Source of the DNA: Thermoanaerobaculia bacterium
Lineage (GTDB): Bacteria > Acidobacteriota > Thermoanaerobaculia > Multivoradales > Multivoraceae
NCBI GenBank assembly: GCA_963664405.1
Contig: OY761158.1
Span: 6,496,001 to 6,560,000, forward strand
Length of the DNA stretch: 64,000 nucleotides
Reading direction: 5' to 3'
In this document: piece after piece, positions 1 through 64,000 of the stretch
Position numbering within the stretch: position 1 is the stretch's first letter
Layout of the letters: each line of letters opens with the position of its first letter
Notes under the pieces: model-generated
Told to the model about the DNA's origin: nothing
What the model saw: the letters and a program-made list of their open reading frames with translations, nothing else
Database searches by the model: none
Position numbers and translations under genes: made by a program

Positions 1-2
1 TC

Positions 3-890
3 TCACCGCTTTTTAATGTCTATCTCGACGAAGCCTATTACTTTTTCAACGAAGATATAGAACGTATCCTCTTTGGTTTGAGTAAGTTCGGGGTTGCCCT
101 AACACTGGCCCACCACACACTTTCGCAGGCCGAAAAGGCTGGCAAGTCCGTGCGCGACGCACTCCTGCAGATACCGAACAAGATCATGTTTGGAGGTCTA
201 CTCGTCGCTGACGCTCGTGAGCTCGCTGAACAAGCGTTCGTCGGAGAGATTCAACTCGAAGAGGTCAAGCATGTGCTTGATAAGCCCACGGTCGTCGGCT
301 ACATCACAGCTATTCTCCGTGCTCATAGCGAGACCGTTGGCAGTGGTGTTTCCTCGTCGAAAGCGACAGGAGGCTCCTCGTCGAAAGCGCCAGGGATTTC
401 AGGAGCCACTACCTCGACGTTTGATGACGAGGGCAACGCCATGGCGACTTCCATTATGGAGGCCGTTTCAGAGCTCAGCAACGAAACCGACTCATGGTCG
501 AGCAGCGAAACGGAAACGCCGTTCTCGTCGGAGACCGAGGGCTGGTCAGAAGCCCTACGCCCCGTTCTAAAAATTATGCCCACAGCGACCTTCAGTCTCG
601 AAGAACAGATCTATAAGGCCGTGGCCACCATGGTGTGCCAGCCGACGCAGTACGCGATCGCAAAACTCAGCGAGAAGCCAAGCGCACACGTTCGGGTGCC
701 GAATGTGCGGGAGCTCCCGACGACCGAGGAGTTCGTCGGCGAATGCAAGCAAGACAACTTCGAGCGTTCATACTTCACGTCACCGCTTGCACAAGCCGAG
801 CTCGAGGAAACAGAGCGCCGAGAGAAGCTCCTAAAGGGAGCCACGGAAGCCCTCATCCCCGAAGAGCCAACCAGCTATCGAACATACTAG
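3..890 (+). CDS. C-terminal part of a VirD4/TraD/HerA-like coupling ATPase (5' end outside the window)
   Basis: Frame is open from base 3: FNVYLDEAYYFF (Walker B) followed by LSKFGVALTLAHHTLSQ, matching the RKxGxxxxxxxQxxxQ-type motif; sits next to a relaxase-type gene. Confidence 0.7.
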   Translation, partial: SPLFNVYLDEAYYFFNEDIERILFGLSKFGVALTLAHHTLSQAEKAGKSVRDALLQIPNKIMFGGLLVADARELAEQAFVGEIQLEEVKHVLDKPTVVGYITAILRAHSETVGSGVSSSKATGGSSSKAPGISGATTSTFDDEGNAMATSIMEAVSELSNETDSWSSSETETPFSSETEGWSEALRPVLKIMPTATFSLEEQIYKAVATMVCQPTQYAIAKLSEKPSAHVRVPNVRELPTTEEFVGECKQDNFERSYFTSPLAQAELEETERREKLLKGATEALIPEEPTSYRTY

Positions 891-949
891 ACACCCTGTC
901 TAGAGCCGTTTCCACAGGCTCCCGGCTCTCCTGCGGGCTATAGTGGTGT

Positions 950-1906
950 ATGGAAGCACTCGCTCCAGCACCCATGCCAGCACGCCAGCGATCAGACGAT
1001 GGCGTTATCCCCCGCGATCGTTACATCATCGAGTCGGTCTATCGACATCGGTTTCTCAACACGCCCCAAATCGAGGCGCTGACCGAAGCGCACCCGCGCA
1101 AAGTGCAGGAGCGCGTCAAAAAACTCCGCGAGCGGAAGTTTCTAACCAAAATCCCGCTCCATCGAATGGGTCCCGGCTCAGAGCCGTTGGTCGTTGCCCT
1201 TGCCAATGCCGGCGCCGAGCTCCTGGGCGTCCGCGGCAAGACCGACTACACCAACAAAAATCGGGACCTCAAAGCACATCTGCGCGTACCGGGGTCGGTG
1301 CGCCATACGCTTGCAACAGCCGACGTGCTCATCCCTTACGAGGTGGCGTGTCGCACGCGTCCGGATGTTACGTTTGAGACGCTCGAAAGACTCCTCGCGC
1401 GCGCGGCGCGGCGAACAAGAACCGCAAGGAATCCTCTCCATTGGAAAGTCGGAAAGATCACTTTCAGAAAGAAAGAATACGCCGTTGAAAGCGTCGTACC
1501 CGATGGTGGCTTTGGTCTCCATGTTTCGAGCGCACCCGAAGGGCAGCAAAACGCCTACTTCTTCCCCGAGATCGATCTCGGCACCATGACCATAGAGCCC
1601 GAGCGAGGACTCAAGGCGTCGATCGTGAAGAAGATCCTCTGCTACCGCGAGCGATGGCTATACTGGAAAGAGCACCCCGAACAGCACCCCTTCCCCTTCA
1701 TGCGCAATGCGTGGCGTGTTCCCTTTGTGACCACATCACCTGGTCGTGCGAAGCACTTTCGAGAGGCATGCCACAAAGTTCTCGCGGGTCGGGGTGTAGG
1801 ACAGTTTCTCTTTACTGATTTCGAGAGCCTTGCGGCGTCTCCTTCCCCATTGGAACATCTCTGGATCGACGGCCGTGGAAAGAGAACAACCCTGACAGAT
1901 GAGTAG
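950..1906 (+). CDS. replication-relaxation (Replic_Relax) family protein
   Basis: N-terminal wHTH-like segment (RHRFLNTPQI), HTLATAD, and VPDG...EIDLGT PD-(D/E)xK-like motifs. Confidence 0.8.
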   Translation: MEALAPAPMPARQRSDDGVIPRDRYIIESVYRHRFLNTPQIEALTEAHPRKVQERVKKLRERKFLTKIPLHRMGPGSEPLVVALANAGAELLGVRGKTDYTNKNRDLKAHLRVPGSVRHTLATADVLIPYEVACRTRPDVTFETLERLLARAARRTRTARNPLHWKVGKITFRKKEYAVESVVPDGGFGLHVSSAPEGQQNAYFFPEIDLGTMTIEPERGLKASIVKKILCYRERWLYWKEHPEQHPFPFMRNAWRVPFVTTSPGRAKHFREACHKVLAGRGVGQFLFTDFESLAASPSPLEHLWIDGRGKRTTLTDE

Positions 1907-2578
1907 GTGTCGAACGTTCGACACCCCCTCCATCTAGGCCCACGAGCACCACAAGAGTACGAACTCCCCCGCCGCCCAAGCAGTGCCCCCTCCGATGCCC
2001 TCGGGGGCTCTTCATGTATGAGCCTGGTCTCTCTCAGGCTCCTCACACCCCTCGCTTTACAGGTATAGGGGTGCGAGAGAGCCAGCATCGAGACCACAAG
2101 ACAGGCGCCCCAAAAGGTCGGATTACCAACCAAACACCAAACAGACCTATGGGATACATGCAAGACAAAGAGGCCGACTTTCGAGCGCTGCTCGAAGCGC
2201 ACGGCGCCGGTGAGGCTGCTGTTGATGGCTGCGAGAAAGCGCATCCCGTTGGCTGCGAGCGCAGTTTCCGGGATGGAGTGAGCTGAGGGCTTCGCGACCG
2301 CGGGAAAGCTAGGCCTTCTTCAGGAAGGGCGGCATCATCCCGCCGGAACGGCGGTCCGGGTGCGTGGTCCCGGCGGCGTGTTTGCGGTCGGAAGAGATGC
2401 GTGAGTCGGTGTAGGGCTTTGCAGTGCGGGCTCTGCTCTGATAGAGCAGGCCGACCAGAGACGGCGAGAGCCCGGGAAAGCGAAGTAGAAAACGCCCCGG
2501 GCTCTGCCCCAAACCGCAGCATTAGCTGCGCTTGCAGTATGGCAGAGAGTCGGGGTCGTCGTCGAATGGGAGGCGACG

Positions 2579-2974
2579 ATGCGACCGGACTACCGACTCT
2601 TCGACTGTGCTCGATGCCGTCGGCGTATCTCGCTGTGCTCGCACTGTGACCGTGGCCAGCGTTACTGCCGGGCTTGTGCTCTGGTGGCTCGTCGGGAATC
2701 GACTCGGGCGGCCGGCCATCGGTACCAGCGAAGCCTCCGAGGTCGGCATTGTCATGCCGCCCGTCAGGCCCGCTACCGTCGGCGCCAGCGCGAGCGGGCA
2801 GAGAAAGTGACGCATCAGGGTACCCCAGGCGGTACTTCGGGGAGGACACTGTGTCGGATCGAGACTCCGAGGCGCGAAGTGCGCTACGACCCGAGGAATC
2901 CGCGATGCATGCAGTGTGGAGAGGCCTGCCGAGAGTTTGTGCGAACGAGCTTTCGTCGTTGCCGACGGAGATAG
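2579..2974 (+). CDS. Cys-rich accessory protein of the IS21 element (putative Zn-binding)
   Basis: CxxC...CxxC...CxxC at the N-terminus and CxxC near the C-terminus; GGAGG upstream; ends 4 bp before the istA GTG. Confidence 0.6.
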   Translation: MRPDYRLFDCARCRRRISLCSHCDRGQRYCRACALVARRESTRAAGHRYQRSLRGRHCHAARQARYRRRQRERAEKVTHQGTPGGTSGRTLCRIETPRREVRYDPRNPRCMQCGEACREFVRTSFRRCRRR

Positions 2975-2978
2975 GGGC

Positions 2979-4487
2979 GTGATCGACGCACAGCTGCGCG
3001 GGGAGATCCGTCGTCTGTTCCTGGTCGAGAAGTGGAAAGTCGGCACGATCGCTCGACAGCTACAGCTGCACCCCTCAACCGTGCGCCGGGCGCTGGAGAA
3101 GTCCGGCGTGCTACCCCAGCAGCGACGAGGGAGGATGATCGATCCTTACCTGCCGTTCATCGAGCAGGTGCTCGGGACCTACCCACGACTGCCGGCGAGC
3201 CGTCTCTACACCATGGTGGTGGAGCGCGGCTATCCAGGAGGCCCGGATCAGTTTCGCCACCTGGTGGCCTCGATGCGACCGAAGCCCCAGCGCGAGGCGT
3301 TTCTCTCGCTGCGCATGCTGCCAGGAGAGCAGGCGCAGGTCGACTGGGGCCACTTCGGTCGGCTCCGCGTCGGCCGGGCACATCGTCGGCTCTATGCCTT
3401 CGTCTTCGTGCTGTCGTTCTCGCGCACGGTCTTCGTGCACTTCACCCTCGACACTCGTCTCGAAACCTTCTTGCACGCTCACCAGCTGGCCTTCCACTAC
3501 GTCGACGGCGTCGTCAGGACCGTTCTGTACGACAACCTGCGAACCGCGGTGATCGAGCGGCAGGGAACCGCGGTGCGCTTCCATCCCGTGCTGCTCGATT
3601 TCGCCAGCCACTACGGCTTCCTTCCCACCGTCGCCGCGGTGGCTCGGGGAAATGAGAAAGGCCGCGTCGAGCGCGCAATCCGCTTCCTGCGAAGCTCGTT
3701 CTTCGGCGCCCGAACGGTGAGCGATTTGGATCGTCTGAATCGGCAGGTCCTGGAATGGTGCCAGAGGTCGCAGCGCAGACCCTGGCCGCAGGACCGACAG
3801 CGAACCGTGAAAAGCGCCCTGGCCCAGGAACGACCTCGACTGCTTGAGCTTCCCGGAGACGACTTCGAAACCGACCTGCGACTGGAGATCAAGGTCAGAA
3901 AGACGCCGATCGTGCGCTTCGACCTCAACGACTACTCGGTGCCGCACAGTCATGTGCAGAGGACCGTCACGCTCCTCGCCAGCGAGCATCGGGTGCGGAT
4001 CCTCGATGGCCAGGAGCTCCTCGCCGAGCACCCTCGCTCGTACTCCCGGGGCGAGCAGATCCTCGATCCTCAACACCTCGAGGAGCTCCTCGCTCACAAA
4101 CGCAGGGCCCGACGACACCGGGGCTTCCATCGGCTGTTTTCCGCTGTGCCTCGATGCGAAGAGCTGATGCAGCAGCTCGCCGAGCGAGGCGAGAACCTCG
4201 GAACGCAGACCGCCGGCCTGCTCCGACTCCTGCGCCAGTACGGCCCCCAGCGACTCGACAAAGCCGTGCGCGAAGCGCTCCTGAACCACGCACCGCGATT
4301 CCAGTCCGTCCGGCTCCTACTCGAACGGCACCAGCGCGGCCTCGGTCAGCCCCCGGCTTTACCGGTGCCGCTCAGCCAGGAGCTCCAACAGCGAGATCTC
4401 TCCGTGAGACCGCACAACCTCGAGGACTACGACCAACTTGGAGGCAACGACGATGGCCCGACCCAGGAAGAGTCCAACGATCCCTGA
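2979..4487 (+). CDS. istA: IS21 transposase IstA
   Basis: HTH, QAQVDWG, LYDNL and EKGRVER (DDE triad). Confidence 0.95.
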   Translation: MIDAQLRGEIRRLFLVEKWKVGTIARQLQLHPSTVRRALEKSGVLPQQRRGRMIDPYLPFIEQVLGTYPRLPASRLYTMVVERGYPGGPDQFRHLVASMRPKPQREAFLSLRMLPGEQAQVDWGHFGRLRVGRAHRRLYAFVFVLSFSRTVFVHFTLDTRLETFLHAHQLAFHYVDGVVRTVLYDNLRTAVIERQGTAVRFHPVLLDFASHYGFLPTVAAVARGNEKGRVERAIRFLRSSFFGARTVSDLDRLNRQVLEWCQRSQRRPWPQDRQRTVKSALAQERPRLLELPGDDFETDLRLEIKVRKTPIVRFDLNDYSVPHSHVQRTVTLLASEHRVRILDGQELLAEHPRSYSRGEQILDPQHLEELLAHKRRARRHRGFHRLFSAVPRCEELMQQLAERGENLGTQTAGLLRLLRQYGPQRLDKAVREALLNHAPRFQSVRLLLERHQRGLGQPPALPVPLSQELQQRDLSVRPHNLEDYDQLGGNDDGPTQEESNDP

Positions 4488-5238
4488 CGAACCACTACGA
4501 GAGCTCGCCCGATCCCTCGGCTTCTACGCCCTCGTCGACGACTGGGGCACCTACCGAGAACAGCCCTGGCTCGAACAGCTGCTGCGCAAAGAAGAGGCCG
4601 AGCGCAAACGGCGCAGCCTCGAACGGCGCATCCGCACCAGCCGCGTCGGGCTCTTCAAGAGCATCGCCGACTTCGACTTCTCCTGGCCCCAGCGCATCGA
4701 CCGCGAGCAGATCCAGGATCTGCTCACCCTCCAATTCCTCGACGACATCACCAACGTCATCCTCCTCGGACCCAACGGTGTCGGCAAGACCATGATTGCC
4801 AAGAACCTCCTCTACCAGGCGCTGCAACGAGGGGCCACCGCCAGCTTCGTCACCGCCTCCGACATGCTCAACGATCTCGCCGTCCAGGAAACCCCCTCGG
4901 CGCTCCAGAGAAGGCTCTCCAAATACACCCGACCCTCGCTTTTGGCAATCGATGAGCTCGGCTATCTCTCCTACGACCACCGCCACGCGGATCTCCTCTT
5001 CGAGGTCGTCTCCAGGAGATACGGCAACAAGCCCATTCTTCTCACCACCAACAAGCCCTTCGCCGAATGGGCCGAGGTCTTTCCCAACGCCTCCTGCGTC
5101 GTCACTCTCGTCGATCGACTCACCCACCACGCCGAGATCGTCAAGATCGAGGCTAACTCCTATCGCCGCAAGGAGGCCAAGGAGGCTGCTGAAAAAAAGG
5201 CCAAGGACCGCGCCAAAAGGCGGAGCGCAGCACGATGA
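4453..5238 (+). CDS. istB: IS21 helper ATPase IstB
   Basis: GPNGVGKT, LAIDELGY, TTN, DRLTHH. Confidence 0.95.
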   Translation: MARPRKSPTIPDEPLRELARSLGFYALVDDWGTYREQPWLEQLLRKEEAERKRRSLERRIRTSRVGLFKSIADFDFSWPQRIDREQIQDLLTLQFLDDITNVILLGPNGVGKTMIAKNLLYQALQRGATASFVTASDMLNDLAVQETPSALQRRLSKYTRPSLLAIDELGYLSYDHRHADLLFEVVSRRYGNKPILLTTNKPFAEWAEVFPNASCVVTLVDRLTHHAEIVKIEANSYRRKEAKEAAEKKAKDRAKRRSAAR

Positions 5239-5600
5239 CGCTCATGACCCGAAGCCACTATCGGCGCCAGCTCCTCCGCCTCTATCGACTCCTTCCCGAC
5301 ACCCCGCACCGCTTCCACCACGGCGACCGCGTCATCGTCGACCAGCTCTTCGACCAAGACCTGCCTCTCACCGTCCTCCAGGCCGCCCTCCTCCTCGGCT
5401 CCGCCCGACGCGCATGCCGAGATCCGCGCCTACCAAAGCTCCAGCCCATCCGATCCCTCGCCTACTTTCTCCCCATCCTCCGAGAACTCCCCACGACGCC
5501 ACCCCCCGAGGGGTACCTCGACTATCTGCGCCACACCCTGAGTCACGCCTCGCGGGGACAAAAAACCGACTCGCAGCCAACTAAGTGCGCTTTCTCGTAG
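5235..5600 (+). CDS. downstream accessory protein of the IS21 element
   Basis: ATGA overlap with istB; stop lies in the right IR; PIRSLAYFLPIL resembles a DnaD/replication-protein C-terminal motif. Confidence 0.65.
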   Translation: MTLMTRSHYRRQLLRLYRLLPDTPHRFHHGDRVIVDQLFDQDLPLTVLQAALLLGSARRACRDPRLPKLQPIRSLAYFLPILRELPTTPPPEGYLDYLRHTLSHASRGQKTDSQPTKCAFS

Positions 5601-5856
5601 CCGGTAACAGCTGCAGACGAACTGACGAAACACTTCAAGAATGCGCTTCTCCAGTCCTACAGAAACGGGCTCAAGACAACTCCCCGCGCTCCGCTTGCAA
5701 AGAAGGAAGCCTAAGGCATACTGGATACACATTGCATGACAGCGAAATCAGAAAAAGAGGAACGCTCTTGGGAAGAACGCGAGAGAGAGGATGTGGAGCG
5801 AGAAGTAGCCTACGAGGACGCAGTCGCGCTGTTGCAGGATGCAGTGACCAAATAGT

Positions 5857-6090
5857 ATGGAGAAGGAACCAACAAACAAAGAGCTCGGCGACCGCATCGA
5901 TCGAGGCTTCGAGGCCGCGAAGAAAGACCGCGCCTCCATTAAATCTTCGGTTGACGCCGCCCACGACAGCATTGTCGAGATTGGCCAAGACATCAAAGAA
6001 ATGAAGGGCGACATCCGGCAGATTCGAGACCTCATCCTCGCCAATCACGAACGCCGAATCAGCGACCTCGAAGGGCAACGCGTGAGCTAA
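5857..6090 (+). CDS. small coiled-coil hypothetical protein
   Basis: 77 aa with a heptad pattern; followed by a terminator. Confidence 0.65.
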   Translation: MEKEPTNKELGDRIDRGFEAAKKDRASIKSSVDAAHDSIVEIGQDIKEMKGDIRQIRDLILANHERRISDLEGQRVS

Positions 6091-6112
6091 GCATCAGCTA
6101 CGCAGGAGAGAA

Positions 6113-6148
6113 AAACACCCCCCAGCTCTCGGGGGGTGTTCTCTTTTT
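6113..6148 (+). terminator. intrinsic terminator
   Basis: AACACCCCCC-loop-GGGGGGTGTT followed by CTCTTTTT. Confidence 0.7.
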
Positions 6149-6202
6149 CGGGGAGGCCCACCCACCCCGTTCAGTCTTCTTGTGGTGCTTGAATCCGGAG
6201 CC

Positions 6203-6280
6203 TTGACAGCTCGCTTGGCGAGCGTACTCTGTCTGTCAGACCCCTAGTACCTTCCACAACTTAGTTTTGGAGAAAGGAGG
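6203..6280 (+). promoter_or_regulatory. sigma70-type promoter and RBS of the radC-like gene
   Basis: TTGACA (6203)-16 bp palindromic spacer-TACTCT (6225); AGGAGG at 6275, 6 bp before GTG 6287. Confidence 0.55.
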
Positions 6281-6286
6281 TTCGCC

Positions 6287-6420
6287 GTGAGCGAATCTGA
6301 AGGGCCGCTCTGCGAGTGGTCGCCCGCGACGTTTCGACGTCGCTACCGTTTGTCCCTCGTCCGTGAGGCAGAGGTCCCCTACGACGCGGAGCTGACCTGC
6401 TGTAGCCGACCCGAAGTCCT
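6287..6420 (+). pseudogene. 5' fragment of a RadC-like (JAB) gene
   Basis: RYRLSLVREAEVPY...SRPE resembles the N-terminus of short mobile-element RadC proteins; the JAB domain itself is absent. Confidence 0.5.
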
Positions 6421-7138
6421 GCCGGTAGCCGAAGACCAGGGTGTTCTTGCGTTTCTTGCCGAGGCCCACGCCGAACTGCACGAGGGCGTTGAAGGCACCC
6501 TCCGTGTCGCCTCCGCCGACGTCGGCCCGCGCGTTGAAGCTCCAACGGTCGTTCAGCCCGGTGATGTACCGTCCCCCCACGAAGCCGTCGGCGTAGGTCT
6601 CTGACGTCGTGCTAACTAGGGGGTCCGTCGCCGAAGGCGGCCGCAGCTCCAGATTCTGCTCGTAATCGTAAATGCGCAGGCCGAAAAGGAGGTCGAAGCC
6701 CTCCGATTCTCCCCCGGGGCGATAGATGCCACCGAGCTCGTAGATTCCCGACTCGATGACCGCGCCGACGTTCGTACCGCTCGGCAGCATCCCCTGGTCC
6801 TCGCTTGTCGTTGTGCCGTCCGCTATTTCCATATAGAACAGATCGACGAAGAAACCGGCCGACCCACGGACACCCTCGAGGTGGGCGGTGACTATGCTCT
6901 CCAGCTTGTCGAGCACTTCGTCGACGGGGACCTCCGCCTCGAAAACGGATTTGTCGTTGATCTCGACGTCCATCGTCGATTCCGCAAGCCATCCGTAGAA
7001 TGTGAAGGTCCATTCCCACTCCTGCGCCGCCGCAGAGGTGGGGCATAGGGTCGCAGCTACGACCCACAAGGCGGCGGCCAGGACGCGACCCGTACGTTGT
7101 TGGCGCCTGACACCACTGTTCTCGATGGGATGGTGCAT
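6420..7138 (-). pseudogene. outer-membrane beta-barrel protein, 3' truncated
   Basis: Signal peptide, WEWTFTFYGW and alternating beta-strands; barrel-like sequence stops after LVFGYRQ and the frame runs into antisense radC sequence. Confidence 0.6.
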
Positions 7139-7371
7139 TTTCCTCGGGCTCCTTCTGACATTCACGAGAGGTGGTGCGATCTTATTCCATTCGAAACGAG
7201 GCCGGCGTTGTTCGTTCCCCAGTCTCTCTGCAGGTGCCGCCCCATCAGTCCGAGGCCACGGGTGGTGCAGAGGGGCGCTCCGACTACGAGGGCGAGCGCG
7301 CTAGAATAGCAGCGTGCGCGGCCGGTCAGTTGTCCCGAGTCAGTCCCTTTGCAGTCTGCCGGAGTGAGACC

Positions 7372-8418
7372 TTGAAGCCCCGGCTGGCCGCCGCGTTGGC
7401 CTCGGCGTTCTTGACCGCCTTCGCCTTCAGCGCGGCGGCCGGTGCCGTCGGCGAAGCGAGGTGCGTGGTCACGTCGAATATCGCCCACAATCCCCCGGCG
7501 CAGGAGGGCCCCGCGCCGATCTCGGTCTTGGTCTACGTTCTCGACGTCACCAGAATCGACGACGTGTTACAGACCTTCTCGGCGCAGATCGTGCTCCAAA
7601 CGAGCTGGAGTGATCCCCGCCTCCATGCCGATGCACTGGGGTGGTCGCCCGTCGGTTGCCGCTTCCCATTGGACGAGATCTGGCACCCACATGTGGAGAT
7701 CGTCAATCAGCTCGAAACGAGCCGGCTCTGGGACGAGGTCCTCGAGGTCGACGACGACGGCCTGGTGTCCCTCAGACAGCGTCTTCTCGGAGCCTTCTCC
7801 TCGACTATGGACCTGCGGGACTTCCCCTTCGACGTGCAGATCCTGCCGCTGCGCATCGCCTCCTTCCGCTACGACGACACGCAGGTGACGCTGACCGTGG
7901 ACGAGAATCGATCCGGTCGCCTCAAGTCATTCTCCGTGAGCGGGTGGAACGTGGATCTCGCCGAACCTGCCCCATATCGAGAGGTTGTCGCATCGCAGCG
8001 TGCGATCAGTGGCGTCGACTACCGTCTACGCGCCTCGCGGGACGTCGGCTTCTACCTCTTCAAGGTGCTCTTGCCGCTCAGCCTGATCGTTTTGATGGCG
8101 GGGACCGTTTTCTTCATCGATCCGACGACCCTGGCCGCCCAGGTCGGGGTGTCCACGGCCGCGGTTCTGACTCTGATCGCGTTCCAGTTCACGCTCATGG
8201 ACCTTCTGCCACGCGTCTCGTACCTCACTCGCATCGACCGTTTCCTCATCTGGTCGACGCTCCTGGTCTTCGCGGCCCTCGGTGAGTCCGTCCTCAGTGG
8301 CCGGCTGGCCCACCGCGGCCGCGAAGAGCTGGGCCGACGCATCGACCGCGCCAGCCGGTGGCTCTATGTGGCACTGTTCTCGCTCGTCTGGCTGAGCTTC
8401 GTGCCCTGGGCTCGCTAG
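7372..8418 (+). CDS. pentameric ligand-gated ion channel (GLIC/ELIC-like); start approximate
   Basis: Signal peptide, WxP motif (IWHPHVEIVN), Pro-loop DLRDFPFDVQ, four TM helices, LPRVSYLTRID M2-M3 loop. Confidence 0.88.
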   Translation: MKPRLAAALASAFLTAFAFSAAAGAVGEARCVVTSNIAHNPPAQEGPAPISVLVYVLDVTRIDDVLQTFSAQIVLQTSWSDPRLHADALGWSPVGCRFPLDEIWHPHVEIVNQLETSRLWDEVLEVDDDGLVSLRQRLLGAFSSTMDLRDFPFDVQILPLRIASFRYDDTQVTLTVDENRSGRLKSFSVSGWNVDLAEPAPYREVVASQRAISGVDYRLRASRDVGFYLFKVLLPLSLIVLMAGTVFFIDPTTLAAQVGVSTAAVLTLIAFQFTLMDLLPRVSYLTRIDRFLIWSTLLVFAALGESVLSGRLAHRGREELGRRIDRASRWLYVALFSLVWLSFVPWAR

Positions 8419-8541
8419 CGGTGGACGCCTCGCCTGCAACCGGAAGACCCCAGAGCCGCCTCAGGAGCTCGATGCCACACGAACGTCACCCACCGTCTTG
8501 TAGTATCCGAGCTTCAATCTGCTGAACTGTAGGAGGACGTC

Positions 8542-10464
8542 GTGTATCGGTTCTCTGCATCGTTTCTTCTCCTCCTCGGACTGAGCGGCGTCATCACCGC
8601 TCAAGAGCCGCTGCCCGACCCCGAGTCGCTCGAGTCCGCGTTCCCCTCTCGACGCGGCGGCTACTCGCCGTACGCCGGGCGCAACTTCCCGACCCGGCTA
8701 TTCTGGGGAGAGACGCATCTGCACACGGGGATGTCGTTCGACGCCGGTGCCTTCGGCGCCCGCCTCGGCCCCGATGACGCCTATCGCTTCGCGCGCGGCG
8801 AAGAGGTGGTCTCCTCGACCGGTCAGCCGGTCAAGCTCAGCCGTCCGCTCGATTTCCTGGTCGTCGCCGACCACTCCGACAACATGGGCTTCTTCCCCCG
8901 GCTCTACGGCGGGGAGCCGTCGATGCTCGCAGATCCGAGCGGACGCCGCTGGTACAACATGATCCAGGAGGGCGGCCAGCGTGGCGTCGAGGCCGCCGTG
9001 GAGATCATCCAAGCCATCACCGGTGACACATTCCCGCCCGTTCTCGCGTCGCTACCTGGATCCGACGCGTACCGGTCAGCGTGGCAGCGAACGATCGAGG
9101 CGGCCGAAGCCCACAACGAGCCCGGCAAGTTCTCCGCCTTCATCGGCTACGAGTGGACCTCGACCGACAAGGGCTACAACCTGCACCGGGTTGTCGTGTA
9201 TCGCGACGACGCGACGCGCGCCGCCGTGATGGAGCCGTATACGACGATTTCGCCCGCCGGTAGCCACGACCCTGTCGATCTGTGGAACTGGATGGGGGCC
9301 TACGAGGAGCGCACGGGCGGCCGGGTTCTCGCGATCGCTCACAACGGCAACCTCTCGAACGGTTGGATGTTCCCGATGATCGAGACCTATACCGGCCGGC
9401 CCGTGGACCGCGTCTACGCGGAGGCGCGGGCGCGCTGGGAGCCCCTCTACGAGGCCACCCAGATCAAGGGTGACGGCGAGACTCACCCCTTCCTGTCTCC
9501 GAACGACGAGTTCGCCGACTACGAAACCTGGGACTTCGGCAACCTCGATCTCACGGCGCTGAAGGAAGACTCGATGCTCGAGCGCGAGTACGCGCGCAGT
9601 GCCCTGCAGATGGGCCTTCAGCTCGAGCGCAAGCTCGGCGTGAACCCCTACAAGTTCGGCCTGGTCGGCGCCACCGACAGCCACACTGCTCTGTCAGCTG
9701 TCGAGGAGGAGAACTTCTTCGGCAAGCACTCTGGAGCCGAGCCCAATCCCAAGCGGGTCGAGCACGCGCTGGCGAAGATGGGCGAGCTCGAGTACGCCGG
9801 ATGGTCGATGACGGCGTCCGGCTATCAGGCTGTGTGGGCGACCGAGAACACACGCGAGGCGCTCTTCGACGCCATGATGCGCAAAGAGACCTACGCCACG
9901 ACGGGGCCCCGGATCACGGTGCGCTTCTTCGGTGGCTGGGAATTCGAGGCCGCCGATGTGCAAAATCGCCTGCCTGCCAACTTCGGCTACACCAAGGGGG
10001 TACCGATGGGTGCCGATCTGCCGCGGAGCAACGGCAGCGCCGCCCCGTCGTTCCTCGTCGCTGCGCTCCGCGACCCGATGTCGGGCAACCTCGATCGGAT
10101 CCAGATCGTCAAGGGCTGGATCGACGCCGACGGCGAACGTCACGAGAAGGTCTACGACGTCGCCTGGTCGGGCAACCGCTCGCCCGGCTACGACGGCAAG
10201 GTGCCGCCGGTCGGCAACACCGTCGACGTGGCTACGGCGACCTGGACGAACACGATCGGCAGCCCCGAGCTCGCCGTCGTCTGGTTCGACCCCGATTTCG
10301 ACCCCGACCTTCCGGCCGTGTACTATGCCCGGATCCTCGAGATCCCCACGCCACGCTGGACGGCCTACGATGCACTGCGCTTCGGCATCGACATGCCGAC
10401 CGCGGAGGTGCCGATGACACATCAGGAGCGGGCCTACACCTCGCCGATCTGGTATGCGCCGTGA
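8542..10464 (+). CDS. DUF3604 domain secreted protein (PHP-like metallohydrolase fold)
   Basis: WGETHLHT, DFLVVADH, GYEWTS, AHNGN, TDSH and C-terminal QERAYTSPIWY; AGGAGG RBS. Confidence 0.9.
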   Translation: MYRFSASFLLLLGLSGVITAQEPLPDPESLESAFPSRRGGYSPYAGRNFPTRLFWGETHLHTGMSFDAGAFGARLGPDDAYRFARGEEVVSSTGQPVKLSRPLDFLVVADHSDNMGFFPRLYGGEPSMLADPSGRRWYNMIQEGGQRGVEAAVEIIQAITGDTFPPVLASLPGSDAYRSAWQRTIEAAEAHNEPGKFSAFIGYEWTSTDKGYNLHRVVVYRDDATRAAVMEPYTTISPAGSHDPVDLWNWMGAYEERTGGRVLAIAHNGNLSNGWMFPMIETYTGRPVDRVYAEARARWEPLYEATQIKGDGETHPFLSPNDEFADYETWDFGNLDLTALKEDSMLEREYARSALQMGLQLERKLGVNPYKFGLVGATDSHTALSAVEEENFFGKHSGAEPNPKRVEHALAKMGELEYAGWSMTASGYQAVWATENTREALFDAMMRKETYATTGPRITVRFFGGWEFEAADVQNRLPANFGYTKGVPMGADLPRSNGSAAPSFLVAALRDPMSGNLDRIQIVKGWIDADGERHEKVYDVAWSGNRSPGYDGKVPPVGNTVDVATATWTNTIGSPELAVVWFDPDFDPDLPAVYYARILEIPTPRWTAYDALRFGIDMPTAEVPMTHQERAYTSPIWYAP

Positions 10465-10559
10465 TCCGGGGCCCCGCCGGGCAGAAACTCCTTGCGCATT
10501 CCGCTGGCAGAACAGCCACCTCCTGCCTCGCGTGACTCCGCAAGATCCTCCTCATCCCT

Positions 10560-10616
10560 GGGCCGCCCTGGGGGGAGATTGCGACACGCTGTCGCGAAAT
10601 CTGTATAGAGGCGACA
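10560..10616 (+). repeat. orphan copy of the terminal-type TGTCG-N17-CGACA site
   Basis: GCGACA-3 bp-TGTCGCGAAATCTGTATAGAGGCGACA (10590-10616), same layout as 27182-27238. Confidence 0.6.
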
Positions 10617-10940
10617 TCACCCGCTTCCAAGAGCCTCCCGTCCTGGCACCTTCCAAGGTAGATGACGCCACAGACTGAGCCGCGTTGGATCGGAGACGAG
10701 CAGCTCCCCTCCCTTGCATTCTTGCGAGGCGTTGCTATGGTGGCTAAATAGGAAGTCCTTTTTAGCACTGCCTTGAGCTCCCCTCTCGACCCTTATGGAA
10801 TGGGGGTTTTCAAGGCTCTAATCTGACTACTGGACGCAACGCCCGAAAAGTGAGCCAGCCAACGCTTAGAAAGTGATCCACCCTCGGCCAAAAGCCGGTA
10901 GCTTGGTCTTGTGAAAAAGGACTGAGCTACTGGAGGAAGG

Positions 10941-12389
10941 ATGCTGAAGATGGATCAGGTACATGTTATCCGGCACAAGGTGCTGATCGAGGGTCGTAGC
11001 GAGCGATCGGTGGCCCTTGAGCTGGGAGTGAGCCGGAATACGGTTCGCAAGTACAGGGAGATGAGCGAGCCTCGGCGGGTGGTGTTGGCACCGCGCCGTC
11101 GCATGGTGCTGGAGCGGGTGGCTCCGCGTATGGAGGAGCTTCTTGAGGATTGGTCGAGACGGACGACTCGCAAGCAGCGGATCACGGGGAGTCGTCTGCA
11201 TAGCGAGCTGGTGTCGGAAGGCTTGGAGGTCGGGATCACGACCGTTCGGAGCTACTTTCGAGAGTGGAAGCGTCAGCGTCAGGAGGCCTACATCCCGCTG
11301 ATCCACCGCCCTGGGGAGGAAGCGCAGGTGGACTTCTTCGAGGTCACGGTCGAAGAAGACGGCACCGCACACCGGGTGTGGAAGTTTGTGATGCACTTTC
11401 CGTACTCGGGCCGTTCGTTCGTCTGGCTCTACGATCGCGCGGACCAGGTGTCGTTTCTGGAGGGTCACGTTCGAGCCTTCGCGTACCTGGATTGCGTTCC
11501 CCATCGTTGTGTTTATGACAATTTGACAGCAGCCGTCCGTCGCCGGGTGGGCGTCGAGCGGGTACTGACGGATCGATTCCAAGCGTTGGTGAGCCACTAC
11601 TTGTTCGAGGCTTGCTTCGCGCGTCCCGGTGAGGGTCACGACAAGGGGAGCGTGGAGTCTCGAGGCAAGGGTTTACGCTTGGCGCATCTGACGCCAGTGC
11701 CTCGGGGTCGATCTCTGACCGAGATCGCGGAGTCCGTTCTCGCATCGGTGGAATCGGCGTTCCACAGCAAGGCGGGGCCGAAGTGGGAGGAGGAGCTGAA
11801 AGGGATGCTCGAGCTCCCGCGGTTCGCGTTCGACCCCAGATCGCCGGAAGTGGTGCGGGTATCCCGCCAGGCGATGGTGCAGGTGAAGGGATCGACCTAC
11901 TCGGTACCGTCACGGTGGAAGAGTCTGCAGATCTCAGCGCTGATCGGAGTCGAGGAGATCACGTTTCAGTGCCGCGGCGAGGAGGTTCACTCTCGCCGTG
12001 TCCGTCGGGGGAAACGAGAGATTCTCTATTCCCACTACTTCGACGAGCTCGCTCGCAAGCCGCAGGCGGTGCGCCAAGTGGCGCCGGAGCTCTTGGCCGA
12101 GCTCGGCGAGCCGTACCGCAAGCTCTGGACGATGCTGGACTCGCGCTATGGAGCCTTGGAAACAGCGCGACTGTTCGCCAAACTGCTGGGCTCGGTGTTG
12201 GATCACGGGACCGAGGATGTAGCCGTGGCGCTCGAGGAAGCACTCGGTGCCGGTCGTTTTGACCTGCTGAGTCTCGAGCGGCCTGTTGAGCCCTCGAAAA
12301 ACGAGGTTCCCGAGGGTCTCAAAGAGCACGAGATCGAATCCGCTCGAGCCGCTGACTTCGACGCGCTGCTAGAGGGGTCTGTGTCATGA
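10941..12389 (+). CDS. istA: IS21 transposase IstA
   Basis: EAQVDF, VYDNL, DKGSVE. Confidence 0.95.
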
Positions 12390-13138
12390 GCCGGGCTGCG
12401 CGTCGGGCGGTGATGCAGGAGTACTTGCGGAGCTTGAAGCTTCCCTCCGTCCTTCGAGACTACGAGGATCGAGCCCGGCAGGCTCAGGACGGCCAGTGGG
12501 ACTACGAGGACTACCTGCGCGATCTGCTAGACACGGAGATCCGGGACCGAGAAGCCCGAACCGTGCAGCGCCGGCTCAAGTCGGCTCGCTTCCCCGACCA
12601 CAAGACACTCGAGCAGATCGATTGGAACGCCCTGTCTGGAGTCTCCAAGCCGAAGCTCAACGAGCTCGCCTCGTGCGAGTACATCGAGCGTGGCGAGGAC
12701 ATCATATTGGTCGGCCCGATCGGCACGGGAAAAACGCATCTGGGTATTGCACTGGGCATCGAGGCCGCGAAGCGCCGGTACCGTGTGCTCTTTTGCAAGG
12801 TCTCCGACTTGGTCCGCGATCTGCTCGAGGCGCGCGAGCACCGCGAGCTCCGCCGACTCCAGCAACGCCTTCTACGAGTCGACCTCTTGGTCTGCGACGA
12901 AGTGGGCTTTGTGCCGTTCGACCGGGCTGGAGGGGAGCTCCTTTTCAACGTCTTCGCGGATCGATACGAGAGGAAATCCACGATCGTGACGTCAAATCTG
13001 GCGTTCTCAGAATGGGTCAAGGTCTTCGCCGACGAAAAGCTCACGACGGCGCTTCTGGATCGGCTTTCGCATCATGCCCACATCCTCACCACCAAGGGCT
13101 CCTCGTACCGCACCCGCTCTCGGAGAAAAGTCAAATGA
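12386..13138 (+). CDS. istB: IS21 helper ATPase IstB
   Basis: [23 protein letters not shown]; ATGA overlap with istA. Confidence 0.95.
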
Positions 13139-13471
13139 GCCGCTCTCGAGGGGTACCTACGGCCTGCACCAGGCAGAGATCGGGCCTCTACGAGCCTCTC
13201 CGCGCGGCCGTCGCTCCGGAATCGGCTGCGGAATCTGACCGCCTGCGGAAAACGGCAGACCGTTTCCACGCAGGCCTTGGAAAACCGGCAGACCGGTTTC
13301 CCACAGCTACCGCACCCGCGACGACGACGATCTAGTACTGAAGCACTGAAGAAGGGAGAAAGACAGGAAATCCCGTACACTCAAACTTGCTGAGAGTGGC
13401 TCACTTTCAAAACGGTGAACGGCTCACTTTTCAAACGTTGCCACCAGACTACCCTTTTTAGCCACCCATCT

Positions 13472-14104
13472 ATGCCCTCATCATCCACCAAACGCGTCGC
13501 GATCTACGCCAGGGTCTCGACCATCGACAAGAACCAAGATCCGGAGACACAGCTTCGAGTGCTTCGAGATCTCGTACACCACCACGACGGCTGGAGTGTT
13601 GCCGACGAGTTTGTCGACCATGCCAGTGGTGGGACGACGGATCGCGAGCAGTACCAGGAACTTCTCGACAGCGTGCGCAAGCGCCAGGTCGACGTTGTTC
13701 TCGTCTACCGCTACAACCGCTTTGCTCGATCGACCCGGGAGCTCATCAACGCACTCGAGGAGTTTCGCGCCCTCGATGTCGACTTCATCTCCTACTCCGA
13801 GAACATCGACACCACGACACCCCAGGGAAGATTTTTCTTCACAGTGATCGCTGGTTTTGCGGAGCTCGAACGCGAGCAGATCTCAGAGAACGTGCGTGTC
13901 GGTATGGCCAGAGCACGAGCGCAAGGCAAACAGATTTCCCGACCTCGGATCCCGGAAGCCAAGCAGAAGCAGCTCCGCGATCTCGCTGCATCCGGCAAGT
14001 CGAAACGCTCGATCGCTCGGGAGCTCGGCATCAATCGCCAGACCGTGGCGAACTATCTAGCGGAAAAAGCCCAAGAATCACCTGCTCCAAAAGGGGGTCC
14101 CTAA
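13472..14104 (+). CDS. small serine recombinase (resolvase/invertase) with C-terminal HTH
   Basis: IYARVST catalytic Ser, RFARS, AELERE, C-terminal SIARELGINRQTV. Confidence 0.92.
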   Translation: MPSSSTKRVAIYARVSTIDKNQDPETQLRVLRDLVHHHDGWSVADEFVDHASGGTTDREQYQELLDSVRKRQVDVVLVYRYNRFARSTRELINALEEFRALDVDFISYSENIDTTTPQGRFFFTVIAGFAELEREQISENVRVGMARARAQGKQISRPRIPEAKQKQLRDLAASGKSKRSIARELGINRQTVANYLAEKAQESPAPKGGP

Positions 14105-14263
14105 ACCCTGCGGGGCCTGTAGCTACGGGCTCACGGGCTCTTTCGCTGCCAAGAGAAGGTGTCCCTAAAGGAGTGCCTTTTGAGCCCTCAGCGGCCCGCC
14201 ATCCACCACGACAGGGCGAGATCAACGCCTCTCCGCCCGCTTTTATTCAGATCGGGCTATACG

Positions 14264-14290
14264 TGTCGTAGTGCGCCAGATTTCGCGACA
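14264..14290 (+). repeat. 27-bp cassette-boundary site (CGCC-type box)
   Basis: GCTATACG-TGTCGTAGTGCGCCAGATTTCGCGACA. Confidence 0.8.
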
Positions 14291-14293
14291 CGC

Positions 14294-14338
14294 TCAACCA
14301 GTCGGCGCCAGCCGCTCAAGCTCCTCGAACCAGTGGAG
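14294..14338 (-). pseudogene. 3' remnant of a kinase/propeller gene
   Basis: Encodes LHWFEELERLAPTG*; compare QNWFEELERLVPTD* of 21548-24226. Confidence 0.75.
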
Positions 14339-14346
14339 GGCGGCGT

Positions 14347-15789
14347 TCACCGAACACCCAGCACCGCGCGACCGGGAGCCACACCCTCGACCAGCTGGCC
14401 GTCTCTGAGTACTGCAGTCCCTCCGACGAGCACGTGGATCATCCCCTGGGACGGAGTATCTCCTTTGGTGAACGTGGACCGGTCGAGGATGGTGTCGGGA
14501 TCGAAGATCGCGAGGTCCGCATCGGCGCCGACCTGCAATCGGCCCTTCTTCTTCATCGCCGGCGCAGCGCCTGCGAGCCGTTCGGCGGGCAGCAGAGTCA
14601 TTTTCGCGAGCGCATCCATCAAGCTCAGCGCGTTGCGTTCCCGCACGTAGTGTCCCAACACCCGCGAAAAGGTGCCCGCGCCTCGTGGGTGTGCGGGACC
14701 GTAAAGATAGGGAATCCCGTCGCTCGCGACCATCACGTCCGTCTGGGCGGTGATCCATTCGTTGGTCTCTTCGTTGCGTCCGTGAATGATGACCCAGCCC
14801 CCTTGTTGTCGATACTTGGTGAAAGTCGCGGTCGTGAGTCTTTCGCCAGTCGGGGGCCACTGAAGTTGCTGGTAGTCGTCGTCGGTCAAGTCCTGCCACG
14901 AATCGAACCACGCGGATTGGATCAACGTCGAGCCGGCGGTGTACGGATAGGCTTCCGTCGTGACGTCGAGCCCGCGCTCCTGCGCGCCTCGAATCATCCC
15001 CAACGTGACGCGCGCCAACTCGTCGGAGCTGCTGTTCATGTGAACGATGTGGGCGGAGACGCCGGTCGACGCGGCGTTCGAAAGGACTTCCTGAAACGCA
15101 CCGAGCGTGCCGCCGGAGTTCTCGCCGCGGACATGGATGTAGATCGGCACGCTACGGGAAGCGGCGAGATCGAACAGCTGCAGAATCTCCACCCGAGAAG
15201 CGCCGGGGGTGTACGTCAGGCCGAACCCGATTCCGAGAGCGCCTTCGTCCAGCCCCTGTTCGAGCATCGAGCTCAGCTCTGAAAGTTCGTCTTCGGTCGC
15301 GAGTTTGTAAGCGTGCTGGCCCTTGTTGAGCTCGGCCTGCTCGTCTGGCGGAAGCGTCGGAAGATGTTTCAACGCGACGCCGTCCATGAGCTTGGCTCGC
15401 GCAGGCCAGTGCCCGACCGTTGCCCCGTAGTGGATCAGAGCGCCTTCTCGTGACGTGAGCCACTCACCGACGGGGTAGACACCTACTTCCATCTCGAGCG
15501 CGGTCGTGACGCCGTCGGCGGCTTGCAAGCGGTTGCTCACCGGATCCTGTCCATGCGCGTGAAGGTCGATGAAGCCGGGTGCGACGACGAGTCCATCCGC
15601 CTCGATGGTCGCACGGCCTTCGAGCGGTGACTCGCTGATGGCCGTGATCCGACCGTCGGAAATCCCGACGTGCCGCACCGCGTCGAGGCCGGTCTCGGGA
15701 TCCATCACCGACCCGTTTTCGATGACGAGATCGAAATCTTGGGCCGGCGCCAGCGACGCGAACGCTAGTAGTATGAGAAATGGTTTCAT
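14347..15789 (-). CDS. secreted amidohydrolase (D-aminoacylase / D-glutamate deacylase-like)
   Basis: Signal peptide, PGFIDLHAH, ASDG, HPRGAGTF, KGRLQVGADADL. Confidence 0.88.
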   Translation of the reverse strand: MKPFLILLAFASLAPAQDFDLVIENGSVMDPETGLDAVRHVGISDGRITAISESPLEGRATIEADGLVVAPGFIDLHAHGQDPVSNRLQAADGVTTALEMEVGVYPVGEWLTSREGALIHYGATVGHWPARAKLMDGVALKHLPTLPPDEQAELNKGQHAYKLATEDELSELSSMLEQGLDEGALGIGFGLTYTPGASRVEILQLFDLAASRSVPIYIHVRGENSGGTLGAFQEVLSNAASTGVSAHIVHMNSSSDELARVTLGMIRGAQERGLDVTTEAYPYTAGSTLIQSAWFDSWQDLTDDDYQQLQWPPTGERLTTATFTKYRQQGGWVIIHGRNEETNEWITAQTDVMVASDGIPYLYGPAHPRGAGTFSRVLGHYVRERNALSLMDALAKMTLLPAERLAGAAPAMKKKGRLQVGADADLAIFDPDTILDRSTFTKGDTPSQGMIHVLVGGTAVLRDGQLVEGVAPGRAVLGVR

Positions 15790-15930
15790 GACGCGCACAC
15801 GATTATTCCATCAGGCCCCGTAGTACAGGATCTCGTAGTGACGCAGGCGCGTGCCTGCTTCTAGTGACATCGGTGGGCGGATCTTATCGGACGTGCGAAG
15901 CAGTCAGCGGATCAGAGAGGTGATCCCCCC

Positions 15931-16023
15931 TGTCGCAAAGCACCGAATTTCACGACAGCCCCTTCTCTCAGAGGGTCATCTGCTTTCGGCTATACCTGTC
16001 GCAGAGCGCCCAAAAGTGCGACA
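15931..16023 (+). repeat. paired cassette-boundary site (CACC box 15931-15957, CGCC box 15997-16023)
   Basis: Two TGTCG-N17-CGACA boxes 66 bp apart, with GCTATACC before box 2. Confidence 0.85.
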
Positions 16024-16027
16024 CGCG

Positions 16028-18702
16028 TCACTCGGTAGGTACGAGGCGTTCCAGCTCTTCGACCCAGCTCTCGACTATCACGACCCCTCCGTTCGACGAG
16101 TCCCCCCCCTGTCTAGCCATGACGAATCGTTGCCCATCAAGCGAGACGTCGTAGTTCGGGTTCCCGTTGGGATCTCTTGCATAGTTCCCCTCAAACAGGA
16201 TCTTCGGTCTCTGAGGCGAGAGTGGGCCAGAGGTCTGAACGCTCACCGACATCATGCGCAGGCCGTCGCGATAGAAGAGCTCGCGCCCGTCTCGGGACCA
16301 CAACGGCTCGCGTCCCCCTTCACTCGAGACCTTTACGGCGCCGCGGGGACCTGGGAAAGGAGCAACGAAGACCTCATCCGGCCCTTCTTCGTCGGAAACA
16401 TAGGCGAGCCAACGACCGTTTGGCGAGAGCACGGGCGCTCTTTCGTCATTCGGCGTAGACAGCCATGGCGACCTCTCACCTTCATGCAGTATCCAGATGT
16501 CACGCTGTGTGGACGGCGGGATCTCGTAGTAGACGAGGGTCTGCCCGTCTTGCGACCAGTTTCCTGGGGCTTGGATGATCTGGCCCTCAAGCAATTGGAG
16601 AGGCTCTGTGCTTCGGTCGGCGGCGACGACATGAAGATTGCGCCAGCCGCCGACTCCCCGTGTCTGAAACGTGATGCTCTCGCCGTCTGCAGTCCAAATG
16701 GGCCACGAGGCACCAAAATCGGTAAGGCGCGAGAAGATGTCTCGTTGCAGGTCGTAGAGCCAGATGTCCGGGGTGCCTCGAGTTACTCCGAGGGCGAGAC
16801 TCATCCCGTCTGGCGAAAGGCGGGGCCAGCTTGCAGCGCCGTCCGACGTCGCCAGGAGTTCTTCGTCTCCATCTCGATCGACCCAGACCAGGGTGTCGCT
16901 CACAATCTGGCCCAGCTCGTACGCGAGCGTTCCGTTCGAGGAGACCGAGATGCCGGCTCTCGTGTCGACGGCCCGCCTACCGTCCGTAGAGCGCAACGAG
17001 CGCAACGAGTGGATCACAGGGGCCGGTTCTCCAACGATCTGGACATTCTCTAGATCGAAGGGAGCTGCCCAAATGGCATCCCCACGAAGGAAGACAAGGT
17101 GCCCCGGTGGGACGAATCGCGGATCGGTTGCGTCCTCGATAAGGAGTCGCCGATTCTTCCCGGTGGCGACATCGGCGACCTCAACGTTGTAGTCCCCGTC
17201 GTCGCCCGTGACTAAGAGAAAGAATTCAGCACCCGCAAGAAGTTGCGGTCGCCAGGGAACGAAACCGCTGTCGAAGGTAAGTATATTCTCAGGCTCGCCT
17301 CCCGAGCCTGACACTTTGAGGATCCCCTCGCCGTCCATGCCGAAGACGATGAGGTCTCCCTCCCAACTCGCGCCTCTCACAATGTTGTGGACCTCGCACA
17401 GAGATACAGGAGTCCCTCCTGCAAGCGGGATCTTCCGCATGTGTGCCCCATCCAGGAAACCGACCCAAGCTCCATCTGGTGAGAAGAATGGCGAGGATGC
17501 GCCTTCAGTTCCCAGAATCGGAGAAGCCTCGAGGGTGTCGAGACGGCGTCGATAGAGACGGGCGACACCCTCTTCCTCGCCAGTGAAGACGAGAGTTCTG
17601 CCGTCCGGTGAGAGGGCGATCAAGGATGCAGAAGAGCCCGAGACCTGGCTCAAGGGAAGGTTCAGGAGGTAGCGAGAGGTGGGGAGCGGTTGGGAGAGAG
17701 GCCGCGGCCGATTCCAAACTACGATACCTGTTGCTGCGGACCCCAGTATCAAGGCGCAGATCGCCGTGGCAAAGGAACCGCGCGAGAAGGACCTTCGATC
17801 GGAGGGGTCGGGAACCACCGTCGTTGTCGCGTCCAAGCCCGAGAGAGACTCTTCGATCTCGATCCGGGCCATGGCGATGTCGGGAATGCGCTGCTGCTTT
17901 TTTTTCTCGAGAGAACGCCGTACCAGCCGCCGAATCGATGAAGGCAGTTCGACCGGCAGCGCCTCAAGGTCCGGCTGGTCCCGGAGCACTGCTGCCAGAG
18001 TGTTGGGCGCATCTTCACCTTGAAAGGCGCGCTGCCCGGTCAGTGCCTCGTAGAGGCAAGCACCGAAGGCCCAAACGTCGGTCCTCTTGTCCACCGCCTT
18101 TCCAGACGCCTGTTCCGGGCTCATGTAGGCTGCGGTGCCGAGGATCTGTCCGCGCTGCGTCGCCGCAAGGGTGAGAGTGGGTGAGTTGGAGAGGCCCGGA
18201 TCGACCATGTCAGCCTCTTTGACCATGGCCTTCGCCAGGCCGAAGTCGAGGATCTTGACGTTCGACTCATCCGTGCCGAGCTTGATGTTGGCAGGCTTCA
18301 GATCGCGGTGGATGATGCTCTTCTCATTCGCCGCCTCGAGCCCCTCTGCGATCTGCAGGAACAGCGGCAGCGCCTCATCGACAGGGATAGCTCCTCTCTT
18401 GATGCGGTCAGCCAACGTCTCGCCCTCGACCAACTCCATCACGAGGAAGTTGGTATCGCCTTCCCGTTCGAAGGCGTGGAGGCTGGCGATGTTCTTGTGG
18501 TTGAGCGAGGCCAGGACCCGCGCCTCGCGCTCGAATCGAGCTAGACGCTCCGGGTCAGAGGCGACCTCGTCGAGAAGTGCTTGATCGCCACCTCGCGGCC
18601 CAACTTGGTGTCGCGAGCTCGATACACCTCACCCATGCCCCCTGCACCGAGGGAAGAGACCACTTCGTAGTGGCCGAGGCGAGTGCCAGCTTCTAGAGCC
18701 AT
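16028..18702 (-). pseudogene. Ser/Thr kinase-TM-TolB/PD40 beta-propeller protein, frameshifted near codon 42
   Basis: GAGGMGEVY...VAIK in one frame and HRDLKPAN, DFG, SPE in another; 1-bp loss near 18578 relative to paralogs. Confidence 0.88.
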
Positions 18703-18763
18703 TGACTTGGCGACATCATACCCGTCGCCCGGGGGATTCAGCGGCTCAGAGCTCGATTTGCGA

Positions 18764-18855
18764 TGTCGCAAAGCACCCGGAACTACGACAGTTCGCCGAT
18801 TTCGGCGTTATCGAGATTCAGCTATACGTGTCGTCTCTCGCCAGATTTCACGACA
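18764..18855 (+). repeat. paired cassette-boundary site (boxes 18764-18790 and 18829-18855)
   Basis: TGTCGCAAAGCACCCGGAACTACGACA ... GCTATACG TGTCGTCTCTCGCCAGATTTCACGACA. Confidence 0.85.
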
Positions 18856-18997
18856 CTGACGATGTTGTCCATTGCACCTTCCACTACAAAAGGTGCCAAC
18901 TCGTTTGAGAACCGTGACTATCAGTCCGTTAAGGACGACGGCGATCGCGACGCCCGCAAGACTTGGGAGATCCGGGCGCGGAACCGGTGCTTCGGCT

Positions 18998-20377
18998 TCA
19001 GCTGCCGTACGTCGCGGCATCGAGCTCGAAAGCCAGGCCTCGCAATGACTCGATACAAGCCCGGCGCTTAGCGTTTTCTGCCGCTACTTGGCGGAAGAGC
19101 CGGAGAGAGGCTCGATCGTCGAGCGCGGACGTATCGCGGTCCAGATGTTCAGACAAAAGCTCGCAGCGCAGAGCTTTCACTGTGGGGCCGTGCCAGAAAC
19201 TGGCGTTGAGCTCGACGTCACCGTAGAACGAACGATTGGCGATGTTGGTCGAACCGATCGTTGCCCACACGTCGTCAATGAGAGCGATCTTGGCGTGCAC
19301 GTGGATGTCCTGGTAGCCGCGGTCGGGCCGGTTGGACGCGATACCCGCGAGGGTAAAACGGGGCGATGAGCCCAGGGTCGCGAGCGCCTCGAAGAACGGC
19401 CGCGACTTGGGATCCTGCCGGGTTCTCGACATGTCGGCCATCTTCACGGGCACCAGACAGACGACGTCGATCCCGCGATCACAGGCCACCTGCAGGCGTT
19501 CGATTACCTGCGGCGCTCCGATAGCCTGATCTTCGATGTAGATTGTGGAGCGTGCTGCGTCGATGGCGCTCAGGTACTGCTCGAGAGTGCTGTACTCGCC
19601 CGCACCGATCGCGAAACACTCGCCGCCGGGCGTTGCCGTGGAGTCACTGTAGTGACCCGCACGCACAGTGCGCTGAATCTGTACCGTCGCCTCGCCGACC
19701 TCGGAACTCAGCGCTTGGGGATGGGCCAGCTTGGCGTGACCTACTGCCGATGGCCAGACGCCGTCGTCGAGAGTTCTCTCGCTGGCTTCGTTCCACCGCT
19801 GCACGAAGTTGTGGTGAACATCCGTGGCCGATGGTCCGACGATCTCGACGTACACGTCATGGGTACTGCCGACCACCTCCCGGGGGCTGTGACCCGGCGA
19901 GACCACCGAGTTGGGGTGCAGATTGATGCCACCAACAAAGGCCACTTCGTGCTCTTTCCCGGCGTCGATCATCCAGCTCTTCTGGTGTTGGCAGTACCGT
20001 TTCTGGGCTCTGTCCCATACCGCCTGGAATCGCGAGCCACGCTCCGCCAGCCAGGCGCGCTGCTCCGAGGTGCCAGGGAAGTGCGACTCCGGGTGCGTTG
20101 TATCCGGATCGGAGCGCCAGAAGATGGCTCGTACGTCGAGGCCGCGGTCAACGGCCGCGTCCAGCACGTCGAAGAAAGTGCCGCGACCGTCTGGCATCTG
20201 CATGTTGCGTTTGATGAAGCTAACGGTCACCCAAACACTGTGACGCGCCGCCTCAGCGGCCTCACAGATACGGCGGAAGGCGGGCTCGCCGTCGACCATG
20301 GGATGTACGGCGTTACCGACGCGCGCCGGGTACGAGCCGGAGGTCGAGAAGGGAATGTGCTGGCCGTGGCGCTGCAT
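18998..20377 (-). CDS. phospholipase D / cardiolipin synthase-like protein; start approximate
   Basis: Two HKD motifs: HQKSWMID...GGIN and HAKIALID...GSTN. Confidence 0.88.
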   Translation of the reverse strand: MQRHGQHIPFSTSGSYPARVGNAVHPMVDGEPAFRRICEAAEAARHSVWVTVSFIKRNMQMPDGRGTFFDVLDAAVDRGLDVRAIFWRSDPDTTHPESHFPGTSEQRAWLAERGSRFQAVWDRAQKRYCQHQKSWMIDAGKEHEVAFVGGINLHPNSVVSPGHSPREVVGSTHDVYVEIVGPSATDVHHNFVQRWNEASERTLDDGVWPSAVGHAKLAHPQALSSEVGEATVQIQRTVRAGHYSDSTATPGGECFAIGAGEYSTLEQYLSAIDAARSTIYIEDQAIGAPQVIERLQVACDRGIDVVCLVPVKMADMSRTRQDPKSRPFFEALATLGSSPRFTLAGIASNRPDRGYQDIHVHAKIALIDDVWATIGSTNIANRSFYGDVELNASFWHGPTVKALRCELLSEHLDRDTSALDDRASLRLFRQVAAENAKRRACIESLRGLAFELDAATYGS

Positions 20378-20618
20378 GACGAGCGGCTTGACTACAAGCA
20401 ACTCTCACTATATTACGCTCTCTGACAGCCAGCCCTCGTTCGCGATAGGAGGCTTAGAAGCCGCTAGACCAGTGTCACCTTCCGCCTGAAAGTGTGCAGT
20501 GGCCAGCTCTCCCTATTGAGGCAGCGGCGCAACCGCCGAAGGTTGTCAACAGAAGGAAAGTGCAAGACATGCACCTTCCACAGCGAACTGTGCAAGCAGA
20601 CTTCTGGCTTGCGGGTGT

Positions 20619-20711
20619 CGTCGCGATGCACCCGGAACTGCGACACCGCACCGATTTCGGGGTCTATCGACTTTCAGCTATGCGTGTCGTGGTCCGCCCC
20701 AAACTACGACA
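20619..20711 (+). repeat. paired cassette-boundary site (boxes 20619-20645 and 20685-20711)
   Basis: CGTCGCGATGCACCCGGAACTGCGACA ... GCTATGCG TGTCGTGGTCCGCCCCAAACTACGACA. Confidence 0.85.
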
Positions 20712-20724
20712 GACCTGGGCGGAT

Positions 20725-21486
20725 TCAAATCCCGTTGGGGACGCCACTCCCTAGCGCGATGCGACCAGACGCTGCGCTGCGGTCTTCCCTCGAACCGGAG
20801 TCATCGGTGCGGGAGTACACGATGGCGTTGCCGTCTTTACCCACCATTTCGATGACCCCGACACGGCGCAGGCAGTAAGTCATCTGCTGCGCTAGACGGC
20901 GCCGCCGTCGGAGCGCCTCGGCGAGGTCGACAGTGGTGAACTCCCGCGGCACCTCGCTTGGCAGAAAGGAGGCCAAGGCCTCCGGTGAGTCGATGATGAG
21001 CCGATCGACGACCTCGAGCAGCCGACGCTCCTCGACCACCCAGCCCCTGCGTCGCCATCCTTTGTCGCCGTCGAAGCGGCGCACTTCTTCCTCGCGGATG
21101 AGCAGCACTTCGAGGGTCAAGTCGGCATGAGCGATGAGCCCCGGGAAGCTCACCAGCTCCCCGAAGAGGTCGACTGCAGCGCCTCGCTTGGGTGATTTCC
21201 GGCGGGAGGTCACTTCCCCCGACTCGTCGAGCTTCAGGATCCACTTCTCCACAGCGATCGGATGCACCACGCGTACGGCATGCCCATCGAGAAGCTTAGC
21301 CAGCTTGCGCTTCATCGATGAGAACCCGCGGGTCTGGATCTCGATGAGCAGACCGTTTCGGACGAGGTCGATCACGAACCCGTCGACGGGCTCTTCGACG
21401 CGATCATCGTCTTCGGCATACCAGCGTTTGAGTGCCGCATGCAGCGGCTTCTCGCCAAGCGTTCCCACATGCGTTCGAGCGGTCAT
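20725..21486 (-). CDS. conserved hypothetical protein, PD-(D/E)xK nuclease-like
   Basis: EKPLHAALK...FVIDL...IEIQT pattern, with a C-terminal wHTH-like segment. Confidence 0.65.
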   Translation of the reverse strand: MTARTHVGTLGEKPLHAALKRWYAEDDDRVEEPVDGFVIDLVRNGLLIEIQTRGFSSMKRKLAKLLDGHAVRVVHPIAVEKWILKLDESGEVTSRRKSPKRGAAVDLFGELVSFPGLIAHADLTLEVLLIREEEVRRFDGDKGWRRRGWVVEERRLLEVVDRLIIDSPEALASFLPSEVPREFTTVDLAEALRRRRRLAQQMTYCLRRVGVIEMVGKDGNAIVYSRTDDSGSREDRSAASGRIALGSGVPNGI

Positions 21487-21517
21487 CTGCGGCGACGCTA
21501 TCAAGGCGCCGCTCGGC

Positions 21518-21544
21518 TGTCGTCTTCCGCCGAAAAAGACGACA
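21518..21544 (+). repeat. single CGCC-type cassette-boundary site
   Basis: TGTCGTCTTCCGCCGAAAAAGACGACA, 3 bp from the kinase stop codon. Confidence 0.8.
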
Positions 21545-21547
21545 CGA

Positions 21548-24226
21548 TCAGTCGGTAGGGACCAACCGCTCCAGCTCCTCGAACCAGTTCTGGACCAGGA
21601 CGACGTGATTGGGTGCTCCCCCCTCGGTCGTCTCCACCGGTTTGACCATCAGGAACTTCTGAGCGTCAGGGGCGACGTCGTACATGCGGCCGATGGTGAC
21701 GGAATAGCTCCCGGTGAAGAGCACCTCCGGGCTTCCAGCCTCGAACGCGGGCTCGGTCCTCACTGGTACTGCCATCAGGCTGTCTCCGGATCGATAGAAG
21801 AGTTCGCTGCCGTCCGGTGACCACAACGGTTCGGTGCCGCCTCTCGCCGAGATCGGGATACGACCGCTGTCAACGTCAGGGAACGGCCTCACGTAGATCC
21901 GGTCCTCGCCCGATTCGTCCGACTGGTAGGTCAACCACCGACCATCGGGTGAGATCTCTCCATTCCGCTCACCGAACTCCGAGGCCAGAAGCGGTTCTGG
22001 CGGTTCCTCGCCTTCCAGCGACAGCACCCCCAGATCGCTCGCCGTCGTGCCGACGCGATAGATGAGAAGCTTGCCGTCGGGGGAGATCGACGATGGAAAT
22101 AGATTCTCTGCGGTCTCCGTGAGCTGCATCACCTCGCCCGTACCATCAGCCGCCCTCTGGTAGACGTCGAAGGTCCCGCCACGAACCGAGCTGTACACCA
22201 CTTCGCGGCTGTCAGGAGTCCAGATCGAATGCATGTCCATTCCCGGATCGCGGGTCAACCGGTCCAGGGTCTCCCGACCGAGATCCCAGATCCACACATC
22301 CTGTTCTTCATCAAGAGAAGAGACTGCTACCCGCCGTCCGTCCGGAGAAATGCGCGGATGGGCATAGGACCGAAATGGGGCCAAGAGGGCCTCCTCCCCT
22401 CCATCCCGTCCCACCCAGACCAGGGCCGTCTGCACCCCTCCCCCTGCGCCACCCGTGACGTACACCAAGGATCCGTCCTGCGAGAAGTCGAAGTTCACAG
22501 CACCTGTGGGCATCGTGCCGACGCCTTTCAAGACGGGCACCGGATTTCCCCGGACCTCAAGACTTCCTGCATCGAAGGCCACCGCACGTAACGTGCCGCT
22601 CACCCCATAGACCAGGTGCCCAGTGGGCACGTACCGGGCGCCGGCCCCTTCAGAGAACAGGACCTTCCGCTCCCCGGTAGTGAGAGATTGGGCCACGATC
22701 TGCGTTTGCTCGACGTTCGCGCTCGTGAAGACCGTGAAAAGGACGGCCTCGCCGCCAGGCAGCATCTCGGGAAAACGATAGGCAGTCTCACCCCTCTCGC
22801 GATCTGGCGCTACCAGCAGCTCCAGCTCGCCGCCTCCCCCCGACACCCGATAGAGACCCCCGGTTGCGGAGCCGAAGACAATGGTGTCGTCCGCCCCCCA
22901 GTTTGCACCGGTGAGAAGGTCGGGTAGCTCGCACAACGTCACGGTTGGTCCGCCGAGAATGGAGACCTTCTTGAGAGTCCCGCCGGATCGGAAGCCGACC
23001 CAGGCCCCGTCGGGCGACAGGAAGGGAGCAGTCGCGCCCTCCGTACCTGCGAGCTGGGACCCGACGAGGCGATCCACTCGGCGAACATAGAGAGAGCCTT
23101 CGCTGAGGTAGACGACCACCCGACCGTCGGGTGTCATCGCCAGATCGCGACCGGGGAAGGTACCCCCCACCGGCACACTGGGAGCGGCGCTCAGCACCGA
23201 GCGAACCACAGGGCGCTCGGGTGGCGCGGGTGCGGGCTTCAGGGTCCACACGGTGATCCCCGCGATTACCGCACCGGCAGCCAGCATAGCGAGGCCCGAA
23301 GGTACGGGGCTGCGCTTCTCCGCCACGACCGCGCCGGGCGTGGGCTCACGGTCCTGCGGAGCCACGATGGCTTCTTCGATCTCGATGCGGGCGTCACCGA
23401 TATCGCGCAGCCGCTGTCTTGGGTCCTTGCTGAGACACCGCCGCAACAGTTCTCGGAGCTTTCGGGGCGTAGCGTCGGGGAGCCGTTCCCAATATGGGTC
23501 GGACTTGAGCACCGACGCCAGGGTGATGGAGGCGTCCTCGCCCTCGAAGACTCGCTTGCCGCTCAGCGCCTCGAACAGACAGACCCCGAAAGCCCATACA
23601 TCGGCGCGCTTATCGACGGTCTTTCCTCGCGCCTGCTCGGGAGCCATGTAGGCGGCAGTGCCGAGAATCTGGCCGCGTTGGGTCGCGGCGAGTGTGAGCG
23701 TCGGAGACTCAGACAAGCCGCCGTCTCCGCTCCCACTAGCTTCCACAGCCATCGCCTTGGCCAGACCGAAATCGAGGATCTTGACCGCACCGTCTTCCGA
23801 CACTTTGATGTTCGCAGGCTTCAAATCCCGGTGGATGACCCCTTTCTCGTGGGCTGCCTCCAGGCCCTCCGCGATTTGCAAGAAAACGGGTAATGCCTCA
23901 TCGACAGGGATTGCACCTCTCTTGATGCGATCAGCCAGGGTCTCGCCTTCCACCAGCTCCATGACCAGGAAGCTGGTGTCGCCTTCCCGCTCGAAGGCAT
24001 GGAGGCTGGCGATGTTCTTGTGGTTGAGCGACGCCAGCACCCGCGCCTCACGCTCGAAGCGCGCCAGCCGCTCGGCGTTCTGCGATACCTCCTCAAGGAG
24101 CAGCTTGATCGCCACTTCCCGCCCGAGCTTGGTGTCGCGGGCTCGGTAGACCTCTCCCATGCCCCCCGCGCCTAGCGAGGAGACCACTTCGTAGTGGCTA
24201 AGGCGAGTGCCAGCTTCTAGAGCCAT
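21548..24226 (-). CDS. Ser/Thr kinase-TM-TolB/PD40 beta-propeller protein
   Basis: Complete Hanks motifs, one TM helix, repeated SPDG blades. Confidence 0.93.
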   Translation of the reverse strand: MALEAGTRLSHYEVVSSLGAGGMGEVYRARDTKLGREVAIKLLLEEVSQNAERLARFEREARVLASLNHKNIASLHAFEREGDTSFLVMELVEGETLADRIKRGAIPVDEALPVFLQIAEGLEAAHEKGVIHRDLKPANIKVSEDGAVKILDFGLAKAMAVEASGSGDGGLSESPTLTLAATQRGQILGTAAYMAPEQARGKTVDKRADVWAFGVCLFEALSGKRVFEGEDASITLASVLKSDPYWERLPDATPRKLRELLRRCLSKDPRQRLRDIGDARIEIEEAIVAPQDREPTPGAVVAEKRSPVPSGLAMLAAGAVIAGITVWTLKPAPAPPERPVVRSVLSAAPSVPVGGTFPGRDLAMTPDGRVVVYLSEGSLYVRRVDRLVGSQLAGTEGATAPFLSPDGAWVGFRSGGTLKKVSILGGPTVTLCELPDLLTGANWGADDTIVFGSATGGLYRVSGGGGELELLVAPDRERGETAYRFPEMLPGGEAVLFTVFTSANVEQTQIVAQSLTTGERKVLFSEGAGARYVPTGHLVYGVSGTLRAVAFDAGSLEVRGNPVPVLKGVGTMPTGAVNFDFSQDGSLVYVTGGAGGGVQTALVWVGRDGGEEALLAPFRSYAHPRISPDGRRVAVSSLDEEQDVWIWDLGRETLDRLTRDPGMDMHSIWTPDSREVVYSSVRGGTFDVYQRAADGTGEVMQLTETAENLFPSSISPDGKLLIYRVGTTASDLGVLSLEGEEPPEPLLASEFGERNGEISPDGRWLTYQSDESGEDRIYVRPFPDVDSGRIPISARGGTEPLWSPDGSELFYRSGDSLMAVPVRTEPAFEAGSPEVLFTGSYSVTIGRMYDVAPDAQKFLMVKPVETTEGGAPNHVVLVQNWFEELERLVPTD

Positions 24227-24285
24227 GACTTGGCGACATCTTACCGGTCGCCCGTGGTATCAGCGGCTCGGAGCTCGATCTGTGC

Positions 24286-24378
24286 TGTCGCAGAGCACCG
24301 AATTTCACGACAACACCTCTGCTCGAAGGCTTATCTGCTTCCGGCTATGCGTGTCGCAGACCGCCACAATTCGCGACA
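24286..24378 (+). repeat. paired cassette-boundary site (boxes 24286-24312 and 24352-24378)
   Basis: TGTCGCAGAGCACCGAATTTCACGACA ... GCTATGCG TGTCGCAGACCGCCACAATTCGCGACA. Confidence 0.85.
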
Positions 24379-24388
24379 CGCCTTCGCC

Positions 24389-27058
24389 TCACGAGCCCCC
24401 CTCGGAGAACATCTCGAGCACCTTGGCCCGCCAGTTCTGGACCAAGACTAGACGCTCCTCCTCGTCCTCTTCTACCGCCTGGATCATGAGGAAGCGACCG
24501 TCGGGGTGGACGGCGTAGTTCTGGTAGCGTCCGGGCACGCGCAGGTAATCATCCTCGAAGAGTGGCTCGGGACGCCGGGTGACGAAGCGCTCGCCGTCGA
24601 TCTCGATCGGGAGCGTCATCATGTGGGTCGGGCTGCGGTAGAGGATCTCGCTGCCTTCGGGGGAGAAGCTCGCCTCCTGGCCGCCGTCGAAGGTGAGCTG
24701 GCGCGGCTCGCCGGGACCGGGGAAGGGCCGAATCCAGACGTTCTCCTCGCTCTGAACGACCACCGAGTAAGCGATCCAACGTCCGGTGGGGTGGAAGCGG
24801 GCGGCGCGGACCCGGTTCCCCTCGAGGAGGGTCTCGGACTCCCCGCTCTCCCGGTCGAAGACCCAGAGTCCGGGGAAATCGAAGTTCGTGTAGAGCATGT
24901 AGCGCCCGTTCGGGGAGAAGTCGAGAACGGACTGGGCGTGCTCCGACGGCACGAGACGCTCCGCCGGGGCACTGCGATCGGCGGGCTGGATGTAGAGCTG
25001 ATAGCGCCCCTCGAAGCGATCCGACATGAAGACGATCTCCTGGCCGTCGGGCGGCACCCACCTCGCGCCAAGGTTGCGATTCCCCTCCTGGGTCGGGCGG
25101 GTCCAGGAGCCGGTCTCGAGGTCGAGCATCCACTGCTCGTAGTTCCCCTTGGCGTCGCGGGCGCTGACCGAGATCCGGAGCCAGTCCAGGGAGTGTCGCG
25201 GCGACAGGAAAGGCTTGCGCTCCGGCGCCACCTCCTCGATGTCCAGGCCGTCCCGACTCACCCAAACCAGCCGGGACACGCTCCGACTCCCGAGAACGTA
25301 GAGCAGGTCGCCCGAATCTGCGAGCGCGAAGCGGCCGACATCGACGTTAGAGCGGAGGCGCGGGGCCACCCCGGTCTCGACCTGACGCGCTGGGCCGAGG
25401 AGGTCGGCGGTCTCGGGATCGATCGGCGCCGCCCACAGTCCACCCCCGCGATAGAAGACCAAAACCCCCGGATCGAGATAGAGCGGCTGCGCCCCAGGGA
25501 GGAGAACCCGTTCCTGGCCAGTCTCGAGGTCCACCGCCCGCACCTCGCTCCAGAAGCCGTCCTGACGCTCGGATCTCAAGTGGGCCAGGGCGATCCGTTC
25601 ACCAGGCAGAAGCGCTCCCCCGTAGCCATGCCCCACCTGCTCGGGGACGCCCCCACCCGCCGGAATCCGCCATAGCTCGCGAGACGTGCCGCTGCCTGTC
25701 TCAGGCGTGTAGTAGAGGAAGCCATCGCGCCCCCAGACACCGGCGCTGCGGATCCCGTCCACCAGAACGCTGGCGCCTCCACCCTCCACGGGAAGCGTCT
25801 TCAGACTGCCCCCCGCGTCCCTGAAGGCAAGCTGCTGGCCGTCGGGCGAGAAGGTCATGGAGCGGGTGGCACCGTCGCTACCGGAGATGCGCTCGGCGAC
25901 CAGGGAGTCGAGAGAGCGTCGGTAGAGGCTGGTCTCGGCTCCCTCGCGACGACTGAAGACCACTAGCCGACCGTCCGGAGAGAGCACGACGGGCTGATCC
26001 GGAGCTGCCTCGAGATCGAGAGCCGTGACCGTCCAGGTGTCATCCGAGGCAGCGTCGCTCGCCGCATCGCCTCCATCTCGGAACAGGCCGAAGCCCAAGA
26101 CAAGACCGATCACCACAGCGAGGGCGAGGGCGAGGACAACCGACACTCGCCGCCGGGCTGGTGCCGCCTCGCCACCGGCTGGCGCGTCGATGTCCGGCTG
26201 CTCGAGCACTCCTCGGATCTCGATCCGAACGTCGGCGATGTCGTGAAGGCGCTCCCGCGGGTCCTTCGTCAAACACCGTCGGAGCAGTCTCCTGATCGCT
26301 CTCGGCGTCGCCGGGGGGAGCTTGCCCCAGTCGATCTCCGCTCTGAGCACCGCTGCCAGCGTGTCGGCGGCATCGTCGCCGTGGAACGCCCTCGATCCCG
26401 TCAGCGCCTCGTAGAGACACACGCCGAAGGCCCAGACGTCGGCCCTTCTATCGACCTCTTTCCCCTTGGCTTGTTCGGGCGACATGTAGGCCGCCGTGCC
26501 GAGGATCTGGCCCCGGAGCGTGGCCGCCTGGGTCAGCGTGGGCGACTCCGAAGGGTCGCTCTCCGGGCCCGTTGCCGGAGCCATTGCCTTGGCCAGACCG
26601 AAGTCAAGAATCTTGACGTTGCCGTCGTCGGTGACCTTGATGTTCGCGGGTTTGAGATCCCGGTGGATCACTCCCTTCTCGTGCGCTGCCTCAAGCCCCT
26701 CGGCGATTTGGAGAAACAGAGGGATCGCCTCCTCGACGGGAATCGGGCCGTGAGCGATCCGATCGGCCAGAGTCTCGCCCTCGACCAGCTCCATGACCAG
26801 GAAGCCCGTGTCACCTTCCCGCTCGAAGGCGTGGAGGCTGGCGATGTTCTTGTGGTTGAGCGAGGCGAGAACTCGCGCCTCGCGCTCGAAGCGAGCTAGA
26901 CGCTCAGGATCTGTGGAGACCTCATCAAGCAGCAGTTTGACCGCTACCTCGCGACCGAGCTTCGTGTCCTTGGCTCGATACACTTCTCCCATGCCTCCTG
27001 CACCTAGCGAGGAGACCACTTCGTAGTGGCCGAGGCGAGTGCCAGCTTCTAGAGCCAT
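24389..27058 (-). CDS. Ser/Thr kinase-TM-TolB/PD40 beta-propeller protein
   Basis: Complete Hanks motifs, one TM helix, divergent propeller. Confidence 0.93.
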   Translation of the reverse strand: MALEAGTRLGHYEVVSSLGAGGMGEVYRAKDTKLGREVAVKLLLDEVSTDPERLARFEREARVLASLNHKNIASLHAFEREGDTGFLVMELVEGETLADRIAHGPIPVEEAIPLFLQIAEGLEAAHEKGVIHRDLKPANIKVTDDGNVKILDFGLAKAMAPATGPESDPSESPTLTQAATLRGQILGTAAYMSPEQAKGKEVDRRADVWAFGVCLYEALTGSRAFHGDDAADTLAAVLRAEIDWGKLPPATPRAIRRLLRRCLTKDPRERLHDIADVRIEIRGVLEQPDIDAPAGGEAAPARRRVSVVLALALAVVIGLVLGFGLFRDGGDAASDAASDDTWTVTALDLEAAPDQPVVLSPDGRLVVFSRREGAETSLYRRSLDSLVAERISGSDGATRSMTFSPDGQQLAFRDAGGSLKTLPVEGGGASVLVDGIRSAGVWGRDGFLYYTPETGSGTSRELWRIPAGGGVPEQVGHGYGGALLPGERIALAHLRSERQDGFWSEVRAVDLETGQERVLLPGAQPLYLDPGVLVFYRGGGLWAAPIDPETADLLGPARQVETGVAPRLRSNVDVGRFALADSGDLLYVLGSRSVSRLVWVSRDGLDIEEVAPERKPFLSPRHSLDWLRISVSARDAKGNYEQWMLDLETGSWTRPTQEGNRNLGARWVPPDGQEIVFMSDRFEGRYQLYIQPADRSAPAERLVPSEHAQSVLDFSPNGRYMLYTNFDFPGLWVFDRESGESETLLEGNRVRAARFHPTGRWIAYSVVVQSEENVWIRPFPGPGEPRQLTFDGGQEASFSPEGSEILYRSPTHMMTLPIEIDGERFVTRRPEPLFEDDYLRVPGRYQNYAVHPDGRFLMIQAVEEDEEERLVLVQNWRAKVLEMFSEGGS

Positions 27059-27118
27059 TGACTTGGCGACATCATACCCGTCGCCCGGGGGATCAGCGGC
27101 TCAGAGCTCGATTTGCGA

Positions 27119-27238
27119 TGTCGCACCTCACCCCGAAAGACGACACGCAGGCCCGCAAGTCCCCGTATTTGCTGGATTCTCTTGGTGCCCCAAGGGCGAA
27201 AGGCGACAGTTTGTCGCGATATGTGCGTGGGTGCGACA
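27119..27238 (+). repeat. terminal three-part site of the array
   Basis: CACC box 27119-27145; degenerate box ending in CGACA at 27208; full box 27212-27238. Confidence 0.75.
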
Positions 27239-27643
27239 CCTTACCTCTGAGCACGGTCGTCGTTTCGACATCTGCGGAAGCCCGCCCCAGGATGGCACCG
27301 ATCTGAAGCCGTTCGCTGATCCCCTACCCGACGAGCTACTCACCTCCTGCTCACCAGCTTCTAGAAGAGGGGAGGCGGCTGCCTCCCATTACAGACAAGA
27401 TCGCTGTCACGCCTACGCGCCGTGAAGGCTAGCCGCCCTCGTTATACAGGGTGCGCGGTGGTGGCGTTTGATGCAGCGCTCGCGCAAAACGGCGGCAGAG
27501 GAACTCCGGACAGGGGTAAGGTGGGGGGTCCCCCGCCGAGGCTCCCTGCCGCTCGGGGGGCCCGTGGAGGGAGGGTCCAGGCCCCTAAAAGACTGCGCTG
27601 GTCATCATACTCCTTCACCAGTGGTCTTGACCCGGCTGGGATG

Positions 27644-28006
27644 CTAGTCCGGATCCCGGATCGCACTCGAGAGCATGAAACGGACCTTGCCCCCGGCCTG
27701 TCGGTAATACGGTGCGATGGTGGCCCGGCGACCATCTTCGAGCTCCAGCTCCACTACCCGCGCCTTCACGGCGATGTCGAAAGCGGCGCCCTCATCGTCG
27801 AGGTCCAGGGTGCCTCGGCCCTCCATGCGCTGACGGGTTTCTATGGGGCCGCCGTCGCCGCCCGTCAGCGTTCGGACAAGCTGGACCTTCAGGTGATAGT
27901 GCGCGTCAACCGACCTGTCGTCGTAGTGGATGCGACCATAACCGTTGAGGTCTTCGAGCGTCTCGTTGCGGACCTGTCCTTTGCCGCGACGGCTGCGACG
28001 TGCCAT
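27644..28006 (-). CDS. hypothetical protein, paralog of 28714-29043
   Basis: Shares G.GR..Y...SV.AHY.LKV, EGRG.L, VELE.EDGRR and VRF.LSSA with the paralog. Confidence 0.7.
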   Translation of the reverse strand: MARRSRRGKGQVRNETLEDLNGYGRIHYDDRSVDAHYHLKVQLVRTLTGGDGGPIETRQRMEGRGTLDLDDEGAAFDIAVKARVVELELEDGRRATIAPYYRQAGGKVRFMLSSAIRDPD

Positions 28007-28022
28007 GAGGACTTCTGATCCT

Positions 28023-28048
28023 ACCTCAGCGCAGATCTGCGCTGAGGT
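28023..28048. promoter_or_regulatory. 26-bp perfect palindrome, putative operator
   Basis: ACCTCAGCGCAGATCTGCGCTGAGGT; related cores at 28661-28676 and 29060-29075. Confidence 0.5.
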
Positions 28049-28184
28049 TCGCGAAGCTGGCAACCAGAAACGCCCGAGAACGCCCGTTCTCTGCCGCGGG
28101 AGGGTAGTGTGCACACCCTGCCGCGCCAGCGGCCTTTCTGGGCGCGACCGGGGCGCAAGTAGAGGCTCTCGGGTGGCTCTCGGG

Positions 28185-28529
28185 CTACTGTTCCAGAAGG
28201 GAGAGGAGAACGGCTCGGTCCTGACGGGAAAGGCTCGTGAACTCGGCTCCGATTTCGAGCCGGCCACCCTCGGCGAGCTCGACGTGAACCACTCGCGCCT
28301 CGGCTTGAATCAGCTCCTCGCCTGCGCCAATCTCGAGCTCCAAGAGGTCGCCCTCCTCCAGCCCCGTGCTGACTTTAAAGCGGACGCCAGACCGGCTGAG
28401 ATCGATGGTTCTACCCATTGAAGTCGATGTTATTCGGCGCTCGTGCCTGGTATAGGCAACTAGACTGACGGAGTGGACGCGAGGCGCGCTTCTGCGGTTC
28501 TGATCGCTTGGCATCGGAGCCACCGGCAC
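28185..28529 (-). CDS. PilZ domain protein
   Basis: RRSAPR (RxxxR) and DLSRSG (DxSxxG) c-di-GMP-binding motifs. Confidence 0.85.
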   Translation of the reverse strand: MPVAPMPSDQNRRSAPRVHSVSLVAYTRHERRITSTSMGRTIDLSRSGVRFKVSTGLEEGDLLELEIGAGEELIQAEARVVHVELAEGGRLEIGAEFTSLSRQDRAVLLSLLEQ

Positions 28530-28683
28530 GGGTAGTTTACGAGGCTCAGTGTACTCCTACCGTCCGCGTAACCCAGCACCGCCGCCCTGATCGTCTCCAA
28601 CTCCACCGTGGGTAGCGCCAATTGGCGCTAGGGGTGAAAGAGTCCAGCGACTGGACGAACCGGGCAAATTTGTCCACTTCGTA

Positions 28684-28709
28684 AAACATCGGCAGCGCCG
28701 CCGATGTTT
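28684..28709 (-). terminator. hairpin terminator after 28714-29043
   Basis: AAACATCGGC-6 nt-GCCGATGTTT immediately after the stop. Confidence 0.5.
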
Positions 28710-28713
28710 CTAG

Positions 28714-29043
28714 CTAAACCGGCCGCGCACTCGAGAGCACGAAGCGGACCGTGCCCTGTGCCGCTTCCCTGGTCTCGGGGAACCGTACGATGGGCCACCG
28801 CCTCCCGTCTTCAATCTCTAATTCCACCCCAACCTCCGGGAGAGAGTGTGCGGCGGCAAGATTATCGAAAATGAGGATACCTCTCCCCTCTTTAAGACCA
28901 CGGTAAGTTCCTCCGCCCGGATGCGTCCCGACTTCCTGTGTGACCTTCAGCTGATAGTGCGCCTCAACCGACTCTCCGCTGTAGTAGACGCGACCCTTAC
29001 CCTCAAGGGTTTCGAGCTCTCTGCGGATTCTGCCTTGTGCCAT
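28714..29043 (-). CDS. hypothetical protein, paralog of 27644-28006
   Basis: Collinear similarity to the paralog. Confidence 0.7.
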   Translation of the reverse strand: MAQGRIRRELETLEGKGRVYYSGESVEAHYQLKVTQEVGTHPGGGTYRGLKEGRGILIFDNLAAAHSLPEVGVELEIEDGRRWPIVRFPETREAAQGTVRFVLSSARPV

Positions 29044-29243
29044 CAGGCGATTCTACATCCGGGCAAATCTGCCCGAAGGTTCGTGGAGTCGTCGCGCAGC
29101 ACAAGAGCAAAAACCGAGGCTCTCACAGGCCCGCTACGGCCCTATCGCCCACCCCTGAGGAGTAGGACCGGCGTCGCACCGTGGAGAGGATGTAGCGGAC
29201 GTATAGAGGGTCGAGCTCGTCACGGTCCCTTCTCGAGGAGGAT

Positions 29244-29334
29244 GTTTGGAGAATGGGGAGAGGTCTTCCCCAACGCTACTACCGTCGTCACCATCGTCGA
29301 TCGCCTCGTCCATCGCTGCGAGCACGTGAAGTTG
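29244..29334 (+). pseudogene. istB C-terminal remnant
   Basis: FGEWGEVFPNATTVVTIVDRLVHRCE; compare FAEWAEVFPNASCVVTLVDRLTHHAE in the intact IstB. Confidence 0.75.
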
Positions 29335-29416
29335 GGTGCTCCGTAAGAGTTCGCCGTAGCCCGTCTAGCTTGGTTCGAGGATCCGTGTTGTCGTTGTCGT
29401 TTCGAAGGGGACAACG

Positions 29417-29749
29417 ATGGATGGACAAGCAGCTCAGTTTCGGGAGTCGGTACGGCAGGGAAATGTGGGTAAGGTTTCGGGCCGTCGTCGGTTCACAGAA
29501 GAGCAGCGGTTGGAGGCAATGAGCTACTTCGAGTTGCGCCGACGGGAGGGTGCTCGGGTGTCGGCGATCGCCGAGGAGTTGGGAGTGGGCAAGACGACTC
29601 TCGAGCGCTGGCGTAGTCGAGACTCGGGCTTCGTGCGTGTCGAGGCCGTGCCGGCCGCGTCGGAGGTGACTTTGGTGAGTCCGAGTGGCTACCGGGTCGA
29701 GGGCCTGAGCGCGGACCAGGCGATCGAGTATGTGAGTCGCCTCGGATGA
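29417..29749 (+). CDS. tnpA: IS66 TnpA-like HTH protein
   Basis: IAEELGVGKTTLERW HTH; first ORF of the element. Confidence 0.75.
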   Translation: MDGQAAQFRESVRQGNVGKVSGRRRFTEEQRLEAMSYFELRRREGARVSAIAEELGVGKTTLERWRSRDSGFVRVEAVPAASEVTLVSPSGYRVEGLSADQAIEYVSRLG

Positions 29750-30126
29750 TGGAGTTGCTTCCCGGCCGGCAGGTCTTCGCGTACGCGGGCCCGGTGGACA
29801 TGCGCAAGGGGTACGACAGCCTGGCGGCTCTGGTGGAGCAGGATCTCGATCAAAACGTCTTGTCGGGAGATCTCTTCCTCTTCGTAGCTCGCAACCGTGT
29901 GCGGGCGAAGGTGTTGGTCTTCGATGGATCGGGCCTTTGTCTGCTGGCAAAACGTCTGGAGAAGGGCCGATTTGCGTGCCTCTGGCGGGATCGAAGAGGT
30001 CCCGTACTGCGTCTGTCTCGGGCTGAGCTTGGGCTGTTTCTCGAAGGAAGCCAAGCCGTTGGTAGAAAACGACTTGTTCCTGAGAATCTAGACAAAAAAG
30101 AGCTTGCGATTCGCTCACCGGCATGA
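29746..30126 (+). CDS. tnpB: IS66 accessory protein TnpB
   Basis: PVDMRKGYDSL...KRLEKGRF. Confidence 0.92.
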   Translation: MMELLPGRQVFAYAGPVDMRKGYDSLAALVEQDLDQNVLSGDLFLFVARNRVRAKVLVFDGSGLCLLAKRLEKGRFACLWRDRRGPVLRLSRAELGLFLEGSQAVGRKRLVPENLDKKELAIRSPA

Positions 30127-30142
30127 GAGAAAGGGGCATCCG

Positions 30143-31600
30143 ATGCAGGTGCCCGAAACGACCGCCTCTCTCGACGTCGTACTCGCGCACTATTCGCTTC
30201 TGAGCACCGAAAACGACCGTCTGCTGGACCTGGTCCGCCAGCTGAAGCGAGAGAATGCGAGCCTGCGCGGCGAGGACGCCGATCAGGCCGAGCTCGAGTT
30301 GCTTCTGGGTCTTGGCAAGCTCGAGATCCAGCGCCAGGCCCGGGAGCTCCCCGACTCGGAAGCGCGACCGCGCAAGCAGCGCGGCCACGGGCCGACGCCG
30401 CAACCGGACCTACCGGTGGTCGTCTTGGAGCACGTGCTGGGAGAGGGCGAGCGGACGTGTCCGGCCTGTGGAGACCCGACGCTTCAGCCCTTGGGCGTCG
30501 AGACACAAGACTCCGAAGAGATCACGATCGAGATGAAGCGCGTGGTGCGTCGGGTGCATCGGCGCCAGAAGTACCGTTGCGCTTGCAACAGCGCAGTTGG
30601 GACGGCGCCGAATCCGCATCCGCGGCTGGTGCCCGGCGGTCGGTACTCGCTGGAGTTTGCGGTCTCGGTGGCGACGTCGAAGATCGTCGATCACATGCCT
30701 CTGCATCGCCAGGTCAAGGAGCTCAGCCGCAGCGGTCTACGAGTGACGAAGCAGACGCTGTGGGACCAGGAGCAAGCCCTAGCCGAGGTGCTGCGTCCGA
30801 CCTATGCAGCGCTCAAGGAGCAGATCCTGGGATCTGACTTCCTCCATGCCGACGAGACGGGCTTCCTGCTGACGCAGGGCAAGCACTCGAGACGAGAAAC
30901 TCTCTGGGTGCTCAGCACGAATCAGCATGCCTGGTACACGCTGGGGCGCAAGAGCTTCGCTGCGGGCGAGGAGATCCTCGGCGCTTACGACGGAATCGTG
31001 ATCGCGGACGGCTACCCAGTGTACGAGCAGCTTTCCCGGGCCGGGCCCCTGCGTCTGGCGAATTGTTGGGCTCACAGTTTGCGCAAATTCCGCGATGCGC
31101 AGAAGCATCGGCCGCGGGAGTGCGCCCAGATCTTGAAGTTGATCGGAGAGCTCTACGAGATCGAGCGCGAGATCGACGCCTTGGATCTTGAACCGGCGGA
31201 CACTCTGCTGCGCCGGGCGGAGGCTCGAGTGAAGCGCTCATCGAAGGTGATTGCGGCGATCAAGGCTTGGGCGCTGTCGCAAACGGGGCTTCCGCGCAGC
31301 GACTTCATCAAAGCGGTCAAGTACATCCTGGCTCGCTGGGAGGGGCTGACTCGCTTCCTCGAGGATGCACGGCTACCGCTGGACAACAACCGTGCCGAGA
31401 ACGCGCTGCGAGGACCCGTCGTCGGCCGAAAGAACTATCTACAGTTTCGATCTCGGCGGGGATGCGAGGTCGGAGCCATTCTCTACTCGCTCTGCGAGAC
31501 TGCGCGGCTGCATGGCGTCGCGCCAGATCACTACCTTCGCGTCGCTGCACAACGGGCGCTTCAAAATCCCGGCACCGCCACCTTCCCCGATCGGATCTGA
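30143..31600 (+). CDS. tnpC: IS66 DDE transposase TnpC
   Basis: Zn finger CPAC, HADET, ADGYPVY, CWAH, DNNRAENALR. Confidence 0.93.
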   Translation: MQVPETTASLDVVLAHYSLLSTENDRLLDLVRQLKRENASLRGEDADQAELELLLGLGKLEIQRQARELPDSEARPRKQRGHGPTPQPDLPVVVLEHVLGEGERTCPACGDPTLQPLGVETQDSEEITIEMKRVVRRVHRRQKYRCACNSAVGTAPNPHPRLVPGGRYSLEFAVSVATSKIVDHMPLHRQVKELSRSGLRVTKQTLWDQEQALAEVLRPTYAALKEQILGSDFLHADETGFLLTQGKHSRRETLWVLSTNQHAWYTLGRKSFAAGEEILGAYDGIVIADGYPVYEQLSRAGPLRLANCWAHSLRKFRDAQKHRPRECAQILKLIGELYEIEREIDALDLEPADTLLRRAEARVKRSSKVIAAIKAWALSQTGLPRSDFIKAVKYILARWEGLTRFLEDARLPLDNNRAENALRGPVVGRKNYLQFRSRRGCEVGAILYSLCETARLHGVAPDHYLRVAAQRALQNPGTATFPDRI

Positions 31601-31902
31601 TCGTCCGCGGGCCCCTTGCCCAGCTCGGCACCGTCGTCAAGACGTGCCACGGCGAGCTCTTACGGTGCTCCGCTGACTATGGAAGAGGAACATCAAGAGC
31701 TTGTAGGCGCGCTTCGTGTGCAGCCCATGATCGAGAAGGCCGCTGGCTCCGGAGCGCGATTTCTTGTCCATCGCTTCCACCAGCGTCCAGGGTTTCCCCA
31801 GGTTTGCGTAGGACTTGCGTAGCCTCGATCTGGTCATGATCACCCGATGCTCGAATCGCGGTGCGCACAAGAAATCCTCGAAGGGAGACTTTTTCGCTGA
31901 GA

Positions 31903-34197
<2,295 letters not shown>

Positions 34198-34305
34198 CTA
34201 GGAGCGCTACCCAATACGCCCAAGTGTTCAAAATAGGGTTACTTGGGAACACTCAGGACGTCGTGCGGGGTCTACTGAGCTCGACCTACTGACCTGCTCC
34301 CCGAT

Positions 34306-34497
34306 CTACGGTTGACCGCCCCTGGCTACTAGCTTCGGCGGCTGAGGCACGCTGTGATTGCAGGTGTATCTCATGCCGCCTTGGTTGTGTGTTTGGAGTT
34401 CCTCCAGGTGCTTCAGACAGAGCCCGACACTGCAGTGCCGACAGAGAGCCACTGCCCTCTTCTCCTCGCCTTCGCATGCGCAGACATAGCAATCCAT
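34306..34497 (-). CDS. small Cys-rich protein (DUF2180-like)
   Basis: MDCYVC...AVALCRHCSVGLCLKH; GGAG upstream. Confidence 0.7.
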   Translation of the reverse strand: MDCYVCACEGEEKRAVALCRHCSVGLCLKHLEELQTHNQGGMRYTCNHSVPQPPKLVARGGQP

Positions 34498-34651
34498 TGT
34501 TCTACTCCATTCGATTGTTCATTAAGAGGGATCGTCCTGGGACTTGGGCGAAGACACGCGGCCATCCGGGTATTTGGACGGCCGACTGAGCCGTGGGCGC
34601 CTTGGCGCGAGAGTAGCTAGCGGAGATAATGCTAATCAACACTTCTGGAAG

Positions 34652-35356
34652 CTAGTCCTGGTCGTTCGGGCAAAGCCAGCTGTACACCTTGCCTGCGATG
34701 AAGGCACCGACTAGCGGAGCGACCCAGAACAGCCACAACTGGGTCAGCGCCCAGCCACCGACAAAAACTGCCGGGCCGGTGCTGCGAGCCGGGTTGACCG
34801 AGGTGTTGGTCACCGGGATGCTGATCAGATGGATCAGTACCAGTGCAAGGCCGATAGCGAGTCCGCCAAACCCGGCCGGCGCAAGCTTGTGAGTGACACC
34901 TAGGATCACGATCAGGAAGACAAAGGTCATCACGACCTCGGTAAGGAGTGCCGAGGTCATCGAGTAGCCACCCGGCGAATGTTCCCCATACCCATTTGAC
35001 GCGAGGCCGTTAGCCGCGACATCGAAATCAGCCTGTCCACCGGCAATCACTATCAACACACCGGCCGCAACGATGGCACCCGCGACCTGGACCAAGGTGT
35101 ACGGAATTAATTCGTTGGCCGGAAATCGTCCACCTGCCCACAAGCCGACGGACACCGCCGGGTTCAAGTGACAGCCCGAGATGTGCCCGACGGCGTAGGC
35201 CATGGTCACAACTGTCAGGCCGAAAGCGAGGGATACCCCGACGAAGCCGATCCCAGTGTCAGGGAACGTGGCTGCCAGAACCGCACTCCCACACCCTCCG
35301 AGAACCAGCCAGAACGTGCCTATGAATTCAGCAGTGAGCTTTTTTGACAACGGCAT
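34652..35356 (-). CDS. aqpZ: aquaporin Z
   Basis: Two NPA motifs (HLNPAVS, SVNPARS); [17 protein letters not shown]. Confidence 0.96.
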
Positions 35357-35408
35357 CTTGGGTTCTCCGCATTGTGCACTTGCCCTTCTTCACAAATCTT
35401 CCGGGCTC

Positions 35409-35727
35409 TCACTGCGGGAACGAACTCGGCGCGGTGTCCTGATAGCCCTCGCCATCGAGTGCCGCCATGAACGCGACAATCTCGTTGATTTCCTCGTCTG
35501 TCAAGTCGAGCGGCTTGATCTTCAGATCCAACTGCGGGTTCGGATTACCGCCCTGGTTATAGAGCTCCACAACCTCGCGCAACGTCTCAATCGACCCGTC
35601 ATGCCGCCTCCCACGCCGGGGGTGGTTGCTCCTGCGGCGTACATCCCGCCGACAGGAAAACGATGATGAATCCCGCCAATAGGAAGCTGATGATCAGCCC
35701 TAGCCGTTTCCTGACCATAGGCTCCAT
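35409..35727 (-). pseudogene. di-heme cytochrome c peroxidase with a large internal deletion
   Basis: Lipoprotein signal (LSAGC) joined out of frame at about 35600 to HDGSIETLREVVELYNQGG...LDLTDEEINEIVAFMAAL, the typical CcpA/MauG C-terminus. Confidence 0.75.
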
Positions 35728-36003
35728 GTCAATCGCTCCTTCTGCTGTACCCCCCCCGCACCCGAGAGTTGACGCGTCACGCGGAACGCGCAAGCGATGC
35801 TGCTGCAAGTTCTTCTCTCGGAAGGGTAGAAGGACTGTAGCATGTCAACAGATCTTATTTGTTTGGCTTACAGGACAAACATCTGTGTACTGGCTTTCAT
35901 GTCCACCAGGGCAACACCAAAGGTCGAGGTGTGACGTTGGCAGGGACTGACTTAGACCGACTTCGCCGAGCTCCTCGGCGCAAAACGGCCTACAATCTCC
36001 GGA

Positions 36004-36662
36004 ATGCGCGATGACGTGAGGGTTGTTCTGCGTCGGCTCGGGGAGGAGATCCGAGCCCGCGGACTCAAGCAGAACGACATCGAAGAGCTCGGCGGACTGA
36101 AGCCGCGGGACGTGACCCGGGTCCTCAACGGACATAAAGAGGCGACGCTTGCCATCGTGTTGTCGATCGGCAAGGGTATGGGATGGGCCTCACCCGGCCC
36201 GATCTCTTCTCGGTCCTCGCGGGCGTTCCTCTCAAGTCTGCATCGCGCTTCAGCGAGTCTGAGGCCGACGCCATCGTCGAGATCATCGAGGCGAGGTTAG
36301 GGCTGAAGGGGCCAACACAGCCGCTCGTCCCGGCCGACCCGATTAAGGTTGGCCTCTGCGTCATAGACAAGGACCTCCGTTTCGTCCAGATCAACGAGGT
36401 TCTCGCCCAGATTAACGGTAGGACAGCTGAGGCGCACATCGGCAAGCACATTGCCGAGGTGCTCCCCGGGGCGGCCGAGGGAGTAGTGCCGCAACTTCTC
36501 CATGTACTCAATACCGGAGAGCCGATCGTAGGCGGGGAGGTTGTGACAGAAACGCCTGCGCACCCCGGGGAAGAGAGACGCTACCTACACAACTACTACC
36601 CCATTTGTGGCACGGACGGCGCAGTGAGCGAGGTCAACTGCATTGTTGTGGGGGCAGCCTAG
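36004..36662 (+). pseudogene. XRE-type HTH plus PAS regulator, frameshifted
   Basis: HTH (GLKQNDIEE...VTRVLNG) and PAS (IDKDLRFVQINEVLAQING...HIGK) join in frame if one ATGGG copy at 36178-36187 is removed. Confidence 0.7.
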
Positions 36663-37009
36663 GGCTCGATCGCAACGCCTCCATCTCGAAATCGAGATAC
36701 CGATCTGGCTGAGGGCGCCGACCCGTGGCTCAAGGCGATGAAGTTGGAGGAGCTGCTGGCAAGGCGCCACCCTGTACGCGTTGGTTCTCTGCACGCCCAT
36801 GTTCTGGGAAGAAAAAGATTGTTCGGGACCGCCCGCGCGGGCAGAAGAGAGCGATCGACGAGACTCTTGAGGAGCTGGAAGAGGCCCCACCCCAGACAAG
36901 CAACTGGCAACCGTCCCGATCCTGGACTCCTTGGGCGCGACGAACTCGAACGTGATCGTCGTCTGGGAGCGCGGACATGAAATCAGATCGTGGGGATCCC
37001 TGTTACCGG

Positions 37010-37366
37010 CTACGAGAAAGCGCACTTAGTTGGCTGCGAGTCGGTTTTTTGTCCCCGCGAGGCGTGACTCAGGGTGTGGCGCAGATAGTCGAGGTACCCC
37101 TCGGGGGGTGGCGTCGTGGGGAGTTCTCGGAGGATGGGGAGAAAGTAGGCGAGGGATCGGATGGGCTGGAGCTTTGGTAGGCGCGGATCTCGGCATGCGC
37201 GTCGGGCGGAGCCGAGGAGGAGGGCGGCCTGGAGGACGGTGAGAGGCAGGTCTTGGTCGAAGAGCTGGTCGACGATGACGCGGTCGCCGTGGTGGAAGCG
37301 GTGCGGGGTGTCGGGAAGGAGTCGATAGAGGCGGAGGAGCTGGCGCCGATAGTGGCTTCGGGTCAT
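37010..37366 (-). CDS. downstream accessory protein of IS21 copy 2
   Basis: Same as 5235-5600 minus the first three residues. Confidence 0.65.
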   Translation of the reverse strand: MTRSHYRRQLLRLYRLLPDTPHRFHHGDRVIVDQLFDQDLPLTVLQAALLLGSARRACRDPRLPKLQPIRSLAYFLPILRELPTTPPPEGYLDYLRHTLSHASRGQKTDSQPTKCAFS

Positions 37367-38157
37367 GAGCGTCGTCGTGCTGCGCTCCGCCTTTTGGCGC
37401 GGTCCTTGGCCTTTTTTTCAGCAGCCTCCTTGGCCTCCTTGCGGCGATAGGAGTTAGCCTCGATCTTGACGATCTCGGCGTGGTGGGTGAGTCGATCGAC
37501 GAGAGTGACGACGCAGGAGGCGTTGGGAAAGACCTCGGCCCATTCGGCGAAGGGCTTGTTGGTGGTGAGAAGAATGGGCTTGTTGCCGTATCTCCTGGAG
37601 ACGACCTCGAAGAGGAGATCCGCGTGGCGGTGGTCGTAGGAGAGATAGCCGAGCTCATCGATTGCCAAAAGCGAGGGTCGGGTGTATTTGGAGAGCCTTC
37701 TCTGGAGCGCCGAGGGGGTTTCCTGGACGGCGAGATCGTTGAGCATGTCGGAGGCGGTGACGAAGCTGGCGGTGGCCCCTCGTTGCAGCGCCTGGTAGAG
37801 GAGGTTCTTGGCAATCATGGTCTTGCCGACACCGTTGGGTCCGAGGAGGATGACGTTGGTGATGTCGTCGAGGAATTGGAGGGTGAGCAGATCCTGGATC
37901 TGCTCGCGGTCGATGCGCTGGGGCCAGGAGAAGTCGAAGTCGGCGATGCTCTTGAAGAGCCCGACGCGGCTGGTGCGGATGCGCCGTTCGAGGCTGCGCC
38001 GTTTGCGCTCGGCCTCTTCTTTGCGCAGCAGCTGTTCGAGCCAGGGCTGTTCTCGGTAGGTGCCCCAGTCGTCGACGAGGGCGTAGAAGCCGAGGGATCG
38101 GGCGAGCTCTCGTAGTGGTTCGTCAGGGATCGTTGGACTCTTCCTGGGTCGGGCCAT
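37363..38157 (-). CDS. istB: IS21 helper ATPase IstB
   Basis: Same as copy 1 plus a 3-aa C-terminal extension. Confidence 0.95.
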   Translation of the reverse strand: MARPRKSPTIPDEPLRELARSLGFYALVDDWGTYREQPWLEQLLRKEEAERKRRSLERRIRTSRVGLFKSIADFDFSWPQRIDREQIQDLLTLQFLDDITNVILLGPNGVGKTMIAKNLLYQALQRGATASFVTASDMLNDLAVQETPSALQRRLSKYTRPSLLAIDELGYLSYDHRHADLLFEVVSRRYGNKPILLTTNKPFAEWAEVFPNASCVVTLVDRLTHHAEIVKIEANSYRRKEAKEAAEKKAKDRAKRRSAARRRS

Positions 38158-39631
38158 CGTCGTTGCCTCCAAGTTGGTCGTAGTCCTCGAGGTTGTGCGG
38201 TCTCACGGAGAGATCTCGCTGTTGGAGCTCCTGGCTGAGCGGCACCGGTAAAGCCGGGGGCTGACCGAGGCCGCGCTGGTGCCGTTCGAGTAGGAGCCGG
38301 ACGGACTGGAATCGCGGTGCGTGGTTCAGGAGCGCTTCGCGCACGGCTTTGTCGAGTCGCTGGGGGCCGTACTGGCGCAGGAGTCGGAGCAGGCCGGCGG
38401 TCTGCGTTCCGAGGTTCTCGCCTCGCTCGGCGAGCTGCTGCATCAGCTCTTCGCATCGAGGCACAGCGGAAAACAGCCGATGGAAGCCCCGGTGTCGTCG
38501 GGCCCTGCGTTTGTGAGCGAGGAGCTCCTCGAGGTGTTGAGGATCGAGGATCTGCTCGCCCCGGGAGTACGAGCGAGGGTGCTCGGCGAGGAGCTCCTGG
38601 CCATCGAGGATCCGCACCCGATGCTCGCTGGCGAGGAGCGTGACGGTCCTCTGCACATGACTGTGCGGCACCGAGTAGTCGTTGAGGTCGAAGCGCACGA
38701 TCGGCGTCTTTCTGACCTTGATCTCCAGTCGCAGGTCGGTTTCGAAGTCGTCTCCGGGAAGCTCAAGCAGTCGAGGTCGTTCCTGGGCCAGGGCGCTTTT
38801 CACGGTTCGCTGTCGGTCCTGCGGCCAGGGTCTGCGCTGCGACCTCTGGCACCATTCCAGGACCTGCCGATTCAGACGATCCAAATCGCTCACCGTTCGG
38901 GCGCCGAAGAACGAGCTTCGCAGGAAGCGGATTGCGCGCTCGACGCGGCCTTTCTCATTTCCCCGAGCCACCGCGGCGACGGTGGGAAGGAAGCCGTAGT
39001 GGCTGGCGAAATCGAGCAGCACGGGATGGAAGCGCACCGCGGTTCCCTGCCGCTCGATCACCGCGGTTCGCAGGTTGTCGTACAGAACGGTCCTGACGAC
39101 GCCGTCGACGTAGTGGAAGGCCAGCTGGTGAGCGTGCAAGAAGGTTTCGAGACGAGTGTCGAGGGTGAAGTGCACGAAGACCGTGCGCGAGAACGACAGC
39201 ACGAAGACGAAGGCATAGAGCCGACGATGTGCCCGGCCGACGCGGAGCCGACCGAAGTGGCCCCAGTCGACCTGCGCCTGCTCTCCTGGCAGCATGCGCA
39301 GCGAGAGAAACGCCTCGCGCTGGGGCTTCGGTCGCATCGAGGCCACCAGGTGGCGAAACTGATCCGGGCCTCCTGGATAGCCGCGCTCCACCACCATGGT
39401 GTAGAGACGGCTCGCCGGCAGTCGTGGGTAGGTCCCGAGCACCTGCTCGATGAACGGCAGGTAAGGATCGATCATCCTCCCTCGTCGCTGCTGGGGTAGC
39501 ACGCCGGACTTCTCCAGCGCCCGGCGCACGGTTGAGGGGTGCAGCTGTAGCTGTCGAGCGATCGTGCCGACTTTCCACTTCTCGACCAGGAACAGACGAC
39601 GGATCTCCCCGCGCAGCTGTGCGTCGATCAC
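38123..39631 (-). CDS. istA: IS21 transposase IstA
   Basis: Translation identical to copy 1. Confidence 0.95.
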   Translation of the reverse strand: MIDAQLRGEIRRLFLVEKWKVGTIARQLQLHPSTVRRALEKSGVLPQQRRGRMIDPYLPFIEQVLGTYPRLPASRLYTMVVERGYPGGPDQFRHLVASMRPKPQREAFLSLRMLPGEQAQVDWGHFGRLRVGRAHRRLYAFVFVLSFSRTVFVHFTLDTRLETFLHAHQLAFHYVDGVVRTVLYDNLRTAVIERQGTAVRFHPVLLDFASHYGFLPTVAAVARGNEKGRVERAIRFLRSSFFGARTVSDLDRLNRQVLEWCQRSQRRPWPQDRQRTVKSALAQERPRLLELPGDDFETDLRLEIKVRKTPIVRFDLNDYSVPHSHVQRTVTLLASEHRVRILDGQELLAEHPRSYSRGEQILDPQHLEELLAHKRRARRHRGFHRLFSAVPRCEELMQQLAERGENLGTQTAGLLRLLRQYGPQRLDKAVREALLNHAPRFQSVRLLLERHQRGLGQPPALPVPLSQELQQRDLSVRPHNLEDYDQLGGNDDGPTQEESNDP

Positions 39632-39635
39632 GCCC

Positions 39636-40031
39636 CTATCTCCGTCGGCAACGACGAAAGCTCGTTCGCACAAACTCTCGGCAGGCCTCTCCACACTGCA
39701 TGCATCGCGGATTCCTCGGGTCGTAGCGCACTTCGCGCCTCGGAGTCTCGATCCGACACAGTGTCCTCCCCGAAGTACCGCCTGGGGTACCCTGATGCGT
39801 CACTTTCTCTGCCCGCTCGCGCTGGCGCCGACGGTAGCGGGCCTGACGGGCGGCATGACAATGCCGACCTCGGAGGCTTCGCTGGTACCGATGGCCGGCC
39901 GCCCGAGTCGATTCCCGACGAGCCACCAGAGCACAAGCCCGGCAGTAACGCTGGCCACGGTCACAGTGCGAGCACAGCGAGATACGCCGACGGCATCGAG
40001 CACAGTCGAAGAGTCGGTAGTCCGGTCGCAT
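39636..40031 (-). CDS. Cys-rich accessory protein of IS21 copy 2
   Basis: Translation identical to 2579-2974. Confidence 0.6.
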   Translation of the reverse strand: MRPDYRLFDCARCRRRISLCSHCDRGQRYCRACALVARRESTRAAGHRYQRSLRGRHCHAARQARYRRRQRERAEKVTHQGTPGGTSGRTLCRIETPRREVRYDPRNPRCMQCGEACREFVRTSFRRCRRR

Positions 40032-40660
40032 CGTCGCCTCCCATTCGACGACGACCCCGACTCTCTGCCATACTGCAAGCGCAGCTAATGCTGCGGTTTG
40101 GGGCAGAGCCCGGGGCGTTTTCTACTTCGCTTTCCCGGGCTCTCGCCGTCTCTGGTCGGCCTGCTCTATCAGAGCAGAGCCCGCACTGCAAAGCCCTACA
40201 CCGACTCACGCATCTCTTCCGACCGCAAACACGCCGCCGGGACCACGCACCCGGACCGCCGTTCCGGCGGGATGATGCCGCCCTTCCTGAAGAAGGCCTA
40301 GCTTTCCCGCGGTCGCGAAGCCCTCAGCTCACTCCATCCCGGAAACTGCGCTCGCAGCCAACGGGATGCGCTTTCTCGCAGCCATCAACAATCCCGGCTC
40401 GAAGAGCTTCATGGAGGCTAGGAAGCCCACGCCGGGAGCCAGAACCGGCCCCAGAAGCCGGCATGCCGCCCCCGGGTAGGGTTGCTCTACCCCTCGAAAG
40501 CCTGCTGAATGCACACCCGCCCCGGCACCAGGCCGCGCGCCTCGTAGGGTGCAAACTCCGTCGCCCAACCTCCCAACCGTACTGTCGCATGCGCAAGCTA
40601 CAGTGCGGGGAGCACCAGGCAGTTAAGCAACAGTGCCAAACTGACCCGGAGGCGAAAACG

Positions 40661-41935
40661 TCAACGGCATAAACCCTTCCACTCGCGCAGCCGAGCCTCC
40701 GCACCCCTCGTATACTCGGGCGTGAGCAGACTCCGGCCAGAGGCTTCCAGCGGCGCGCTGAAGCGCAGCTCTCGCTCCTCTTCAGGGTGGAAGCTGGAGA
40801 TCACTCGGCGATGGCAGCGAATACAAGCACCCCGCAAGGTTGTCACCGGTGCGACCATCTGTGAGGGCATGCCGTCGACAAAGCCCGTGCGCGACATCGC
40901 CTCTTCATCGAGATCGGCGTAGACGAGCTCATCCGAGTCGAAGTTTCGCTGGTAGCGCACAGAGCGGAAGCGAACCTGCTCCTCCGCCTGTCTGTGCTCG
41001 TCCACATCGAGGCTGAGCTGCCCTCGAAACGAGACCTGCTGCCAGAACGCGACCTGATCTGTCGGCTGGATCTCGAAGTCGCTGTCGAGTACGTTGAAAT
41101 AGAGAAGCAGCACAGATTCGACGTCGGCTACCTCTAGCGCCAGCCGGCCCATGCGATCGTAGGGTGTGCCGCCGGTGAGGTACTCCTTCACCGCCTGACG
41201 CCCCTCGGGACCGGAGGTTGTGAAGAACACCCGCACCGTAAAGCGCCCGTGTAGGAGTCGGGCATGTGCTTCCGGAGGAGGAAGCATCTCGACAATGGTG
41301 CCGTCTTGCGCCGCGATGTCGCCGGCCAACGCCTCGATCTCGGGGACGCCGGCCAGCTCTGGCAAGCCGGCCAGCGTGGACGGAAGAGAGCTGACGTCCT
41401 CAGCCGAGTATGCCGTATCCTGCAACAGCGACATCGTCTCGCAGCGAAGGCGCTCGAGGCCCGGGCTCGCCGCGTTCTCGGACGCGTCCGCCACCGCATG
41501 GGCGAGCTCCCAGGCGGTACTGTGAAACATGAGCCGCTCCTGCGCTGAAGCCTCTGCAACGCGGCCTCTGATCTCGCCAAGCACAGTTACCAGAGCTTCC
41601 ACCTTGGCCGGCTCTCTGAGATCTCCCGCCAAGCCCTGCGTCGCGCGGGTGACGACGCCGTGAAGATCGGTCGGGAAGGGAAGCATGCAAGCGCCGGTCC
41701 GGGAGTACCAGGCACGCACGTCGCCTCTGTCCCACGAACCTCTCAACCCGCGTGCACTGCAAAGTGCAGGACTGGCCGCGACGATCACCTCCCCACCCTG
41801 GATCAGCTCCATCATCCGCCGATGCAGCGGACCCATAGAGGAGCCCGCCGCGGCTGCCGGCGTCAGAAGCAAAAGAACCAGACTAGGCAGGCTTAAAGTC
41901 GAGAGGGTGGGGCGTTGTCGCAGTACGGTCCTCAC
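40661..41935 (-). CDS. secreted hypothetical protein with a single CxxCH motif
   Basis: Signal peptide; GACIRCH near the C-terminus. Confidence 0.65.
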   Translation of the reverse strand: MRTVLRQRPTLSTLSLPSLVLLLLTPAAAAGSSMGPLHRRMMELIQGGEVIVAASPALCSARGLRGSWDRGDVRAWYSRTGACMLPFPTDLHGVVTRATQGLAGDLREPAKVEALVTVLGEIRGRVAEASAQERLMFHSTAWELAHAVADASENAASPGLERLRCETMSLLQDTAYSAEDVSSLPSTLAGLPELAGVPEIEALAGDIAAQDGTIVEMLPPPEAHARLLHGRFTVRVFFTTSGPEGRQAVKEYLTGGTPYDRMGRLALEVADVESVLLLYFNVLDSDFEIQPTDQVAFWQQVSFRGQLSLDVDEHRQAEEQVRFRSVRYQRNFDSDELVYADLDEEAMSRTGFVDGMPSQMVAPVTTLRGACIRCHRRVISSFHPEEERELRFSAPLEASGRSLLTPEYTRGAEARLREWKGLCR

Positions 41936-41999
41936 GCCCGGCCTAAGATATCATCTGGCGCCCCGGCCCTCGCGTCGGCAACACCTCCGTTCATCCTTA

Positions 42000-44004
42000 G
42001 GGTCGGCGCGGAAATAACTTCACATTATCGCCGGAGCGTGTGAGGCCGAGGCGCCACAGGGCGGTCGCTGCATTGGAGGTGGTGGTGAGCTGAGCCCAGG
42101 CTGTGGGGCAAGCTCTTCCTGCTCGGTTCGCGGTCTCGGCGAGAGGGTGTAGTTCCACTTTCCTAGGAAGTCGCTCCTGGCCACCGCGAGCTGCAGCATT
42201 TCCTTGTCCGATACCCTGACTCCTTTCTGGTATTGGCGTTGATCACGGCACGGCTCGACGCGCAGTCCGGTGGATGTCGTCGTGTTGCGGACGAGGTTGA
42301 CGAGGATCTCGAAACTCTCGAGAGGAACTCCGGCCCAGTTCTTGCTGATCTCGCTGAACATCCTGTGCTCGATGGGATTCCATTTACTGGTGCCAGTTGG
42401 ATAGTGGGCGACGGTGATGATGAGGCCGCACTTGTCTACGAGCTTCTCCTGGAGGTACTTCTTCCAGGCTCGAAGCCGTGCGCCGTTGCTTGCGCCGCTG
42501 TCGGCAAGAATGAGGAGACGCTGAGACGCCGGATAGTGAGATCGACCGTATTTGAGCCACCAGGTCGCGATGCTGTTGACAGCGAACTCCGGCGTGTCCG
42601 ACGACTGTCCGAGGACGAGAACGCCGAAGTTCCTCTGAAGATCGTAGATCCCATAGGGGGAGGCGATGGCGAGAGCTTCGGACCGGAAGTCGTGATCCTT
42701 GACCCGCTTGGCCTCGCGGCACCATGTCTGTCCCTGGTTCTTGAACCGACCGATCAGCTCCTTCTTCTTCGTATCGACGCTGATGATCGGGTCGCCAGCG
42801 CTTGTGAAATCCTCGCGCAGTCGCTTGATGGCCTTGAACTGTGCATCACGATCTGGGGAGTTCCCCGAAGACAGACATTTCCTATTGCTCTTGAGGGAAT
42901 AGTTCAGGTCTGCGAGCAATCGACGCACCACCGTAGCCGATACGATGATGTCAAGGCGTTCGGCAAGGCATTGGGCCACCTTTGCAGCGGTCTCGTGCGT
43001 CCATCTTTTTGATGACATGGGATCACCAGCTATATCGGCCTCGAGTATGGAATGGATTCCATCGACTATCTCGGGCGTTTTTTTTCCACTCGTTGGTTGC
43101 CACCGCCTGCTCTTCGAACTCTTCCGCGCTCCACGGAGCCGCCGAAGAGCTCGCGACGTCCTTTTGCGACTGTATGAGGGTCCAGGTCCAGAAGATCGGC
43201 GATCTTCCGGTCGCCGCCATGCCCGAGCTTGGTCGCTTCCAGGCCAGCGAAGAGCCGCCGCTGGCGTTCGTCTAGCAGGCTGAAGAATAAAACGATGGCA
43301 GCCCTGAGCTCCTCGGGGAGCACTTCTGGAACGAGGCTGGCAGCTACATCCTGGAGAGCCTGCCGTTCGTTGCGCATCAGCTTCTGCTGACGACGGCGCC
43401 CTGTTTCCGAGCACAAGTATACGAACCTCTTCCCAACTCTGGATCGTACGATTCTCTTGCGACGAACGAGGTGCAACATCGCGTGCTTGACCTCGACCTG
43501 CAGCAGGAGCTCGAGTTCAGAAGCCGTATAGCCGGCAGCGGACCGGTCCACGGCAGCCACCGCAGTTTCGAGGAGGCTGCCATGCCGACTGAACCTCGCC
43601 GAACCGCACGACCACAAACCCAGATCGTCGAAATCGGGAATCTCGTTCAAGGTATAGAACCGCCCTCGATCCGAGTAGCTGGCCAAATAGCCCAATCGAG
43701 ACAGCGAACGGTAGACCGTCATGGTGGCTCGGGTTCCCATGGCGTCCTTGAGCTCATCCATGGTGGCCATCTGTTCGCTCATCAAGAGCTCGCGCACTGT
43801 TGCATCACGATCTTCGGCTCGTACCATTTGGTATAGTTCCCCTTCCAAAAGAGGTGACAGGGAAAACTATACCAAATGCGGGCAGGGCTATGCTAGCTCT
43901 AAACCTTGCAAACAAGGCGCGTACCGGAGGATTATGCGGTGGCTGAAGAAGGGGGCAGTGGTATGGTCACCCCAGATACTGGAAACTTATTTCCGCGCCG
44001 ACCC
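42000..44004 (-). mobile_element. ISAzo13-family element, 2005 bp
   Basis: 18-bp IR GGGTCGGCGCGGAAATAA / TTATTTCCGCGCCGACCC; 3-bp TSD TTA. Confidence 0.9.
42020..43848 (-). CDS. ISAzo13 transposase, two ORFs joined at an A8 slippery site (43078-43085)
   Basis: LDERQRRLFAG...GHGG in ORF A; ISVDTKKKELIG, ADSGASN and SKWNPIEHRMFS in ORF B. Confidence 0.88.
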
Positions 44005-44103
44005 TTAGGAGACGCCTCATGGGATCCCTCGACGGAATCAAAGTGATAGAGATCGCCGGCATCGGCCCAGGATCCTTCTGCGCGATGATGCTCTCGGACA
44101 TGC

Positions 44104-44739
44104 TCAGGAGCCACCGGCCAGCGCTCCCGCAACGGCTCCGGGTGGCTGGTCATTGATGGCGGCCATGAGGCCCGCCTGCGAGTCCCCGGCAAAGGGTCGC
44201 GCCCCTGTCACCATCTCATAGAGGACCGCACCGGGGCCCCAGATGTCGGAGCGCTCGTCGGCCTCCTTGCCTTCGAGCTGCTCAGGGGCCATGTACTGGA
44301 GGGTCCCCAGGATCGAGCCTTCGCCCGTCAGCGGTTGGGTGACGGTCGGGGTCTGGGTGTCCCCCACGGTCGGCCCGGCGTGAACCACGCCCTTGGCGAG
44401 GCCGAAGTCCAGGACCTTGGCTCCGTCCCGAGTCAGCATGACATTGCCAGGTTTGAGGTCCCGGTGGATCACTCCGTGACGATGGGCGGCATCGACGGCC
44501 TCGGCGATCTGCGATCCGATCGTCGCCACCTCATCCAGCGGCATGGCGCCGCGTCGAAGCCGGTCCTCGAGGGTCTCGCCCTCCAGGTACTCCATGACCA
44601 GGTAGTCGACACCGTCTTCACTGCCGATGTCGTAGAGCGTGCAGACATGAGGATGGGTCAGCTGCGCGATTGTCTTCGCTTCACGCTCCAGCCGCTGACG
44701 GTAGAGCCTGTCCTGCCCGAGCTCCCCAGGCAGCACCAC
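44104..44739 (-). pseudogene. Ser/Thr kinase internal fragment
   Basis: HRDLKPGN, DFG and APE present; Gly-loop and catalytic Lys missing, C-terminus truncated. Confidence 0.85.
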
Positions 44740-44769
44740 CCTTCTGTCTGAAATCCGTCAAGTTGGCCT

Positions 44770-44948
44770 CTAGACCAGCGTTTCCAAAGTTCGCGACACC
44801 TATCTCGGCCCCTTCTGCCCGCTGGCGGCGTTGGCTGGGCGTCCCCGCGCTCCTCGACAGATTCCCAATATGCCTGCGTCGGCGCGCCTTGCCAGCGAAC
44901 AGAATGACCTCGAGCTATGCGACTCGAACTTCGGAAACGCTGGTCTAG
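44770..44948. mobile_element. MITE-like palindromic element, 179 bp
   Basis: TIRs CTAGACCAGCGTTTCCAAAGTTCG / CGAACTTCGGAAACGCTGGTCTAG; second copy at 54488. Confidence 0.85.
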
Positions 44949-45202
44949 TCCCCGAGCCAGAGTGGGTGGATCCGAACCGATCGTCGTGGAAAAAGATAGG
45001 TCGCGTAACCGCCGAGTGGTCAACAACATCGCCGAGAGGGGTGACCGGAGGATTACGCCATGGATGAGGGTGGCGCGCCAGGGCGAGAGGTTCTGGAGCT
45101 CCGCATAGCGATGGAACGGACTCTCCGGGGTCGGATTCGCGAAGCGATAGAGGCGACCTTGGCAGATCTCGATGAGGCGCTGGGCTAAACTCTTCTGGCC
45201 CA

Positions 45203-46249
45203 CTAGAAGTTGTAGGTCAGGCGCACATCGATGCTGTCGACGTTGACGGCTTCCGGTCGATCGCCGACGGCCGCTAGATCATCCTCGGAGTACTCGAGCT
45301 GGAGGTCGAGAACCGCGTTCAATTTGTAGGCGAGGCCGAATCGCATTGTCTCGAGTTTCGACTCGTCGGCTTCCGACCAGTCGGCGATGAAGTCGACTTG
45401 CTGGCTCAGATGCAGGGTGAGCTCGGCGATGGAGTAGGTCTCGTCGGAGATCGTACCCACAAAGTCTCCGTCGAGCTCGATCCACTCGTAAGAAAGGTCG
45501 AAGAGCGGATTCTGAAAGCCGACGCCGACGTCGGAGATGGACCTCTTGGCGTCGATCGCATCGCCGATGTAGCGCTCTTCGATCCCGGCGAAGGCGTAAA
45601 ACCCGCGCTCGCCCTGCGGCTGGTAGCGCAGGTCGAAGAAGTAGTTGTCCGACAAACTAGAACCGTTGATGTTGCCGAGCCCGCTATCCTCGAAGTACTC
45701 GGCGGTGCTCGAGCTGGTGTCGAAGGCTCCGGCGCGGAAGACCGAGGTCTCTCCGACGTCGTAGCTGAGGATGAGCGCCGGTCCACTTTGGTTCGACACT
45801 GCAAAGCCGCCCGCACCGCCGAACTCGAGCGACGATTGCACGCTGCGGTCGCCGGGGAAGCCGGCTGCCTTCAACCCGAAGAGTAAAGGTTGCACTCCCG
45901 CCGAAAGAGCGGAACCTGCACCGGTGAATCCATTCCAGACGATAAAGGCTTCGGGGATGAAGGCCTCACTGTCGACGCTGTCACCGGTGACGTTGGTGGC
46001 GCCGAGCAGCAGCACGGCCTCGAAGTCGCCGTAGAGGGCCTCGAAGAGTACGCTGATCTGGTTGACCTCGAAACGATCTCCGCCGTCCTCTTCAGGGTAG
46101 CGGTCGCCGTCGCCATACTCGGCCCTGATATAGCCGCTGATGTCGAGGTCGCCGAGAAAATCGGATGCGGCCCAGGCGTTGTGCGTCATCGCGACCGCTA
46201 GGAGAGCCGTGACTCCGGCCGGCCCGAGTTTGCGGATGTGGTCGTACAC
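45203..46249 (-). CDS. outer-membrane porin-like beta-barrel protein
   Basis: Signal peptide, LDISGYIRAEY first strand, C-terminal RLTYNF. Confidence 0.75.
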   Translation of the reverse strand: MYDHIRKLGPAGVTALLAVAMTHNAWAASDFLGDLDISGYIRAEYGDGDRYPEEDGGDRFEVNQISVLFEALYGDFEAVLLLGATNVTGDSVDSEAFIPEAFIVWNGFTGAGSALSAGVQPLLFGLKAAGFPGDRSVQSSLEFGGAGGFAVSNQSGPALILSYDVGETSVFRAGAFDTSSSTAEYFEDSGLGNINGSSLSDNYFFDLRYQPQGERGFYAFAGIEERYIGDAIDAKRSISDVGVGFQNPLFDLSYEWIELDGDFVGTISDETYSIAELTLHLSQQVDFIADWSEADESKLETMRFGLAYKLNAVLDLQLEYSEDDLAAVGDRPEAVNVDSIDVRLTYNF

Positions 46250-46416
46250 TTTGGTGATTCCTCTCCTTGGGGAGCTTGGTGTCGAAGCCCTCGCTGCTTG
46301 GGCCACTCGGTGCCGCGATTCTTCGCTGCCCGGCGTCTACTGTCAAGCCCGATCTTGCAGGAAATCTACTGCCCCGGCGTCGGTCGGAGTCGTGGACTGT
46401 TGTAGTGTCTGCGACG

Positions 46417-47559
46417 GTGTCTGATAGGCATTTGCGACAGGCGTTGAGACTCGCCGCCAAGGGGCGCTATCGGACGGCTCCGAATCCGCGGGTCGGTGCG
46501 GTTGTCACCGACTCCGAGGGAGTCGTCGTGGGTCGTGGCTTTCATCGCGCGTTGGGTGAGAGCCATGCCGAAGTAGTGGCGCTCAACGAGGCGGGAGCGA
46601 AAGCGCACGGCGGATCGCTTTACGTCACCCTCGAGCCCTGCTCTCATCACGGTCGCACGCCGCCCTGCACCGCGGCCGTGCTTGAGTCGGGAGTGCGACG
46701 CGTCGTCGCCTGCCATGTCGACCCGAATCCAAGCGTCTCGGGCCAGGGTTTTCACACCCTCGCCAGGGCTGGATTGGAGGTGAAGTGGGGCGAGCGGATG
46801 GAGGAAGCCCTCGCTTTGAACTTGGGCTTTGTGGTTTCCCATCTGCTCAAAAGACCGCAGGTGTCGCTGAAGTGGGCGATGAGTCTCGATGGCCGCATCG
46901 CCACCAGCGCCGGAGAAAGTCAGTGGATCTCATCCCCTAAAGGCCGTCGATGGGCACTGGCCTTGCGCGAGGAGCACGACGCCATCCTGGTGGGCAGTGG
47001 CACCGCACTCACAGACGATCCGTCCCTCGATCGTCGTCTCGGTTACTCCGGCAGCCCGAACACCAGGGTGATTCTCGATCGGAGGCTGCGTCTCCAGGCC
47101 GACGCCCGTCTCTTTGCCGCCGAGGGTCCGGTGCTGGTGTATACGGAGTCCGCTGACGCGTCGCGCAAGAAAGCGCTGGAGGGGGCCGGGGCCCGGGTCA
47201 TCCGCCGCGCGCAACTGACCCTGCCCAAGGTGCTGCGCGATCTCCACCGCCGCGGCGTTCAGAGCCTGTTGGTCGAGGGCGGAGGGATGATCCTCGGAGC
47301 CTTCGTCGGCGCCGACCTCTTCGATCGGGTGGAAGTGTGTTGCGCTCCGATGCTGATCGGAGCGGAAGGTGCACCTGGACCGGTTGGCGGCACCGGGGTC
47401 GACACCCTCGCTTCTAGCCCTCGGCTTACCGATCTCGAGGTCCGTCGCCGAGGCCCTGACTTGATCCTGTCGGCGCTGCGTCGCGGTTTGCTCGCCGAGC
47501 TGGAAACGAGGTTGGAAGCCGCGACGAGCGCGCAGACGACGTCATCGAGCCGAGGCTAA
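46417..47559 (+). CDS. ribD: riboflavin biosynthesis deaminase/reductase; start approximate
   Basis: PNPRVGAV, HAE, TLEPCSHHGRTPPC, SLDGRIAT...SQWIS, LLVEGGG. Confidence 0.95.
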   Translation: MSDRHLRQALRLAAKGRYRTAPNPRVGAVVTDSEGVVVGRGFHRALGESHAEVVALNEAGAKAHGGSLYVTLEPCSHHGRTPPCTAAVLESGVRRVVACHVDPNPSVSGQGFHTLARAGLEVKWGERMEEALALNLGFVVSHLLKRPQVSLKWAMSLDGRIATSAGESQWISSPKGRRWALALREEHDAILVGSGTALTDDPSLDRRLGYSGSPNTRVILDRRLRLQADARLFAAEGPVLVYTESADASRKKALEGAGARVIRRAQLTLPKVLRDLHRRGVQSLLVEGGGMILGAFVGADLFDRVEVCCAPMLIGAEGAPGPVGGTGVDTLASSPRLTDLEVRRRGPDLILSALRRGLLAELETRLEAATSAQTTSSSRG

Positions 47560-48506
47560 TGTCCCTGGTCAGCTATCCCCGCCCGGAGGTGGGCCGCTGG
47601 TTCGTTCGTCGCGCCTTTCGCAAGTGGCCGGGGCGGCGCAGGCGTTGGCTGGATCTGGTTTCTGGGACCATCCGTCAGGACAGCCCCGGTGTCGACCTGC
47701 CAACAGCGAAGGGGCTGCGCCCGCTCCCCGATCTGCTATACCTACCGCCGGTCGAGCCTGGTGTGGAAGAGGCTCGGGGGGAGATGATCCGGAACCTCGC
47801 CGAGAGCGGGGCAGCAGTCTTGGTGCAGTGCTCGCCACAGGGCCCATTCCCGCCCGCTACGCCCGGGGTATCCGTGGTCGTCGATGTGCTCGAGGATCTG
47901 CTCTCTGAATCACTCGACGGTCTCGGTCCCCTGCCCTCGGGTTGCGCCGTTGCTTGGCCCCTCCTCGGCGGGATCAGCGATGGCCCCGAGCTCCTGGATC
48001 GGGTGTTCGCGCACTTCGCCGAGGAGGGAGTGAGCTGTGTCCAGGCCGTGACTCCCTCGTTTTCGGCCCGCGATCGGCAGCAGTTGGTGGCGGAGAGAGG
48101 GGGCGGAGATGAGTTCTTCGATTCACTCTTTCATCGCCGGCCTGCTTCGGAGCGTGATCTCGCGGCGGTGGCGGTGAGGCACGGTCTCGGATCCTTCTTC
48201 CTGCGACCTTCACGAGCCGCGAGCCGCCACGAGCGGAACCTCGAGTTGGCTGAGACCCTGGCCCTTGCCGGTGAGGTCTGGCTGCGCCTCGGTCGCTCCG
48301 AGGTTGGCGGCCAGGCTCTCTTTCGTGCCTCGCGTTGGGCAGCCGAAACGCCGGTTGAGGTTCGTGCCGTGGCCCTCGAGGGCAATCTCGGCGTGGTGGA
48401 CTGGGTCGCCGGCGAGGTCACCGAGTTGATAGTGGAGTGGGCCTCGACCGGAGGCTCGAAGCAGTTAGAGGAGTGGCTCGGGGAGTACGCAGAGGGGGGA
48501 GAGTAA
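47559..48506 (+). CDS. hypothetical protein
   Basis: TAATG coupling to both ribD and ltaE. Confidence 0.7.
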
Positions 48507-49540
48507 TGGAGATGATCGACCTCAGATCCGACACCGTGACCCGCCCCGATGCCGAGATGAGAAGGGCGATGGCGGAGGCCGAGGTTGGCGACGATGTCTA
48601 CGGTGAGGACCCAACCGTGCGCGAGCTCGAAGAAGAGGCTGCGGGCACGGTAGGCAAAGAGGCCGCTTTATTCGTGCCCTCTGGAACAATGGGCAACCAG
48701 GTCTGCCTGCACCTTCATACGCGGCCGGGAGACGAGATCCTCTGTGAAGCGATGAGCCATGTCTTTCACTACGAGATGGGCGCCTTGGCGGCGCTCTCCG
48801 GGGTTCAGGCGAAGCCGCTGACCTCGGCGGACGGACTGCTCGATCCAGATGTCGTGAGGGCCGCGATCGTTCGTGATGTGCCCTACCAGTCGCGAACCGC
48901 GGCGCTGGTGGTGGAAAATACCCACAATCTCGCCGGGGGTACTGTCTACGACCAACAGCGTCTGAATGAACTTGCCGAGGCGGCGAGAGAGGGCGGAATC
49001 CGTCTTCACGTCGACGGTGCCAGAATCTTCAATGCGGCCGTGGCATTGGGGTGTAGTGTGGCCGCGCTCGCCGAGGGTTGTGACTCTCTCACCTTCTGTC
49101 TCTCGAAGGGCCTGGGGGCTCCGGTCGGCTCACTGATCTGTGGCTCAGAAGACTTCATTCTCGAAGCGCGGCGGATACGCAAGATGCTGGGCGGCGGGAT
49201 GCGTCAGGTCGGCGTCCTGGCGGCCGCCGGCTTGGTCGCGCTGAGAAAGGGGCCGCTGGCATTGGCGGAAGACCACAGCAACGCCTCTCTCCTCGCCGAT
49301 GGGCTTTCGGAGCTTTCCGGGGTAACGATCGCGGGTCCGAAGTTGCGTACGAATATCGTTGTCTGCCGCTTACGAGAAATGTCGGCTTCGGTTCTGGCCG
49401 CGAAGCTCGAGGCAGAGGGCGTGTTGTCCATTCCCCTGGCCGAGGATCGTCTGCGCTTCGTTACCCATCGGGATCTGGTGAGAGATCAGGTCGAACGGGC
49501 TCTGGAGATCGCTCGTCGAGTGATCCTTGCTCCTCCTTGA
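48506..49540 (+). CDS. ltaE: low-specificity L-threonine aldolase
   Basis: [46 protein letters not shown]. Confidence 0.93.
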
Positions 49541-50066
49541 GGACGCAGACATAAGGGAGGTTTCTCCAGCCCTCGTTCCAATCGAGGCCGTAGCCGACGA
49601 CGAAGCGATCGCTGATCTCGAAGCCGCAGTAGTCGATTGGGACCTCAACGCGGCGGCGCTCGCGCTTGTCGAGGAGGGCACACAAGCGTACGGTCCGCGC
49701 GCCTCTGAAGCGAAAAAGGTCGAGGATGGTACGCACTGTGTTGCCGGTATCGACGATGTCTTCGATCAGAAGGACGTCTTTGTCGCGAACGGAAAGGTCG
49801 ATGTCTTTGTGGATGCGTACCTCTCCAGGGCTGGTGGCGCCGCGATAACTCGAGGCCTGGAAGAAATCCACGGCTACGGGCACGCTCAACTGTTTGAGCA
49901 GATCCACCATGAAGAAAATGGCTCCCTTGAGGACGCCGACGCAGATCAGGTCCTTCGATTCGCGATAGTCCTCGTTGAGGCGAGTGGCAAGCTCGGTCAC
50001 GCGTTCCTGGATCTGCTCGCTTGAGATGAGTACTTCGAGACGGGGTGAGGGCGAGCTGGGGATCAT
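49461..50066 (-). CDS. hpt: hypoxanthine phosphoribosyltransferase
   Basis: [24 protein letters not shown]. Confidence 0.95.
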
Positions 50067-50250
50067 TGTCTTGGTTCAATGTTTCGCTCGCCGATCCTAT
50101 CTCCTTGCTGGGCCACCACGGCGACGAGAGCAGTGATAAGTTGCTGTCTCGCCCTAGCCTACGGAAGTGATGGCCATCACCTCTATGGGCTGGGAAAACA
50201 GGTCGTTGCAGGTGCCGAGGCGCTTGCGCTGCGGGCTTGCAGGGGGGCGC

Positions 50251-50586
50251 ATGAAGCTGACAGAGCGAATAGTCGGCGACGCGGTTGTTGTCGATGTCGA
50301 AGGGAGGCCCAGTGTCTCTCGCGGTTCCGGTATGGTGAATGTGGTGGAGGATCTACTGAAGAGGAAGGTGCGGGCCATTGTCCTCAACCTTCGCGTCAGA
50401 GGCTTTGACAGTAGCTGCATGGGAGAGGCACTGGTCTGTCACTTGAAGGCGAAGAGGCGGGGTGCGGCTCTCTGCGTCGTCTCTGACGACATCAAGATCT
50501 GGGATGTAATCAAAGCGATGCAGCTCGATCGTGTGCTTGACTGTCACCACGCCGAGGAGGGGGCTCTGGCCGCCTTGAGGAACTGA
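50251..50586 (+). CDS. STAS-domain anti-sigma factor antagonist
   Basis: IVLNL...FDSSCMG phosphorylation-site motif. Confidence 0.75.
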   Translation: MKLTERIVGDAVVVDVEGRPSVSRGSGMVNVVEDLLKRKVRAIVLNLRVRGFDSSCMGEALVCHLKAKRRGAALCVVSDDIKIWDVIKAMQLDRVLDCHHAEEGALAALRN

Positions 50587-50603
50587 AGAGCAGAGGATCG
50601 AGC

Positions 50604-50858
50604 TTGGCCATCAAAGTAGCTGCCGACACTCGCAAGGCGTTGGTCACATCGATCAAGCGTTACTTCAAAGAGGAGCTGGATCAGGAGATCGGCGATCTCA
50701 AGGCGGAGCTGTTCCTGCAGTTCTGTCTCGAGGAAGTCGGCGCAACGGTCTACAACCAAGCGATTGCCGATGCTCAGGCATACTTCCAGGGGAAGATCGA
50801 GGACCTCGAGGGCTCTTGCTTCGAGCCAGAGCTCTCTTATTGGGAGAAGTCTCGCTGA
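50604..50858 (+). CDS. DUF2164 family protein
   Basis: SIKRYF.EEL..EIG...AE...VYNQAIADAQ. Confidence 0.8.
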   Translation: MAIKVAADTRKALVTSIKRYFKEELDQEIGDLKAELFLQFCLEEVGATVYNQAIADAQAYFQGKIEDLEGSCFEPELSYWEKSR

Positions 50859-50925
50859 GACGACGCCTGCACTCAGCTCTTCGTTCTCTCCGGTTTGACG
50901 GCGCCGATGCAAACGACCGGTACGC

Positions 50926-51345
50926 TCAACGCGATCTCGCCTGGCGGCTAGCGACTTCGTTAAGGCGGCGCTCCAGATCCACGAAGGTATCCTCGACGCG
51001 GTCCAGTGGCGGAATGGCCTTCCACGCTTTCAAGAAGCCGACTCGAATGAGGGTGTGGCGAAGAAGCGCTGAACCGTCGGCGAATCGGATGCGAAACGAG
51101 TCGGTCTCGAGGCCTGCACCCCACGGATCGACCGCGATAACGTTAGCGCCGGGGCCGCAGCGCTGGGCCAGCTCGAGGGTCGAGAAACCGGTACCGCAGC
51201 CGACATCGAGAATAGTGCCGTTCTTGTCGAGGGGAACACGATCGAGAAGCATTCTGCCGAAGGGCGCTGACCAGAGGGGTAGCTCGTCGTAGATCTCGGC
51301 GAAGCTGGGGTCTTCGAGATCGACGTCGTCGAGGAAGTTGAGCAT
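50926..51345 (-). pseudogene. class I SAM methyltransferase with an internal deletion
   Basis: LDVGCGTG motif I and VIAVDPW, then an abrupt jump to a C-terminal-type segment; only 139 aa. Confidence 0.6.
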
Positions 51346-51375
51346 CGATCCACCCTACACTGGACGCGCGCAGTT

Positions 51376-52155
51376 ATGAGGGCAAACGAGGAAGAGGGCG
51401 ACACGGTTCTCGATCGAGGACTACTCACTCTCGTCGGTCATGGAGATCTTCGTTTTTGGAACCCGGTGTCGCCCGAGATCATGGATGGTTTGTTCGCCCA
51501 GCTACCGGTACCGACAGGCGGACTCCTCCTCGATGTCGGCTGTGGACGCGGCGAGCTATTGCTGCGCCTCCTCGAGCGCAACAACTGCCGTGGCTTGGGC
51601 TATGACCCTTTAGTCGAGGCAATCGCGATCGCCCGGCAAGAGGCGAAAGCACGTCTCTCGCCTGGCCGACTGGAGCTGTTGGCGCAACCCTTCGAGGCAT
51701 CTCGGCTGACCCCGGAGTCGGTCGACGTTGCGGCCTGCGTCGGGGCGACGCATGCGATCTCGAATTACCGAGAGAGCCTCCGGGTGCTGCGAGGTCTGGT
51801 GCGTCCAGGAGGAGTCCTGCTGGTCGGTGAGGGATATTGGAAGCAACGCCCGGATCCCAGGTACCTGAGCTTCCTCGGTTGCAGTGAAGACGACCTCTTC
51901 AGCCATCGAGGCAATATCGAGTGCGCCCAGGACCTAGGCCTGGAGCTGCTGGAGGACCGGGAGGCGAGCGCCCGAGAATGGGCTTTGTACGAGGACACCT
52001 ATGCCAGGAATCTTCGGCGTTTCGTTCGCCTTCACCCTGGGGCTCCCCAGGCCCCGTTCTTTGCTGCCCGAGTGCGACGTTGGCGAAAGGCGTATCTCAC
52101 CTGGGGAAGAGATACGCTCGGTTTCGGCCTCTATCTTCTTCGCCGTTCGGAGTAG
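51376..52155 (+). CDS. class I SAM-dependent methyltransferase
   Basis: LLDVGCGRG, CVGATH, VRPGGVLLVGE. Confidence 0.85.
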   Translation: MRANEEEGDTVLDRGLLTLVGHGDLRFWNPVSPEIMDGLFAQLPVPTGGLLLDVGCGRGELLLRLLERNNCRGLGYDPLVEAIAIARQEAKARLSPGRLELLAQPFEASRLTPESVDVAACVGATHAISNYRESLRVLRGLVRPGGVLLVGEGYWKQRPDPRYLSFLGCSEDDLFSHRGNIECAQDLGLELLEDREASAREWALYEDTYARNLRRFVRLHPGAPQAPFFAARVRRWRKAYLTWGRDTLGFGLYLLRRSE

Positions 52156-52182
52156 GGCCTCGGGCCGATGCGGACTTCCCGC

Positions 52183-53010
52183 TCACTGAAGGCCGAGAGA
52201 CGCTGGCGCTGAGGGGGCCGTCGTCCGTGCCGGTGCTTGCAGCCGGAAACTACTACTGTTGTGCTGCGGCGCTCTTGCCACCGGCGCCGAGGGCACCTGG
52301 ACAGTAGGCGGACGCGGGGAGGGTCTGTTGGGGTGGCCGGGACGGCTCGGAGGCGAGCCTACGACGAGTCCATATTGAAGGTAGTAGGGAACCTGGCCAT
52401 ATCCAGGATAGGGCGTGGTCTCACGCCGGTAGGCCTCGGCGGCAAGCGCCTCACTCTGGAGTCGCAGGGTCAATTCGAGGATGCGTGCCTCAGCGAGTTG
52501 GGCTGACAGCGCTCTTCGCTGCGCCACCTCGGCTGCCGGCAGCCACTCTCCCTGGTAGAAGAGGTGACCGCGGAGCTCGTGACACTGCTGTGCCTTGAGC
52601 CAGCGCTCCTCGCAGCGTACATAGCCTAGACGCTCACGAGCGCCGGCGTGCTCCGGATCCAGCGCAAGCACCTGGTCGAGTACGTGATTGGCCAAGGTCT
52701 GGTGGCCGCGGCCTCCGATGCGCAATGCGAGATGATAGCGGGCATCGGCATCGCCGGGCTCCAAGGCGTCGAGCTCTTCCCTCACCCTCTCTTCCTCGCT
52801 CCTTGCGCCGACCACTCGATCGATGAGCTCGGCCGGGAGACTCAGGGTGCCGAGGGCGGAGGTGATCTCCAGCTCTCCGTTTTCGAGCTGCCTCGTTCGC
52901 CCTTCGAGGCTGTTCCCGTTCTTGAGCCAAACGACGTCGGCCTGGATCGGAAGAGCTAGGCCTAGGGTTAGAGCGAGAGTGAGTGTGAGGACGCAGCTGG
53001 ACTTCAACAT
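52183..53010 (-). CDS. secreted hypothetical protein with a TPR-like segment
   Basis: Signal peptide, ADVVWLKNG, VLALDPEHAGARERLGY. Confidence 0.7.
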   Translation of the reverse strand: MLKSSCVLTLTLALTLGLALPIQADVVWLKNGNSLEGRTRQLENGELEITSALGTLSLPAELIDRVVGARSEEERVREELDALEPGDADARYHLALRIGGRGHQTLANHVLDQVLALDPEHAGARERLGYVRCEERWLKAQQCHELRGHLFYQGEWLPAAEVAQRRALSAQLAEARILELTLRLQSEALAAEAYRRETTPYPGYGQVPYYLQYGLVVGSPPSRPGHPNRPSPRPPTVQVPSAPVARAPQHNSSSFRLQAPARTTAPSAPASLGLQ

Positions 53011-53017
53011 CTCGCTA

Positions 53018-53194
53018 TCAACCCCCTTCCGGCTTCTTCTTGAGCACTTCGTCAAGAAAAGCGCGAGTCAGCTTCTGGGTTTGGTTGCTGAATGCCTGAA
53101 ATTTCTTACCGCACTTTGGGCAGGTTGCGATGTCGTAGTGATAGTCGTCTTGGATCTTAACCGGCAGTTTGCAGTGGGGGCAGGTAGCGTCCAT
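53018..53194 (-). CDS. 58-aa zinc-ribbon protein (below the ORF-track cutoff)
   Basis: MDATCPHC...TCPKCGKKF; preceded by TATAAT-GGAGGC. Confidence 0.75.
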   Translation of the reverse strand: MDATCPHCKLPVKIQDDYHYDIATCPKCGKKFQAFSNQTQKLTRAFLDEVLKKKPEGG

Positions 53195-53317
53195 GCCTCC
53201 ATTATACCGGGCAGGGCTTCACTGGCTGGCCTCCGGGGGTGTACATTAGCGGTGCTGCTCGAGCTAGCCCCGAACGCGCCAATTTCGGCATTGCCGTCTA
53301 CGATCGGAGTTCAACTG

Positions 53318-53773
53318 ATGAAAGTTCTGCTGCAACTGGGGGTCATCATGATCGTTGGCTATGTCGGGTGGGTCTTCGGGATGCCACTGGTCAAGGGTCT
53401 AGTAGGCGCGTCGCGGGGACCGACTTCGAGCCCGGCATCGGGCCCAGGGGGCCGGTGCGTTCAGGACGCTGGCCGTGCCAGCGACCTCGTCGAGGACCGC
53501 CTACTCACTCAGGTGCGGTCGCTGACCGAAAACCGGGCATGGGACGAGATGGTTCAGGAGGTCGAGTTCGCGGTTCTTAATGCGGCCGACCAATGCCGCT
53601 GCGCTCTGGAGTCGTGCGGTATGGCGAAGGAGGCGCTCGCCTCTCTGAGCGAGATCATCGCTGCCGGTGAGTCGCGGACTTCCGGTAGCGCACCTTACGA
53701 GGCCAGTAGAAACCACCAAAAGGCGAACCAGCGCTTGTGGGAAGCGTACGAGCTCGCCAAGAAAGGCCGCTAG
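53318..53773 (+). CDS. membrane-anchored hypothetical protein
   Basis: N-terminal TM helix, Cys-containing helical domain. Confidence 0.6.
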   Translation: MKVLLQLGVIMIVGYVGWVFGMPLVKGLVGASRGPTSSPASGPGGRCVQDAGRASDLVEDRLLTQVRSLTENRAWDEMVQEVEFAVLNAADQCRCALESCGMAKEALASLSEIIAAGESRTSGSAPYEASRNHQKANQRLWEAYELAKKGR

Positions 53774-54438
53774 CGCCGGTGGAGTGGAAAGTGGACTTCC
53801 CAGACCCGTCCTGCTCGACCGGCCGTTCCCTGCCTGGCGCCGGCCCGCCGGTGTAGCTGGCTCCAGGCCACTTGCAGATTCAACGCGCCGTCGATCTCGA
53901 GACCGGTAACGAAGTCGAGATCGATGCCCTCGACGCCCCATGCGCTGAGCGTGCTGAGCTCGGCGGGTAGAGGGAGTCCGTCGTGATCTTGGTCGATCCA
54001 GATCTCGATCAGGTGCCAGGCCGCATCCGCCGGAGTGAGAGCTCCGTCGCCGTTGCCGCCCGCGTCGGCTTGGTCGAGTAGAAGGAGGTCGCGCCATCCT
54101 CCGGTGCTCCCGCTGAGAGCAGGGCTACGGCGGAAACCGAGGAGCTCCTCGGTGGCGAGGGCGTCGTCGCCGTCTTCGTCGAGCCAAAGGAACGCTTCGT
54201 CGTGTCCCGTGGCGGTCCAGTTGACCCGCTCCGGATCGCCATTGCCGTCGATGTCGAGGTAGACAGGGTAGTAGCGGTCGCTGAGATGAAGGCCATCGCC
54301 CTCGAGATCGACGACCAGAAGAACGATGCGTTCGGTGTCGGCGTCTTCAGTCACTTCGCTGTCGGGCAGGCCGGCGAGGGAGAACTGCAGCGTCGGCAGG
54401 CCGGCGAGGATAATGGATGCTGTGCGCGCTGCGATCAC
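53770..54438 (-). CDS. secreted Ca-binding-type protein (DxDGDG loops)
   Basis: DIDGNG..E...W, FLWLDEDGD, GNGDG.L...D..W..I.IWIDQDHDG. Confidence 0.65.
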   Translation of the reverse strand: MIAARTASIILAGLPTLQFSLAGLPDSEVTEDADTERIVLLVVDLEGDGLHLSDRYYPVYLDIDGNGDPERVNWTATGHDEAFLWLDEDGDDALATEELLGFRRSPALSGSTGGWRDLLLLDQADAGGNGDGALTPADAAWHLIEIWIDQDHDGLPLPAELSTLSAWGVEGIDLDFVTGLEIDGALNLQVAWSQLHRRAGARQGTAGRAGRVWEVHFPLHRR

Positions 54439-55079
54439 GGCCGTAGCTCGCTTCCGCTAGCGGTCTGCCATGGAGCCGTTCCGCGCTCTAGACCAGCGTT
54501 TCCAAAGTTCGCGCCACCTATCTCGGCCCCTTCTGCCCGCTGGCAGCGTTGCACCTCCTCGACAGATTCCCAATATGCCTGCGTCGGCGCGCCTTGCCAG
54601 CGAACAGAATGACCTCGAGCTATGCGACTCGAACTTCGGAAACGCTGGTCTAGGGACGCGCGGAGAGCTTCCCATTCCTCATTCTCCTGGGGTGTAAGCC
54701 AGCGATGTCCGGCGGCTTGACACTCGTCATTGCCTACGGCACGCCGTTCGCCGTTGCCGTCTCGAAGCACTGACATGATGCGTTCCTTGCAGAGAGGTGC
54801 AGAGGGAGCGTCGGCGAGACCGAGGACGTGTCCGATCTCGTGAGCAAGGTTGCGGGCCGGAGAGGGGCAGCGGACGCGAGTGCCGTTGGTCTGCGTGGCA
54901 TAGACGTAGAGAGTGATCGTCCGGCCCCTGAAGCTACCGCAGCGGTTGGTGCTGCTGCTGCGGCGAAGCTCGACCTGGACTAGTCGAGAGGCTGGCGCCC
55001 GATCGGTGATGGCCGGGAATCCCTTGGCGTAGTTGATGCAGCTCTGCCAGAAGGCGATTCCTTCGCGAACGAGAGTCAT
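54435..55079 (-). CDS. zincin (metzincin-like) metallopeptidase domain protein carrying an in-frame MITE; true start uncertain
   Basis: AHEIGHVLGLAD with a downstream IMS Met-turn. Confidence 0.65.
   Translation of the reverse strand: MTLVREGIAFWQSCINYAKGFPAITDRAPASRLVQVELRRSSSTNRCGSFRGRTITLYVYATQTNGTRVRCPSPARNLAHEIGHVLGLADAPSAPLCKERIMSVLRDGNGERRAVGNDECQAAGHRWLTPQENEEWEALRASLDQRFRSSSRIARGHSVRWQGAPTQAYWESVEEVQRCQRAEGAEIGGANFGNAGLERGTAPWQTASGSELRP
54488..54653. mobile_element. MITE-like palindromic element, 166 bp
   Basis: Same TIRs and core as 44770-44948, 13 bp shorter. Confidence 0.85.
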
Positions 55080-55161
55080 GGCTACAGATGGGCCTGGTCA
55101 CCCGCCGTCGAGCACGCCCTCTTGGTTCTTGGCGAGCTCGCCAAGAGCCACCTCGGATAGC

Positions 55162-55980
55162 ATGAAGAGGATGTGCTCGATTTCCTGCCTACGCAGCCTT
55201 GTGCCGGTCCTGTTACTCACAATGACGGTGGCGGCGTGGGCGCCGGCGGCCGGCCAGGAGGTCGATCTGGATTCTGTGCTCGAACGGCTCTTGGAGCTCG
55301 AAAGAGAAAGCGAAGAACTGCTGGAGAGCCTTCCTCCTGGGGCTCGCGAGGAGATCGAGCGACGACTCGAGGCCGCGGCCGCGGAGGCGCCAGGAGGCTC
55401 GGAGCTTGAAGAGGACGAGATCGAAGTAGAGCAAGTCGTACAGCAGCAGGTTGAGGAGCAGGAAGAGGAGCGGGTCGAGGAGAGGGAGGCCGTCGCTGCG
55501 GAGGCGCGGATCCCCCTCGTCGAGCCGTCCAGCGAGACGGTCGAGACGGAGGTCGGTGGCTGCAACCCTCTGGCCCCCTTTGATAGCAGTCAGGACGGGG
55601 CGCTCAGCGGAAGTGATCGCTATTGGCGTCACTTTTATCTGTGGGTCGACAATGGAGACGGCGATATCGACGAGGCTGAAGTGAAGAGTCTGTTCGATGT
55701 CGGCATTCGCAGAGTCTCCTTGGACCTCGAGAGCTTCACGACGGCGGAGAAAGAGTTGGGTGGCATCGGCTTCGAGGAGTGGGTCTTCTTCGAGGTTCCG
55801 CCGAATGAGAGCAGCGTCCGCCGGGGAGCGCTGACCGTGGACTCGGATGCTCTGGAGCGAGGAGAGGGGCCCCGCCTGCTCGACGCCGGTCGGACGGCCC
55901 AACGTGGTTTTCAGCCGCTGCGACCCGGGCTCTTTGTTGCCACTGAGGCCGAGGAACTGCTGGAGCTTTACTGCCCTTGA
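55162..55980 (+). CDS. secreted acidic protein with an EF-hand-like DxxxDG domain
   Basis: Signal peptide, Glu-rich coil, FDSSQDGALSGSD.YW..FYLWVDNGDG. Confidence 0.65.
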   Translation: MKRMCSISCLRSLVPVLLLTMTVAAWAPAAGQEVDLDSVLERLLELERESEELLESLPPGAREEIERRLEAAAAEAPGGSELEEDEIEVEQVVQQQVEEQEEERVEEREAVAAEARIPLVEPSSETVETEVGGCNPLAPFDSSQDGALSGSDRYWRHFYLWVDNGDGDIDEAEVKSLFDVGIRRVSLDLESFTTAEKELGGIGFEEWVFFEVPPNESSVRRGALTVDSDALERGEGPRLLDAGRTAQRGFQPLRPGLFVATEAEELLELYCP

Positions 55981-56025
55981 GGGCAGTCTAGTCGGCCACG
56001 GGTAGCTGCTAAGCTCCGGGCCACG

Positions 56026-56247
56026 GTGAAGCGGCGTCAAAGCGAGGAGGGTTATCCGGCCCTGCTGACCGACCTCCCGCCGCACCTTCATGCTCGTTTG
56101 GTGGCGGCCTCAGCGGTACTCCGTGTACCGATCGAGAACCTCGTCGAGAGTGCGCTCGAGGCGCACTTGGAGGGCCTCGATCCGGGCCAGCAGGAGCTGA
56201 TCGATCGCCTCGCGTCGGAGACGGTAAGGCGAACGAAACGGCAGTGA
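56026..56247 (+). CDS. small hypothetical protein, possibly ribbon-helix-helix
   Basis: DLPPHLHARL...IENLVESALEAHL pattern. Confidence 0.5.
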   Translation: MKRRQSEEGYPALLTDLPPHLHARLVAASAVLRVPIENLVESALEAHLEGLDPGQQELIDRLASETVRRTKRQ

Positions 56248-56307
56248 CCGAGATCTCTTCCATCGCTGCGGGAGACGAGTCGGGGCACTAAGAGAGGAGG
56301 ACGGAAA

Positions 56308-56688
56308 TTGAAGAAGACAAGTGTTGTGATCGTTCTGCTGATGTTGTGCCTTGTCGTGAGTGCTTATGCAGGAGCGCAGCCTGCCAAGCGACAAACGATC
56401 GTGGGTGAGGTTGTTGACATCGCCTCGTACGCGATGAAGGGGGCGCGAGGCGAGGAGTACCGCGAGGCGATGAAGTTCCGAGCCGAAGGCGGCTTCCCGA
56501 TGGGAATCCTCACCGAAGAGGGTGTTCTGTATGTCGCGGTCTATCGCAATCCGGCGCCGGCAGCCTCCCTACAGCCGGCAAACAAGATCCTGGCCCCCCT
56601 CGCCGGACTTCAGGTTGTCTGCCAGGGGCGCGTCTCCGAGGCCGACGGCGTCAAGGTCGTAGAGATCGCTATCGTCTCCGAGATGTAG
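56308..56688 (+). CDS. secreted hypothetical protein
   Basis: AGGAGG RBS, signal peptide, TIVGEVVD. Confidence 0.75.
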   Translation: MKKTSVVIVLLMLCLVVSAYAGAQPAKRQTIVGEVVDIASYAMKGARGEEYREAMKFRAEGGFPMGILTEEGVLYVAVYRNPAPAASLQPANKILAPLAGLQVVCQGRVSEADGVKVVEIAIVSEM

Positions 56689-57157
56689 GTTTTGGGAATG
56701 ATGGATATCATTCCCAAAACCTACTCGACATGGCGCCGAGGCCGGCGCATCCGGAATGATGGATATCATTCCCAAAACCTACTCGACATGGCGCCGAGGC
56801 CGGCGCATCCGGAATGATGGATATCATTCCCAAAACCTACTCGACATGGCGCCGAGGCCGGCGCATCCGGAATGATGGATATCATTCCCAAAACCTACTC
56901 GACATGGCGCCGAGGCCGGCGCATCCGGAATGATGGATATCATTCCCAAAACCTACTCGACATGGCGCCGAGGCCGGCGCATCCGGAATGATGGATATCA
57001 TTCCCAAAACCTACTCGACATGGCGCCGAGGCCGGCGCATCCGGAATGATGGATATCATTCCCAAAACCTACTCGACATGGCGCCGAGGCCGGCGCATCC
57101 GGAATGATGGATATCATTCCCAAACCTACTCGACATGGCGCCGAGGCCGGCGCATCC
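56685..57157. repeat. GTAG-type REP palindrome expanded into 8 tandem 58-bp units
   Basis: Unit GGAATGATGGATATCATTCCCAAAACCTACTCGACATGGCGCCGAGGCCGGCGCATCC starts at 56695 with period 58; last copy lacks one A. Confidence 0.95.
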
Positions 57158-57177
57158 GGAGCGGCTTGGGAGGAAGC

Positions 57178-58230
57178 CTAGGGGCTGAGGGCCTCTAACT
57201 CTAGGCCCTCGCTGCGCCAGGCGTCGACTCCACCGGCTAGGTGATGGCTACGGGGTAGGCCCGCTTTGAGCGCTGTCTCGAGGGCCATGGCGGAGCGCTC
57301 GCCGTAGGCGCAATAGAAGACCAGAGGCCGCTTGCCGGTCGTCGAAATCTCGTGAAGCAGGCCGCCAGGGAGCACGGCCGCCTGGGTCTGGGCGTAGGGG
57401 AGATGGACCGAGCCCGGAAGGACTCCGGTCCTTTGGCGCTCGAGTGTCTCTCGGAGATCGACCAGGATGAGATCCTCGCCCGCTTGCCGCCTCTGCAGTA
57501 GCTCTTCGCAAGTCATCGCCAACCCTTGCGCCGCGATCGAGCTCAGGGACATCCCGATCTTGAGGTTGGCGGGTACTGCGACGTCCATCATCTTGGGGTC
57601 CGCGAGGTCGAGGCCGTTCATGATGTCGACGAATTCGTCGATCGAGCTCACCTGCAGGCGGGGATTCCAGCGGCGCTCCTCTCCTATCGTGCTCACTGTG
57701 TCGCCCTTGTAATCGTGGGCCGGGTAGACAAGGGTCTGTTCCGGAAGCTTCAATAGACGGTTGAAGATCGAGTCGTACTCGGCTCTTGGGTCTCCGTTCT
57801 GGAAATCGGTGCGTCCAGTGCCTCGAATGAGGAGGGTGTCGCCGGTAAAGACGCGGTCGCCCATGGCGAAGCTGTAAGAGTCGTCGGTATGCCCGGGCGT
57901 GTAGATGGCCTCGAGCGGTGGATTGCCCTCGATCTCGAGTCGGTCGCCATCGGCGACTCGCATCGAAACCACGTCGACGCCGCTCTGCTCGCCCATGACG
58001 GTGACGCATTGGGTGCGATCTCTGAGTGCACCGAGACCGGACACGTGATCGGCGTGCAGGTGTGTGTCCACTGCCTTCATCAACCTGAGGTCGAGCTCGT
58101 TGATGAGCTGGATGTAGCGGTCGACGCGGTCGAGGACCGGGTCGATAATCAGGGCCTCTTCGCCGGGGCGGCTGGCCAAAATGTAGGTGTAAGTGCTGGA
58201 GGTCGAGTCGAATAGTTGACGGAAGATCAT
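57178..58230 (-). CDS. persulfide dioxygenase (ETHE1-like MBL fold)-rhodanese fusion
   Basis: THLHADHVSG, TPGHT, GDTLLIRGTGRTDFQ, PAHDY, YCAYGERS. Confidence 0.92.
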   Translation of the reverse strand: MIFRQLFDSTSSTYTYILASRPGEEALIIDPVLDRVDRYIQLINELDLRLMKAVDTHLHADHVSGLGALRDRTQCVTVMGEQSGVDVVSMRVADGDRLEIEGNPPLEAIYTPGHTDDSYSFAMGDRVFTGDTLLIRGTGRTDFQNGDPRAEYDSIFNRLLKLPEQTLVYPAHDYKGDTVSTIGEERRWNPRLQVSSIDEFVDIMNGLDLADPKMMDVAVPANLKIGMSLSSIAAQGLAMTCEELLQRRQAGEDLILVDLRETLERQRTGVLPGSVHLPYAQTQAAVLPGGLLHEISTTGKRPLVFYCAYGERSAMALETALKAGLPRSHHLAGGVDAWRSEGLELEALSP

Positions 58231-58246
58231 CGCGAGGGCCGCTGGC

Positions 58247-60112
58247 TTAACTCGGCAATTGATGGCCGAGCTTGTCTCGCTTCGCCGCCAGGTAACGCTC
58301 CCGCTGAGGTGCCGGAGGGGCGACGATCGGGATCTGGCCAACCACCTCGATTCCGATCGAGGAGTATACGAACGCGTCGACCTTCTTGGGGTTGTTGGTG
58401 AGGAGGCGGATCTTGGACAGGCCCAGGTCCTTGAGAATCTGCAGCCCGACCATATAGTCGCGAATGTCGGCGTGATAACCCAAAGCCTCGTTGGCTTCGA
58501 CCGTATCCATGCCCTGGTCTTGAAGTTGGTAGGCCCTGAGCTTCTCGATCAGGCCGATACCTCTTCCTTCCTGGGGTAGATAGACCAGGACGCCAGTGCC
58601 CTCCTCGCCGATTTGCTCGAGTGCCATCTGCAACTGATCGCCGCAGTCGCAGCGCAGCGAGTTGATGAGGTCGCCTGTCAGACAGGAAGAGTGCATGCGT
58701 ACCAGCGGCGCCTCGAGCGCAGAGAGGTCACCGAATACGAAGGCTAGAGGCTCCTGGTCTTCGTGAGAGACCGAGTAACCGATGACTCGGCCGACACCGT
58801 GCACGGTCGGTAGCTCGGCATCCGCGCCCTCGACTCTGTGGACCAACTGCTCTCGTTCACGGCGATAGCGGATGATGTCCTCAATAGAGACCATCGGCAT
58901 GTTGAATTCGTCGGCGATGGCTTTGAGCTCCTCTGCTCCCGCCATCCCGTGCCCCTCGCGGCTGCAGATCTCGCACAGCACTCCGGCGGGTGTGAGCCCG
59001 GCGAGACGAGCGAGATCCACCGTGGCCTCGGTGTGTCCGGCGCGGCGCAGCACGCCGCCTTCTTTGGCGATGAGAACGAACAAGTGGCCAGGCGTCGAGA
59101 AGTCGTCCTCCGTGGTGCTTTTGTCGAGTATGGCCTGCACCGTGCGGGAGCGCTCTGCGGGGCTGATCCCGGTGTGACAGCTGATGTGGTCGACCGGGAA
59201 AGTGAAGGGCGTCTCGGTGGGGGTGGTGTTGTTCTCGACCATCAATGAAAAGCCCTTTTCGGCTGCCAGAGCAGGGAGAACCGGCATGCAGAAAAGGCCG
59301 CCGCCTTGTCGGGTCATGAAGTGCACGATCTCAGGAGTCAGCTTGTCGGCGGCGCAGACGAAGTCGCCTTCGTCTTCGCGTTCGGCAGCGTCCACGACGA
59401 TGACGATCCTGCCCGCCGCAATGGCCTCGATCGCGTCCTCGACAAGGGCGAGTGGGTGGTCTTCGGAGGATGATCTGGCGGGAGGGGACGCCTCCGGCAG
59501 ATTCTCTGTGCGGCGTACTCGCACAGCGTGCCAGGCGGCATCGGCGAGAGCGGGCGCCGCGGCCCGTGGATCCTCCTGTTCTTGCCCGGTAAGCCATTGG
59601 CCCATGTAGTCCAGCGTCGGTCCCATGACGACTGAGGTGTAGAGGGTGCGGGGCAGCCTGGCGACTTCTCCACGCTCGATGAAGGGCATCAGCCAGGCAC
59701 CGATGGCGCTATAGAGAGCCTCGTTGAGCGCTCCTATTTGCTCTTGGGCACCGGAGAGGAAGTCAGCTTGGCGCTGGCTCGACAAGTAGCGCGCCCAAGC
59801 GGGGTTTCGGACCACCCACTCGATGTGATGTTCGACAATCGCTCGAATACCGCGCTCCGCGCCCTTGTGGCGGAGGAGCTCCTTGAGCAGGCCGGCCTGA
59901 TAGTCCTGTAGGCCCTCTAGGTAGAGAGCGGAGGCGAGGTGCTCCTTGCTCTCGAAGTGGTGGTAGAGACTGCCGGTCGAGACTCCCGCGAGGGAGCAAA
60001 TATCGCCCATCTTCGCCTTGGCGACCCCGCAATTGCCGAAGGATTCGAGGGCAGCACGCAGTATGGTCTTCTTGCGCATTTCGCTGGCCGAGGCTCGATT
60101 GGATTGCGCCAC
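58247..60112 (-). CDS. ribBA: TetR regulator fused to DHBP synthase/GTP cyclohydrolase II
   Basis: AGVSTGSLYHHFESKE HTH; EREDEGD and RRAGHTEA; RMHSSCLTGD...RCDCG, QEGRGIGL, LLTNNP. Confidence 0.88.
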   Translation of the reverse strand: MAQSNRASASEMRKKTILRAALESFGNCGVAKAKMGDICSLAGVSTGSLYHHFESKEHLASALYLEGLQDYQAGLLKELLRHKGAERGIRAIVEHHIEWVVRNPAWARYLSSQRQADFLSGAQEQIGALNEALYSAIGAWLMPFIERGEVARLPRTLYTSVVMGPTLDYMGQWLTGQEQEDPRAAAPALADAAWHAVRVRRTENLPEASPPARSSSEDHPLALVEDAIEAIAAGRIVIVVDAAEREDEGDFVCAADKLTPEIVHFMTRQGGGLFCMPVLPALAAEKGFSLMVENNTTPTETPFTFPVDHISCHTGISPAERSRTVQAILDKSTTEDDFSTPGHLFVLIAKEGGVLRRAGHTEATVDLARLAGLTPAGVLCEICSREGHGMAGAEELKAIADEFNMPMVSIEDIIRYRREREQLVHRVEGADAELPTVHGVGRVIGYSVSHEDQEPLAFVFGDLSALEAPLVRMHSSCLTGDLINSLRCDCGDQLQMALEQIGEEGTGVLVYLPQEGRGIGLIEKLRAYQLQDQGMDTVEANEALGYHADIRDYMVGLQILKDLGLSKIRLLTNNPKKVDAFVYSSIGIEVVGQIPIVAPPAPQRERYLAAKRDKLGHQLPS

Positions 60113-60228
60113 GACGTAATTCTGCTCTAGAGCGACCCTCGAGTCAAGTATTTGGTCGAATCGCGAGCCCTGGGCGACCCAATGAAGCGCTCGTCGCCGG
60201 GAGCAACGAGCGGTGGCGGTAAGTAGGT

Positions 60229-60795
60229 CTAGTCGGAGAAAGCGTCGGCGAGCTCGTCTAGGACGGTCTTTTCGCCCCCTGCGATGCTCCCGATGCCGAG
60301 CAAGCCGCCAGCGGAACGGGCGACCGTTTCTGCACGGCCGAGAACCTCGGCCTTCAGGGCGAGGCGCGAGTCTTCGCTGCAGGCTTCGCCAAGAGCACCG
60401 ACATAGTCACGCCAGGCTTCGAAGAGCTCTTCGCTGGGACGCTGAGTCAGCCAACCCTCGAAGAGCTCGAAGGCGTCGCTGCCCGGGTCCACGCCGGCCT
60501 TGGCCGCGGCCTCCAGCAGCGCGGCACGCTCGCCTTCTTGAACCGCTCCGTCCGCCCATGCCACTCGCAACAACGGCACTAAGCCGAGGGCAGCGAGTGT
60601 CTCCGACCCCAGGCCTAGCCCGACGAGCTCCTCGACGACACTCTCGTTCTGGATGCCCGAGGTCTGAGTCAGGCTCTCCCTACGGTTCTCTGAGTCGACC
60701 TTCTGTCGGAGTCGCTCGAGCAGCTCACGGTTGTGTTCTGCGAAGAAGCTCTCCTCGAGCCCCCTTTTTCTTTGTGCCAAGATCTGATCGCTCAC
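60229..60795 (-). CDS. TerB-like conserved hypothetical protein
   Basis: LEESFF...VAWADG...ER and VARSAGGLLG...EK; GGAG RBS. Confidence 0.7.
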   Translation of the reverse strand: MSDQILAQRKRGLEESFFAEHNRELLERLRQKVDSENRRESLTQTSGIQNESVVEELVGLGLGSETLAALGLVPLLRVAWADGAVQEGERAALLEAAAKAGVDPGSDAFELFEGWLTQRPSEELFEAWRDYVGALGEACSEDSRLALKAEVLGRAETVARSAGGLLGIGSIAGGEKTVLDELADAFSD

Positions 60796-61124
60796 GATGT
60801 CTCCTTCCTCACGAGTGCTGGGATCATACCCAATTCGACTGGGAGTCGACGCTTCTTTCGCCGTCGACTTTGCAGCCGACCCGTGGCTCGAATGCGCTGC
60901 GATCGGGTGGCGGCCGCCTCGCTGATTCACTTAGCTCTTCGACGCAACTTCGCGCCAGTTCACCTACACTGAGCACCTATGCACTACCTCGGCAGAGCCT
61001 GGCTGACGTGCATGCCTATTGTTGTCGGCCTGCTCGGCGCCTCGGCCCCCACAGAGACGTTGATCGAGCGCGAGGTCGACGACCCGTTCGACCGGCCTGT
61101 GGTGCCTTCGCCGAGGACGAAACT

Positions 61125-62273
61125 GTGCTGACACTGGAGAGATCCGGCTTGGCCCTAGCGCTCCTGGTCTCGAGCGTTTTCGGGGGTGCCTGCGCCGATC
61201 CTGAGAGCAGGGTGATCGACCGCACCGCTCCTGTAGGCGCCGAGGAGTACGAGCGCCTGCTTGCCGAGGGCTCTGGAGCCACGGTGGATGTGGCAACCGT
61301 GGTGCATCTCGCCCAGGAGGCCTACCGCGAGATCAAGGCGCGAATGGACCGGCTCGCGCGCGACATCGGAGCGGAATCTTGGCAGCAGGCGTTTGCCGAG
61401 CTACAGAGGGAGTACCCCGACAGCGTCGAGGAGCTGCTCGAGGTGTATCGCCGCGAGCTGGCGCAGGCGGCCGAGTTCGTTGCGGCGCGGGAGCTGGTTA
61501 CCTTGCCGCCGGAGCTCGCCGAGGTAGTCGAGGTGCGCAACATCGCCATACGACAGAGCTTCCCTCTTGCCCTGTATATCGATCGGCGGCTGGGAGTGAC
61601 GACAACGGCGTCTCACTACCCGGATCCCGGTTATCTGGCGAATCACTGCTTGGCGTGTATCACCCCATTGGCGGTGCATGAAGGGTATCCGGGTCACCAT
61701 GTCGGGCTCTGGCACCAGGAGCAGCCGAGTGAGTATCCGAACGCTGAGATGCGGGAGCGTGCCGACGAGAACGCGCTCAACATGTTTGTACTCGAGGGCT
61801 GGGGTCTCTACGCCGAGCTGCTGATGCTCGAGCATGGTTACTACGGAAGTGCCGAGGCGGAGCTCGGGGCCTGGCGGGCGATCCTTCACCGCGCGCTGCG
61901 CGCCAGGATCGACCCGCTGCTCCACACCGGGGAGATCGACGAATCCGCCGCGGTGGAGCTTTACCAGCGCGAGTTGATGATGACCCACGACGCGGCTGAG
62001 ACCGAAGTTCGCCGCCATCTTGCTCAGCCGGGAAACAAAGCGGCCTACCTGGTGGGGGTGCTTCAGATCCTCGAGCTCAGATTCCAGGTGTTGAAGGAGA
62101 CGCGCGCGCAGGGCCGAGAGATGCCCCTGCGTGAGTTTCACGACCGGCTTCTGGAGTGGTCCCTGCCTTATCCTGAGGTCGCGCGCGAGCGTTTTGGTGT
62201 CGAGCTTGGCGCGCTCGGCGCGGCAGAGGTGCCGTGGCCGTGGATCGAGGAAAGCGCTCGAAACGGCGGTTGA
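61125..62273 (+). CDS. DUF885 family lipoprotein; start approximate
   Basis: Lipobox GAC, HEGYPGHH, EGWGLYAE, LREFHDRLL. Confidence 0.85.
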   Translation: MLTLERSGLALALLVSSVFGGACADPESRVIDRTAPVGAEEYERLLAEGSGATVDVATVVHLAQEAYREIKARMDRLARDIGAESWQQAFAELQREYPDSVEELLEVYRRELAQAAEFVAARELVTLPPELAEVVEVRNIAIRQSFPLALYIDRRLGVTTTASHYPDPGYLANHCLACITPLAVHEGYPGHHVGLWHQEQPSEYPNAEMRERADENALNMFVLEGWGLYAELLMLEHGYYGSAEAELGAWRAILHRALRARIDPLLHTGEIDESAAVELYQRELMMTHDAAETEVRRHLAQPGNKAAYLVGVLQILELRFQVLKETRAQGREMPLREFHDRLLEWSLPYPEVARERFGVELGALGAAEVPWPWIEESARNGG

Positions 62274-62313
62274 GCCCAGGGGGCTTCGATTCTCCGCCGA
62301 GCGTCGTACAGGA

Positions 62314-63027
62314 TCAGCGGTAGGTAACGTCGGGGTATAGGAGCGAGATCGAGACTTGGTCGATGAGGCCGAAGAAGTTGGGGAAGACTTGCCAGGCGAT
62401 GAGGATGCCCATCCATCCGATCATCGGTTGGCTGAGCATCTTTTGTAGGGCCCGCGCCGCGTCATCGCTCATCAGTAGCTGAATCGCGGCACTACCGTCC
62501 ATCGGTGGCAGCGGTAGCAGGTTGAAAGTGAAGAGAAGTAGATTGAGGCTGAAGAGAATGCTCAGCACGGTGCCCACCCCCTCGACCCCTCCCATGCCGC
62601 CCGCAGCAGCGACGAGGTGGGCTCGGCTGAGCATGTCTGGCGGCGTGAACATGCCGGCGACGAGACCTACCCGAATGAGACCGCCGGCCGCGATCACCAG
62701 CAGCAGATTCGCCGCCGGGCCCCCGAGGGCCATGATCGCGGCGCGTTTGGGATGGCGATGCGCCCACGAGGGGTCGTAGGGTGCGCTTGCCCACCCGATC
62801 ATCCAGCCGCCGATGAAAAAGGAGAGCAACGGTACCAGCAACATGCCGACAGGCTCTCGCCGCACGTGGGGAAGCGGGTTCAGAGAGACCTGTCCTCCTC
62901 GATAAGCCGTGGGATCGCCGAGGCGCAAGGCCAAGAAGGCGTGTGAGGCCTCGTGAAGAGTGGTCGAGAATAGGAAGACCACCAACCAGGCCAAGGCCAT
63001 GAGTAGCTGATCAGGAGCGATATCCAC
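62314..63027 (-). CDS. site-2 protease (M50) family protein
   Basis: LHEASH, GPAAN, FNLLPLPPMDG. Confidence 0.92.
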   Translation of the reverse strand: MDIAPDQLLMALAWLVVFLFSTTLHEASHAFLALRLGDPTAYRGGQVSLNPLPHVRREPVGMLLVPLLSFFIGGWMIGWASAPYDPSWAHRHPKRAAIMALGGPAANLLLVIAAGGLIRVGLVAGMFTPPDMLSRAHLVAAAGGMGGVEGVGTVLSILFSLNLLLFTFNLLPLPPMDGSAAIQLLMSDDAARALQKMLSQPMIGWMGILIAWQVFPNFFGLIDQVSISLLYPDVTYR

Positions 63028-63130
63028 GCTCTGTTTCTAGCACACCGTCCGCCGTGCCTGCTGCAGACGTATAATCATCAGAGGGCGGCGACTGGGCTGC
63101 CCGAAACATCCGACTCCCGCTGCGTTTCCG

Positions 63131-63955
63131 ATGAATATATACAAGGTGCTTCCCGATCTCGCCAACCGGAAGCAGATGTCTCTGTGGCACAAGGCCCTGC
63201 GAGCACAGTGGTCGGCCGAGGATGTCGACTGGAGCGCGCCGCGGGGGATTCGCTCCGATGGACTCCGAGATCGCTTTGCGAGGATATTGACTCCTGTGCT
63301 GATGGGGGAGCAGAGCGCTCTTTATTCGGTGAGCTCTCTGATCCCGATCCTCGGCCACCGAAGTGAAGTCGAGGGGCAGATGTACCTCACCACCTGGGCG
63401 GTCGACGAAGCCCGCCACACCGAGCTCTTTGCTCGCTTTTACGGGCGTCTGGAGCGGGAGCCGATGTCGATCCGGCGTTTCCCCGCCGGCTACCTCTTCC
63501 AGAGCAAGATTGCCTCCAAGGAACCGGCTGAGTGGTTGTCGGGAGTCCTGGTCAGCGAGGTCCTAGCGAAGTTGGTGATGGAAGAGTTCTGCCGTCTCGA
63601 CCTCGATCCGGTGCTCAGCGAGATCAGTCAAGGCATCCTCGAAGACGAAGCACGACATTTGGGCTTCAACCAACTCTATCTGCGGCAGCGCTTTTCCCGC
63701 CTCTACAATACCGACGAGAGAGCTGCTGAGGATCTCGCCTCTCACCTCCACCAGCATCGCACCGGCATACTGGACTTCGTCCCACCGGTGTTCGCGGCGC
63801 TGAAAGAGGAGTTGGCCGAGGTCGGCATCGACACCGAGGTCCTTTTCTCCAAGCTCTGTTCGGAGACTGAGGAGCGGCTCGAACAATCCATTCGTCGCGG
63901 CCGGAGCACCGCGGGCGTCGGCGAGGATGCGAGCGTCGCGCCCGTTGCCGGCTGA
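63131..63955 (+). CDS. ferritin-like di-iron protein
   Basis: GE, DEARH, SE, DEARH ligand pattern; QW...DVDWS. Confidence 0.82.
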   Translation: MNIYKVLPDLANRKQMSLWHKALRAQWSAEDVDWSAPRGIRSDGLRDRFARILTPVLMGEQSALYSVSSLIPILGHRSEVEGQMYLTTWAVDEARHTELFARFYGRLEREPMSIRRFPAGYLFQSKIASKEPAEWLSGVLVSEVLAKLVMEEFCRLDLDPVLSEISQGILEDEARHLGFNQLYLRQRFSRLYNTDERAAEDLASHLHQHRTGILDFVPPVFAALKEELAEVGIDTEVLFSKLCSETEERLEQSIRRGRSTAGVGEDASVAPVAG

Positions 63956-64000
63956 CTCCTCGTCGCTTCCGGCGTTTGATCCTCGGCCCGGGCAGCGCCC

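Follow-up and report, generated by a model that had tools for sequence, protein, structure and literature searches.

The region analysed here is probably an integron-like system of gene cassettes built on a new and simple 27-bp site (hereafter the box), at which a DNA-binding recombinase, perhaps encoded away from the arrays, would exchange strands. One-way arrays jointed by boxes, together with swaps that fall exactly at the boxes, give the region an integron-style appearance, although it has neither the enzyme nor the site of an integron.

The box motif and the arrays

Within the window, the 64-kb stretch of DNA analysed in the present study, the motif TGTCG-N5-CRCC-N8-CGACA had ten exact matches where none was expected, all on the plus strand (starting at 14264, 15931, 15997, 18764, 18829, 20685, 21518, 24286, 24352 and 27119), and none of 100 shuffled sequences contained a match. 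An eleventh box, at 20619, begins CGTCG and carries one mismatch, and the 11 boxes listed in the original prediction thus comprise ten exact copies and one imperfect copy. All 11 have C(A/G)CC at positions 11–14, as had been claimed. The four CACC plus CGCC pairs 65–66 bp apart (15931/15997, 18764/18829, 20619/20685 and 24286/24352) were confirmed as well, and all four linkers contain GCTAT(A/G)C(G/C) and a short, hairpin-like inverted repeat.

A scan of the whole genome found 88 exact copies, compared with none in the reversed genome, and 81 of the 88 sit in eight co-oriented arrays; the motif is clustered genome-wide and does not stand singly ahead of regulon genes. All boxes within an array have one orientation, and the genes lie on the strand opposite to the CRCC reading. 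In gene orientation the 27-bp box reads TGTCG-N8-GGYG-N5-CGACA, with two types, G (GGCG) and A (GGTG), in addition to a head (T) type. Pairing beyond the fixed 5-bp ends was at chance level across the 88 copies, with no covariation, the Watson–Crick pairs observed being equal to those expected at pairs 6/22 to 9/19. By direct reading, the G box and the A box of one pair are not complementary, and box positions 9–10, inside the left end, are A/T only. Judged by sequence, then, the boxes are not hairpins.

The window array holds six intervening genes with a box at every joint, and the ORFs confirmed that all six are on the minus strand, as predicted. Its features are as follows, the gene calls being those of a crude GC3-based caller:

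27239–27370, minus strand: leader of ~130 nt, lying upstream of the T box and also conserved at two further array heads
27212–27238, minus strand: head (T) box, with TGTCG/CGACA ends and without GGYG (a third box type, without CRCC); marks the array head
27119–27145, minus strand: A-type box (GGTG), 60 nt ahead of the first kinase ATG
24389–27058, minus strand: cassette gene, Ser/Thr kinase with PD40 repeats, 889 aa (Pfam Pkinase E 4e-52, PD40)
24352–24378, minus strand: G-type box (GGCG), 10 nt past the stop of the 889-aa kinase
24313–24351, minus strand: G-to-A linker, 39 nt, a conserved ORF-less mini-unit with an ATAGC motif and a short inverted repeat
24286–24312, minus strand: A-type box, 59 nt ahead of the ATG of the 892-aa kinase
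21548–24226, minus strand: cassette gene, Ser/Thr kinase with PD40 repeats, 892 aa (Pfam Pkinase E 2e-53)
21518–21544, minus strand: single G-type box, 3 nt past the kinase stop and 13 nt ahead of the next gene start
20725–21504, minus strand: cassette gene, 259 aa, no Pfam family, no paralog in the genome
20685–20711, minus strand: G-type box, 13 nt past the stop of the 259-aa gene
20619–20645, minus strand: A-type box, one mismatch at its downstream end (gene orientation)
18998–20401, minus strand: cassette gene, PLD-like protein, 467 aa (Pfam PLDc_2 E 4.6e-19), no paralog
18829–18855, minus strand: G-type box
18764–18790, minus strand: A-type box
16028–18771, minus strand: cassette gene, Ser/Thr kinase with PD40 repeats, broken into ORFs 16028–18442 and 18541–18771
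15997–16023, minus strand: G-type box, 4 nt past the kinase stop
15931–15957, minus strand: A-type box, followed by a kinase 5'-end remnant (~15800–15870) and no kinase gene
14347–15798, minus strand: cassette gene, amidohydrolase, 483 aa (Pfam Amidohydro_3 E 1.3e-19)
14264–14290, minus strand: tail G-type box with ATAGC motif, no co-oriented gene after it
13415–14104, plus strand: small serine recombinase (resolvase), 229 aa (Pfam Resolvase E 3.9e-43)
10590–10616, minus strand: head box, T-like but degenerate, next to the remnant of an IS91-like end, with an IS21 insertion between box and resolvase

The leader is 92.8% identical with that of array A3 over 180 bp, and its match to array A5 begins at the same point. 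The first A box (27119) comes 93 bp downstream of the T box. Read in gene orientation, the T box gives way after 3 nt to a further TGTCGC half-site. The corresponding head motif, TGTCGC-N16-CGACA-N3-TGTCGC, occurs eight times in the genome, always at array heads, is absent from the reversed genome and was found in two metagenome contigs (L015 and L076) too. Each array has one head of this conserved T-box/A-box architecture, and neither a conserved protein gene at the heads nor a sigma-70 consensus at the head leaders was found.

Stops 3–13 bp from a box had been claimed for most of the genes, and this holds for four of the six (16028, 20725, 21548 and 24389), but the PLD-like gene stops 142 nt and the amidohydrolase ORF 56 nt from the box. 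In the latter case a conserved C-terminal tail (...HWFEELERLAPTG) lies in another frame, its end 3 nt short of the tail box. The 889-aa kinase has 87–89% identical paralogs in other arrays, and in the longer ORF of the broken kinase the Pfam Pkinase match starts at profile position 76. The label 'nuclease-like' for the 259-aa protein is not supported, because the protein belongs to no Pfam family and gave only weak matches to PDB sequences (best E 0.006, a ribosomal protein). Cassette content is mixed, with kinases, the amidohydrolase, a PLD-like protein, alpha/beta hydrolases, PNPOx, MBL, TPR and DUF proteins and proteins of no family; many of the cassettes in this genome are large (2.7–3.7 kb) paralogous kinases.

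Exchange junctions within the genome and between populations

The contexts of 102 boxes were compared pairwise, with flanks classed at ≥80% against <45% identity. In 89 pairs the left flanks were below 45% identical and the right flanks at least 80%, and similarity set in at box position 14 (22 pairs), 21–23 (28 pairs) or 0–1 (15 pairs). For 19 reverse pairs, in which the left flank was similar, similarity ended at position 17 (four pairs) or 27–28 (eight pairs). The pairs in these counts are not independent, since many involve 5' regions of paralogous kinases that homologous recombination could also exchange. Homology breaks at all three invariant blocks and not at one position; the breaks pile up at the invariant GGYG (positions 14–17, gene orientation), with a smaller cluster past the five variable bases that follow it. 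The 10-7-10 register put forward earlier did not emerge from these breaks; a register centred on the five variable bases fits at least as well.

The sharpest case is a 3,827-bp unit present in arrays A1 and A3 with 99.7% identity. Its left edge falls at positions 11–13 of a G box, and in the next G box its right edge falls between positions 17 and 18; the DNA outside the two edges is unrelated. Further segments of high identity start at box positions 11–14 and end at 15–17. These edges bear on the idea that no site-specific process is at work, and that tandem kinase duplicates were homogenised by homologous recombination or gene conversion with the boxes as mere conserved parts of the unit. 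The arrays do hold ~28 kinase paralogs whose mosaic similarity often begins or ends inside genes, and the kinase 5' region common to many of the right-similar pairs fits such a process. However, the 99.7% unit ends in a box past which homology is lacking, an edge that homologous recombination could not have produced, and boxes also flank the unrelated, single-copy PLD-like, 259-aa and amidohydrolase genes and many small metagenome cassettes, the metagenome arrays being mostly non-kinase. We regard homogenisation by itself as very unlikely.

The variable parts of the box were then considered across 224 boxes, a match being ≤1 mismatch. Unrelated pairs matched in 3% of cases at positions 6–13 and in 13% at positions 18–22. 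Pairs with only upstream DNA in common matched in 31% and 23% respectively, and those with only downstream DNA in common in 4% and 51%. The left variable part tends to go with the upstream DNA and the right part with the downstream DNA, the association being partial.

Re-assortment extends beyond this genome. Scanning metagenomes for a G box plus ATAGC yielded 93 contigs, and the 80 analysed contained 141 boxes and 61 inter-box segments, of which 27 are linkers of 38–40 nt and 34 measure 92–3,182 bp. In these 80 contigs the boxes delimit single-ORF cassettes of 0.3–3.2 kb. One gene per unit, as predicted, is the prevailing layout: of 32 segments longer than 150 bp with one ORF covering more than half, 26 are co-oriented with the boxes and six opposite. 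The 16 pairs of contigs that are ≥90% identical gave 20 points, contig ends excluded, at which homology stops, and ~17 of these are within -12 to +47 nt of a box. The same cassette with differing neighbours was found, for example, in three sets of contigs (L036/L043/L037/L088, L060/L069 and L082/L087), although metagenome contigs may be chimeric at repeats. For the window array, contigs from four runs (two studies) keep the gene order at every joint spanned, and no circle, excision scar or strain-level rearrangement of this array was seen. The proposed variation in cassette order is thus seen among contigs with a common cassette, but not in the window array. Cassette shuffling, likewise, agrees with exchange at boxes within the genome and between populations, whereas no excision or integration event was seen. 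Taken together, the comparisons of sequence show that the boxes are boundaries of past exchange of DNA segments, within the genome and between related populations.

Enzyme searches and other roles for the boxes

No recombinase gene consistently linked to the arrays or their heads was found, inside or outside the window. The resolvase gene in the window lies 159 nt from the tail box, and a 93% identical copy adjoins a solitary array-type kinase at 2.755 Mb of the genome; two of four small resolvase genes are near box-family DNA. The integron integrase profile TIGR02249 gave 29 partial matches in the whole genome and none above the cut-off (best 122 bits compared with 265, away from the arrays). 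These matches split around profile positions 181–235, and none is a dedicated head-adjacent gene. No attC-like structure was found at the boxes. The probable dif, at genome position ~6,765,435 (cumulative GC-skew maximum 6,764,000), is an ordinary ATAA-N6-TTAT site, with ATAA/TTAT as inner repeats and the usual two arms about a 6-bp centre, and the box has none of its features. With chance-level pairing beyond the 5-bp ends, no integrase above the cut-off and no likeness to the probable dif, the sites are neither attC nor dif, as originally stated.

IS110-family elements were found at fixed positions inside boxes, with a 370-aa type placed after box position 17 and a second type, of 415 aa, after position 3. 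Likewise, IS1111-attC and REP-targeting IS110-family (DEDD) elements occupy one fixed position inside a conserved repeated site, and insertion at fixed positions is known for REP sequences too. The elements in the boxes are passengers that target the box and account for neither the arrays nor the cassette junctions. Their fixed positions, the G boxes at a median of 23 nt past stop codons, the two box types with a conserved 39-nt linker and the Y1-transposase-like genes of the genome would all suit REP/BIME-like intergenic repeats, i.e. two types and a linker placed after stops in operons, with a role in mRNA or the nucleoid, whose part in rearrangement and IS insertion would be only that of passive hot spots. 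Typical REP/BIME units are dispersed palindromes that form hairpins, often stand in inverted pairs and flank a RAYT gene. On the other hand, pairing shows no covariation beyond the 5-bp ends, the copies are confined to eight accessory-gene arrays rather than dispersed, all are direct and gene-parallel with no inverted pairs, none of the 13 Y1_Tnp matches in the genome is in or beside an array, and the boxes bound single-ORF units that re-assort. We therefore consider this explanation very improbable.

The placement of the boxes relative to genes could also suggest a regulatory site before each gene of a regulon, either an ECF-sigma-type promoter, whose -35 and -10 elements would be TGTCG and CGAC, or an operator bound by a dimeric regulator, with the genes having spread by duplication. 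A boxes precede kinase start codons by a fixed ~60 nt, co-oriented genes lie downstream of most boxes of either type (41 of 55 G and 29 of 33 A), and most other genomes carrying the box have only 1–4 copies. The Sinorhizobium promoters listed in PMC6180224 for RpoE10 (TGTCG-N18-CGTC) and RpoE9 (TGTCACA-N16-CGTC) come close to the TGTCG-N17-CGAC of the box. ECF41/ECF42-type promoters similarly have TGTC(G/A) and CG(T/A)C blocks ~17–18 nt apart, but the box differs from them in its invariant GGYG, which would fall within a promoter spacer, in its CGACA end, in its presence at gene-less array tails and in being a homology breakpoint. Promoter duplication does not predict homology that stops sharply within the box and gives way to unrelated DNA on one flank. 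Moreover, 26 of the 88 boxes, the tail box at 14264 among them, have no co-oriented gene within 500 nt downstream, the box at 21518 ends only 13 nt ahead of a start codon, and none of 26 sigma-70 region-4 matches lies in the arrays, whereas in an ECF regulon every regulated gene has the motif and the cognate sigma gene usually carries it or is next to it. A purely regulatory site is accordingly unlikely in our judgement, although regulatory and recombination roles are not mutually exclusive and could coexist.

Comparison with known systems and a proposed mechanism

To our knowledge, integrons are the textbook, and almost the sole, general mechanism for capturing and re-ordering single genes at a dedicated site. 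The present arrays resemble them, sedentary chromosomal integrons and integrase-less attC clusters included, in being one-way series of co-oriented, mostly single ORFs with a site close behind each, in having ORF-less units and a distinctive head, one per array, in cassettes that recur among different neighbours with the junction falling within the site, in IS110-family insertion into the site, and in a mixed cassette content of often obscure function. Integron cassettes are mostly promoterless, and an integron has attI and a common promoter at its head and, beside the array, a gene for an IntI-type tyrosine recombinase with an extra domain specific to IntI. Unlike integrons, the present arrays have no adjoining IntI-type integrase, two site types (GGCG and GGTG) plus a head type, and, in this genome, many large paralogous kinase cassettes. 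Whereas attC sites are imperfect palindromes of 57–141 bp that fold and have conserved outer core motifs, the box is a simple 27 bp with fixed 5-bp ends, no evidence of folding and no attC core motifs.

In the pdif/Xer modules of Acinetobacter plasmids, simple sites of ~28 bp border the gene modules. Their recombinase gene lies elsewhere in the genome, and a linked enzyme is therefore not to be expected. The boxes are similarly short and simple and flank gene modules, but they do not resemble the probable dif of the host and are all direct repeats, whereas pdif sites alternate in orientation. Small serine resolvases bind sites of ~25–34 bp whose half-sites begin TGTC. The inverted TGTC ends of the box, ~27 bp apart, its A/T-only positions 9–10 and the resolvase gene adjoining the tail recall such sites; however, only half of the resolvase genes are near box-family DNA, and the breaks are not limited to a central dinucleotide. 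A CRISPR array was rejected, the segments between boxes being conserved 38–40-nt linkers or genes of 0.1–3.7 kb and not unique spacers of ~25–50 bp.

In the integron-like reading, the genome would have some eight arrays of mobile cassettes, one of them in the window, each running, in gene orientation, from a leader T box through 66 nt to an A box and then to co-oriented, mostly single-ORF units, with the 39-nt G-to-A linker as an ORF-less mini-unit ahead of most kinase cassettes. A DNA-binding recombinase would pair two boxes and exchange their strands, for the most part at the invariant GGYG or immediately past it. Positions 6–13 would in this way stay with the upstream unit, and positions 18–22 would mostly go with the downstream one. 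Were a segment excised between two direct boxes, a circle with one box would result, and re-insertion of the circle at another box would move the unit. We infer that the exchange is enzymatic and site-specific and that circles form. As for the enzyme, a tyrosine recombinase that tolerates heterology in an overlap of ~5 nt (positions 18–22) and is encoded away from the arrays is only a guess.

More tentatively, the boxes may belong to a hitherto undescribed platform for capturing genes, one that parallels integrons yet is independent of them, with a simple 27-bp double-stranded site (T, G and A variants) and an unlinked recombinase, perhaps of a new or unexpected family. Such a platform might assemble and shuffle single-gene cassettes and spread them across environmental bacteria labelled Acidobacteriota and might have driven the expansion to ~28 sensor-kinase paralogs seen here. 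A practical yield could be a compact 27-bp recombination site with its matching enzyme, and the cassette pool can be catalogued now, since one pattern scan was enough to find the 93 metagenome contigs. If this is a second system with a different and much simpler site, the strategy of capturing single genes would have evolved more than once. If true, it would also provide a concrete mechanism for the turnover of accessory genes and the expansion of paralogs in a poorly studied but environmentally abundant phylum.

Boxes and genes of the arrays

The 27-bp pattern of the original prediction, TGTCG-N5-CRCC-N8-CGACA, was matched exactly ten times in the window, in every case on the plus strand (14264-27145), with matches in 0 of 100 shuffled sequences; the eleventh box, at 20619, differs from the pattern by a single base. 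Four boundaries are paired, and their linkers contain the GCTAT(A/G)C(G/C) motif and short inverted repeats, all as claimed; the six genes between the boxes all lie on the minus strand. Read in the orientation of the genes, the box is TGTCG-N8-GGYG-N5-CGACA, with a GGCG form (G box) and a GGTG form (A box). G boxes lie close behind stop codons, four of the six window genes stopping 3-13 nt from one, and A boxes lie 65-66 bp beyond the G boxes, approximately 60 nt ahead of the kinase start codons. A third form, the T box, is found at the head of the array.

27212: T box, TGTCG/CGACA ends without GGYG, 93 bp upstream of the first A box

Five of the six genes were assigned by Pfam, three of them as Ser/Thr kinases carrying PD40 repeats, one as an amidohydrolase and one as a PLD-like protein. 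The remaining 259-aa gene had no Pfam family and only weak sequence matches in the PDB, so its 'nuclease-like' label is unsupported. Genes beyond the standard ORF lists were called with a crude caller.

Signs of decay or patching were seen at three places inside cassettes of the window array. Upstream of the amidohydrolase (15800-15870) there is a truncated kinase N-terminus that runs for about 19 codons before a stop, the amidohydrolase ORF and a conserved tail (...HWFEELERLAPTG; 14294-14346) are in different frames, and the kinase at 16028-18771 is split in two within 18442-18541. Two C-terminal tails recur before G boxes throughout the genome (...NWFEELKRLVPTD and ...QNWRAKVLEMFSEGGS, for example at window 21548 and 16028), so the conserved unit of a joint may reach about 45 nt into the coding sequence that precedes it; the tail ...NWFEELKRLVPTD is common to the kinases and, out of frame, the amidohydrolase.

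Across the whole genome (6.78 Mb in a single contig, with the window at C1:6496001-6560000) we found 88 exact boxes, compared with none in a reversed control. The clustering that had been anticipated was evident, as 81 of the 88 copies are grouped in eight arrays (those named here carry the prefix A), in each of which the orientation is uniform and parallel to the genes. Each array has one head, consisting of a T box, 3 nt, a further TGTCGC half-site and then an A box; this motif has eight copies in the genome and none in the control, and a comparison of all heads revealed no protein-coding gene common to them. The array genes comprise about 28 kinase paralogs together with single-copy genes, such as the PLD-like and 259-aa genes of the window. 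An origin of the arrays by pure duplication of paralogs fails on the non-kinase cassettes.

Two further repeats were observed. A gene pair in the window, 43066-43848 (260 aa) and 42699-42902 (67 aa), occurs about 27 times in the genome in identical or near-identical form, including once within array A5, and is presumably an insertion sequence. An inverted repeat, GGAAGGTGC...GCACCTTCC, recurs near the resolvase copies described below and some array heads, and the PLD cassette also has it in its 5' region (window ~20555-20579).

Window 10640-10680: inverted repeat GGAAGGTGC...GCACCTTCC
Genome 2755800-2755960: the same repeat
Genome 2758900-2759040: the same repeat

The box as a junction of exchanged DNA

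We scored the two variable parts of 224 boxes with full flanks, a match being defined as two boxes within one mismatch. The match rates followed the direction expected if exchange falls between the variable parts, with coupling that was only partial.

Table. Match rates of the two variable parts of the box
Unrelated pairs: left part (6-13) 3%, right part (18-22) 13%
Pairs sharing upstream DNA only: left part (6-13) 31%, right part (18-22) 23%
Pairs sharing downstream DNA only: left part (6-13) 4%, right part (18-22) 51%

Junctions were mapped by pairwise comparison of 102 box contexts, the pairs of which are not independent. In 89 pairs a near-identical downstream flank was combined with an unrelated upstream flank, and similarity began at box position 14 (22 pairs), at 21-23 (28 pairs) or at 0-1 (15 pairs). 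The reverse case was represented by 19 pairs, with similarity ending at position 17 in four and at 27-28 in eight. Since box positions 1-5, 14-17 and 23-27 are invariant, the breaks lie at three invariant blocks, mostly centrally. In the clearest case a 3,827-bp unit is shared by arrays A1 and A3 at 99.7% identity; it starts within a G box, at positions 11-13, and stops between positions 17 and 18 of the next G box, and the DNA outside is unrelated. An edge at which homology ends cannot be the product of homologous recombination, and the edges of this unit thus point to a process acting on the box itself. As judged from these alignments, the box is supported as a junction of exchanged DNA.

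The box could instead be a regulatory site, either an ECF-type promoter or an operator, and such a role may well hold alongside recombination. It has some support, as an ECF-type promoter described in PMC6180224 has blocks and spacing similar to those of the box, but it explains neither the junctions nor the boxes that have no gene downstream. Counts of sigma-70 promoters and intrinsic terminators in 14000-27600 were at chance level, with no promoter-like site at a box; a single terminator-like site (21569-21544) ends at the box at 21518.

A repeated unit of ~0.4 kb was also noted, which starts with a degenerate right half-box containing CGAGT in place of CGACA. In L062, a locus outside this genome, and at genome 2.682 Mb it is fused to the leftmost 17 bases of a G box.

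L062:~1685 onward: ~0.4-kb repeated unit
Genome 2682024: ~0.4-kb repeated unit
Genome 3046577: ~0.4-kb repeated unit

Two types of IS110-family element were found, each inserted at a fixed position of the box. In each of its two genome copies the 370-aa type starts right after GGCG (position 17), reading GGCG followed by CAAACATC..., and at the far end of the copy in A6 the right half-box, a normal linker and an A box resume; a protein 97.6% identical to it is encoded on metagenome contig L078. On three contigs the 415-aa type lies after the TGT (position 3) of an A box. The contexts are two and independent: in one the element follows a T-box leader, and in the other, which is seen on two overlapping contigs, it follows a G-linker.

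Genome 779128-780240 (A3): IS110-family element, 370 aa
Genome 4985829-4986941 (A6): IS110-family element, 370 aa; also in L078 and L036
L015:114-1546: IS110-family element, 415 aa (Pfam DEDD_Tnp_IS110, Transposase_20); also in L074 and L078, near G boxes

IS110-family elements are known to target integron attC or REP sequences, and the fixed-position insertion in boxes resembles theirs. These insertions show that the box is a conserved and repeatedly available target, and are silent on its function. Such targeting, together with the position behind stop codons, would suit a REP/BIME-like repeat, an assignment that fails on structure, distribution and orientation.

Structure of the box and candidate recombinases

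A hairpin or attC-like fold of the box was rejected, as pairing beyond the fixed 5-bp ends was at chance in the 88 copies: Watson-Crick pairs at 6/22, 7/21, 8/20 and 9/19 numbered 40, 28, 19 and 40, against 44, 30, 19 and 38 expected. No Rfam family matched window 13000-28500 at E<=1, and no integron integrase in the genome scored above the curated cut-off. An origin of the boxes as target-site duplications was likewise discarded, because positions 18-22 differ in all consecutive boxes of the window array.

Approximate matching to a dif consensus gave no match, and an inner-repeat search gave one intergenic candidate of the ATAA-N6-TTAT type at genome ~6,765,435. This site is placed at the maximum of the cumulative GC skew (6,764,000; minimum at 2,750,000) and is probably the chromosomal dif, which would put the window ~205-270 kb from the probable terminus. 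It is ordinary in form and wholly unlike the box. The claim that the sites are neither attC nor dif was upheld. A full-text literature search revealed, in titles and abstract openings, no published account of the box or of such arrays.

No gene is conserved at the array heads, and no recombinase could be linked to the arrays. A resolvase beside the tail of the window array has a 93% identical copy adjoining a solitary array-type kinase at genome 2.755 Mb, and these two are the only small resolvases near box-family DNA, the others lying elsewhere. An IS21-family element (window 10831-13446; istA-like 10941-12389, istB 12386-13138) separates the window resolvase from a degenerate T-like box (10590), and the 2.755-Mb copy is free of this insertion. 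A 2.6-kb element, which by eye we take to be IS91-like, encodes a tyrosine recombinase of 286 aa together with a protein of 408 aa. Four of its five copies are at most 75 nt from a box, and its ends are its own and fixed. In another genome (L015), a partial copy with 99.5% identity adjoins a G box. The flanks suggest that the element prefers an AAGG|CTTA-like target, which the linker happens to contain.

Genome 34950-37055: 2.6-kb element
Genome 41711-43816: 2.6-kb element
Genome 597007-599112: 2.6-kb element
Genome 615271-617376: 2.6-kb element
Genome 887326-889431: 2.6-kb element
L015:8230-8817: partial copy

A 179-aa tyrosine recombinase, consisting of the catalytic domain only, is carried as a cassette of array A7, at its tail; a 214-aa tyrosine recombinase near a single box is not among the three best paralogs of the 179-aa protein. 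Y1-transposase-like genes are present in the genome, none of them near an array. When 13 recombinases of the genome were compared with the external loci using tblastn, IS110-like proteins, one IS91-like protein and one large serine recombinase gave matches, and no other recombinase did.

Box arrays in other genomes and a proposed mechanism

In 40 genomes from the family or order of this bacterium, the pattern was matched at background level only (0-5 per genome, mostly in coding-looking sequence) with the exception of one relative, G008, with four box-like copies; scanned viral contigs gave no match. In species-representative genomes, a G box followed by ATAGC was found in several MAGs labelled Acidobacteriota and one labelled Myxococcota, at low copy number (1-4 per genome), and the G-linker-A and T-head architecture was likewise found there.

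A metagenome scan yielded 93 contigs, of which the 80 listed were analysed, assembly chimeras being possible among them. They contain 141 boxes and 61 inter-box segments, namely 27 linkers of 38-40 nt and 34 segments of 92-3,182 bp. As a rule, each of the longer ones contains a single ORF covering 80-95% of its length; an ORF occupied more than half of the segment in 32, and was co-oriented with the boxes in 26 of these. These ORFs represent unrelated families or have no family, and the same cassette has differing neighbours on different contigs. In contig pairs of at least 90% identity, ~17 of 20 homology ends (contig ends excluded) fell at a box. Reads and contigs from four runs of two studies were compared with window 12500-28500. 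Identical contigs cover, among other stretches, 13979-15856, 15981-18136 and 18857-21601, and are interrupted at the repeats; the joints listed from this comparison had sides of at most 38 nt and lay in kinase paralogs, none of them at a box and none a circle junction, an outcome that does not count against exchange at boxes.

We propose that a protein would recognize the TGTCG, GGYG and CGACA blocks, pair two boxes and exchange strands near GGYG. Breaks of a second and smaller class fall on the right-hand side of positions 18-22, and these five bases partly assort independently. Both features would fit staggered cuts flanking positions 18-22 with the mismatches between them tolerated, a behaviour of some tyrosine recombinases. 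We also infer that the G box and the following NNNATAGC may form an imperfect inverted repeat centred on 18-22, with TGGCG as the left arm, CGACA as the right arm and A/T-rich stretches outside. As the breaks and the assortment fit cuts on either side of these bases, the original 10-7-10 division of the box into two arms and a 7-bp centre is not established.

On its main point the cassette-array interpretation was supported, with junctions identified in silico in one closed genome and many independent contigs. The box arrays stand apart from Xer modules and, having no IntI and no attC, from integrons, yet they work like an integron, and the junctions support the view that they are cassette arrays.
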